Shown here: one piece after another, positions 1 to 25,637 of the stretch
How the letters are laid out: every line of letters begins with the position of its first letter
How positions within the stretch are numbered: position 1 is the first letter of the stretch
Assembly (NCBI GenBank): GCA_051876145.1
Contig: JBJEHP010000263.1
Location: 1-25,637, forward strand
Direction: 5' to 3'
DNA: 25,637 nt
From: Coriobacteriales bacterium
GTDB taxonomy: Bacteria; Actinomycetota; Coriobacteriia; Coriobacteriales; QAMH01
Translations under genes and position numbers: made by a program
Notes under the pieces: generated by a model
Seen by the model: only the letters and a program-made list of their open reading frames with translations
Databases searched by the model: none
What the model was told of the DNA's origin: nothing

Positions 1-122
1 GAAGACGGGCCTCTGGCTCATTTCCCGTCTTTTACACCACTATATGGACGTCATCGTGGGATGGTTCTGAGGAACACATGTTCATCAAGTTGGGGTAACT
101 CGAGTTTGCATGCGCGCCCTTC

Positions 123-323
123 GGTGGTACCGCGGGGCGCGTACGGTCGATTCCGCGCCATGGCGGGCGGCCATTGACGGCGCGGTGTGCCAATCAGCCA
201 CTGGCGACGCGCGGTGGCGCGATTTCAGCCATCAACGGGATGGCATGCCAAACGACCACCGGCGGCACGCGGTGGCGCGAAACCAGCCATCAGCGGCACG
301 CGGTGGCGTGAAATCCGCCGCGC
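123..323 (+). repeat. Intergenic modular repeat, cluster 1 (36-bp leader plus about 2.3 degenerate 58-bp units)
   Basis: Leader GGTCGATTCCGCGCCATGGCGGGCGGCCATTGACGG at 145-180. Units start with GCCAA at 189 and 247 (period 58). The same leader and units recur at 6771 and 10857. Confidence 0.85.
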
Positions 324-325
324 AA

Positions 326-1807
326 TCACTCGTCGGTGAAGTTCTCGACAAAATCGATGAGCTCTTGGTGCGAGTGGATGTCGAGTTTCTGGTAGATGTG
401 CTTGACGTGCGTTTTGACCGTGTTCTTGCTCACGACCAGTTTTTCCTGGATAAACGCGCTGTTGCGTCCTTTTGCGAGCATCGTGAAGACCTCGGTCTCC
501 TTGGGCGTGAGGCCGCAGCGCCCGCCGATGGCCTCGCAGCGTCGGTCGATCAGCGAGACGTCGTCTTGCGCCTGGGCCTCGAAGACCTTGGGGGACAGCT
601 CGACCTCCTTGAGCGGGACCAGGTCGTGGATCGTCTCGTCAAAGCTGAAGAAATGCAGCACGAACATATCGTAAGCGCAGAAGAGCAGCACGAAGACGCA
701 TGTGACCACCGAGACACCGAGGCTAGTGGTCTGCGAGAGCCAGTTCGTGAGGTTGCCGACCTGCGCGCCGACGGTGACGCCCAGGCTGATGATTCCGCGG
801 CCCCAGCCGATGACGGGAATCGCGTCGAGCGGGTTTTTGCAGGCGACGGAGATGAGCACGATCCAGCTCACCATCTCGAAGACGATGTACCCGCTCCCGA
901 TAATCGCGTTGGGGACGCGGCTTGCGCCGGTCTCGAACAGCAGGACGCTCAAGAAGCCGGCGATGATCATAATCGCGCTGATGCGCACGAGCACGTCGGC
1001 GGGGAAGGGCTTCTTCAGCATGAGCACCCCCACGTACAAGAACAAGATGACCGCAAACGCGATGGCGTATGACGAAGGCGTGCCGTCGGCATCTCCCAGG
1101 CGCAGGCTGTAGCCGAGCGCGAGCGCGAAGAGCAGCAGGCACCAGAACAGCTTTGCCGAAAGCGGCAGAAACGTGTTGGGACGCGTGACCTCCACGTCCT
1201 GCGGCGCGTCGGATTGCGCCTGGTGGTCGAACACGGTCTTTGCCATGGGAATCGTCAGGCAGGCGGCGGCTGCCACGAGCAGGTACGAGAGCACGATATT
1301 GACGAGCGGTGGGAGCAGGTAGACGAGCGCGCCCAGCACGCACGACGTGAGAAACCCGTGCACGAGCGCCCGACGCCACAGCCGCTGCTCCATTCGGCTC
1401 AGCGCGACGGCGACCAGCATGAAGGCGAAGGTCCGCGCGATGCTGCTCAGCGAGGCGCACACGTACACGGCGGGTGCGAAGCCGTTGGCGATGCCCAGGT
1501 TCGTGCCCACGCATCCCACCACGAAACACGCGATCATCAGGGCGAACAGCACGTTGGGGCTGACCCACTTGGGCCGCGTTCGCGCCACGAGTGCGACTGC
1601 GAGCGCAAAGAAGGAGCCTGCGAGCGTGCAGACGTCGCGGGCATGCGGCGCCACGTCGTCAAGCACATCGAACACATGGAGATTGAGGATGGGCGCAACC
1701 ACCAACAGCAGGCACAGGGCAAGCCCGCACATGACGGCTTTCCTGCGCTGGGTGAGCTGCGTCTGCGGCAGCGAGATCTTCAGATTCGTAGCGATGAGAG
1801 ACTCCAT
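326..1807 (-). CDS. Multi-transmembrane LuxR-family transcriptional regulator (membrane one-component sensor)
   Basis: About 12 hydrophobic segments, then a C-terminal LuxR HTH (GLTPKETEVFTMLAKGRNSAFIQEKLVVSKNTVKTHVKHIYQKLDIHS). This architecture is typical of Eggerthellaceae. The RBS is weak, so the start is uncertain. Confidence 0.92.
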   Translation of the reverse strand: MESLIATNLKISLPQTQLTQRRKAVMCGLALCLLLVVAPILNLHVFDVLDDVAPHARDVCTLAGSFFALAVALVARTRPKWVSPNVLFALMIACFVVGCVGTNLGIANGFAPAVYVCASLSSIARTFAFMLVAVALSRMEQRLWRRALVHGFLTSCVLGALVYLLPPLVNIVLSYLLVAAAACLTIPMAKTVFDHQAQSDAPQDVEVTRPNTFLPLSAKLFWCLLLFALALGYSLRLGDADGTPSSYAIAFAVILFLYVGVLMLKKPFPADVLVRISAIMIIAGFLSVLLFETGASRVPNAIIGSGYIVFEMVSWIVLISVACKNPLDAIPVIGWGRGIISLGVTVGAQVGNLTNWLSQTTSLGVSVVTCVFVLLFCAYDMFVLHFFSFDETIHDLVPLKEVELSPKVFEAQAQDDVSLIDRRCEAIGGRCGLTPKETEVFTMLAKGRNSAFIQEKLVVSKNTVKTHVKHIYQKLDIHSHQELIDFVENFTDE

Positions 1808-1835
1808 TCACACTTTGAACTAGTCGCTTCGCACG

Positions 1836-1867
1836 ATTATAGGGTATGCCCCCAGGGTATGCGCCCC
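1836..1867 (-). promoter_or_regulatory. Candidate -10 box (TATAAT) for the LuxR gene with an adjacent tandem AGGGTATGC repeat
   Basis: ATTATA at 1836-1841 reads TATAAT on the minus strand, about 30 nt upstream of the ATG at 1807. AGGGTATGC starts at 1841 and 1854. No consensus -35. Confidence 0.45.
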
Positions 1868-1927
1868 ATCGCCTCGATGGACGGCACAAGCCTTCTCACC
1901 TCACATTCTACCTGCGGAAACGTGAAT

Positions 1928-1944
1928 ATCCCCTCGCTGGGGTG
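1928..1944. promoter_or_regulatory. Candidate regulator site ATCCCC-N5-GGGGTG
   Basis: Imperfect inverted repeat in the divergent LuxR/flavoenzyme intergenic region. Function is inferred. Confidence 0.35.
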
Positions 1945-1974
1945 ACGCGCGTTTTGGCTTGTTTTGGCATTTTG

Positions 1975-2018
1975 TCCGATGGATTGGCGGCATTAGGAGC
2001 GCCATCCAATGGATTGGA
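1975..2018. promoter_or_regulatory. Twin palindromes TCC(G/A)AT-GG-ATTGG(C/A), 30 bp apart
   Basis: TCCGATGGATTGGC at 1975-1988 and TCCAATGGATTGGA at 2005-2018. The second has perfect 6-bp arms and abuts the RBS of the 2029 CDS. Confidence 0.45.
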
Positions 2019-2028
2019 AGGAGAGGGT

Positions 2029-3780
2029 ATGAAGGAAGAGAAGGGCGGCTTCTCGCGCCGTTCCTTTTTGAGGGGCGTTGGCGCCCTGGGCGCCGCGGGC
2101 GTGTTCGGTGCATTGGGTGGCACCGGAGTCGCAAACGCCGTCGAGGTCGTCGACCCCAAGGGCAACGCGACAACTGACTACGTGAAGACCAAGACGGGAT
2201 ACCCCACCGAGAATCCCGGCTGGCTCGGCGAGCCCCCGCAGATCGACGAGAGCCTCATTACCGAGACCATCGACACCGAGGTGCTGGTCGTCGGGTACGC
2301 GACGGGCGGCATGCCGGCAGTCGCGGCTGCGGTCGAAGAGGGCGCGAAGGTCTACGTCATCGACCGTCAGGCAAAGCCGTACCGCATGAAGGAAGACATC
2401 GGCTCGGTGGACAGCCAGATGCAGAAGGACTACTACGCCAAGCACCCCAAGTTCAAGATCGACCACAAGACCATCCTCGAGGAGATCGTTCGCTATGCGA
2501 ACGGCTACGTCAACTACGACCTGGTCAAGGTGTGGATCGAGGAATCCGGCGCATATGTCGACTGGTACAAGGGCGTGCTCGAGTCCACCAACCAGTACCA
2601 TCTCGAGTACGAGGCGGGCCTCGGCACCGAAGACGGCCAGCGTGACCGCGCGTTTGCCACGGGCCACAGCCCCCAGAAAAACGACGACAAGGCCAAGGAC
2701 CTCCCCTCGGTCGAGGAGATCTTCAAGAGCTACATCGACTCCTTCGGACTTGCCGAGTTCCGCTTTGGCGCGTTTTTCGAGAAGCTCGAGCAGGACGAGA
2801 ACGGCCGCGTCACCGGCGCCATCGCGCGCGACGAGAAGACCGACACGTACTTCCGCGTCAACGCGAGCAAGGGCGTCATCTTGGCGACGGGCGGGTACTC
2901 CACCGACGTCGACATGATGCGCGCGCTGCAGCCCGAGGTCCTGAACGTCAAGGTGGCCGTCGACGGCAGCGGTAACCCGTCGTCGTCGCAGGGCATCAAG
3001 GCCGCCATGTGGGTCGGGGCACGCAAGGACCCGGTCGGCACCTCGATGCTGTTCAACCGCGCCTGCTGCAGGCCCGACGCGACTACCGGCTACGGCACGC
3101 CGGGCCGCTGGTTCTGGTTTGGCGAGCAGCCCAACCTCAAGGTCAACCTCAAGGGCAAGCGCTTCTGCAACGAGTCCGGCCCCTACGACTACATGCTGCA
3201 TTCCGCCTATATGCAGCCCCAGCACACCTACTGCACCATCTGGGACAAGAACCACCAGAAGTACGCCGAGCAGTTCGACGAGGTCGGCTGCTGCAGGCTC
3301 TTCCCCTTCCCCAACGGCGCGAAGAACAACATCCCCATGGCAACCGTCGAGGGCATGATCGACAAGCTCGTCGACGAGGGCTACGTCGTCAAGGCGGACA
3401 CGCTCGAGGAGCTGGCGCAGGGCCTTGGCCTTCCCGTCGACGCGTTTGTGGAGCAGGTCAACACCTACAACGGCTACTGCAAGAAGAAGCATGACCCCGA
3501 TTACTACAAGGAGCCGCACCGCCTGACCCCGGTCGACACCGCTCCCTTCTATGGGGCGCGCACCGGCGCCTGGCACCTGACCACGCTCGACGGCGTCATG
3601 ATCGACCCCGACATGCGCGTGCTCGACCAGAACAACGAGCCCATCCCCGGCCTGTTCGCCACGGGCGACTGCTCGGGCGGCTTCTTCTCCACGTCGTACC
3701 CGAACCTCGCAACGGGCCTTGCCTGCGGTCGCACCATGACCTTCGGCCGCCATGCGGGCAAGTACGTCGCAACCCACTAA
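2029..3780 (+). CDS. Tat-exported FAD-dependent oxidoreductase (flavocytochrome c / FAD_binding_2 flavin subunit), substrate unknown
   Basis: Twin-arginine signal (FSRRSFLRG...ANA). FAD motifs VLVVGYATGG, GVILATGGY and IPGLFATGD. RBS GGAAGGAGAGGG precedes the ATG at 2029; the ORF-track extension to 1846 is unlikely. 583 aa. Confidence 0.9.
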   Translation: MKEEKGGFSRRSFLRGVGALGAAGVFGALGGTGVANAVEVVDPKGNATTDYVKTKTGYPTENPGWLGEPPQIDESLITETIDTEVLVVGYATGGMPAVAAAVEEGAKVYVIDRQAKPYRMKEDIGSVDSQMQKDYYAKHPKFKIDHKTILEEIVRYANGYVNYDLVKVWIEESGAYVDWYKGVLESTNQYHLEYEAGLGTEDGQRDRAFATGHSPQKNDDKAKDLPSVEEIFKSYIDSFGLAEFRFGAFFEKLEQDENGRVTGAIARDEKTDTYFRVNASKGVILATGGYSTDVDMMRALQPEVLNVKVAVDGSGNPSSSQGIKAAMWVGARKDPVGTSMLFNRACCRPDATTGYGTPGRWFWFGEQPNLKVNLKGKRFCNESGPYDYMLHSAYMQPQHTYCTIWDKNHQKYAEQFDEVGCCRLFPFPNGAKNNIPMATVEGMIDKLVDEGYVVKADTLEELAQGLGLPVDAFVEQVNTYNGYCKKKHDPDYYKEPHRLTPVDTAPFYGARTGAWHLTTLDGVMIDPDMRVLDQNNEPIPGLFATGDCSGGFFSTSYPNLATGLACGRTMTFGRHAGKYVATH

Positions 3781-3795
3781 AGAGAGGAGGAAAAC

Positions 3796-4500
3796 ATGAG
3801 CGAAGACATCAAGATGGAAGACAACACGGAAAACGCCCCGCTCGACGCCGCGTCGCAGGATGAGGCCACGAGCACCGGGAAGAAGATTTCCAACAAGTTC
3901 AAGAAGCACAAGGCGCTGTCCATCGTCGGCATCGTCGTCGTGGTGCTGGTCATCGCCGGCATCGGCGCTTTTGCCTGGCATAACACGCCGGGCTTTTGCG
4001 GCACCGTCTGCCACGACACGATGAACTACTACTCGACGAGCTACGCCAACGACCCGACGACGCTCGCGTACCAGCACGGGCACATCACGGGCAAGGGCGC
4101 CGACACGCTGCGCGACGGCGTCGCCGACAAGAACAACGCCTGCCTGGACTGCCACCCCGCATCCACGGGCGAGCAGATCAAGGAAGTCGGCATGACCATC
4201 GACGGCGACTACACCATCGACACGGATGGCAAGCTGGTCATCGAAGGCGGCCATTACAACGCCGACAAGGAGTTCTGCCTGCAGTGCCATGACTACGACA
4301 AGGTCATCCAGGCGACTGCCAACTACAACGGCGGCAAGCACGACGGCGCGAGCGGCACGTTCAACCCGCACGCGTCTCACCAGGGCGACCTGGAGTGCGG
4401 CACCTGCCACAGCGTCCACGGCACCTCCAAGCTGTACTGCACCTCCTGCCACAATGCAGAGGTCCCCGAAGGCTGGGAGACCATGGCCGATTCCCAGTAG
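3796..4500 (+). CDS. Membrane-anchored multiheme cytochrome c (four CxxCH plus one CX3CH)
   Basis: One N-terminal TM helix. Heme motifs CGTVCH, CLDCH, CLQCH, CGTCH and CTSCH. Strong RBS GAGGAGG. Starts 15 nt after the flavoprotein stop. Confidence 0.9.
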   Translation: MSEDIKMEDNTENAPLDAASQDEATSTGKKISNKFKKHKALSIVGIVVVVLVIAGIGAFAWHNTPGFCGTVCHDTMNYYSTSYANDPTTLAYQHGHITGKGADTLRDGVADKNNACLDCHPASTGEQIKEVGMTIDGDYTIDTDGKLVIEGGHYNADKEFCLQCHDYDKVIQATANYNGGKHDGASGTFNPHASHQGDLECGTCHSVHGTSKLYCTSCHNAEVPEGWETMADSQ

Positions 4501-4531
4501 GGAAGGCAACGCACCATACGGCACGACTTGG

Positions 4532-4570
4532 GATGGCGGCTTGGCGTACTAGCCGCCATCTCGTTTTTTT
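4532..4570 (+). terminator. Intrinsic terminator after the cytochrome gene
   Basis: 10-bp stem GATGGCGGCT/AGCCGCCATC with a 9-nt loop, followed by TCGTTTTTTT. Confidence 0.8.
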
Positions 4571-4621
4571 GCGGGGCGTCACGTCAGGGCGGCTTCGCGC
4601 GAGAAAGGGAACACACTCGTC

Positions 4622-6715
4622 ATGAACTTGGTTGGAATGATCGGCCTGCTCGCGGCATTTGCCGGGGCGTGCCTCAGCGTTGTGAGCCTGGCCTGCGGAC
4701 ATGCGCTCAGGGGCAAGCCCGTGGCCGAGACGCTGAGCTGGGGCGGTCGCATCGCGGCGCTCGTTGCCTTTGCGGGCTTGAGCGTCTCGTGCGCCGTGTT
4801 GGTGTGGTGCTTTCTCACAGATGACGTCGGGATCCAGTACGTGCTCGACAACCATGTGAGCAGCACCGGTGCCTGGGGCGTGTTCTACCGGGTGAGCGGC
4901 CTGTGGGCGGGGCGCGAGGGTTCGCTGCTGCTCTGGGCGTGGCTCATCGGATTGTTCGGGACGCTCGTGACCATGCGCCGCATGGCAAAGGCCGAGCCGC
5001 TCGACAACATCGCCGTGCTCGTCATCCAGCTCGTGCTCGTCGCCTTTGCGGGGATTATGCTCTTCTCCGCGGAGAACACGCCGTTCACGGCGACGGACCC
5101 GATCTACTTCAACGCCGACGGCACGCTCACTTCCGCCGCGCAGCTACTCGGCATGAACAGCCTGCTGCAGCATTGGGCGATGGCCATTCACCCGCCGATG
5201 CTCTTCTTGGGCTATGCGGGGCTGACGGTGCCGTTTGCCTACGCGATCGCCACCTGCGTCGTTGGCAGCAGCGACAGCCAATGGGTGCTTTGCAGCGAGC
5301 GCTATGCTCTGGCGGCGTGGATGTTTTTGACCCTCGGCATCGGACTGGGCGCCGTGTGGGCGTACGTGGTCTTGGGCTGGGGCGGCTACTGGGGCTGGGA
5401 CCCCGTCGAAAACGCGTCGCTTCTGTCGTGGCTGGTCTGCGTCGCCCTCATCCACAGCTTCACCGTCTACAAGAGGCGTGGCGTGTTCAAGTGCTGGGCG
5501 GTCATGAGCGCGTGCCTGGCGTTCGCGTTTTGCATCGTGGGCACCTTCATCAGCAGGAGCGGCATCGTGCAGTCCGTGCACGCCTTCGAAGGCGATGCCG
5601 TGAGCACCGCGCTGTTCGGGACGCTCATCGTGGCGAGCATCCTCGCGGGTGCGGTCGGGTGCCTGGTGCGGAAGGCAAGCTTCGCGCCCGAGGCGGGTGC
5701 TCCCGAGGCGGAGAGCATGGTGAGCAGGCACGGGGCGTACTTCGTCAACAACGTCTTCATGATCTTGATGGCGTGCGCGCTCGCGTATTTGACCGTCGCC
5801 CAGGCGCTGCCGACGTGGCTGCCTTTAGGCGGACACAGCATTCCCGCCGGTACCTACGAGGCCATTGCCCGTCCCGTCGGCGTGGTCTACCTGCTCATGA
5901 TGGCGGTGTGCCCGCTTCTGGGGTGGTACAAGACGGACCCGAAGGCGTTCGTGCGCAAGGCGCGCGTCCCCGCCGTGTGCGCGGCGGTGCTGTTTGCGAT
6001 TCTGGCCCTCTACTGGGGCAGCGTGCTGCTACCCGCGTATGACGGCATCGTCTCGGCGGCGGACGAGCATGCCGAGCTGGTCTTGGAGCAGGGGCCCGCG
6101 TGGTATTACAACGGTCTGGCGCTTATCGCGTTTCTCGTGGCCTCGCTGCTCATCTTCAACAGCTGCTACCAGCTGACCCGCGTGGTGCGGGCGTCGGGCA
6201 GAAGCGTCGTCTCGCGCCTGGGCAGCTGCATCAGCCATCTGGCAGTTGGCATCATCCTCATCGGGCTGGTGGGAAGCGCGATGTACGTGACCGAGGCAAA
6301 CGGTTACCTCCCGTACGACGAGCAGACCAACACCAGCAGCGAGCGCTTTTCGATCGACGCCTACGAGCTCGAGCTGGCTAATGCGCATGCGGGCATGGCG
6401 GACAACCTCAAGGATGTCGAGTACGCCGTCGACCTGGACGTGTATCGCGACGGGGCGCGCATCGAGCAGGTGCGGCCCGCGATTACGCTCGTCGCGGCGA
6501 CCCAGCAGCAAAAGTACACGGCGGGCGTCGTTGGGCTGCCGCTCGAGGACGTGTTCGTGGTGTATCGCGGTGCCGGCATGGACAATGCGGGCCTTCACCT
6601 CGACGTCCGTGTGAACCGGCTCATCTCGTTCGTGTGGGTGGGCATGGTGTTCTTGGTTGCGGGCATGTTCTTGACCATTCTGGGTCCGCGGGAGGCGCCC
6701 GTGCGACGGGGGTGA
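4622..6715 (+). CDS. ccmF: Cytochrome c biogenesis heme lyase, CcmF/NrfE family
   Basis: Trp-rich WGWGGYWGWDPVENASLLSWL motif, LWAGREGSLLLW and HPPMLFLGY. Many TM segments and a C-terminal soluble loop; 697 aa. Confidence 0.9.
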   Translation: MNLVGMIGLLAAFAGACLSVVSLACGHALRGKPVAETLSWGGRIAALVAFAGLSVSCAVLVWCFLTDDVGIQYVLDNHVSSTGAWGVFYRVSGLWAGREGSLLLWAWLIGLFGTLVTMRRMAKAEPLDNIAVLVIQLVLVAFAGIMLFSAENTPFTATDPIYFNADGTLTSAAQLLGMNSLLQHWAMAIHPPMLFLGYAGLTVPFAYAIATCVVGSSDSQWVLCSERYALAAWMFLTLGIGLGAVWAYVVLGWGGYWGWDPVENASLLSWLVCVALIHSFTVYKRRGVFKCWAVMSACLAFAFCIVGTFISRSGIVQSVHAFEGDAVSTALFGTLIVASILAGAVGCLVRKASFAPEAGAPEAESMVSRHGAYFVNNVFMILMACALAYLTVAQALPTWLPLGGHSIPAGTYEAIARPVGVVYLLMMAVCPLLGWYKTDPKAFVRKARVPAVCAAVLFAILALYWGSVLLPAYDGIVSAADEHAELVLEQGPAWYYNGLALIAFLVASLLIFNSCYQLTRVVRASGRSVVSRLGSCISHLAVGIILIGLVGSAMYVTEANGYLPYDEQTNTSSERFSIDAYELELANAHAGMADNLKDVEYAVDLDVYRDGARIEQVRPAITLVAATQQQKYTAGVVGLPLEDVFVVYRGAGMDNAGLHLDVRVNRLISFVWVGMVFLVAGMFLTILGPREAPVRRG

Positions 6716-6732
6716 CGGCGCGTTCGGGATGC

Positions 6733-6844
6733 GTGGCGCCGCGGGGCGCGTGGCACCACGGGGGACGTATGGTCGATTTCGCGCCATGGCGGGTGGCCAT
6801 TGGCGGGATGGCATGCCAAACGTCCGTTGGCGGGTCGCGGTGGC
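6733..6844 (+). repeat. Intergenic modular repeat, cluster 2 (leader plus half unit)
   Basis: Leader at 6771-6806 differs by 3 nt from the copy at 145 and by 2 nt from the copy at 10857. It is followed by TGGCATGCCAAACGTCCGTTGGCGGGTCGCGGTGGC. Lies between convergent genes. Confidence 0.85.
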
Positions 6845-6871
6845 ACCCGGCGCCCGCCCTCCACACCGGCG

Positions 6872-7747
6872 TCACCCGAGCAAATGACTCGAGCGGTACG
6901 TGGAGAGAATCTTGTTCGCGATGGAATCGTAGACGTCAAAGGCGTTTTCGGAGAGCTCGGTGATGTCGTTTTGCAGGCTGTCGATAATTGCCGGCGTCAT
7001 CTTCTCGAGCTTGGCCATTCCGAGTTCCGTAATCTTAAAGCAGGTCGCGCGTCGGTCGTGCGGGAGCTTGAGACGCTCGAGACGTCCGTGCCCCGCAAGC
7101 TTGGAGGCGGCGACGCACACCTCGTTGCTCCTAAGCAGCAGCTGACGTGACAGTTCCTTGACCCGCATGCCCTGCGGGCTGCGCGAGAGCAGGTGCAGGA
7201 TGCGGTACTCGTTCAGGCTGATGTTCGCGCGGCGCATGTGCGCGTTGAGCGAGCTCAGCGTCACGAGCGAAGAATCGATGTAGGCGTGCTCCACGCTGAT
7301 GCCATCGATCTTCATGTAATCAAGCCGGCGCTCCAAGACGGTGCTCGCCGAATCGCGCTTGGTCATGGCGAGCTCGTTTTCGTTGTACACAGACCAGAAC
7401 TCGTGTGCGAGCTGGCACAGCGCCGGGTCGACCTTGGCGATGAGCGCAGAGCCTGCCGGGGTGATGGAGAGGTGCACGACGCGGCGATCCGACGCATCCT
7501 CGGAACGCTCGATAGCGCCCAGGGCTTCGAGGTCGTTCAAGGCGCTCGTCACCGAGGAAGGCGAGAGCCCCAGCGCCTCGGAAAGCGCTTTGGCGGTGCG
7601 CGCCCCGCCTTCGGCCGCAAGTAGGCGCAGCAGCAACCGATACTGTGTGAGCGAGATACCCGCATATTCCGTGACGAGGTCGCCCGCTTGCCGTGCGAGC
7701 AAGATGGTGACGGTTATCCAGTTGTCATGGCCCTCGTTCGCGATCAT
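6872..7747 (-). CDS. Tandem (double) MarR-family winged-helix regulator
   Basis: Two MarR repeats: ISLTQYRLLLRL...DRRVVHLSITPAG and ISLNEYRILHLL...DRRATCFKITELG. GGAG RBS upstream. Confidence 0.88.
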   Translation of the reverse strand: MIANEGHDNWITVTILLARQAGDLVTEYAGISLTQYRLLLRLLAAEGGARTAKALSEALGLSPSSVTSALNDLEALGAIERSEDASDRRVVHLSITPAGSALIAKVDPALCQLAHEFWSVYNENELAMTKRDSASTVLERRLDYMKIDGISVEHAYIDSSLVTLSSLNAHMRRANISLNEYRILHLLSRSPQGMRVKELSRQLLLRSNEVCVAASKLAGHGRLERLKLPHDRRATCFKITELGMAKLEKMTPAIIDSLQNDITELSENAFDVYDSIANKILSTYRSSHLLG

Positions 7748-7761
7748 GGCATGCTCCGAAC

Positions 7762-7783
7762 ATTAGTTTTGGCAATTACTAAT
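7762..7783. promoter_or_regulatory. Candidate MarR operator ATTAGT-N10-ACTAAT
   Basis: AT-rich inverted repeat in the divergent marR/molybdoenzyme intergenic region. Confidence 0.45.
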
Positions 7784-7909
7784 TCTATAAAATTCTACTA
7801 CGTCGAACGAGCTTCTTTCCGAGCATGAAAGCGCAGGCGAGGCCCCACAATGGACAGTGAGAAAGCGCGCGAGGCGCGCATGGAGAGACTGTTCGTGGAA
7901 GGGAGCCAA

Positions 7910-10324
7910 ATGTCTGAGGAAAAATGGGTTTGCACGGCATGTCCTGGATGGGGCGATCACGAGTTCTGCGCGATCAAGACCATCGTTTCCGATGGCAAGA
8001 TCGTCCGCACCGAGGCGGTCGACTACACCGGCGCGGAGGCCGGCGAGGGGCATTGCTGCCAGAAGGGCACCGCATCGTGGCGTCAGGTGTATGCCGACGA
8101 CCGCCTGCTGTACCCGCTCAAGCGCGCCGGCGAGCGCGGCGAGGGCAAGTGGGAGCGCATCAGCTGGGACCAGGCACTCGACGAGATCGGCGCCAAGATG
8201 CTCGAGCTTGGCGAGAAGTACGGCCATGACACCATCGCGTTTTGGAACATCACGACCTCGCTGCCGCCGTCGCAGGGGCTCGACACCCTGCTCGGCAACC
8301 GACTGTGCGGCCTGTGGGGCGGCACCGATCCGCTCAACGCGTACGGCCTGGACAACGGCCCGTACTACGCGTCGTATTTCGACCTGGGCGACTTCTACAA
8401 GTACATGATGATCGACCCCGTCAAGTTCGATGCGACGAGCTACCTCATCATCTGGGGCGGCAACCCGGTGGAAAACCAGCAGCGTGTGGCAAAGCACATC
8501 GTCGAGGCCAAGTCGCGTGGGGCGAAGATCGTTGACGTCGGTCTGCTGTTCGATGCCTCTGCGGGCTACGCCGATTGGTTCATCCCGGTCAAGCCCGGCA
8601 GCGACACGGCGCTTGCGCTGTGCATGGCGCGTCAGATTATCGAGCGCGGTGAATACGACCGCGCGTTCATGCAGCAGTACACGGTTGCTCCGCTGCTCGT
8701 CGACGTCGAGACGGGCAAGTTCGCCACCAACGAGGGCTGGTTCTACTACTGGGACGAGGAGTCCGGTTCCGTCAAGCCGACGGCGAAGGGCGCCGAGGAA
8801 TACGAGGGCACGCCGGCCTTCGAGGGCAGCTACGAGCTTGACGGACGCACCTACAAGCCCGCATTCCAGCTGCTCAAGGAGCATGTTGCGCCCTATACGC
8901 CCGACTATCAGGAGACGATCACGGGTGTTCCCGCGGCAGATGCGGTCAAGCTCGGCGAGGAGTACTCGTCGCACCGCCCGGCGTTCATCGTCGGCGCGCT
9001 CGGCATGCGCTACCAGAACCAGGGCGATGCGTACCGCGCGTTCTATCTGCTCGGCATGCTCACGGGCAACCTGGGCAGCGCCGCCGGCGGCGTCACGAGC
9101 GAAATCCAGCCGTGCGGCTGGCCGCTCGGCTTCAACAACCCGGCGGTCATCTTCCCCAACGGCCGCGAGGCGGACAAGACCGTCTTCGTCAAGAACGGCG
9201 ACTTTTTCGAGGCGGCCAAGGAAGGCAAGTACAAGGGCTTCATCAAGGTGGCTGGCAACCCGGTCCACAATTGCCCCAACCGCAGCCGCTGGATCGAGGA
9301 CACCTTCCCGCAGATGGAGCTCATCGTCGACGTGGACGTGTGGATGACCGATACGGGCGAGTACTCCGACTACGTCCTCCCGGCGTGCATGCCGTTCGAG
9401 CGCGAGGAGCTCATCGCCGCGGCGCAGTACAACCATGTGGTGCTGCAGGAGCCGGCCGTCGAGCCGTGCGGCGAGTGCAAGGATCCGTCGTTCATCTACG
9501 GCGGCCTGGCCGAGCGCATCGGGCTGGGTGAATATTTCCGCAACGAGGCTGGCGAGCCGATGGTGGCGGCCGACTGGATCCGCATGCGCCTGAACTCCCC
9601 GCAGCCGTTCCTGGCAAAGATCGACCCGCCGCTCACCTACGAGCGCCTGAAGGAGGAGAAGATCATCCGTGCGGCCGTGCCGCCTATCCCGTGGGATCCG
9701 TTCTTTGGCATGAAGTTCGCCACGCAGACGGGCCACATGGAGTTCTACTCGGAGCGCCTGAACACCATCGGGCTGCCCATGGCGACGTACCACGAGCCCT
9801 ACGAGGTTCCCACCAACGCGAGCCTCGCGAACGGCACTGCCAAGCACCGCTACCAGTTCTTCAGCGGGCGCCAGCGCTTCTTCATGCAGTCGATGTTCAC
9901 GGATGACCCCGTGATGGCCGAGCTCTCGGGCGGCAAGCCCACCGGGCGCATCAACCCGATTGACGCGGAGGCCGAGGGCATCGTCGACGGCGACAGGTGC
10001 GAGGTCTTCAACGAGCGCGGGCACGTGGTGATCGAGATGCGCCTGGACCAGGCGATTCCGCCGGGAACGGTGCAAGTGTGGTTTGGCTGGCGCAAGCGCC
10101 AGTTCGATGCCAACGAGGGCGAGGGCAGCGGCATGTACTCCGAGCTGCTCGTTCCGCTGGGCGATAACGACACGCTCGACGAGGCAGCGCAGTACTGGTA
10201 CCAGTGCGTGCGCGAGGATGGCGCCGTCGGCTACATCTTGGGCGGCACCTCGTACTCCGCGATGGCGGGTGCGTGGGACACCATCTGGGACTGCGCGTGC
10301 GACATCCGCAAGATCGAAGCTTAG
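7910..10324 (+). CDS. Molybdopterin (bis-MGD) oxidoreductase catalytic subunit, DMSO reductase superfamily, no export signal
   Basis: Family motifs RLLYPLKR...GEGKWERISWDQALDEI, IIWGGNP, WFIPVKPGSDTALAL and TDTGEYSDYVLPA, plus a C-terminal molybdopterin-dinucleotide domain (INPIDAEAEGIVDGD). RBS GGGAG favours the ATG at 7910 over 7850. Confidence 0.92.
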   Translation: MSEEKWVCTACPGWGDHEFCAIKTIVSDGKIVRTEAVDYTGAEAGEGHCCQKGTASWRQVYADDRLLYPLKRAGERGEGKWERISWDQALDEIGAKMLELGEKYGHDTIAFWNITTSLPPSQGLDTLLGNRLCGLWGGTDPLNAYGLDNGPYYASYFDLGDFYKYMMIDPVKFDATSYLIIWGGNPVENQQRVAKHIVEAKSRGAKIVDVGLLFDASAGYADWFIPVKPGSDTALALCMARQIIERGEYDRAFMQQYTVAPLLVDVETGKFATNEGWFYYWDEESGSVKPTAKGAEEYEGTPAFEGSYELDGRTYKPAFQLLKEHVAPYTPDYQETITGVPAADAVKLGEEYSSHRPAFIVGALGMRYQNQGDAYRAFYLLGMLTGNLGSAAGGVTSEIQPCGWPLGFNNPAVIFPNGREADKTVFVKNGDFFEAAKEGKYKGFIKVAGNPVHNCPNRSRWIEDTFPQMELIVDVDVWMTDTGEYSDYVLPACMPFEREELIAAAQYNHVVLQEPAVEPCGECKDPSFIYGGLAERIGLGEYFRNEAGEPMVAADWIRMRLNSPQPFLAKIDPPLTYERLKEEKIIRAAVPPIPWDPFFGMKFATQTGHMEFYSERLNTIGLPMATYHEPYEVPTNASLANGTAKHRYQFFSGRQRFFMQSMFTDDPVMAELSGGKPTGRINPIDAEAEGIVDGDRCEVFNERGHVVIEMRLDQAIPPGTVQVWFGWRKRQFDANEGEGSGMYSELLVPLGDNDTLDEAAQYWYQCVREDGAVGYILGGTSYSAMAGAWDTIWDCACDIRKIEA

Positions 10325-10337
10325 GAGGGAGATGACA

Positions 10338-10796
10338 ATGGCTGACAAGAACACCATCTGGGCGCATTCGCCCGCTCAAGACGAAGTGACCGACGATACG
10401 ATCTTTGTCGACCTGCTGCGTTGCACGGGCTGCTGGACGTGCGCGTTGTCGTGCATGACGGGCAACAAGCTCAAAGACGGGCAGTACTTCGTCAACGTGC
10501 GCACGCTCGGCAGCGGCGAGGGCATCGACCGTCCGGCGGGTGTGTGGCCCGACCTGCACATGTCGTGGATGCCGTACTACACGCATGCGTGCATCAAGTG
10601 CAAGCCCCGCACCGATGCCGGCGAGCTTCCGTACTGCGTGAAGAGCTGCCCCAACAAGGCGCTTGCCTTTGGTCCCGATGCCGTCGAGAAGATCGAGGCG
10701 GCGCGCAAACGCGGTGCGCGCATCTACCGTCTTCCGGCGTGGGAGCATTCGAAGGAAAACGTCATCTACGCGAGTCCCGACCGCGAGATTATCTAG
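10338..10796 (+). CDS. Small iron-sulfur subunit (probably 2x[4Fe-4S]) of the molybdoenzyme
   Basis: CTGCWTCALSC, CIKC and CVKSCP give 8 Cys. RBS AGGAGG overlaps the upstream stop. 152 aa, no TM helix. Confidence 0.88.
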   Translation: MADKNTIWAHSPAQDEVTDDTIFVDLLRCTGCWTCALSCMTGNKLKDGQYFVNVRTLGSGEGIDRPAGVWPDLHMSWMPYYTHACIKCKPRTDAGELPYCVKSCPNKALAFGPDAVEKIEAARKRGARIYRLPAWEHSKENVIYASPDREII

Positions 10797-10835
10797 GCGG
10801 ATTGTGGTTTAGACGTTCGAGGGGGGCGGCTTGCG

Positions 10836-11092
10836 GTGACACCGCGGCCGCCTCCTGGTCGTTTTCGCGCCATGCCGGGTGGCCATTGGCGGCGTGGCGT
10901 GCCAAACGCCCATTGGCGGGTCGCGGTGGCGCGGAATCAACCATCACCGGGATGGCGCGCCAAACGCCCATTGGCGGGTCGCGGTGGCGTGGGATCGGCC
11001 ATCACCGGGATGGCATGCCAAACGCCCATTGGCGGGTCGCGGTGGCGTGGGATCGGCCATCACCGGGATGGCATGCCAAACGGCCACTGGCG
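10836..11092 (+). repeat. Intergenic modular repeat, cluster 3 (leader plus about 3.3 tandem 58-bp units)
   Basis: Units start at 10901, 10959, 11017 and 11075. Consensus GCCAAACGCCCATTGGCGGGTCGCGGTGGCGTGGGATCGGCCATCACCGGGATGGCAT. Lies between convergent genes. Confidence 0.92.
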
Positions 11093-11131
11093 CCCCCCCG
11101 TGGCGGCCTGGACCCGTCGTTGGCGGCGTCC

Positions 11132-11371
11132 TTAGCGGCTCAATGCCTGCAATACCCGGGCGAGACGGAGTTCGTACTCGAGGTCATGGAGGTTGACTTC
11201 CTCGCCATCGATGAACAAGCGCGACGGACGGGGGCCGGAGATTCCGCCGCCGCCCGGCTCGATGCTCTTGGTTACATCGGCGCCGATGCCCGCGTACTGC
11301 GCCGCGGCAATGACGCGCTCGAAGAGCCAGTCAGCGTCTCCGTTCTGGTAGCCCTTGATCTCGATTTTCAT
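11132..11371 (-). CDS. Small thioredoxin-like protein (MTH895 / redox-active disulfide protein 2-like) lacking CxxC
   Basis: The pattern MKIEIKG...L.E.V..A...AGI.A.V.K...LFIDGEEV matches the family by eye. It has an RBS and lies downstream of an ArsR gene, the usual context. No Cys residues. Confidence 0.6.
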   Translation of the reverse strand: MKIEIKGYQNGDADWLFERVIAAAQYAGIGADVTKSIEPGGGGISGPRPSRLFIDGEEVNLHDLEYELRLARVLQALSR

Positions 11372-11388
11372 GGCTTCCGCCCTTTCCC

Positions 11389-11404
11389 ATCAAAAAATTT
11401 TGAT
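11389..11404. promoter_or_regulatory. ArsR-type operator ATCAA-N6-TTGAT
   Basis: Perfect ATCAA-AAAATT-TTGAT just upstream of the thioredoxin-like gene. Confidence 0.65.
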
Positions 11405-11445
11405 ATATCGAATACAGCGAACCTGCGGTGATGACACCTGCGCGC

Positions 11446-11757
11446 CTAGTCGCACGCGGGGTTGTGCGTTGCCACGCCCTCGACTTTCGTGAGCTCCGCG
11501 AGCCGTGCGATGGCGTGCGCCGCGCCGTCGGGGTTGATGGAGTAATACGTCCACTTGCCCTCTTGACGTGCGTTGACGATGCCCGACTCGACCAGGATCT
11601 TCATGTGGTGCGAGAGGTTGGACTGGCTGATCTGAATGTGCTCGAGCAGGTCGCACGCGCACTTCTCGCCCGTGCGCAGGCGCTCGAGCGCCTGGAGGCG
11701 ATACTCGTTGCAGAACGCCTTGAACACCGTGGCGTCCACTTGAATTTGCTCGTCCAC
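11446..11757 (-). CDS. arsR: ArsR/SmtB-family metalloid-sensing repressor
   Basis: FKAFCNEYRLQAL, EKCACDL (alpha3 Cys motif), SQSNLSHHMKIL and RQEGKWTYYSI. GTG at 11757 has a G-rich RBS; ATG at 11769 is an alternative start. Confidence 0.88.
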   Translation of the reverse strand: MDEQIQVDATVFKAFCNEYRLQALERLRTGEKCACDLLEHIQISQSNLSHHMKILVESGIVNARQEGKWTYYSINPDGAAHAIARLAELTKVEGVATHNPACD

Positions 11758-11773
11758 GTGGCCCCCCATTCAA

Positions 11774-11789
11774 ATCGAATTGTTTTGAT
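11774..11789. promoter_or_regulatory. ArsR-type operator, copy 2 (ATCGA-N6-TTGAT)
   Basis: One mismatch from the 11389 box; directly upstream of arsR. Confidence 0.6.
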
Positions 11790-11829
11790 ACGTTGATGAT
11801 ACTGGCAGCCTCGGCCGAGTCAAGGTCAT

Positions 11830-11845
11830 ATCAAAATATTTTTAT
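11830..11845. promoter_or_regulatory. ArsR-type operator, copy 3 (ATCAA-N6-TTTAT)
   Basis: One mismatch from the 11389 box, with an AT-rich spacer AATATT. Confidence 0.5.
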
Positions 11846-11924
11846 GCGAACGCCTCTCCTCGAAGCGTTTTCCCGCAAGGGGATTGCTTTCGGGGTGTCC
11901 ACGCCCAAGACACGCAGGCAAGCG

Positions 11925-11980
11925 AAAAGCCGCACGCCACGGCGCTGGGGACATGCCCCTCGCGCGTGACGTGCGGCTTT
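11925..11980 (-). terminator. Long hairpin downstream of fdhF, probable terminator
   Basis: AAAGCCGCACG (11926-11936) pairs with CGTGCGGCTTT (11970-11980) around an inner GGGG/CCCC stem. The minus strand ends in a short T run. Confidence 0.55.
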
Positions 11981-12005
11981 GACAACCGTGCGGTGCGTGG
12001 GACCG

Positions 12006-14717
12006 CTAGAGCTTTGCCACCTGGATGGCGCAGACCTTGTATTCCGGCGCGTGGCTGATCTCGTCGAGCGCCGGGTTGGTGAGCCAGTTGCTGTTGCCGT
12101 CCTGGAAGTGGAACGGCATCCAGGTCTCGCCGGCGCAGGTCTTGCCGGACACGCGCGCGGTCGACTCGATCTGCCCGCGGCGCGACCAGACCCTGACGCG
12201 GTCGCCGTCGGCGATGCCGCGCTGCTGCGCGTCTTGGGTGTTGATCTCGATGAAGGACGTGCCCTGGATCTCGTTCAGGCCCTCGGTGCGCGCCGTCATC
12301 GCGCAGGCGTTGTACTGGTTGATGATGCGGCCGGTGGTGAGCACGAGCGGGTACTCGGCGTCGGGCAGCTCCGCAGACGGGCGGTACTCGGCAGCGGAGA
12401 ACAGGCCCTTGCCGCGCGCGAACTCGCCCACGTGCATGATGGGCGTGCCCGGATGGTCGGGACCGGTGCACGGCCACTGCAGACCGTTGCCACGGACCTC
12501 CTTGCTGTCGAGGCGCGCGTGGCTGATACCCGCGAACGACGGGGTGACCGAGGCGATCTCGTCCATGATCTGGGCGCTTGTAAGCTCGGGCTGCGCGTAC
12601 CCCATGCGGTTCATGATCTGCGTGAAGATCCACGTGTCGAGCTTCTCGTCACCTGCCACCTCGATGGCCTTGCGCACGCGCTGCACGCGGCGCTCGGTGT
12701 TGGTGAACGTGCCCTCCTTCTCCGCAAAGCTGCGGCCGGGCAGCACGACGTCGGCGTACTTGGTGGTCTCGGTCAGGAACAGGTCGTCGATGACCAGGAA
12801 CTCGAGGTTTTCGAGCGCGCGGATGATGTGGTGCGTGTCGGCATCGGTGCGCACCGGGTCCTCGCCAAAGATGAACATGCCCTTGATCTTGCCCTCGATG
12901 GCCGCGGGGAAGCACTCTGTCGCGGTGATGCCGGGTTCCTTGGGCAGGGTGACGCCCCAGGCCTTCTCGAACTTCTCCATGACCTCGGGGCGCACGAGCT
13001 TCTGATAGCCGGGGAAGTCGACGGGCTGCGCGCCCATGTCGCAGGCGCCCTGCACGTTGTTCTGCCCGCGGATGGGGTTGACGCCGCAGCCCTTGCGGCC
13101 GAGCTTGCCCGTGAGCATGGCGAGGTTCGAAAGCCCCATGACGCCTTCGGTGCCGGTCGAGTGCTCGGTCACGCCCAGGCAGTAGATGATCGGGGCGGTC
13201 TTGGCACGCGCGTACATCTCGGCGGCGGCCACGAGGTCGTCGGCGTCGATGTGGCATATCTCCGCCACGCGCTCGGGTGTGTAGTCCTTCACGAGCTCGG
13301 CGAGCTTCTCGTAGCCTTCGGTGCGCTGCTCGATGAACTGCTGGTCGGCGAGCCCCCTCTCGATGATGACGTGCGCCATGCCGTTGGCAAAGGCGACGTT
13401 GGTGCCGGGGCGCAGCTTGAGGTGTATGTCGGCTTTGGAGGAAAGCCAGATGTCGCGCGGGTCGACCACGATGAGGCGCGCGTCGCGCTCGACTGCCTGG
13501 CGGACCTGCATGCCGATGACCGGGTGCGCCTCTTCGATGTTGGAACCGACGAGCATGATGGTCTCGGCGTCGCGCGTGATGTCGGCAATCGTGTTGGTCA
13601 TGGCGCCGGAGCCGAGCGTGATAGCGAGTCCGGACACGGTGGAGGAGTGACAGACGCGGGCGCAGTTGTCGACGTTGTTGGTGCCAAACGCCACGCGCGC
13701 CATCTTCTGGAGCATGTAGACGTCCTCGTTCGTGGAACGCGAGCAGGCAAACGCCGCGAGTGCGCTGCCGCCGTAGGTGGCCTTGAGCTCGGAGAACTTG
13801 GAGGCGACCAGGTCGAGTGCCTCGTCCCAGCTCGCGGGCTCGAGCTCGCCGGTCTGTTTGCTGCGGATCATCGGGGTGCGCAGGCGGTCGGGCGCATCGA
13901 TGAAGTCGAAGCTGCCACTACGCCCCTTGACGCAGGTCAAGCCGTTGTTGGAGGGGCCCTTGGCGCCCTCGACGTCGACGATCTGGTTGTCCTTCACGAT
14001 GAGGTCGAGCTGGCAGCCCGTGCCGCAGTGCGGGCAGGTGGTGCGCACGCGGTGCGTCTCCCAGGCGCGGTAGTGCCGGCGGCGCTTGACGGTGAGGGCG
14101 CCGGTCGGGCACGCCTGCGCGCAGTTGCCGCACGACTCGCACATCGTCGTCTTCCAGTCCTCGCCGAACGGCGCCAGGATGGTCGTGCGCATGCCGCGGT
14201 TGCCGGCGCGCAGCGTGTGGTTGCACGCGAGCTTGTTGCACGCGCCGATGCAGCGCTGGCAGCGGATGCACAGGTTGGCGTTGTAGGAGAGGAACGGGTT
14301 GCTGTCGAGGATGGGCTCGTTTTTCTCCGCGCGTGGGTAGGGCGTCTCTGTCACGCCGTAGTCGCGGCACAGGTCCTGCAGCTGGCAGGCGCCGTTTTTG
14401 GCGCACGAGAAGCAGAAGTCCGTCGTGGACAGGCCGTGGTCGGCGATGAGCAGCTGCAAGATGCCCTTGCGCTGCGCGATGACGCGCGGGGAGTCGGTGA
14501 GGATGCGCATGCCGTCTTGGACCTGGGTGTTGCAGGCAGTGACGAGGGCGTCTTGCCCCTCGAGCTCGACCGAGCAGATGCGGCACGAGCCGATGGCGTT
14601 TGCCCCGCGCAGGAAGCACAGCGTGGGGATCTTGAAGCCGGCCTTGCCGGCAGCGGCGAGGATCGTCATCCCCTCGCGCGCGGTGACAGCCTGGCCGTTG
14701 ATGGTGAGGTTAAGCAT
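12006..14717 (-). CDS. fdhF: Formate dehydrogenase alpha subunit (Cys-ligand type) with N-terminal [2Fe-2S]/[4Fe-4S] module
   Basis: IPTLC...GSCRIC...TAC ([2Fe-2S]), H..FCFSC...C, CIRCQRC and CESCGNC clusters, and TTCPHCGTGC...CVKG. Active-site NCARVCHS and IRGQNNVQGACDMG. 903 aa. Confidence 0.93.
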   Translation of the reverse strand: MLNLTINGQAVTAREGMTILAAAGKAGFKIPTLCFLRGANAIGSCRICSVELEGQDALVTACNTQVQDGMRILTDSPRVIAQRKGILQLLIADHGLSTTDFCFSCAKNGACQLQDLCRDYGVTETPYPRAEKNEPILDSNPFLSYNANLCIRCQRCIGACNKLACNHTLRAGNRGMRTTILAPFGEDWKTTMCESCGNCAQACPTGALTVKRRRHYRAWETHRVRTTCPHCGTGCQLDLIVKDNQIVDVEGAKGPSNNGLTCVKGRSGSFDFIDAPDRLRTPMIRSKQTGELEPASWDEALDLVASKFSELKATYGGSALAAFACSRSTNEDVYMLQKMARVAFGTNNVDNCARVCHSSTVSGLAITLGSGAMTNTIADITRDAETIMLVGSNIEEAHPVIGMQVRQAVERDARLIVVDPRDIWLSSKADIHLKLRPGTNVAFANGMAHVIIERGLADQQFIEQRTEGYEKLAELVKDYTPERVAEICHIDADDLVAAAEMYARAKTAPIIYCLGVTEHSTGTEGVMGLSNLAMLTGKLGRKGCGVNPIRGQNNVQGACDMGAQPVDFPGYQKLVRPEVMEKFEKAWGVTLPKEPGITATECFPAAIEGKIKGMFIFGEDPVRTDADTHHIIRALENLEFLVIDDLFLTETTKYADVVLPGRSFAEKEGTFTNTERRVQRVRKAIEVAGDEKLDTWIFTQIMNRMGYAQPELTSAQIMDEIASVTPSFAGISHARLDSKEVRGNGLQWPCTGPDHPGTPIMHVGEFARGKGLFSAAEYRPSAELPDAEYPLVLTTGRIINQYNACAMTARTEGLNEIQGTSFIEINTQDAQQRGIADGDRVRVWSRRGQIESTARVSGKTCAGETWMPFHFQDGNSNWLTNPALDEISHAPEYKVCAIQVAKL

Positions 14718-16554
14718 ACTGGATCCTCCCTCCTTCGAGATTGCCGCAGCCGTAATGGTCGCAGCGCAGGCAGCGGCCGCACTCCTGCTCGATCTCCTCG
14801 AGGCTCATCTCGTTTTCGGTGCACAGAAAATCGTGCTTGCGCTCGCGCGCCGGGCGCTCCGTGATGTTGGCGCGGCCAGTGGGGACGCGGTTGTTGAGCT
14901 TGGCTGCGGGTGCGGTCGCGCCGCAGTCGAGCTTGTGGTGGTAGCCGAGGTACTCGTCGATGTTGCGCGCGGCCACCTTGCCGGCGCCGATGGCGCGGAT
15001 GACGGTTGCGGGGCCGGTCTGGCACTCTCCGCCGACGAACAGCCCCTTGCCCTCGTAGCCGGCACCCTCGAGGAAGTCGTTGGAGACGAGGCGGTCGCGG
15101 TCGGTCTCGAGGCCGAACTTGGCGAACTCGGCGCTTTCGATGCTCTGGCCGATCGCCATGAGGATGATGTCGACGTCGAGGCGCACTTGGGGTTTGGAGG
15201 CATCGACGGGGGTGGGGCGGCCGCCGCGGATGGGGCCCGCCATCTGCGGCTGGACCAGCAGCGCGCAGCAGTTGCCGTCCTCGTCGACCTCGATGCCGGC
15301 GGGCGACTGGAGCGTGAGCAGTTCGACGCCCTCGGCGACGGCGGCCTCGATTTCGCTCGGCAGTGCCGTCATGTCGTCACGACGCCTGCGGTAGACGATG
15401 CTCACCTCTTCGGCGCCGGCTCGCACGGCGGTGCGCGCGCAGTCCATGGCGACGTTGCCGCCGCCGACCACGGCGACCTTCTTGCCGGAAAAGTCGGGCG
15501 TCTCGCCGTCGCCGATGCCGCGGAGCAGCTGCACGGCGGACATGACGTTGCCCGCCTGCGCGTTGTCCATCTTCAAGATCTTGCCGCCGTGGGCGCCGAT
15601 GGAGAGGTAGACCGCGTCGTAGCTGTCGACGATCTGCTGCATCATCTCGGCGTCGACCTGCGTCTCGAGCTTGACGTCGATGCCGCCGACGGAGAGCACC
15701 GCGCGGATGTCCTCGTCGAGGCGCTCGCGCGGGAAGCGGTAGGCGGGGATGCCGTAGCGCATCATGCCGCCGAGCTGCTTGCGCGACTCGAACACCGTGA
15801 CGTCGTGGCCCATGAGCGCAGAGAAGTACGCGCAGGTCAGACCCGAGGGGCCGCCGCCGATGACGGCGATCTTGCGGTTGGTGCGCGGCGCGCGCTCGGG
15901 CACGTCCACCTTGTCGGCCGCGATCTGGTCGACGGCGAAGCGCTTGATGCCGCGGATGTTGACGGGCGCGTCGACGATTTGACGGCGGCAGCGGATTTCG
16001 CAGGGGTTCTCGCAGATGAACGCGCAGGAGGTGGGGAAGGGGTTGTCCTTGCGGATCATCTTGATGGCGCCGGCGTAGTCGCCTTCGCCCACGAGCGCGA
16101 TATAGGCGGGGATGTTGACGTGCGCGGGGCACATGGCCTCGCACGGGAGGTTCATCTCGATTTCCGGCTTGCAGGAGTGCTCGACGAGGTGGCTCTCGTA
16201 TTCGTCGGCAAAGACGTCGAGGCTCTCGAGCACGGCCGTGGCCGCTTCCCAGCCGATGGCGCAATCGGAGGTGTCGCGGATCATGGTCGCGAGATTTTTC
16301 ACGTCGTCGAGCAGAGAGGCGTCTGCCTCGCAGTCGCGGATCTTGCAGAGCATCCTGTTGAGCTGCGGCAGGCCGTCGCGGCAGGGGATGCACTTGCCGC
16401 AGGTCTGCGCTGCGCTCGCCTCGGTCAAGGTGACCTGGAACGCAATCGGGCACATGCCGGTTGGCGTCGCGCTGATGCGGCGGTCGAATTTCTCCATGAA
16501 CGTGGCGATGCGTGCATCCACGCCAGCGTTTGGAGTGATTCTCACTTTGCTCAC
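14710..16554 (-). CDS. FAD/NAD(P)-dependent FDH partner: NuoF-like C-terminal [4Fe-4S] domain fused to a GltD/NfnA-like oxidoreductase
   Basis: QTCGKCIPCRDG...CAIG (NuoF N3-type cluster). PCEAMCP...NPFPTSCAFICENPCE, GGGPSG and GGGNVAMDCAR...VYRR. GTG start; overlaps the fdhF start by 8 nt. Confidence 0.88.
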   Translation of the reverse strand: MSKVRITPNAGVDARIATFMEKFDRRISATPTGMCPIAFQVTLTEASAAQTCGKCIPCRDGLPQLNRMLCKIRDCEADASLLDDVKNLATMIRDTSDCAIGWEAATAVLESLDVFADEYESHLVEHSCKPEIEMNLPCEAMCPAHVNIPAYIALVGEGDYAGAIKMIRKDNPFPTSCAFICENPCEIRCRRQIVDAPVNIRGIKRFAVDQIAADKVDVPERAPRTNRKIAVIGGGPSGLTCAYFSALMGHDVTVFESRKQLGGMMRYGIPAYRFPRERLDEDIRAVLSVGGIDVKLETQVDAEMMQQIVDSYDAVYLSIGAHGGKILKMDNAQAGNVMSAVQLLRGIGDGETPDFSGKKVAVVGGGNVAMDCARTAVRAGAEEVSIVYRRRRDDMTALPSEIEAAVAEGVELLTLQSPAGIEVDEDGNCCALLVQPQMAGPIRGGRPTPVDASKPQVRLDVDIILMAIGQSIESAEFAKFGLETDRDRLVSNDFLEGAGYEGKGLFVGGECQTGPATVIRAIGAGKVAARNIDEYLGYHHKLDCGATAPAAKLNNRVPTGRANITERPARERKHDFLCTENEMSLEEIEQECGRCLRCDHYGCGNLEGGRIQYA

Positions 16555-16689
16555 GGTTACCTTCTCATTTCTTGTCTGCGGTTACAAAGACCGCACCATT
16601 ATGACGCTCTTGAACCGCGCGCATTGTTTCGAATCTGTTTCGCCCCGCAGGAGGAAATGGCACGAGGGGCCGTGGGTATCGAACCATCT

Positions 16690-16727
16690 TGGCACGAGGG
16701 GACACCCCGCCCTGTCCCTTCGTGCCA
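16690..16727 (-). terminator. Hairpin immediately downstream of the licCA stop
   Basis: TGGCACGAGGGGAC (16690-16703) pairs with GTCCCTTCGTGCCA (16714-16727) with one mismatch or wobble. No clear U tract. Confidence 0.45.
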
Positions 16728-16738
16728 TCGCCATGCTG

Positions 16739-18502
16739 CTACTCGCGGTAGAGGCTGATCGCCAGGGGGAGGTACTTGATGGCGTACTTGTAGTAGGTAT
16801 ACAGCCAGTCGCCGACATAGTCGCCCTCGGACTCCTTCTGCAGCGCCCAAACGTACCAGCACCAGCCCGCCAGCCCCACGTACGCGAGGTTGTGGCGCCG
16901 CTCCTCGAGCGTCGGCGTGCGCCCGAAGTAGCTCTCAAGCGCGCGCTGCGCCTCGTCCTCGCCGAGCATGCACGTGACGACGAAGGTGCCGTAGTCGCTC
17001 GCGTAGTCGGACATGCCCGCGTACTCCCAGTCGATGAGCGACAGGCTGCCCGCCTTGTCGTAGAGCAGGTTCAGGTTGAAGAAGTCGTTGTGCGTCAGGC
17101 AGACGCGCGCGCCGTCCAGGTCCGCGAGCCGCTTGGCCTCGATGGCCTGCGCCTTGAGTTCCTCGTAGCCCGTGATGTCGATGGGCCCTTTCTCGAGCAG
17201 CAGTTTCTCGTACTTCAGGCCCTCCTCCAAGTAGTCGAAGTGCCGGTCGAGCCGCGCGGTCTGCGCGTGCAGTTTGCGTGCGATGCCCATCGCATCGGCC
17301 ACCTGCGCCTCGTCGTGCGGGTCGAGCTCGCGGCAGTCGGTGATGAAGCGCGAGATCTTCCAGCCCTGCGCGGGGTCCTCGTAGATGTAGGTGCCGTCGA
17401 TGCCGATCGACTTGGCGAGCTCGAGCGCCTGGACCTCGGCGGTGCGGTCGATCATCTGGTCGGTGCCCACGCCGGGGTGGCGGTACACGTACGAGCCGCT
17501 GTTGGTGGAGAAGTGGCAGGAAAGGTTCGTAAGTCCCTTCTTGAGCGGGTACACGTCGTGAATCTCGGACTTGGTGCAGCCGAGCACACGGCAGATGTTG
17601 TCGAATATCTTCGAGTCGACGTTCTCGAGGAACAGGGGGTCGAACTCCTTCAGCTCGTCGAGCGAGTCAAACTCGAAGATCGTGCCCGCGTCGTAGCGCC
17701 TGACCTCCATGTCGAGCTCGTCCACGTGGTCGATGAACAGCTCTTCCCACAGCTTGTCCGTTGTACGCGGGTCGTCATATTCCGCCACGAGGATCTCGGC
17801 GAAGCGCTCGGAGAACGCGCGGTCGAAATACGCGTGCCCGATCATGTACCACGCGTTGCTTCCGCCGATGTGCACGCCGGTGATGCGCTGTTTGGAATCG
17901 AACTCCAGGCACCACTCCTTGGTGGGGCCTTCCGAGAACTCGGCGGCGTAGTACGCCTTCCACACGTACGGCTCGAAGGGGTTTTGGGTGAAGTAGTCGT
18001 CCGACGAGCAGATGTAGGTGTTGCCGAGCATCTCGCGCACGCGCATGAGCGTCGAGTTGTTGTTGCGCGACGCGAACTCCTGGTTGACGACGATCTTCAC
18101 GCCGAGCTTTTGCTCCAGGTAGAAGAAGAGCTCCTTCTTGTAGCCCACGACGACGGCGATATCGGTGATACCCGCCTCGTGGAGCTGGCGGATCTGCCGT
18201 TCGATGAGGACCTCGCCACGCACGTTGAGCAGGCCCTTGGGCTTCTCGTACGAGATGGGGGCAAAGCGTGTCGACATGCCGGCGGCCATGATGACCGCGT
18301 TGTCGACCCGGTAGGGAGCGAGCTCTGCCAGCCCGCGTTCGTTGAGGACGCCATCTTCCACGAGCTTGGCGCTGGCGAGTTGGCGGACGGTCTTGTTTGC
18401 CGAGCCGAGCGAGACGCCCATGGCTTCGGCCAGCTCACGCTGGGTGAGGCCGGGGTTGTTCTTGAGGGCGAGCAGGGCGTCGAATTCTTTTTTGTCGAGC
18501 AT
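16739..18502 (-). CDS. licCA: HTH-CTP:phosphocholine cytidylyltransferase (LicC-like)-choline/ethanolamine kinase (LicA-like) fusion
   Basis: N-terminal HTH (LTQRELAEAMGVSLGSANKTVRQL). LicC motif NAVIMAAGMSTRFAPISYEKPKGLL. Kinase motifs KGLTN, THNDFFNLN and LIDWEYAG. RBS AAGGA favours the ATG at 18502; 587 aa. Confidence 0.88.
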   Translation of the reverse strand: MLDKKEFDALLALKNNPGLTQRELAEAMGVSLGSANKTVRQLASAKLVEDGVLNERGLAELAPYRVDNAVIMAAGMSTRFAPISYEKPKGLLNVRGEVLIERQIRQLHEAGITDIAVVVGYKKELFFYLEQKLGVKIVVNQEFASRNNNSTLMRVREMLGNTYICSSDDYFTQNPFEPYVWKAYYAAEFSEGPTKEWCLEFDSKQRITGVHIGGSNAWYMIGHAYFDRAFSERFAEILVAEYDDPRTTDKLWEELFIDHVDELDMEVRRYDAGTIFEFDSLDELKEFDPLFLENVDSKIFDNICRVLGCTKSEIHDVYPLKKGLTNLSCHFSTNSGSYVYRHPGVGTDQMIDRTAEVQALELAKSIGIDGTYIYEDPAQGWKISRFITDCRELDPHDEAQVADAMGIARKLHAQTARLDRHFDYLEEGLKYEKLLLEKGPIDITGYEELKAQAIEAKRLADLDGARVCLTHNDFFNLNLLYDKAGSLSLIDWEYAGMSDYASDYGTFVVTCMLGEDEAQRALESYFGRTPTLEERRHNLAYVGLAGWCWYVWALQKESEGDYVGDWLYTYYKYAIKYLPLAISLYRE

Positions 18503-18534
18503 GCGGTTCCTTGTCATGTTTAATGCTGATACAA

Positions 18535-18571
18535 TGTTCAAAAATCGTGAACAGAGTATAACATATGAACA
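18535..18571. promoter_or_regulatory. Candidate operator TGTTCA-N7-TGAACA plus an extra TGAACA half-site
   Basis: Perfect 6-bp arms at 18535-18540 and 18548-18553, a third half-site at 18566-18571, and a TATAAC -10-like box at 18557. Lies in the divergent licCA/permease gap. Confidence 0.5.
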
Positions 18572-18615
18572 CGATACCGAGAGAGCACGATACGGAACAT
18601 CGGAGGGCGAGGAGT

Positions 18616-19746
18616 ATGGGGACTGGACCTGCAGATATCGAGCGCCTGCGCGCACAGCGGCGCAAGCGGTACTTTGTGCGCGGAGTCGCCTTTGCCATCG
18701 CGTCGGGCATCTGCTATGGGCTCTACACCGGCTTTCTCACGCTGGGCGAGACGCAGGGCGTATGGGGTCCCTGGTTTGCGGGCGAATCTTGGGGCGCGGG
18801 CAATCCGCCGCTGAGCGCGTTCGCGATCACCTTCGTGCTCGCAGCGCTCGCCGCCGGCCTCAACGACTGTTTCAGCGGCGTCTGGTCGATTGCGCTATGC
18901 GCGAAAAACGGCCAGCTCGGCGACCTGGTCAAGACCGTCAAGACGAGGCCGGGCCGCATCATGATTGTGTGCGCGATCGTGGGCGGGCCGCTTGCGACCA
19001 CCGCCTACGTCATCGGCCTCAACTCCGCGACCGCCGCGGGAAACCCCGGCGTTATCGTCCCAATTGCGGCGCTCAACTGCGCCATCGGCGCGGTGCTGGG
19101 GCGCGTCTTCTTCAAGCAGGAGTTGGGCGCCCACAAGGTGCTCGGCATCCTTATCTGCCTGTGCGCGGGCGCGGTCATCGGGGGGACGAGCTTCGGCGCG
19201 ATGGGCGGTGAGGCGGCGCTCGGGTGCCTGTTCGCGTTCGTGGCGGCGTTTGGCTGGGGCTTCGAGGGATGCGTCGCAGGCTTTGGCACGATCCTCATCG
19301 ACTACCGCATCGGCATCGCGATCCGCGAGACGACCGCGGGTGTGCTCGAGCTGCTCGTACTGTTCCCGCTGCTCGCGGCGATCGGCGGCGACATCGCGGC
19401 GGTGCCCGGTATTGCCGCGGCGGCGTTTTCCAGCCCGGCGCTCCTCATCTTCGTGGTGTCGGGCTTCTTCACGATGCCGGCGTATTCGTTCTGGTACAAG
19501 GGCAACTCGATGTGCGGCGCGGCGCTCGGCATGGCATGCAACGGCATGTACGCGTTCTGGGGCCCGTTCTTTATCTGGATCATCATGGGCGTGCTGAACC
19601 TGGGCGGCCTGGCGGCGAGCTATCCGCCGCTCGAGCCCGTGCAATGGGCAGGCGCGCTCGTCATGGTGGTGGGCATCTTCTGCATCGCCATCAACCCCGC
19701 CAAGCTTTTCGCGAAGGACAGAAAGGCGGTTGCAGATGCGCAATAA
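18616..19746 (+). CDS. DMT/EamA-superfamily permease, functionally LicB-like (choline/amino-alcohol uptake inferred from context)
   Basis: About 10 TM helices in two repeats (AIASGICYG...GAVLGRVFFKQEL...ILICLCAG; AAFGWG...WAGALVMVVGI). GGAGG RBS before the ATG at 18616. Confidence 0.75.
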   Translation: MGTGPADIERLRAQRRKRYFVRGVAFAIASGICYGLYTGFLTLGETQGVWGPWFAGESWGAGNPPLSAFAITFVLAALAAGLNDCFSGVWSIALCAKNGQLGDLVKTVKTRPGRIMIVCAIVGGPLATTAYVIGLNSATAAGNPGVIVPIAALNCAIGAVLGRVFFKQELGAHKVLGILICLCAGAVIGGTSFGAMGGEAALGCLFAFVAAFGWGFEGCVAGFGTILIDYRIGIAIRETTAGVLELLVLFPLLAAIGGDIAAVPGIAAAAFSSPALLIFVVSGFFTMPAYSFWYKGNSMCGAALGMACNGMYAFWGPFFIWIIMGVLNLGGLAASYPPLEPVQWAGALVMVVGIFCIAINPAKLFAKDRKAVADAQ

Positions 19747-20029
19747 GCTGATGCCGCTCTACTACGCCATCGTCAAGCAGTTCATGGATGGCAACGAATA
19801 CGACGCCGCGGATATCGTGGCGCTGCTCGAGCCGAACTACGGCGGATACCGGTTGCTGACGCGCAAGGGCGTGGAGGAGGCGCTTGCGACGGCGAGGGAA
19901 AACGGGCTGCTCGACGAGTCGCGCTACGATGTCGACGATGCCGGTGAGCTGCGCGTCTTCTATCGCGTCAACGACTTTGGACGCGAGATGATCGATCGCT
20001 ACATCGGGATGTACCACAACCCGGCGTAG
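19736..20029 (+). CDS. Small hypothetical protein (97 aa), possibly winged-helix-like
   Basis: Overlaps the permease stop by 11 nt and has an RBS (GAAAGGCGG). The pattern (EEALATARENGLLDESRY...LRVFYRVNDFG) resembles a helix plus wing hairpin. Confidence 0.7.
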   Translation: MRNKLMPLYYAIVKQFMDGNEYDAADIVALLEPNYGGYRLLTRKGVEEALATARENGLLDESRYDVDDAGELRVFYRVNDFGREMIDRYIGMYHNPA

Positions 20030-20070
20030 GCTTCCCGCGTGCGTTGTGCCCGCGGTCCCTGCGCGAGAAA

Positions 20071-20109
20071 CGTGGCGCTGCCACGCATCCCCCCGCGCGG
20101 GGAGGGGTG
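20071..20109. terminator. Two GC-rich hairpins between convergent genes
   Basis: CGTGGC-GCT-GCCACG, then a CATCCCCCC...GGGGAGGGGTG stem. Confidence 0.35.
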
Positions 20110-20118
20110 TCGCTGGCG

Positions 20119-22218
20119 CTAGTCGTTGCTGCGCGGGGCGGGCTCGCCGTTGTAGAACTCGTAATCCCAGTGGACTCCGTCGGGCTTCCAGTCGTTGAAG
20201 TCCAGCGCATCGCCGTCGATCTCCATCTCGGTCATGCGGCTGTCGACCTTGCCGTCGTGGTGCGGGAACAGGAAGTGGCGGATGCGCCCCTTCTCGGGGG
20301 CGCGCCAGGCGGGGTTGCCGTACGTCGAGGCATCGCCCATCGCGGCATACATCACCGTCGGCGCAAAATCGAGATGCCCCGTCTGCACATCCGAGGTCTT
20401 GAGCGGCTCGGCGTCCTGCGCCGCACTCTGCGCCGGTTTCACGAACATGATCGGGTTCGTCGTCTGTTCGGGCAGCTCGGTGCCCCAGTGGTAATCGCCG
20501 TGGTCGGAGGTGACGATGACGGTCGTGCTGTCGTAGAGCCCCAGCTCCTTGAGCTGTCGCAGGTAGTCGGAGACGATGTTCATCGCGCCTTCGGCCTGGT
20601 CTTCGTACGTGCTGTGCACCGACTCGTGCATATCGCTGGTCATGGTGTAGGGGAAGTGCGCGCCGTTCAGGTGGATGAAGCGGAACGAGCCCCTCGACCC
20701 GCGGTCGACGACCTGCAGCTTGTCCCTCATCAGGCTGTCGTGGTAGCGCACGTCGTTGATGAGGTAGGGCATCTTGTTGATGTCGGGGTGGTCGCCCGTG
20801 ATGTCGGTGTTGATGTCGTCGGTGTAGTACCAGAACAGCGGCTTGAGCACCCACGGCGCATCGCGGTACAGGGCGATCTTGGCCATGATGGCGCTCGTGC
20901 CGATCCAGTCGGCGTCTGCGTCGCCGCCCTTCTCGAGCGGGTGCTGGTTGATGGTGAGCGGCTGGACAAAGTCGTAATCTCCGGGAATGCCCATCGTGTC
21001 GGTGTAGACGCCCAGGTCATAGCCCGCATTGTGCAGGTCCTGCAGAAACGTCGAGCGGTGGTAGCGCGTGTCGAGGAATTCGGCAAAGTCGTCGTCGGGC
21101 TTGGGCCAGCTGCCGGTGAGCAGGTAGGGCACGCCGTACTTGGTGGGAACGCCGGAGCCGGTCGCGTTGCGGTAGAACGTGAACCCGGTGAACTCGTCCA
21201 TCATGTGCGGGCGCTCCTTGACGACGTCCAGGTAGCGCGAGGTGTCGTACATGTCGAGCACGAACACGACGATGTTCTTGGAAGGCGACAGCGTGTTGAT
21301 GCCGTCGCCGGTCACGTAGACGCGCCCGTCCTCGCCGCCCTTGCCGGCAGAGGCGGGGTTTGCCGCGCTGATGCCCGCGCCGACGAGCGTGATGACGAGG
21401 AACACCGAGCACAGACCGGTCACGAGCGAGCGCATGCGCTTGGGATGCATCCGCGCGTAGATGATGGTGCCCGCGACGAGCGCCGCCCAGATGAGCGTGT
21501 TGCCGACAAACCACGGCCAGAACTCGAACCAGTCGATGGTGGCGCCGTTTGCCTGCGGCAGCCCCGTGTTCATGAACAGCGCCTGCAGCCAAAAGCCGAT
21601 GCCGATGGCGGCGACGATGGTGCGTGCGATGTCGAACGCGCGGCCGCGCACGAGCGAGATGAGCGCGGCGAGCACGAGCGAGACGATGAGGAAGGTCACG
21701 AGGATGGGGCGCCACACGACGGTGAGGCCGTAGGTGAGGCTGCCCGAGTTGGCCACCATGAGCTCGATCGGGGCGAGGAGCAGCAGGGTGCCGCAGGTGA
21801 ACAGGCACACGATGAGCGAGCGCCAGAACTTCTCGAGGTAGCTGAGCTCGCGCGCCTCGCCGGGCTTGGGCGCGTTGCGCCAGAACCTGCCCAGGCGCTC
21901 GTTTTCGGAGGCGAGGTCCTCGTCGCCCTCGACACGGCGCACGTCGGGGTCGATGACCTTGCCGGCGTTCTCGTCGATGCCGAAGACGCGCACGGCCTTC
22001 TTGCGCAGGCGGCGATACGCCACGCCAAAGACGGCGGACAGCGCCACGGCGACGCCCGCGAGCGCCTGAATCGTGTAGGTCATGACCGAGGGGTCGACGT
22101 AGGCGAGCGCGGGGGCGGGTGCGATAAGGGCCGCGGCCATCAGGCCGCAGGCGACAAGTCCGGCGTCCAACGCGAAGCCGGACGCGGCGCGCACGACGCG
22201 GGTGCTGTTACTGCGCAT
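20119..22218 (-). CDS. Membrane-anchored alkaline-phosphatase/sulfatase-superfamily phosphotransferase (LtaS/EptA-like)
   Basis: Signal-like N-terminus, about 5-6 TM helices, then a soluble domain with VFVLDMYD, PTKYGVPYLLTG (Thr nucleophile position), HLNGAHFPY and TSDHG. GGAGG RBS; overlaps the upstream stop by 11 nt; 699 aa. Confidence 0.8.
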   Translation of the reverse strand: MRSNSTRVVRAASGFALDAGLVACGLMAAALIAPAPALAYVDPSVMTYTIQALAGVAVALSAVFGVAYRRLRKKAVRVFGIDENAGKVIDPDVRRVEGDEDLASENERLGRFWRNAPKPGEARELSYLEKFWRSLIVCLFTCGTLLLLAPIELMVANSGSLTYGLTVVWRPILVTFLIVSLVLAALISLVRGRAFDIARTIVAAIGIGFWLQALFMNTGLPQANGATIDWFEFWPWFVGNTLIWAALVAGTIIYARMHPKRMRSLVTGLCSVFLVITLVGAGISAANPASAGKGGEDGRVYVTGDGINTLSPSKNIVVFVLDMYDTSRYLDVVKERPHMMDEFTGFTFYRNATGSGVPTKYGVPYLLTGSWPKPDDDFAEFLDTRYHRSTFLQDLHNAGYDLGVYTDTMGIPGDYDFVQPLTINQHPLEKGGDADADWIGTSAIMAKIALYRDAPWVLKPLFWYYTDDINTDITGDHPDINKMPYLINDVRYHDSLMRDKLQVVDRGSRGSFRFIHLNGAHFPYTMTSDMHESVHSTYEDQAEGAMNIVSDYLRQLKELGLYDSTTVIVTSDHGDYHWGTELPEQTTNPIMFVKPAQSAAQDAEPLKTSDVQTGHLDFAPTVMYAAMGDASTYGNPAWRAPEKGRIRHFLFPHHDGKVDSRMTEMEIDGDALDFNDWKPDGVHWDYEFYNGEPAPRSND

Positions 22219-24214
22219 GTGCCGCGCCTCCTTCCGCGACGGCAGCGGCGGCCGATTTCGGCATGCCAAGGCCGCTTTTCTCCAGCTTCTTCTCGTACTT
22301 GCTCATGTTGTACTTCTCCCGGATGGGGACCTGGTGGCGCAGGATCGCGGAGAGCAGGTACTCGCCCGCGGCCTCGCCGCCGTGCCCGAGGTTTGCGATG
22401 TGGTCGGCGCGGACGGCGCGCAGGCGCTCGGTCCACTCGTCGGTGTTGGCGAGCATGTGCTCGATGGTGGCGCCCACCTGCGCGACGTCTTCCGGCGCAA
22501 ACGACACGCCGGTCTGGTCGCGCAGCGTGATGTCGGTCGGGGTCTCGCCCAGCTCGCGCCAGTCGGGGTTGTTCACCTTCATGGGGGTGTTGATGTAGAC
22601 GGCGGGTTTGAGCTTGCTAAAGCAGAAGTCGAACGAGATGGTCGACCAGTCGGTGATCATGATGTCGGCGATGTTCGCGGACGACGGCTTGGAGTAGTCG
22701 TCTTCGAAGACGAGCTCCTCGGAGCCCGCGAGCTGCCCGACGCGCGTCTTGAGCGCATCCCAACGCGGACGGTAGCGTTTGACGTACTCGGGGTGGGGGC
22801 GCACGACGATGCGCCATCCGCGGCCGACAAGCGCGCCGACCAGCTCGTCGATGCACGAGTCGAGGATGTTGTCCTCCTGCCACGACGGGCCGATGACCAC
22901 GACCGGGCGCTCGTTGGGCTGGCGGTCGGCCGCCTCCTCGCGTGCGATGGAGCGGTCGAGCATGTCGTAGCCGATGAGCGGGAGGTTCTTCTTGCGGGGA
23001 AGGCCGTAGACCTTCTCGCCCAGGCGGAGCTCTTCGGCCTGGTGGTGGCCGGTGCACAAGATGGTGTCGTAGTTGTCGTAGCCGTGCTTCCAGCCGGTCA
23101 GGTAGAAGCTCGTCATGTGGTGCGGCTCGTAGACGTACTCGATGTCCTTGCGCATGCGGCTGCGCTTGATGTAGTAGTTGTCCAGGTCGTCCTGCGTGGT
23201 CACGACCACGTCGGCGTCCATCTTCATCATGAGGGTGATGGCTTTTTTCTCGCGCACGAAGTAGGGCTGAATGCGCGGGTTGTCCTTGGCTATGTCGAAG
23301 ATGATGTCGTCGGGGTCGTTCGTGACGTAGTGGATGGCCACGTTGGAATGTGCCAGCAGGTACTCGATGCCGCCCTGGAAGAAGCGGTAGTAGTTGGAGC
23401 CCTCGGTGTAGTAGACGATGTGCTTGTTGACCACGTTGAAGAAGCGCTCGTAGTCGGCCTTCTCGCGCTTGGAGAGCGGGTCTTTCTGCCACCACTTCTT
23501 CTTCTCGACCAGCGATTCAAGCGCTTCGACCTCTTTGCGCGACTCCTCGAGGTCGTCGTAGTCAATGTACTTCGCGGGCTTGACGATGAGGTTGCACAGC
23601 ACCTGCACGAGGATGGCGGTGAGGTTCGAGCAGATCCAGTAGAAGGACATGCCGGCGGCGACGAACACGCCCAAGACCAGCGACAGCGCGATGGACAGGC
23701 CATTGGTGAAGTTCTTCTCGGCGTTGGTCTGCTCTTTTTGGAGCGGGTTGATGGCGTTTTGCGCAAAGCCGAGCGCCACGGCGGAGAGGCCGGCCAGCAC
23801 GGGCATGATCCACGACAGGCCGCCGTCGATGGTGGGGACCATGCCGAGGAATTCGGTGCCGGGCGCGCCGCCGTCGGTGACGCCGTGGATGACGTCGACC
23901 AGGCCGAACAGGATGAGCACCTGCACGGCGAGCGGCACGAGCGAGAGCATCGGGTGGTACTTCTTCTCCTTGAAGAGCTCGCTTTGCTTCTCGCCGATAG
24001 TCTCTTTATCGCCGTAGTACTGCACCTTGAGGCGGTTGATGGCGGGCATCACCGTGACCATGACGATGGAGTTCTTCTGACACCATAGCGAAAGCGGCAT
24101 CAAGATGATCTTGCAGATGACGGTAAACAGGAAGATGGAAACCCACCAATTGCCGGTAAGCTGGTAGCACGGCTGCATGATGAGGTTGAGCACGCTCGCG
24201 AGTGCCTCGAACAC
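22208..24214 (-). CDS. yidC: YidC/Oxa1-like insertase domain fused to a CDP-glycerol:glycerophosphate transferase (TagB/TagF-like) domain
   Basis: N-terminal YidC core (GNWWVSIFLFTVICKIILMPL...PLAVQ...FYWICSN). C-terminal TagF-like motifs GPSW, VRPHP and DIMITDWSTISFDF...KPAV. GTG at 24214 with RBS GGGGAGGG; 668 aa in one uninterrupted frame. Confidence 0.85.
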   Translation of the reverse strand: MFEALASVLNLIMQPCYQLTGNWWVSIFLFTVICKIILMPLSLWCQKNSIVMVTVMPAINRLKVQYYGDKETIGEKQSELFKEKKYHPMLSLVPLAVQVLILFGLVDVIHGVTDGGAPGTEFLGMVPTIDGGLSWIMPVLAGLSAVALGFAQNAINPLQKEQTNAEKNFTNGLSIALSLVLGVFVAAGMSFYWICSNLTAILVQVLCNLIVKPAKYIDYDDLEESRKEVEALESLVEKKKWWQKDPLSKREKADYERFFNVVNKHIVYYTEGSNYYRFFQGGIEYLLAHSNVAIHYVTNDPDDIIFDIAKDNPRIQPYFVREKKAITLMMKMDADVVVTTQDDLDNYYIKRSRMRKDIEYVYEPHHMTSFYLTGWKHGYDNYDTILCTGHHQAEELRLGEKVYGLPRKKNLPLIGYDMLDRSIAREEAADRQPNERPVVVIGPSWQEDNILDSCIDELVGALVGRGWRIVVRPHPEYVKRYRPRWDALKTRVGQLAGSEELVFEDDYSKPSSANIADIMITDWSTISFDFCFSKLKPAVYINTPMKVNNPDWRELGETPTDITLRDQTGVSFAPEDVAQVGATIEHMLANTDEWTERLRAVRADHIANLGHGGEAAGEYLLSAILRHQVPIREKYNMSKYEKKLEKSGLGMPKSAAAAVAEGGAAHAQ

Positions 24215-24292
24215 TATGGACCCTCCCCAGGGTGTATGAAAACTGCGGCGCACATCCCAGCGCGCGCAGAAAGCCAGACTAAAAGCCCGTGC

Positions 24293-24321
24293 ATTCTACC
24301 CTCATTTGCTGAGGAATTGAA
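24293..24321 (-). promoter_or_regulatory. Candidate sigma70-type promoter for the yidC-fusion operon (TTCAAT-N17-TAGAAT)
   Basis: Minus-strand -35 at 24321-24316 and -10 at 24298-24293. The spacer contains the palindrome CCTCA-N5-TGAGG. Confidence 0.45.
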
Positions 24322-24409
24322 CCTCTTACGGGCGCTTTCAGCAGCTCTTCACAATGGGGGCGGGTGTGAATGTGGCTTTGTGCACAAGGGGAGCGTGGCT
24401 GTCCAGCGC

Positions 24410-24946
24410 TCACCCTGCGGGCGCGAAAATCCTGCTGAGAACGGCGGCGATGTTCTCTGAGTGCTCTTCGAACCCGTGTGCCGCCCATGCCTCGTAGCAG
24501 CCGAACAACGCTCCCACGAACGCGTCGAGTTCGATGCTGTGCGCTTTGTCGTCGTTTCCGAAGACGTTGTGCACATACTCGGAAACGGCGGTACTGAACG
24601 AATTGCCGAGTCCAGACTTCTGCAGGCATTCGATAAGGTCGGAGTTCTTGCGAAAGAACTCGAGGCAGACGACGAGGTTGTTCATGCCGTAGTAGGACTC
24701 TCCGCTGCTCACGTAGGGGCGCGTCTCGAGTCGGTACTCCTCGACGAGCTCGGACAGGCGCATCGTGAGAATCTCTTCCTTCGAGCTGTAGTTGCGGTAG
24801 AAGGCCATACGCGAGACGCCAGCGCGCTTTGCCAGCTCGGTTATCGAGATCTCGGAGAGCGGCTTTTCGAGCGTCAACTGGATGAGCGCGGTCGTGATGC
24901 ACTCGCGCACGAAGAGCTTGGACGCGCTTGCGTGTTGTTCGGTCAT
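24410..24946 (-). CDS. TetR/AcrR-family transcriptional regulator
   Basis: ITTALIQLTLEKPLSEISITELAKRAGVSRMAFYRNYSSKEEIL. GGAGG RBS before the ATG at 24946; 178 aa. Confidence 0.92.
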   Translation of the reverse strand: MTEQHASASKLFVRECITTALIQLTLEKPLSEISITELAKRAGVSRMAFYRNYSSKEEILTMRLSELVEEYRLETRPYVSSGESYYGMNNLVVCLEFFRKNSDLIECLQKSGLGNSFSTAVSEYVHNVFGNDDKAHSIELDAFVGALFGCYEAWAAHGFEEHSENIAAVLSRIFAPAG

Positions 24947-25004
24947 GAACAATGCCTCCCGTTTTGTCACAGTGGCGTCTGTGCGCTGCTTGGGAAAGAA
25001 CTCT

Positions 25005-25025
25005 AGTGTTTCAATTTGTAACACT
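25005..25025. promoter_or_regulatory. Candidate TetR operator AGTGTTtCAAtTTGtAACACT
   Basis: 21-bp near-perfect palindrome (one mismatched pair) between tetR and the divergent gene. A related half-site TTTGTCACA lies at about 24963. Confidence 0.6.
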
Positions 25026-25050
25026 TGTTTTCCGACCGGACAAACGCGAG

Positions 25051-25637
25051 GTGAGGGCAATCAAAGAGCATGTGGCAAAAGCGCTGAGGGTGGTAACGGC
25101 TCCCCCGGTGCTCGTGACCGTGTTGCTGGCGGTGCTGTTCTGCAGCGAACCCGATGTCGTCTCTACCTGGCAGCAGCTTGTGTGCGCGGTGCTCCTGCTT
25201 GGCGCCGTGCCCGCGCTCGCCTATCCGCTCCAGCGGTTCGTCCCGGGCTTCAAGGACGAGGGACGTGACGGCCAGCGCAAGCTCGCGTTCGTGCTCTCCG
25301 TGGTGGGGTATCTGGTCGGGCTCGTGATGGGCCTGTGCGGGCTCGCGACGAGGGGGCTGCTGCTGATTTACCTCACGTATTTCGTGTCGGTGGTGATGCT
25401 GGTCTTCGTGAACAAGGTCCTGAAGGAAAAAGCGAGCGGACACGCGTGCTCGGTCACGGGGACGCTCGTCTTTGCCGTGTACTTTATTGGGATGGGCTCT
25501 TTGATTCCATGCCTCGTCGTATACGCGGCGATGGCCTGGTCGTCGGTTGTGCTCAAGCGCCATACCGTCCGAAATCTCGTCACGGGCACGCTCGTTTGCC
25601 TGCTCGGCTTCGCCATCGCGCTGATAGTGCTGGGATA
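25051..25637 (+). CDS. PAP2-superfamily-like polytopic membrane protein (3'-truncated by the window; absent from the ORF track)
   Basis: Frame is open to the window end: (V)RAIKEHVAKALRVVTAPP...KEKASGHACSVTG...WSSVVLKRHT. SGH and late-His motifs are PAP2-like; about 6 TM helices. Start is uncertain (GTG 25051 or 25072). Confidence 0.7.
   Translation, partial: MRAIKEHVAKALRVVTAPPVLVTVLLAVLFCSEPDVVSTWQQLVCAVLLLGAVPALAYPLQRFVPGFKDEGRDGQRKLAFVLSVVGYLVGLVMGLCGLATRGLLLIYLTYFVSVVMLVFVNKVLKEKASGHACSVTGTLVFAVYFIGMGSLIPCLVVYAAMAWSSVVLKRHTVRNLVTGTLVCLLGFAIALIVLG

Follow-up and report, generated by a model that had tools for sequence, protein, structure and literature searches.

The gene pair at positions 7910 to 10796 is probably a MarR-controlled operon that encodes a soluble, cytoplasmic alpha-beta enzyme with a molybdenum (or tungsten) bis-PGD cofactor, and this enzyme would belong to an uncharacterised, monophyletic offshoot of the DMSO-reductase family's subfamily II. 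The window, that is, the whole stretch of DNA that was analysed, is 25,637 nucleotides long.

The gene pair and its regulator

The catalytic subunit (804 residues, without a signal peptide) is encoded on the forward strand at positions 7910 to 10324, in an open reading frame that extends back to 7850 and has a GC3 of 0.89. An antisense frame at 7763 to 10357, though longer, was dismissed as a GC-rich shadow of the forward-strand one. ATG 7910, the start already given by a reading of this DNA from sequence alone (the sequence-only reading), is the correct one, because the homologues of the large subunit begin at MSEE and an SD-like GGAAGGGAG is located 6 nt upstream. The small Fe-S subunit (152 residues, forward strand, 10338 to 10796) starts at ATG 10338, which is preceded by the SD sequence AGGAGGGAG at a distance of 6 nt, and its end at 10796 had also been read correctly. 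ATG 10332 was rejected as a start, since it abuts the same SD sequence.

The two genes form a pair and the enzyme is cytoplasmic. Since the first predicted cluster ligand of the large subunit is already residue 11, a Tat or Sec signal is impossible there. Downstream of the pair, neither a membrane-anchor gene nor a TorD/NarJ chaperone gene was found in the window, and a third (gamma or heme) gene was found neither in the window nor in related loci; behind the pair come a 58-bp repeat array and, after it, a small gene in convergent orientation and an ArsR gene. These observations agree with the cytoplasmic two-subunit layout, without Tat signal or membrane anchor, that had been described previously. 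The contexts of the related loci were rebuilt by GC3-based gene calling and clustering, and in nearly all of those long enough to show it the small-subunit gene lies directly 3' of the large-subunit gene. Regulator aside, these loci share no conserved neighbours and show no consistent link to a transporter, which gives no clue to the substrate and counts against the explanation that we prefer.

A regulator of 291 residues is encoded divergently on the reverse strand (6872 to 7747), and Pfam matched its chain with MarR_2 (3e-22) and MarR (2e-19), in two stretches each, as expected of a tandem-MarR protein. In 20 related loci a regulator of the same cluster is encoded upstream of the enzyme pair in divergent orientation, a LysR gene being present instead in 25 others, and every paralogue is paired with its own divergent one-component regulator of either the tandem-MarR or the LysR type. 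Solved-structure homologues of the MarR regulator were nonspecific and gave no clue to its ligand. The divergent promoter/operator region between the two transcription units (7748 to 7909, 162 bp), whose sequence was read directly, is AT-richer and holds the SD sequence of the large subunit; it contains no inverted repeat of at least 8 nt (6-nt seed) and no sigma-70-like consensus site.

Placement of the enzyme and its predicted metal ligands

Fold and phylogeny group the catalytic subunit with known members of subfamily II. It is matched by the Pfam models PF00384 (1e-37) and PF01568 (1e-14), and Foldseek and profile searches gave PcrA (4ydd), EbdA (2ivf) and NxrA (7b04) as top matches, with PcrA reaching 1e-86 in the profile search against the PDB. 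Identity is 22% to PcrA and ranges from 14 to 23% over the subfamily II structures (PcrA, EbdA, NxrA and NarG 1q16). The best NCBIfam match was the DMSO_red_II alpha model, with 316 bits as compared to a cut-off of 985 bits, and the ESM Atlas returned only generic molybdopterin oxidoreductase clusters. In the tree, a check that the sequence-only reading had proposed, the family is monophyletic (SH-aLRT 100), lies within the clade that holds E. coli NarG (SH-aLRT 86) and clusters with no characterised enzyme. The support of the NarG-containing clade is only moderate and long branches meet there, which counts against our preferred explanation. Literature searches retrieved no description of the enzyme family, nor of an Asp-ligated FS0.

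The nearest relatives in the tree form an uncharacterised, Tat-exported sister clade (support 91), with members in the source genome itself (contig C85) and in Gordonibacter sp. 28C (loci L115 and L130). The member from the source genome has an RRDFLK Tat signal, a beta subunit of 207 aa and a third gene of 391 aa. Both groups have Asp in the Mo-ligand column, whereas the sister clade keeps the classical HxxxCxxxC motif and the family does not. With respect to this exported alpha-beta-gamma clade, the family would have dispensed with both the signal peptide and the membrane/heme subunit, the four Fe-S clusters of the beta subunit would have been reduced to two, and the FS0 motif would have changed from H-x3-C-x3-C...C to C-x4-D-x3-C-x29-C, while the Asp at the Mo-ligand position (D148) would have been kept. 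The source genome is that of a ruminant-gut member of the Coriobacteriia.

A conserved Asp as Mo ligand is the defining feature of subfamily II (PMC8840923). In the family the corresponding residue is, by alignment, D148, which is present in 180/180 distinct sequences, is placed by MAFFT in one column with NarG Asp222 of E. coli, FdhH Sec140, the Cys of NapA and the Ser of DmsA, and in a profile alignment coincides with the Cys that serves as ligand in T. kivui FdhF. We infer that Asp148 is the Mo ligand, as had been suggested by eye. In pairwise alignments to PcrA and EbdA, their Asp is one and three residues off D148, respectively, which counts against this explanation. The ligands of Mo and FS0 were assigned from alignment columns and not from model coordinates; the AF2 model of the catalytic subunit has a pLDDT of 88.4, with residues 15-17 below 50. 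The enzyme resembles PcrA, EbdA, NxrA and NarG also in having an FS0 domain ahead of the Mo domains but, unlike them, it has an insert of about 40 residues of its own ahead of the last strand.

In other respects the enzyme departs from subfamily II, whose members have a heme-bearing gamma subunit and are either exported by Tat or bound to the membrane: here a Tat signal, membrane attachment and a gamma subunit are all absent. The FS0 motif is different as well. The His of H-x3-C-x3-C...C (one His, three Cys) is replaced by a Cys (C11), the second Cys by an Asp (D16), and the motif is one residue longer. That the His ligand, said to be conserved across all subfamily II, is missing in the family counts against our placement. 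C11, P12, G13, G15, D16, C20 and C50 are found in all of the 180 distinct family sequences, and W14 and H17 in 179 of them. The two motifs quoted in the sequence-only reading are both present as written, but C8 and C49 within them vary across the 180 members (Tyr in 147 and Ile in 157, respectively).

Alignment predicts C11, D16, C20 and C50 as the FS0 ligands. The D16-x3-C20 stretch matches the Cys-x3-Cys of the subfamily II FS0, with C11 falling in the His column, and the same spacing separates the second and third ligands in NarG, DmsA, FdhF and the sister clade. The Asp noticed earlier where a cluster Cys was expected is thus invariant and correctly spaced, and Asp16 is a plausible FS0 ligand, so that FS0 is predicted to be either a Cys3-Asp or a 3Fe cluster. 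The cofactor assignment may nevertheless be partly wrong, if FS0 were a [3Fe-4S] cluster held by C11, C20 and C50, or if its fourth ligand were His17 and not Asp16. The N-terminal domain has only three invariant Cys, H17 is nearly as conserved as D16, D16 is one column off the NarG Cys in the MAFFT alignment, and the Pfam Fe4S4 domain of the catalytic subunit scores below cut-off. We consider this alternative unlikely, though worth keeping in mind, given the full conservation of D16 with its exact spacing to C20 and the HMM alignment, in which D16 coincides with the Cys of the CH motif of Gordonibacter-type enzymes. The fourth of the invariant Cys, C797, was rejected as fourth FS0 ligand because it belongs not to the FS0 domain but to the final beta strand of domain IV, a strand common to all DMSO-reductase family enzymes.

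The small subunit was correctly described as a short Fe-S protein with eight Cys. It matches Fer4_7, Fer4_9 and Fer4_11, and its eight Cys, arranged as CxxCxxCxxxC ... CxxCx11CxxxCP, are invariant in 56 family-linked sequences. They correspond only to Cys groups I and IV, the first and the last, of FdhB, PsrB and PcrB, and two [4Fe-4S] clusters are predicted, whereas the beta subunits of subfamily II hold four clusters (three [4Fe-4S] and one [3Fe-4S]).

Possible reactions and the resemblance to catechol dehydroxylases

Most likely, the enzyme is inducible and reduces an organic compound, although the direction of the reaction, the class of substrate and the electron donor are guesses on our part. 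A cytoplasmic donor (ferredoxin, a hydrogenase or a soluble formate dehydrogenase) would reduce the two clusters of the beta subunit, from which electrons would pass to FS0 and then to Mo. In the Mo(IV) state the metal, with two dithiolenes and Asp148 as its ligands, would take an oxygen atom from a small organic compound or reduce it otherwise; reductive dehydroxylation may be one such chemistry. The substrate is probably derived from the diet, and the substrate or its precursor would also release the MarR repressor.

PcrA, a perchlorate reductase, is the best structural and profile match, and most reductive subfamily II enzymes with an Asp ligand, like the one predicted here, act on inorganic oxyanions. 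The enzyme might thus be a cytoplasmic reductase of nitrate, chlorate/perchlorate or selenate. This seems quite improbable to us: identity to PcrA is low, a genome holds several paralogues, to each of which belongs a separate MarR or LysR regulator, and a NarG with the FYDWYxDLPPASP motif is already encoded in the source genome; neither an oxyanion transporter nor a nitrite- or chlorite-handling gene was found nearby. The family has multiple paralogues in polyphenol-transforming genera, namely Gordonibacter sp. 28C (two members), Ellagibacter and Adlercreutzia.

The second-best structural match, EbdA, raises the possibility of an oxidative enzyme, that is, an oxygen-independent hydroxylase or dehydrogenase like EbdA or steroid C25 dehydrogenase, from which electrons would exit via the small ferredoxin-like subunit; several hydroxylases are indeed found within subfamily II (PMC8840923). 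The known ones, however, work in the periplasm with a heme b subunit of high potential and depend on a high-potential acceptor, while the present enzyme is cytoplasmic, has no heme subunit and comes from a gut lineage of strict anaerobes with many reductases, and we regard an oxidative function as very unlikely.

A last alternative, taken up from the sequence-only reading, is that the enzyme is a divergent Gordonibacter-type catechol dehydroxylase, homologous to Dodh, Cldh, Gp Hcdh and Eadh, which would remove the para-hydroxyl of a catechol. Enzymes of this type are defined by two cytoplasmic subunits, a smaller bis-MGD protein without signal peptide and a small Fe-S protein (PMC11887054), and the alpha-beta layout of the family is the same (PMC7028382; PMC11887054). 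The N-terminal C..W..G-[C/D]-H..C motif is also common to both groups (the published set holds 13 PPGDH and 72 PPGCH), and Adlercreutzia sp. ZJ473 has an orthologue 4 kb from a Gordonibacter-type gene. Furthermore, the family occurs in the same bacterial lineages as Dodh, Cldh/(-)-Eddh, Gp Hcdh, Gs Vadh and Eadh1-3, with a small Fe-S partner and a dedicated regulator as in those systems. In contrast, the enzyme does not fall in the catechol dehydroxylase clade: a split with 100% support separates the two groups, and a joint clade is rejected by the AU test (delta lnL 158.6, p 3e-10). With the family profile, the catechol dehydroxylases reach 100-200 bits, as compared to 330-400 for NarG-branch paralogues, and have Cys, not Asp, at the ligand position. 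The published catalogue of Gordonibacter-type enzymes has CYGPR in 49 cases, CKGPR in 169 and LDNG in 0, and none of the family's motifs was found in it; Gordonibacter sp. 28C is in the genome table of the same paper, yet its two family members are not in the catalogue. Gordonibacter-type genes are accompanied by LuxR regulators and MFS transporters, whereas the regulators here are MarR or LysR and an MFS transporter is not linked in the related loci. The resemblance noted previously therefore stands for the architecture and the N-terminal motif but not for kinship, and a catechol dehydroxylase of this type is highly improbable.

Wider meaning and comparison with corticoid dehydroxylation

Gut Coriobacteriia encode 30-80 Mo enzymes per genome, among which, to our knowledge, studies have covered the catechol dehydroxylase clades alone. 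On the preferred reading of the family as an offshoot of subfamily II, these bacteria would have arrived at a soluble Mo enzyme of two subunits a second time and independently, on the scaffold of the Asp-ligated nitrate/perchlorate-reductase type. If the ligand predictions are true, the rule of an invariable His ligand at the subfamily II FS0 is broken, and we know of no earlier Asp-ligated FS0 in the superfamily, of which the family would be the first case. More tentatively, the family might be an undescribed subclass of cytoplasmic, Asp-ligated Mo enzymes with a carboxylate (Asp16) at the proximal cluster, expanded in polyphenol- and steroid-transforming Coriobacteriia to reduce organic compounds beyond the reach of the Cys-ligated catechol dehydroxylases, for example by removal of non-catecholic hydroxyls or other oxygens. 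The dedicated MarR and LysR regulators offer a practical way toward the substrates. Gordonibacter sp. 28C, Ellagibacter isourolithinifaciens and Adlercreutzia are hosts that can be cultured, and an expression system for them is published.

The corticoid 21-dehydroxylase cluster of Eggerthella lenta, Elen_2451-2454, contains a molybdopterin oxidoreductase and a 4Fe-4S partner (PMC11835702). Compared by description only, our gene pair is similar in combining such an oxidoreductase with an Fe-S partner in a related gut lineage, whereas the FdhD and SPFH proteins of that cluster are both absent from the window. In Gordonibacter sp. 28C and in the source genome, the sole FdhD gene has no family member adjoining it and lies near a formate-dehydrogenase-like gene with an in-frame TGA; in Gordonibacter sp. 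28C this selenocysteine gene is a few kb away from FdhD.

The gene pair and its surroundings

The catalytic large subunit (804 aa) is encoded by an ORF at 7910-10324 on the + strand, followed 13 nt downstream by the ORF of the small subunit (152 aa; 10338-10796, + strand). The sequence GGAAGGGAG lies 6 nt ahead of the ATG at 7910, the N-terminus of the homologues being MSEE, and AGGAGGGAG lies 6 nt ahead of the ATG at 10338. An antisense ORF at 7763-10357, though longer, was rejected as a shadow frame, since the + frame has a GC3 of 0.89 (the G+C of the window is about 64%) and all the homologues. Pfam analysis revealed Molybdopterin and Molydop_binding domains in the large protein, with the N-terminal Fe4S4 domain under the cut-off, and two Cys groups of ferredoxin type in the small one. 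Because the first cluster ligand is already found at residue 11, the large subunit cannot accommodate a Tat or Sec signal, and inspection of the neighbours in the window revealed neither a membrane-anchor gene nor a chaperone gene around the pair. These results, with the small subunit directly downstream, bear out the cytoplasmic two-subunit layout proposed in the sequence-only reading.

Upstream of the pair, a divergent gene encodes a 291-aa regulator with two MarR domains, identified by domain search. Directly downstream of the small-subunit gene we observed a repeat array (10895-11092; 58-bp unit, 3.4 copies, 93% matches), followed by two convergent genes (11132-11769, - strand), one for an ArsR-family regulator (107 aa) and, immediately downstream of it, one for a small protein of 79 aa; both appear unrelated to the Mo operon. 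The region 12006-16554 (- strand) encodes an FdhA-like subunit of 903 aa (2Fe-2S and NuoG-type Fe-S domains, Mo domain) and then a 614-aa protein (NADH_4Fe-4S, Fer4_20, Pyr_redox_2). This pair resembles a soluble formate dehydrogenase linked to NAD(P), and might supply cytoplasmic reductases with electrons. At 326-6715, a separate reductase module comprises a 493-aa LuxR-family regulator (- strand) and, divergent from it, a flavoprotein reductase (FAD_binding_2), a cytochrome c3-like protein with multiple haems and a lone CcmF.

Candidate ligands of molybdenum and of the N-terminal cluster

Among 180 distinct family sequences, C11, P12, G13, G15, D16, C20, C50, K52, G53, D148, R654, R656 and Q660 (numbering of the window protein) were invariant, while W14 and H17 showed one exception each. 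The cluster motif as originally read from the window protein stands for C11, D16, C20 and C50, and fails for C8 and C49, which are present in 33 and 23 of the 180 sequences, respectively. Since these two residues are minority states, the conserved motif is C-x4-D-H-x2-C-x29-C, less Cys-rich than the window protein alone implies.

In a MAFFT alignment that included reference enzymes from E. coli, D148 occupies the column of four known Mo ligands (Asp222 of NarG, Sec140 of FdhH, the Cys of NapA and the Ser of DmsA), and the profile alignment to T. kivui FdhF places the ligand Cys opposite D148 (D-N-G-P as compared to C-H-A-P). Pairwise alignments to PcrA and EbdA, in which the loop is gapped, miss D148 by one and three residues. 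In the AF2 model of the large subunit (pLDDT 88.4, pTM 0.91; pLDDT below 50 at residues 15-17), D148 is in the loop immediately ahead of helix 150-159. As for FS0, the N-terminal cluster, C11 falls in the MAFFT column of the NarG His ligand, and C20 and C50 in those of the third and fourth Cys. The spacing D16-x3-C20 is the same as that between the second and third Cys in NarG, DmsA, FdhF and the sister clade described below. The alignments agree with the initial proposal of an Asp at both the Mo-ligand and an FS0 Cys position, and by homology they support D148 as putative Mo ligand and D16 as putative FS0 ligand. Located in the last strand of domain IV, a universal element, C797 (the fourth invariant Cys) probably cannot contact FS0.

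Of the Cys groups in FdhB, PsrB, PcrB and NarH-type subunits, only the first and the last could be aligned with the small subunit, whose eight Cys are kept in 56 of 56 sequences (28-90% identity). By analogy with four-cluster proteins, it is probably a ferredoxin-like module with two [4Fe-4S] clusters, retaining the one that faces FS0.

Placement within the DMSO-reductase superfamily

The top match of the large subunit was PcrA (profile 1e-86; Foldseek 4e-55, TM 0.81), with EbdA and NxrA next; acetylene hydratase, NarG, PsrA and FdhH ranked lower. A tree was built from 66 catalytic subunits, drawn from the window's genome and that of Gordonibacter sp. 28C, from representatives of the family and from four reference enzymes of E. 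coli. With the caveats of long branches and a quick LG+G4 model, which hold also for the AU test below, the family was monophyletic (SH-aLRT 100, stem 0.79); its sister, a small clade, carries the classical HxxxCxxxC motif, and the two fell in one clade with NarG (support 86), adjoining the DmsA clade. The closest non-family relative, a sister-clade member on another contig of the same genome (C85:7493-11691), combines an RRDFLK Tat signal with the HxxxCxxxC FS0 motif; its locus also encodes a beta subunit of 207 aa and has a third gene (391 aa). It, too, is an uncharacterised, subfamily II-like enzyme. Considering its Tat signal and additional genes, the family seems to have arisen by reduction of an exported alpha-beta-gamma ancestor to a cytoplasmic form.

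An Asp ligand of Mo is the defining trait of DMSO-reductase subfamily II, and the His ligand of FS0 seems to be conserved throughout it (PMC8840923). The family has an Asp at the predicted Mo-ligand position, whereas the FS0 His is absent. The enzyme pair is a new variant within this subfamily; our literature search found no paper on the family or on an Asp-ligated FS0.

The kinship with catechol dehydroxylases suggested by the sequence-only reading was not supported. Gordonibacter-type enzymes, which pair a smaller bis-MGD subunit with an Fe-S protein, both cytoplasmic, and whose genes usually neighbour those of LuxR regulators and MFS transporters (PMC7028382, PMC11887054, PMC12771579), were picked out by PPG[CD]H and, at the ligand position, by Cys motifs resembling CYGPR. 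They lay across a fully supported split from the family, alongside the FdhF and NapA clades, and forcing the two groups into one clade cost 158.6 log-likelihood units (AU p 3e-10). Table S4 of PMC11887054, which catalogues Coriobacteriia catechol dehydroxylases over approximately their first 400 residues, contains PPGCH (72), PPGDH (13), CYGPR (49) and CKGPR (169), and no occurrence of CPGWGD, WGDH, LDNG or GLDNGP. Gordonibacter sp. 28C, which holds two family members, is in the genome table of the same paper, so the absence of these motifs places the family outside the published class. Despite this wide separation, the N-terminal motifs are alike: the Gordonibacter-type C..W..PPG-[C/D]-H..C (Table S4; contig C24 of the window's genome) aligns with C-PGW-GDH-EF-C (residues 11-20 of the window protein) residue for residue, and the HMM alignment places D16 opposite the Cys/Asp of 'G-[C/D]-H'. 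A review describes the Gordonibacter proteins as having no Fe-S motif (PMC11574389); the conserved N-terminal pattern suggests that they may bind a non-canonical cluster.

Distribution and possible function

More than 120 clusters of relatives (48-98% identity) were found, and metagenome bins of Coriobacteriales, Eggerthellaceae and Gordonibacter account for nearly all of them. Members also occur in Ellagibacter isourolithinifaciens DSM 104140, in Adlercreutzia spp. ZJ473 and ZJ176, and in many ruminant-gut MAGs (the RUG12840 copy is 99% identical). With scoring confined to the two best candidates per genome, only 7 of 401 sampled genomes of the class gave a family-level match. Over 78 related loci, only two features recurred, namely the small subunit directly downstream and a divergent regulator, of tandem-MarR type in 20 loci and LysR type in 25. 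The window's genome, a 1.95-Mb MAG (88% complete), has at least 30 Mo-bisPGD (PF00384) matches and Gordonibacter sp. 28C (3.9 Mb) about 80, mostly in clades without a characterised member. Besides the enzyme described here, the window's genome holds a second complete family member, paired with a LysR regulator on contig C212, as well as two partial copies.

The host lineages are known for polyphenol and steroid transformations. Together with the several paralogues, each having a private small-molecule regulator, this suggests that the enzymes are inducible and act on organic compounds, not on inorganic oxyanions. The cytoplasmic site, the low-potential-looking two-cluster partner and the strict anaerobiosis of the host suggest that the reaction is a reduction and not a hydroxylation.

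In Adlercreutzia sp. ZJ473 (L016:9103-14376), a 75% orthologue with its own tandem MarR precedes genes for an EamA transporter, a LuxR regulator and a dehydroxylase of Gordonibacter type whose N-terminus contains WSPPGDH. Both enzyme classes may thus serve one pathway in this strain.

Follow-up and report, generated by a model that had tools for sequence, protein, structure and literature searches.

A YidC-TagF fusion paired with an LtaS-like enzyme beside choline-activation genes in Coriobacteriia: a candidate module for phospho-head-group decoration of the cell surface

In a rumen-type Coriobacteriia genome, genes for choline import and CTP activation adjoin a pair of genes encoding a YidC-TagF fusion protein and an LtaS-like (sulfatase-like) enzyme. 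This gene pair, referred to here as the module, is widely conserved and unstudied, and genome comparisons suggest, short of proof, that the module rather than LicD puts a phospho-head group on the cell surface. The window analyzed is the whole 25,637-nucleotide stretch of DNA from which the locus in Table 1 is taken, and the host genome is a MAG of 352 contigs. Every gene named in the original prediction is present where it had been placed. The permease gene lies on the plus strand, pointing away from licCA and towards the sulfatase-like gene, and the locus thus comprises three transcription units rather than one operon. The small conserved ORF downstream of the permease has 58% identity to the ORF at the same position in a related locus, L041 (E 1e-36), and matched no Pfam family.

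Table 1. Genes of the locus, with positions counted from the first nucleotide of the window
Feature	Position	Strand	Remarks
HTH-LicC-LicA fusion	16739-18517	-	592 aa; Pfam and PDB relatives
DMT/EamA-like permease, LicB-like role inferred	18565-19746	+	weak EamA/phn_DUF6; exact start uncertain
Small conserved soluble ORF, 99 aa	19730-20029	+	overlaps permease stop
LtaS/EptA/PbgA-like membrane phosphotransferase	20119-22269	-	likely ATG 22218
YidC/Oxa1-like core fused to TagF-like GT-B phosphotransferase	22208-24253	-	likely start GTG 24214

Several lines of evidence indicate that the two module genes belong together. The ATG of the sulfatase-like gene at 22218 overlaps the stop codon of the upstream YidC-TagF gene (22208-22210) by 11 nt, in agreement with the translational coupling claimed for the pair in the original prediction. 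A total of 243 related module loci were found in Coriobacteriia, 80 of which were fetched, and the sulfatase-like gene adjoins YidC-TagF in 59 of the 71 loci with room for it. In Raoultibacter timonensis the three domains are fused in a single polypeptide of 1361 aa (YidC-TagF-Sulfatase), and the other order (Sulfatase-YidC-TagF) occurs in metagenomes. Complex prediction for the two proteins gave 0.58 compared to 0.00 for the best control, a weak pass: 58 of 80 solved complexes score this high, and so do 2 of 110 mismatched pairs. Because the genes are translationally coupled, adjacent in most loci, and fused in other organisms, the YidC-TagF fusion and the LtaS-like enzyme form one functional unit.

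In the fusion protein, a YidC/Oxa1-like five-helix core (residues ~14-230) is followed by a TagF-like cytoplasmic GT-B domain (residues ~260-640), and the domain composition originally predicted, a cytoplasmic TagF-like enzyme joined to a YidC-like membrane domain, is borne out by Pfam, fold, and motifs. The 60KD_IMP family (PF02096) spans residues 36-221 at 95.3 bits (cut-off 35), and Glyphos_transf (PF04464) spans residues 448-552 at a marginal 23.3 bits (cut-off 22.1). With an AF2 model at a pLDDT of 86.6, Foldseek returned TagF (3l7k) as the top match (E 1.5e-10) and also matched E. coli YidC (6al2). Profile A2 matches Cps3D (8qoy) and TarL (8va1), and these alignments bring the APSW, RPHP, and TDWS motifs into register. 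H378, H487, D535, and S537 do not vary in either of two sets, of 28 and 71 sequences; R485 is also invariant. TagF, TagB, TarL, and TagF-like capsule polymerases (PF04464; 3l7k, 8va1, 8qoy) have the same GT-B-like fold as the TagF-like domain and share with it an invariant histidine in the N-subdomain and three conserved motifs, AP(S/T)W, R/K-x-H-P, and TD(Y/W)S. Unlike these enzymes, the domain is fused to a YidC-like membrane core and associated with LicC/PntC-type activation genes, and a search of 51 genomes found no CDP-glycerol synthase (TagD). The conserved motifs bind the CDP part of the donor only, and donor specificity is unreadable from sequence. The TagF-like FtaD (CD0244) of Clostridioides difficile uses CDP-N-methylthreonine and installs the flagellin Type A glycan modification (bioRxiv 10.64898/2026.02.12.704994); as this is a non-polyol CDP donor, the TagF-like fold can transfer small phospho-amino head groups. 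FtaD differs from the module in being soluble and free-standing and in acting on a cytoplasmic glycoprotein, with neither a YidC-like domain nor an LtaS-like partner.

The membrane half has the five-helix core and a basic groove residue in common with the YidC/SpoIIIJ/Oxa1 insertases (PF02096; 6al2, 3wo7). This residue, K48, aligns with the groove arginine R366 of E. coli YidC in the profile alignment, where all 28 sequences have K or R, and the groove carries conserved polar residues. In contrast to the insertases, the domain is a diverged paralogue fused to an enzyme. Complete relatives encode a separate YidC of ~260 aa that scores 170-184 bits, compared to ~100 bits for the fused copy, indicating that the fused copy is paralogous and unlikely to be the housekeeping enzyme.

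The LtaS-like protein matches Pfam Sulfatase (E 8e-11), and profile A3 has S. aureus LtaS (2w5q) as its best match (E 5.3e-10). It begins with a signal-like N-terminus and a highly conserved, near-invariant helix (AYVDPSVMTYTIQALAGVAVAL), followed by a cytoplasmic linker and then a 5-TM bundle, while the extracytoplasmic part is a domain of the alkaline-phosphatase superfamily. The AF2 model (pLDDT 81.5) shows helices over residues 144-303 and then an alpha/beta domain. Foldseek matched the model to PbgA/YejM, MCR-1, and LtaS, over the full length for PbgA/YejM and MCR-1. All 26 aligned sequences keep D339, D342, T376, H533, H538, D589, and H590, and the GaHvPY and DH motifs align with HYPF and DH of LtaS. 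LtaS, GacH, EptA/MCR-1, PptA, OpgB, and PbgA/YejM have the same 5-TM bundle and outward-facing domain, with the Thr nucleophile and metal ligands kept in the window's enzyme (D339, T376, D589, H590). The LtaS/EptA-like assignment with an external catalytic domain thus holds, and both catalytic domains of the module retain the catalytic residues of their families. What sets the window's enzyme apart from the LtaS/EptA/PbgA set is the additional N-terminal signal-like segment and helix, and its obligatory pairing or fusion with a cytoplasmic CDP-dependent transferase, whereas known members take the head group from ordinary phospholipids.

The reading frame for the HTH-LicC-LicA fusion continues without a stop as far as a GTG at 18655, with the ATG at 18517 as the likely start. 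Pfam identified a MarR-type HTH (winged helix), NTP_transferase, and Choline_kinase/APH, the Choline_kinase match scoring 38.8 bits against a cut-off of 29. The LicC part (residues 70-295) aligns with full-length S. pneumoniae LicC (1JYK, E 3.9e-38) and the LicA part (residues 316-583) with S. pneumoniae choline kinase (4R77, E 4.5e-24), making the pneumococcal enzymes the best solved relatives, and orthologues of the fusion have 58-75% identity across Coriobacteriia. By these alignments, the LicC part is predicted to be a CTP:phospho-aminoalcohol cytidylyltransferase, whose substrate may be choline, ethanolamine, or AEP, and the LicA part a choline/ethanolamine-type kinase. The polytopic permease gave weak scores (EamA in Pfam, E 0.42; phn_DUF6 in NCBIfam, E 2.9e-5 and under its cut-off) and matched no solved structure; its ESM-Atlas neighbors are EamA/DMT clusters, a copy with 81% identity adjoins LicCA in L041, and EamA permeases with 25-30% identity come after LicCA in loci L050, L033, L068, and L069. 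Together, the permease and the fusion protein have the features of a standard uptake, phosphorylation, and CTP-activation cassette. The same three steps are found in the Lic-1 system of Streptococcus pneumoniae and Haemophilus influenzae (LicB, LicA, LicC, LicD), where LicB is of the DMT type that the permease resembles by its Atlas neighbors. Compared to Lic-1, LicC and LicA are here fused to a DNA-binding HTH, and the candidate transferases have folds unrelated to LicD, which was not found in the window's genome or in two congeners.

Co-occurrence of the module with licCA or phosphonate genes, which the original prediction had proposed as a check, was found in several independent arrangements. 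Of the 59 long loci (at least 12 kb), 13 have LicCA no more than 10 kb from the module, in at least six gene orders, and the other 46 show none within that distance; the chance expectation is 1-4% for genomes of ~2 Mb with 1-4 copies. Across all 80 loci, 14 include a LicC-LicA fusion and 18 a LicA-like kinase. Besides the sulfatase-like gene, LicCA is the only recurrent non-housekeeping neighbor family of the module, the surroundings otherwise consisting of housekeeping genes that differ between lineages. In Atopobium minutum DSM 20586, genes for LicCA, permease, YidC-TagF, Sulf, and Sulf are co-directional with gaps of 17, 111, -1, and 35 nt, and O. uli MC1 has a similar operon-like licCA-permease-module cluster. 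The full LicCA is present in 44 of 50 module genomes compared to 58 of 301 in a class sample drawn evenly from Coriobacteriia (raw counts, uncorrected for phylogeny). Module-adjacent and LicD-adjacent copies intermingle in the LicCA tree, with well-supported branches forcing at least six switches, and the LicCA of the window belongs to the same orthologue group as LicD-adjacent copies. In one genome without LicCA and LicD (G025, 100% complete), the YidC part is frameshifted and an in-frame stop interrupts the sulfatase-like gene, lesions that could be assembly errors.

The module also adjoins genes for other activation routes. In L033 and L083, PepM together with a cytidylyltransferase (PntC), Ppd, and either a transaminase or an ADH lies directly beside it, and an NTP_transferase-aminotransferase fusion adjoins it in two genomes without LicCA (G241, G273); no pepM was found in the window itself. 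The LicC-like PntC of Pnt clusters makes CMP-AEP in Atopobium rimae, Olsenella uli, and Treponema, and the study describing these clusters (Rice et al. 2019, PMC6697681) takes the consumers to be LicD-like transferases or glycosyltransferases, with no mention of genes of the TagF-like, sulfatase-like, or YidC-like kind.

LicD (PF04991), sought throughout the host genome, had no match in that MAG (G000, 87.9% complete) or in two congeners (G002, G003), and all three MAGs carry the module and LicCA. As the host MAG is incomplete, with even housekeeping yidC, an essential gene present in complete relatives, not found in it, the absence of LicD from this assembly alone is weak evidence. LicCA occurs without LicD in 19 of 50 module genomes; these three MAGs are among the 19, as are A. 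minutum, O. uli MC1, and Berryella wangjianweii, the last with a complete chromosome. In the class sample, LicD is present in 54 of the 58 LicCA-matching genomes, usually a few kb from LicCA, and in 18 of the 20 that have the module as well as LicCA, again usually beside LicCA; in all 12 species of one genus, the module is far from the licCA-licD cluster. These 18 genomes, from an unbiased sample, rule out the module as a general replacement for LicD. The LicD independence originally proposed fits the three congeneric MAGs and the other LicD-less module genomes and does not extend to most class-sample genomes in which module and LicCA occur together.

The same distribution bears on an alternative that we regard as unlikely, namely that two separate systems lie side by side. 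The module would then make or modify a teichoic-acid-like polyol-phosphate polymer, with a donor such as outer-face phosphatidylglycerol or CDP-glycerol made by an enzyme other than TagD, and LicCA would feed a canonical LicD that is either missing from the incomplete assembly or decorates the same polymer. Such a division is consistent with the use of CDP-glycerol, CDP-ribitol, or phosphatidylglycerol by the namesakes of the module's Pfam families and by its best solved relatives (TagF, TarL, Cps3D, LtaS), with the prevalence of LicD beside LicCA in the class sample, and with the split transcription and incomplete assembly of the window. More distant module homologues also stand at the end of ABC-transporter glycan clusters, with MBOAT (DltB-like) genes nearby. 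However, TagD had no match over the curated cut-off in the 50 module genomes or the window's genome, the three congeneric MAGs all lack LicD despite carrying module and LicCA, LicCA occurs without LicD in 19 of 50 module genomes, the operon-like clusters of A. minutum and O. uli MC1 include the cassette and module without LicD, and phosphonate-activation genes directly adjoin the module in L033 and L083.

It is more doubtful still that LicCA serves membrane phosphatidylcholine through a CDP-alcohol phosphatidyltransferase paralogue, as in Treponema denticola, with the module unrelated or using the lipid as an outer-face donor. LtaS/EptA-type enzymes normally draw head groups from phospholipids, and the LicC-LicA fusion order is presumably that of Treponema LicCA. 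The window's genome has two PF01066 genes, as do five LicD-less module genomes, but two copies were present in every genome looked at, so these genes do not discriminate, and none of the examined loci has one next to licCA or the module. Phosphatidylcholine synthesis also leaves unexplained the fusion or coupling of a TagF-like CDP-binding domain to an LtaS-like enzyme. Least probable of all is an adjacency without functional meaning, produced by mobile licCA-permease cassettes and the two-gene module both landing in variable envelope-gene regions, for although the surroundings are otherwise housekeeping genes that differ between lineages, and the unequal identities between the window and L041 (75-81% for LicCA and permease, 53% for the TagF part, 38% for the sulfatase-like protein) suggest separate histories of cassette and module, LicCA lies near the module far more often than expected, in several different gene orders, and as its sole recurrent partner of this kind.

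For transfer of the activated head group by the module, the reading that we favor, we infer the donor, the carrier, the final acceptor, and the transport role of the YidC half as follows. At the inner face, the TagF-like domain would move the phospho-head group from a CDP donor, here probably CDP-choline or a related CDP-aminoalcohol and in relatives CMP-aminoethylphosphonate, to a hydroxyl group on a carrier bound to the membrane, releasing CMP; this carrier would be a glycolipid, a polyprenyl-linked glycan, or diacylglycerol. The charged carrier would then reach the outer face, possibly with help from the YidC-like groove; insertases including YidC have been reported to scramble lipids (bioRxiv 10.1101/2023.09.01.555937), and the YidC-like half could equally well be a mere anchor or assembly scaffold. 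There, the LtaS-like enzyme would take the head group onto Thr376 and pass it to a wall glycan, lipoglycan, or protein. On balance, and with modest confidence, we consider it probable that the locus encodes a Lic/Pnt-type envelope decoration with a small phospho-head group, in which transfer would be carried out by a two-sided membrane machine instead of or besides LicD.

The locus that the original prediction described at 16739-24214 contains five genes, and those that it named proved to be as described except that the permease sits on the opposite strand, so the locus comprises three transcription units (table). The stop codon of the YidC-TagF fusion gene (22208-22210) lies beyond the ATG of the sulfatase-like gene (22218), an 11-nt overlap, and the two genes, referred to here as the module, are probably translationally coupled. 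The window, with a GC content of about 64%, belongs to a metagenome-assembled genome (MAG; G000) of 1.95 Mb in 352 contigs with a completeness of 87.9%. The genes around the locus, which encode LuxR regulators, flavin and molybdopterin reductases and cytochrome c3, are typical of Coriobacteriia, and the closest public contig (L005), from a rumen MAG labelled Coriobacteriaceae, is 98% identical. The small ORF at the end of the permease gene is 58% identical to the ORF at the same position in another module locus, L041, and matched no Pfam family, with faint PqqD and wHTH hints only.

Features of the window and of other module loci (L-numbers)
Feature	Sequence	Position	Strand	Remark
HTH-LicC-LicA fusion (LicCA)	window	16739-18517	-	
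DMT/EamA-like permease	window	18565-19746	+	
Small conserved soluble ORF	window	19730-20029	+	99 aa; overlaps permease gene end
Sulfatase-superfamily (LtaS-like) membrane protein	window	20119-22269	-	
Helix AYVDPSVMTYTIQALAGVAVAL...RR.RK	window	21985-22100	-	residues 57-95 of sulfatase-like protein
YidC-like/TagF-like fusion	window	22208-24253	-	
Longer LicCA variant	L062	5300-7969		
Longer LicCA variant	L066	5393-8062		
Longer LicCA variant	L038	15307-17976		
EamA permease, two choline-type kinases, EutH	L004	16074-20233		beside module
MBOAT (DltB-like) acyltransferase gene	L112	12315-14204		adjoins YidC-TagF
MBOAT (DltB-like) acyltransferase gene	L083	6370-7041		adjoins YidC-TagF
Module with lesions	L110 (G025:C9)	6665-10566		
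licCA-(permease)-module, co-directional	L050, L056, L068, L069			
licCA and module convergent	window, L041			
Divergent, sulfatase-like gene first	L008, L009			
licCA and module separated by other genes	L011			
Longer LicCA variants near module	L038, L048, L061, L062, L066			

The AF2 model of the fusion protein (pLDDT 86.6) places a two-lobe domain of Rossmann type after a helical membrane core, and in a Foldseek search TagF was top-ranked, with E. coli YidC matched as well. A single-sequence search of the PDB with the TagF-like domain gave no matches, and a 63-sequence profile was required to reach its PDB relatives; this profile matches the capsule polymerase Cps3D and TarL, with the AP(S/T)W, R-P-H-P and T-D-W-S motifs aligned to their counterparts in these enzymes. 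Residues H378, R485, H487, D535 and S537 of the TagF-like domain are invariant. In the YidC-like part, K48 occupies the position of R366 in E. coli YidC, which is K or R in 28/28 diverse homologues and K in all 70 Coriobacteriia copies. As the fused copy was the sole match in a YidC-family search of G000, a role as the housekeeping insertase was considered and rejected, since complete relatives carry a separate housekeeping YidC of about 260 aa that scores better than the fused copy. This makes the fused copy a specialised paralogue, and the failure to find the housekeeping yidC of these relatives in the G000 assembly reflects real gaps in the MAG.

The model of the sulfatase-like protein (pLDDT 81.5) begins with a signal-like segment and a near-invariant helix, AYVDPSVMTYTIQALAGVAVAL, which ends in basic residues, and continues through a cytoplasmic linker and a five-helix bundle to an outward-facing alkaline-phosphatase-type domain. 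By sequence it is closest to LtaS of S. aureus (E 5.3e-10), and by full-length fold to PbgA/YejM and MCR-1. The protein looks catalytically competent, because D339, D342, T376, H533, H538, D589 and H590 are invariant. The AYVDPSVMTYTIQALAGVAVAL...RR.RK helix is the best-conserved segment of the family, which is otherwise only about 37% identical.

The activation half of the locus belongs to the Lic family. Its LicC part aligns with pneumococcal LicC over its full length (E 3.9e-38), and the kinase part matches pneumococcal choline kinase (E 4.5e-24). Assignment of the LicC substrate from the Asp/Glu size argument of Rice et al. was dropped, as the residue numbering could not be reliably mapped from the alignment. 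In longer LicCA variants (about 889 aa), the kinase is followed by a second NTP_transferase domain (HTH-LicC-LicA-NTP_transferase), and an amidohydrolase gene separates such a variant from the module in L062 and L066.

Evidence that the fusion and the LtaS-like protein work as one unit came from a scan in which each GTDB species was represented by one genome; it found 243 related loci, almost all in Coriobacteriia (Eggerthellaceae, Atopobiaceae and Coriobacteriaceae); one to three sulfatase-like genes adjoin the fusion in 59/71 loci with room for them. An exhaustive profile-free search yielded 1,727 representative proteins that contain the TagF-like domain, and among these are single polypeptides that join all three domains in both domain orders, including a 1361-aa protein of cultured Raoultibacter timonensis annotated merely as a YidC insertase. 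Complex prediction for the pair lends weak support, with a score of 0.58 against 0.00 for the best control; this score was attained by 58/80 solved complexes and 2/110 mismatched pairs, and predictions scoring 0.60 or below are considered wrong more often than not, except where the guess was likely beforehand. The confident predicted contacts join the TagF-like domain to the cytoplasmic linker of the LtaS-like protein (residues 101-137), and none of them falls in the YidC groove or in the conserved helix near the N-terminus. In the distant homologous loci L086 and L087, ABC-transporter (Wzm/Wzt-type) glycan clusters carrying GT1, GT2 and GT4 genes end on the 3' side with three-domain and YidC-TagF proteins, and a small ORF of about 90-100 aa comes next in each case.

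These results show the domain functions and the coupling of the pair, and from them we infer the following route. Choline or a related amino-alcohol would enter through the DMT permease and be phosphorylated and then activated with CTP by LicCA. The TagF-like domain, held at the inner face by the YidC-like core, would load the phospho-head group onto a hydroxyl group of a membrane-bound carrier with release of CMP; diacylglycerol is an attractive candidate carrier, because its free glycerol hydroxyl resembles the natural acceptor of TagF. The charged carrier would then reach the outer face, where the LtaS-like enzyme would take the head group onto Thr376 and pass it to the final acceptor. MBOAT genes adjoin the YidC-TagF gene in two unrelated lineages (L112 and L083), which hints at a teichoic-acid-like acceptor polymer. 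A more speculative and rather doubtful proposal is that the YidC-like domain acts as a dedicated lipid-head-group conduit and not as an insertase, its groove handing the carrier-linked phospho-head group across the membrane from the TagF-like to the LtaS-like enzyme, so that the three domains form a self-contained relay, running from inside to outside, that replaces LicD and a flippase. The conserved basic, polar groove would suit such carrier movement, and insertases have been reported to scramble lipids (bioRxiv 10.1101/2023.09.01.555937). A YidC-like half that serves as an anchor or scaffold fits equally well.

To relate the module to its neighbours, all ORFs of 80 fetched loci were clustered into families. 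Besides the sulfatase-like gene, recurrent neighbours were limited to LicCA and to generic families (ABC ATPase, GT2, acyltransferase and EamA), the remainder being lineage-specific housekeeping genes. The co-occurrence of the module with licCA that the original prediction proposed to check was observed in differing gene orders (table), with a LicC-LicA fusion in 14/80 loci (13 of the 59 loci of at least 12 kb) and a LicA-like kinase in 18/80. In the cultured type strain Atopobium minutum DSM 20586, LicCA, the permease, YidC-TagF and two sulfatase-like genes form a co-directional five-gene cluster with intergenic distances of 17, 111, -1 and 35 nt. Co-occurrence with phosphonate genes, proposed for the same check, was likewise found, in two loci where these genes replace or supplement LicCA. 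L033 carries a PepM-cytidylyltransferase fusion, a transaminase and a Ppd-like TPP enzyme, then HTH-LicC and HTH-LicCA, and L083 carries an NTP-transferase/cytidylyltransferase/PepM fusion, Fe-ADH and Ppd immediately after the YidC-TagF gene. In two genomes without LicCA (G241 and G273), an NTP_transferase-aminotransferase fusion adjoins the module; it recalls the solved Treponema PntC fusion, itself among the PDB matches of LicCA. In L004, the module has beside it an EamA permease, a choline-type kinase, the ethanolamine permease EutH and another choline-type kinase, but LicC is not adjacent; this arrangement suggests that ethanolamine and choline can both be substrates in some lineages.

At the genome level, where all counts are uncorrected for shared ancestry, 301 evenly drawn Coriobacteriia contained the module in 23 cases, LicCA in 58 and LicD in 75, and the 50 genomes reached via module loci contained full-length LicCA in 44 and LicD in 25, with separate LicC- or LicA-like genes in three more. 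The absence of LicD noted at the locus recurs within the genus: the module and LicCA are present in three separate MAGs (G000, G002 and G003; 76-88% complete), and the LicD search found none in any of them. A LicD that was core in the genus is unlikely to have been missed three times (roughly 0.5%, as calculated from the completeness of the MAGs). The genus has a fourth species (G001), which carries LicD; the module and LicCA were not found in the sequence searched, all but 8 kb, and this genome was counted neither way. The only 100%-complete module genome of the family without LicCA or LicD (G025; GC 47.5%) shows two lesions, a frameshift within the YidC part and one in-frame stop in the sulfatase-like gene, which fits co-loss of a decaying module or an assembly error.

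The arrangement itself is observed, and its interpretation as a LicD-independent pathway is partly supported. LicCA occurs without LicD in 19/50 module genomes, including A. minutum, an O. uli isolate and the complete chromosome of Berryella wangjianweii, but in the unbiased sample LicD is present in 54/58 LicCA-matching genomes, mostly within a few kb of LicCA, and in 18/20 genomes having both module and LicCA. The module is thus not a general LicD substitute, and a simple rule of replacement was rejected, as the two coexist in most of these genomes; in one genus the module lies far from the licCA-licD cluster in 12/12 species. Where LicD coexists, the module may serve as an additional consumer that uses a different acceptor, or may do a different job. 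A maximum-likelihood tree of 39 LicCA sequences intermixes module-adjacent and LicD-adjacent genes, with at least six switches forced by well-supported branches, and therefore the same LicCA orthologue partners with either transferase type. LicCA may also feed a Treponema-like phosphatidylcholine route, as two CDP-alcohol phosphatidyltransferase genes (PF01066) occur in every genome examined. CDP-glycerol was judged an unlikely donor, since TagD over the cut-off is missing from all 51 genomes checked (the 50 module genomes and that of the window), though CDP-glycerol may come from a non-TagD source.

To our knowledge, LicD does the transfer step in every characterised case. The transfer half here is not LicD and combines three known folds. 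The searched literature held no described function for this arrangement, no paper connecting YidC with a TagF-like enzyme and no report of phosphocholine in Atopobium, Olsenella or Eggerthella, in line with the earlier statement that no characterised pathway is known to have this gene set. In print, the closest parallel is FtaD of C. difficile, for which use of CDP-N-methylthreonine has been shown (bioRxiv 10.64898/2026.02.12.704994); unlike the fusion, this TagF-like enzyme is free-standing. Rice et al. 2019 (PMC6697681) reported that the LicC-like PntC of Atopobium rimae forms CMP-aminoethylphosphonate and that phosphonates are found in O. uli, and assumed the consumers to be LicD-like enzymes or glycosyltransferases.

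The interest of the system lies chiefly in its direct testability in cultured strains, namely A. minutum DSM 20586, Olsenella uli and R. timonensis. C-reactive protein, natural antibodies and host receptors recognise phosphocholine and aminoethylphosphonate displayed on the surface of bacteria, and phosphocholine carriage in Coriobacteriia is currently predicted from genomes by the presence of licD. If the proposed pathway is true, a long-known insertase fold might be recruited into an enzyme complex, the teichoic-acid polymerisation fold would gain a new substrate class, after FtaD, and the licD-based prediction of phosphocholine for gut and oral Coriobacteriia would need revision.

Follow-up and report, generated by a model that had tools for sequence, protein, structure and literature searches.

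In three-component extracytoplasmic glycosylation systems, a cytoplasmic transferase (GtrB or CsbB) is combined with a small flippase (GtrA or GtcA) and an outer transferase (GtrV or YfhO). LtaS and EptA of other bacteria take ordinary phospholipids as substrates and need no dedicated flippase, and the M13 procoat and Pf3 coat proteins are substrates of YidC alone. Scrambling of glycerophospholipids in vitro has been reported for Oxa1-family proteins, E. coli YidC among them (preprint 10.1101/2023.09.01.555937). Here we describe a gene of a Coriobacteriales bacterium (assembly GCA_051876145.1) that joins a YidC-like core to a TagF-like transferase and lies next to the gene of an LtaS/PbgA/EptA-like partner. 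The window, that is, the whole stretch analysed, covers 25,637 nucleotides of contig JBJEHP010000263.1. We found no paper describing a YidC-TagF module in the literature.

A YidC-like core and a TagF-like domain in one chain

The fusion occupies a single reading frame (P0001; 22208-24253, minus strand, 681 aa from stop to start) with matches to PF02096 and PF04464, and its features are collected in Table 1. Fusion residue numbers are those of P0001, whose first codon is taken to be the upstream GTG at 24253; in the likely real protein they are lower by 13. The GTG at 24214 is likely the true start, given the spacing of the Shine-Dalgarno-like sequence, the homologues, which begin at the matching residue, and a 98%-identical database protein of 668 aa. 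This agrees with the first-pass annotation, which had placed a YidC core fused in frame to a teichoic-acid-type phosphotransferase at 22208-24214, outside the housekeeping rnpA-yidD-jag context; none of these three genes adjoins the fusion gene.

Table 1. Features of the locus, in coordinates of the window.
Feature	Position	Strand	Basis or remark
YidC-like::TagF-like fusion gene	22208..24214	-	GTG start 24214, TAA stop 22208-22210, 668 aa
Shine-Dalgarno-like sequence GGGGAGGG	24221..24228	-	6 nt before GTG 24214; read directly off sequence
YidC/Oxa1 5-TM core, residues 36-221	23591..24148	-	Pfam, alignments, structure comparison, conservation
Helical cytoplasmic linker, TM5 to transferase, residues ~222-262	23468..23590	-	AF2 secondary structure
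TagF/TarL-like GT-B phosphotransferase domain, residues ~263-650	22304..23467	-	Pfam, Foldseek, profile, conservation
Partner gene, 699 aa, 7-TM	20119..22218	-	ATG 22218; GGAAGGAGG upstream of start
Procoat-like element, partner residues 11-74	21997..22188	-	Alignment, motif scan
Partner ecto-domain, residues ~300-699	20122..21321	-	Pfam Sulfatase, 42.2 bits
Winged-HTH, LicC-like nucleotidyltransferase and LicA-like choline/ethanolamine kinase in one chain	16739..18520	-	Pfam; start codon uncertain
Polytopic transporter, divergent from kinase gene	18709..19746	+	EamA (LicB-type) E 5.9e-4, below Pfam cut-off

The core matches PF02096 with 95.3 bits (cut-off 35) and superposes on Bacillus halodurans YidC (3wo7_B) with Z 18.3 and an rmsd of 2.7 Å over 199 residues. 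An amphipathic EH1 helix precedes it, and it contains five TM helices and the C1 hairpin. Q111 of TM2 is kept in 46 of the 47 aligned family members, and in the motif Y205-W206-x-x-S209-N210 the two aromatic residues are kept in 46/47 and 47/47, respectively. The features already pointed out from the sequence (5-TM core, C1 region, TM2 Gln, YWxxSN) are all present and conserved in the family. K48 (codon 24110-24112) aligns with R366 of E. coli YidC and with the groove Arg of B. halodurans YidC2. The first-pass annotation was right about a lysine at the arginine position, but as evidence of repurposing the lysine is not supported: 44 of the 47 members have K and 3 have R here, and in E. coli YidC, which requires a charge at this site, R366K is functional (PMC8920935). 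The lysine is a conservative variant and not a loss. Likewise, the fusion indeed lacks a signal or lipoprotein N-terminus, but this is not distinctive and lends no support to repurposing, since the housekeeping YidC of a same-genus relative (258 aa) also opens directly with an amphipathic helix and no signal peptide.

The linker carries conserved K-Y-I-D-Y and REK-x-DY segments and leads into the transferase domain, whose PF04464 match (residues 448-552) reaches 23.3 bits against a cut-off of 22.1, making the TagF assignment weak by sequence. H378, R485-P-H487-P, D535-W-S537, K559 and R578 are unchanged in all 47 members, and the family alignment shows conserved nucleotide-binding motifs. The best Foldseek matches are TagF 3l7j (E 2.6e-11), then 8qoy and TarL 8va1, and a profile match to TarL (E 7.7e-7) aligns the HP and (S/T)D(Y/W)S motifs. 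By structure comparison the fold ties between TagF (Z 20.0) and UDP-GlcNAc 2-epimerases (Z 19.8). Stand-alone close relatives of the domain, of ~380 aa, exist.

Distribution, partner gene and YVDPS element

Homologues of the fusion number thousands in Coriobacteriia, with one cluster named Lachnospiraceae, and family members are only 33-45% identical to one another. The fusion and its partner occur in an identical set of 29 of the 401 class genomes sampled, so the fusion is not an assembly artefact absent from relatives, as the first-pass annotation had allowed that it might be. That annotation had also considered that this might be the only yidC, and had suggested looking for a separate housekeeping copy and building a phylogeny. 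PF02096 has no match in this assembly other than the fusion, and NCBI labels its homologues 'membrane protein insertase YidC', which would suit a cell's normal or only YidC, engaged in general insertion and carrying an odd C-terminal extension. However, the assembly comprises 352 contigs and reaches 87.9% completeness, so that 'not found' does not equal 'absent'. In a same-genus relative yidC belongs to an rnpA-yidD-yidC-jag-gidB block that neighbours dnaA. In the present assembly the pieces of dnaA lie on a 1582-bp contig and at a contig end, the rnpA-to-gidB block is not assembled, and this gap explains the apparent single copy. Each of five closed genomes with the fusion has two PF02096 matches and no more, the housekeeping copy and the fused one, and a ~262-aa yidC scoring ~170 bits is found in 19 of 21 family relatives. 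The fusion is missing from 372 of the 401 class genomes and scores under every NCBIfam YidC cut-off. In genome G015 both fusion and partner are broken while the housekeeping yidC is intact. In the phylogeny, fused and housekeeping YidC form groups 2.7 substitutions per site apart (SH-aLRT 100). An ordinary insertase is thus an extremely improbable reading, and the fusion is an accessory YidC paralogue.

The partner adjoins the fusion in unrelated neighbourhoods (loci L007, L009, L013 and L017). The first 11 nt of the partner gene are also the last of the fusion gene, and the two are translationally coupled. A procoat-like N-terminus is followed by a 5-TM body and an outward-facing alkaline-phosphatase-superfamily domain with conserved D322, D325, T359 (codon 21142-21144), H516, H521, D572 and H573 (sets of 33 and 26 sequences). 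The partner has no NCBIfam match; its best full-length Foldseek matches are PbgA/YejM (6xlp and 6v8q), with MCR-1 lower down the list. Single YidC-TagF-partner chains occur, for example in Raoultibacter timonensis (WP_244386239.1, 1361 aa, several assemblies) and in genome G107, and so does the reverse order, partner-YidC-TagF, in which the 5-TM block and ecto-domain run straight into YidC TM1, fitting an out-to-in topology of this helix. The YidC fold is retained in every architecture seen.

The procoat-like element begins with a signal-like helix ending in A-L-A, followed by Y40-V-D-P-S44-V-M-T-Y48-T-I-Q51 (22066-22101), a TM helix and a basic R-R-L-R-K-K stop. Its sequence is near-invariant, while the remaining partner is 28-38% identical, and other lineages encode it as a free microprotein of 69-101 aa directly after the fusion gene (L016, L017, L031 and L032). 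The YidC-like core could be a private insertase dedicated to this element, either as partner N-terminus or as microprotein, with the TagF-like domain merely co-localised. The topology of the element (signal-like helix, short acidic loop or tail, TM, basic stop) resembles that of YidC-only clients, the groove keeps its positive charge, and the client-like element is encoded right beside the fusion gene in all architectures examined. We nevertheless consider this reading unlikely: a catalytic insertase needs no stoichiometry with its client, yet one-chain fusions occur in many lineages; the near-invariance goes far beyond what insertion needs; the housekeeping YidC is also present and could insert the element; and the constant attachment of a CDP-alcohol transferase would be left unexplained. 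The YVDPS helix is a fourth part of the module. That distant lineages keep it almost unchanged, and place it in the same gene set or the same chain as the other parts, suggests a lasting subunit or a functional arm more than a transient client.

A proposed route for a phospho-head group

The HTH-LicC-LicA chain, a probable supplier of the CDP-activated head group, occurs in 26 of the 29 genomes with the module and often adjoins it; in one closed genome (G399) a chain of the same architecture heads a one-strand array that continues with a permease and a 188-aa gene and ends with the fusion followed by the partner. The divergent transporter is a candidate head-group importer. LicD was found neither in this assembly (87.9% complete) nor in closed genome G399. 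In four of five closed module-bearing genomes it lies beside another LicCA copy, so the module is not generally a LicD replacement.

Since the top structural and profile matches of the transferase are TagF and TarL, we also considered a classical wall-teichoic-acid polymerase, in which poly(glycerol-phosphate) or poly(ribitol-phosphate) would be built on a lipid-linked primer by an enzyme anchored through YidC, and exported by a TagGH-type ABC transporter. The Lachnospiraceae locus L016 lies in a teichoic-acid-like cluster (TarI/TarJ-like, TagD-like), and ABC2-type transporter genes are found near the L032 fusion. On the other hand, TagD was not found in this assembly, whose three cytidylyltransferase-fold matches are CoaD, NadD and RibF. 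The fusion is its sole PF04464 match, leaving no second such protein (TagB primase, for instance), and the partner its sole PF00884 match. No ABC2 exporter accompanies the pair in the window, L007, L009 or L013, and the gene invariably found with the fusion encodes an outward-facing phosphotransferase where this pathway would have an exporter and an LCP ligase. We regard such a polymerase as very unlikely.

The first-pass annotation had named three possible roles for the YidC part without preferring one: moving a lipid-linked headgroup across the membrane, anchoring the enzyme, or inserting a partner. We lean towards a reading in which a conserved four-part machine adds a phospho-head group to the cell envelope, the fusion gene supplying its cytoplasmic and membrane half. 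A stable multi-part machine is the best frame for the comparative data because of the obligate LtaS-like partner, the fusions in both orders, the procoat-like fourth part and the linked head-group activation genes. In this scheme, an imported choline-type amino alcohol would be phosphorylated and CMP-activated by the neighbouring HTH-LicC-LicA chain. The TagF-like domain, at the cytoplasmic mouth of the groove, would move the phospho-head group from its CDP donor to the hydroxyl of a membrane-embedded acceptor, probably a lipid. The hydrated, positively charged YidC-like groove, in which the YVDPS helix of the partner probably docks, would pass the polar head to the outer leaflet, and the Thr nucleophile of the partner would accept the phospho-head group and place it on a surface polymer. 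We infer the flipping by the YidC core from analogy and architecture. The surface group is probably a choline-type phosphate; head-group genes vary by locus (TarI/TarJ-like, TagD-like and LicD at L016, none near L007), and therefore this assignment may hold for this lineage only.

The YidC-like core may instead be an anchor or scaffold that docks the TagF-like enzyme beside the LtaS-like partner, the lipid-linked product getting outside through a different flippase or through scrambling, be it spontaneous or general. TagF-family enzymes are peripheral and need membrane association, for which any polytopic domain would do; fusions in both orders indicate a stable complex, not transport; and LtaS and EptA set the precedent mentioned above. 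But the groove charge, the Y-W pair, the TM2 Gln and the C1 hairpin are kept at 33-45% identity, unexpectedly for a mere anchor, and it is the YidC fold specifically, not just any TM bundle, that is found in all architectures. No MOP- or GtrA-type flippase gene adjoins the pair in the window, L007, L009, L013 or L017; at L031 a MatE-family (MOP-superfamily) gene lies ~4.5 kb downstream of the fusion gene. Simple anchoring is thus possible, if rather unlikely. Read as the four-part machine, the module points to an undescribed inside-to-outside device.

Comparison with known systems

The fusion resembles YidC/SpoIIIJ/YidC2/Oxa1 insertases (PF02096; 3WO6/3WO7, 3WVF/6AL2) in its 5-TM core, EH1, C1 hairpin, groove charge, TM2 Gln, TM5 aromatic pair and S-N motif. 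It differs in the predominant groove Lys for Arg (44/47), in having a 430-aa enzyme where their basic ribosome-binding tail stands, and in a patchy distribution that follows the partner enzyme; tblastn with a housekeeping YidC as query does not detect it. With TagF/TarL/TarF polymerases and TagF-like capsule polymerases (PF04464; 3L7I-M, 8VA1, 8QOY) it shares the GT-B fold, and the C-lobe H-P and (S/T)-D-(Y/W)-S-S motifs of TarL, which bind the CDP donor there, align with it. Unlike those enzymes, it is tethered to a polytopic domain and not peripheral, scores 23 bits to the Pfam model, and has no TagB, TagD, TagGH or LCP genes alongside it here; its donor in this genome is probably not CDP-glycerol.

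The partner shares with LtaS, GacH, EptA (MCR-1), PptA and PbgA the 5-TM body, the outward AP-superfamily domain and the Asp, Thr and Asp-His residues. It departs from them in weak sequence likeness (Sulfatase 42 bits), two extra N-terminal helices with YVDPS, and obligate pairing or fusion with a YidC-like::TagF-like protein; to our knowledge no characterised member is so paired or fused. The layout of the YVDPS element (a leader ending in A-x-A or none, an acidic segment, one TM, a basic C-flank) is that of M13 procoat and Pf3 coat, but the element hardly varies between distant lineages and comes in the same gene set or chain as the machine.

The LicA-like, LicC-like and EamA-like genes beside the pair recall the Lic-1 pathway (LicB, LicA, LicC, LicD) of Streptococcus pneumoniae and Haemophilus, whereas here kinase and nucleotidyltransferase are fused to an HTH and transfer would be made by the four-part module, outside the membrane. 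Finally, the GtrB/CsbB, GtrA/GtcA and GtrV/YfhO systems follow the same proposed logic (loading a lipid inside, flipping it, transferring outside), a functional analogy between non-homologous parts. Unlike those systems, the module would carry a phospho-alcohol instead of a sugar, with a YidC-fold domain as candidate flippase and with its parts joined by fusion.

A YidC-like core joined in frame to a TagF-like transferase

The first-pass annotation had claimed, from the sequence alone, that a YidC core is fused to a teichoic-acid-type phosphotransferase, and both domains were confirmed in one frame. A single open frame of 681 aa (P0001) runs on the minus strand from 24253 to 22208 and matches Pfam 60KD_IMP (YidC, PF02096) at residues 36-221 (95.3 bits, cut-off 35, profile positions 1-162 of 163) and, partially, Pfam Glyphos_transf (PF04464) at residues 448-552 (23.3 bits, cut-off 22.1, profile positions 191-290 of 367), on which relatives of the fusion reach up to 52 bits over profile positions 12-292. 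Translation most likely begins at the GTG at 24214, because GGGGAGGG lies 6 nt upstream of it, homologues start at the aligned position, and a database protein 98% identical to the fusion is 668 aa long; residue numbers here count from the upstream GTG at 24253. As had also been proposed, the gene lies outside the rnpA-yidD-jag context, its neighbours being a TetR-family regulator gene, directly upstream on the same strand, and an LtaS-like gene, hereafter the partner.

The YidC signatures listed in the annotation were all present, namely the Gln of TM2 (Q111), Y205-W206-x-x-S209-N210, the C1 hairpin and the five TM helices, as was the groove Lys (codon 24112-24110); this residue, K48, aligns opposite R366 of E. 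coli YidC and also opposite the groove Arg of Bacillus halodurans YidC2. We built an AlphaFold2 model of the fusion on an alignment of 47 diverse family members (mean pLDDT 92.3, pTM 0.74). Its residues 1-219 superpose on B. halodurans YidC (3wo7_B; VIA-align Z 18.3, rmsd 2.7 Å, 199 residues), including the five-TM core with its cytoplasmic C1 hairpin, and a positively charged residue occupies the hydrophilic groove. The annotation had pointed out the groove Lys and the absent signal N-terminus, and neither argues for a changed function. The groove position is K in 44 of the 47 aligned members and R in the other 3, and when the groove charge of E. coli YidC was made essential, R366K, in R366K/Y517A, was the sole working substitution (PMC8920935), so that the Lys is a conservative change. 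A signal peptide is likewise missing from this lineage's housekeeping YidC. A rival explanation is that the YidC-like core is a pure anchor or scaffold; the groove charge, the Tyr-Trp pair and the TM2 Gln are kept across members only 33-45% identical, which argues for an intact groove.

In the model, residues 260-630 form a GT-B fold. The top 11 Foldseek matches of this domain are all TagF chains (E 2.6e-11), followed by 8qoy, a TagF-like Cps3D multienzyme, and TarL. With VIA-align, TagF (Z 20.0) is tied with GT-B epimerases (19.8), and for this reason we base the TagF assignment on the Pfam match and on a profile match to TarL (8va1, E 7.7e-7). In the latter, R-P-H-P-E of the fusion aligns with the H-P motif of TarL (k-m-H-P) and I-T-D-W-S with I-S-D-Y-S-S, so the C-lobe nucleotide-binding motifs of TagF/TarL (H-P, S/T-D-Y-S-S) can be recognized. 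A profile was needed: phmmer with the C-terminal domain alone gave no useful match among PDB sequences. H378, R485, H487, P488, D535, W536, S537, K559 and R578 are invariant in all 47 members; H378 falls roughly at the position of TarL H300 by spacing, in a stretch outside the sequence alignment with TagF H444/TarL H300. Many stand-alone proteins of ~380 aa (P0196-P0271) correspond to just the transferase domain (residues about 263-635; 29-35% identity), revealing that a free form of this TagF-like subfamily exists.

Distribution of the fusion and its relation to housekeeping yidC

A word-indexed search with the fusion gave 3729 matches. The best 120 of these are 59-98% identical to it, all but one carry both domains in precomputed Pfam annotation, and some are named Eggerthellaceae. 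Exhaustive search of cluster representatives recovered 384 proteins at E <= 1e-30. One homologue cluster is named Lachnospiraceae. Within the class, the fusion is found in 29 of 401 sampled genomes, belonging to 10 genera in three families of one order; such counts across related genomes are not independent. Homologues in 29 class genomes and 384 cluster representatives exclude an assembly artefact. Public databases name these proteins 'membrane protein insertase YidC', an annotation that is probably misleading.

The fusion is the only PF02096 match in its own assembly (87.9% complete, 352 contigs), and it was considered as the organism's sole yidC. This candidate was rejected, since the housekeeping block falls in an unassembled region and closed genomes carry both genes. 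A relative of the same genus has its housekeeping yidC within rnpA-yidD-yidC-jag-gidB, beside dnaA (locus L002); in the 87.9%-complete own genome, dnaA lies in two parts, one on a 1582-bp contig and one at the start of a second contig, and nothing of the rnpA-to-gidB block is assembled. A yidC of about 262 aa and about 170 bits is present in 19 of 21 family relatives. All five closed fusion-bearing genomes have exactly two PF02096 matches, one housekeeping (166-183 bits) and one fused (90-107 bits), so a separate housekeeping yidC does accompany the fusion. The fusion itself falls short of the housekeeping model TIGR03592 (82.7 vs a cut-off of 84.3) and far under the cut-off of each NCBIfam YidC equivalog. 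That it serves as the housekeeping insertase is excluded.

With the YidC part alone as query, a word-indexed search returned almost only truncated fused proteins encoded on short contigs, and no close relative that stands alone; the phylogeny therefore used housekeeping copies taken from genomes. Fused and stand-alone groups separate, with 2.7 substitutions per site along the branch between them (SH-aLRT 100). As the housekeeping copies were those of Coriobacteriia, without YidCs from Firmicutes, the tree makes no statement on the origin of the fused clade.

The partner gene and its YVDPS element

The partner has seven hydrophobic helices and a Sulfatase-family ecto-domain (Pfam 42.2 bits, cut-off 25), that is, a polytopic body with an outward-facing domain of the alkaline-phosphatase superfamily (LtaS/EptA/PbgA type). 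Foldseek with its AlphaFold2 model (pLDDT 82.8) gave PbgA/YejM as the best full-length matches (6xlp, E 2.8e-11 over 670 columns), with MCR-1 lower in the list. D322, D325, T359, H516, H521, D572 and H573 are conserved in alignments of 26-33 sequences, and D322, T359, D572 and H573 are, by motif position, candidate counterparts of LtaS T300 and its ligands.

Features of the fusion-partner module in the window and at other loci
Feature	Locus	Coordinates	Strand	Length	Remarks
Fusion gene, from likely start	window	22208-24214	(-)		
TetR-family regulator gene	window	24410-25060	(-)		
Partner gene	window	20119-22218	(-)	699 aa	ATG at 22218; overlaps fusion end by 11 nt; own GGAAGGAGG
ORF	window	19730-20029	(+)	99 aa	between transporter and partner genes
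Winged-HTH, LicC-like nucleotidyltransferase and LicA-like kinase	window	16739-18520	(-)		one chain; adjoins gene pair
One-frame YidC-like, TagF-like and LtaS-like	L010	4464-8753	(-)	1361-1430 aa	closed genome G107
One-frame YidC-like, TagF-like and LtaS-like	L015	10001-14086	(+)	1361-1430 aa	Raoultibacter timonensis
Partner paralogue	L015	7351-9831	(+)		
Free YVDPS microprotein	Lachnospiraceae			101 aa	
Free YVDPS microprotein	L017			69 aa	without leader
Free YVDPS microprotein	L031			87 aa	after partner-YidC-TagF triple fusion
Free YVDPS microprotein	L032				

Partner homologues directly follow the fusion gene in otherwise unrelated neighbourhoods, and the 29 of 401 genomes that have the partner are precisely those that have the fusion, a coincidence to be read as 10 genera and not as 29 independent events. 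Furthermore, many cluster representatives are single chains of 1150-1545 aa. The order YidC-TagF-partner is found in Raoultibacter timonensis (WP_244386239.1, several assemblies) and in closed genome G107, and partner-YidC-TagF in other single-chain representatives; in the latter, five helices and the ecto-domain run straight into TM1 of YidC, which matches the out-to-in direction of this helix. In the 13 other genomes of the genus of G107, frames of 655-708 aa cover the fusion as a gene separate from the partner, so the joining to the partner arose more than once, or very recently.

Immediately upstream of its triple fusion, Raoultibacter encodes a second partner paralogue that stands alone, with the same YVDPS N-terminus, 510 bits to the window's partner and no Pfam match on record, and locus L007 has two partner paralogues in tandem. 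A further link between fusion and partner is their joint disruption on contig 9 of genome G015 (L005), where each gene is in two pieces (the partner with one TAA); this genome keeps its housekeeping yidC and is without a LicCA-like gene, as if the entire pathway were decaying.

Residues 1-74 of the partner hardly vary, against 28-38% identity over the remainder of the protein. This stretch, the YVDPS element, consists of a signal-like helix ending in A-L-A, the sequence Y-V-D-P-S-V-M-T-Y-T-I-Q, a TM helix and R-R-L-R-K-K, and at four loci it is a free microprotein encoded immediately after the fusion gene (Table). M13 procoat and Pf3 coat, the classic YidC clients, have the same layout. The YidC-like core could thus be a private insertase for the YVDPS element, a rival explanation that fits this likeness; the conservation of the element suggests that it is more than a passing client.

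Candidate genes for head-group supply and a candidate route across the membrane

The LicC-LicA enzyme chain that adjoins the gene pair carries a DNA-binding domain (winged-HTH). Beside the pair, a polytopic transporter with a weak EamA match is transcribed divergently; chain and transporter are both candidates for supplying the head group. In closed genome G399, a single same-strand array comprises HTH-LicC-LicA, an APC permease, a 188-aa gene, the fusion and the partner. The 99-aa ORF of the window looks like a real soluble protein, with no Pfam or NCBIfam match and no detectable kinship to the G399 gene of 188 aa in the corresponding position.

A LicCA-like gene is present in 26 of 29 module genomes, often adjoining the module or a partner paralogue, and also in 65 genomes without the module; the HTH-LicC-LicA chain occurs in 91 of 401 class genomes (41-63% identity), many without the YidC-TagF module. 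In other lineages, the module is linked to TarI/TarJ-like, TagD-like and LicD genes. These differences suggest that the head group varies between lineages; in this lineage it is probably of choline or ethanolamine type. No LicD (PF04991) was matched in the own assembly (87.9% complete) or in G399, and LicD is present in the four other closed module-bearing genomes. We rejected the module as a general replacement of LicD, since in four of five closed module-bearing genomes LicD lies beside another LicCA copy; it applies to G399 alone, with this genome as a possible second case.

Alternatively, the transferase could be a classical teichoic-acid polymerase, in keeping with its TagF and TarL matches. 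In the own assembly, PF04464 matches nothing but the fusion and PF00884 nothing but the partner, and the three PF01467 cytidylyltransferase-fold matches are CoaD, NadD and RibF, so that no TagD is evident. A supply of CDP-glycerol (TagD) or CDP-ribitol was therefore not found in this genome, which is 87.9% complete and leaves the absence unproven.

From the parts, topology and linkage of the module, which are observed, we infer the steps of transfer, crossing and surface placement. At the groove mouth, the TagF-like domain would transfer a CDP-activated head group to a hydroxyl embedded in the membrane; the YidC-like groove would let the polar head cross, and the partner Thr would take the head group and then place it onto a surface polymer. 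The crossing is plausible, because in vitro E. coli YidC and other members of the Oxa1 family act as scramblases of glycerophospholipids (preprint 10.1101/2023.09.01.555937). We tentatively propose, while considering it somewhat doubtful, that a recruited YidC fold here serves as a conduit dedicated to a small phospho-head group and not to proteins. In one form of this proposal, the fused TagF-like domain would make a lipid-linked phospho-alcohol and the YidC-like core would flip it. In a second, more radical form, the TagF-like domain would load the Ser or Tyr of the invariant N-terminal Y-V-D-P-S tail, of microprotein or partner, and the tail, with its load covalently attached, would pass through the groove and so shuttle it to the LtaS-like enzyme that faces outward. 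If true, each of the two would be an inside-to-outside relay of a new type and would give the Oxa1 superfamily a new function.

The superfamilies of the single domains are all known; their combination, and the obligate organisation in four parts with the YVDPS element as the fourth, were not found in the literature searched (YidC with glycerophosphotransferase, LtaS, teichoic, TagF or phosphonate), which gave no account of such an architecture. YidC/Oxa1 proteins are known as protein insertases, and to our knowledge their lipid scrambling has so far been shown only in vitro, with no physiological cargo known to us. The module would provide a natural, widespread case of the YidC fold wired into a small-molecule envelope pathway, and the position of the fold, with a cytoplasmic CDP-alcohol transferase on one side and an outward-facing phosphotransferase on the other, makes the question of a physiological scramblase directly testable. 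Among the carriers are relatives named Eggerthellaceae, Raoultibacter and Atopobium. In Streptococcus pneumoniae and Haemophilus, the Lic-1 pathway decorates the surface with phosphocholine, and the module may explain how phosphocholine-type groups reach the cell surface of gut and oral Coriobacteriia.
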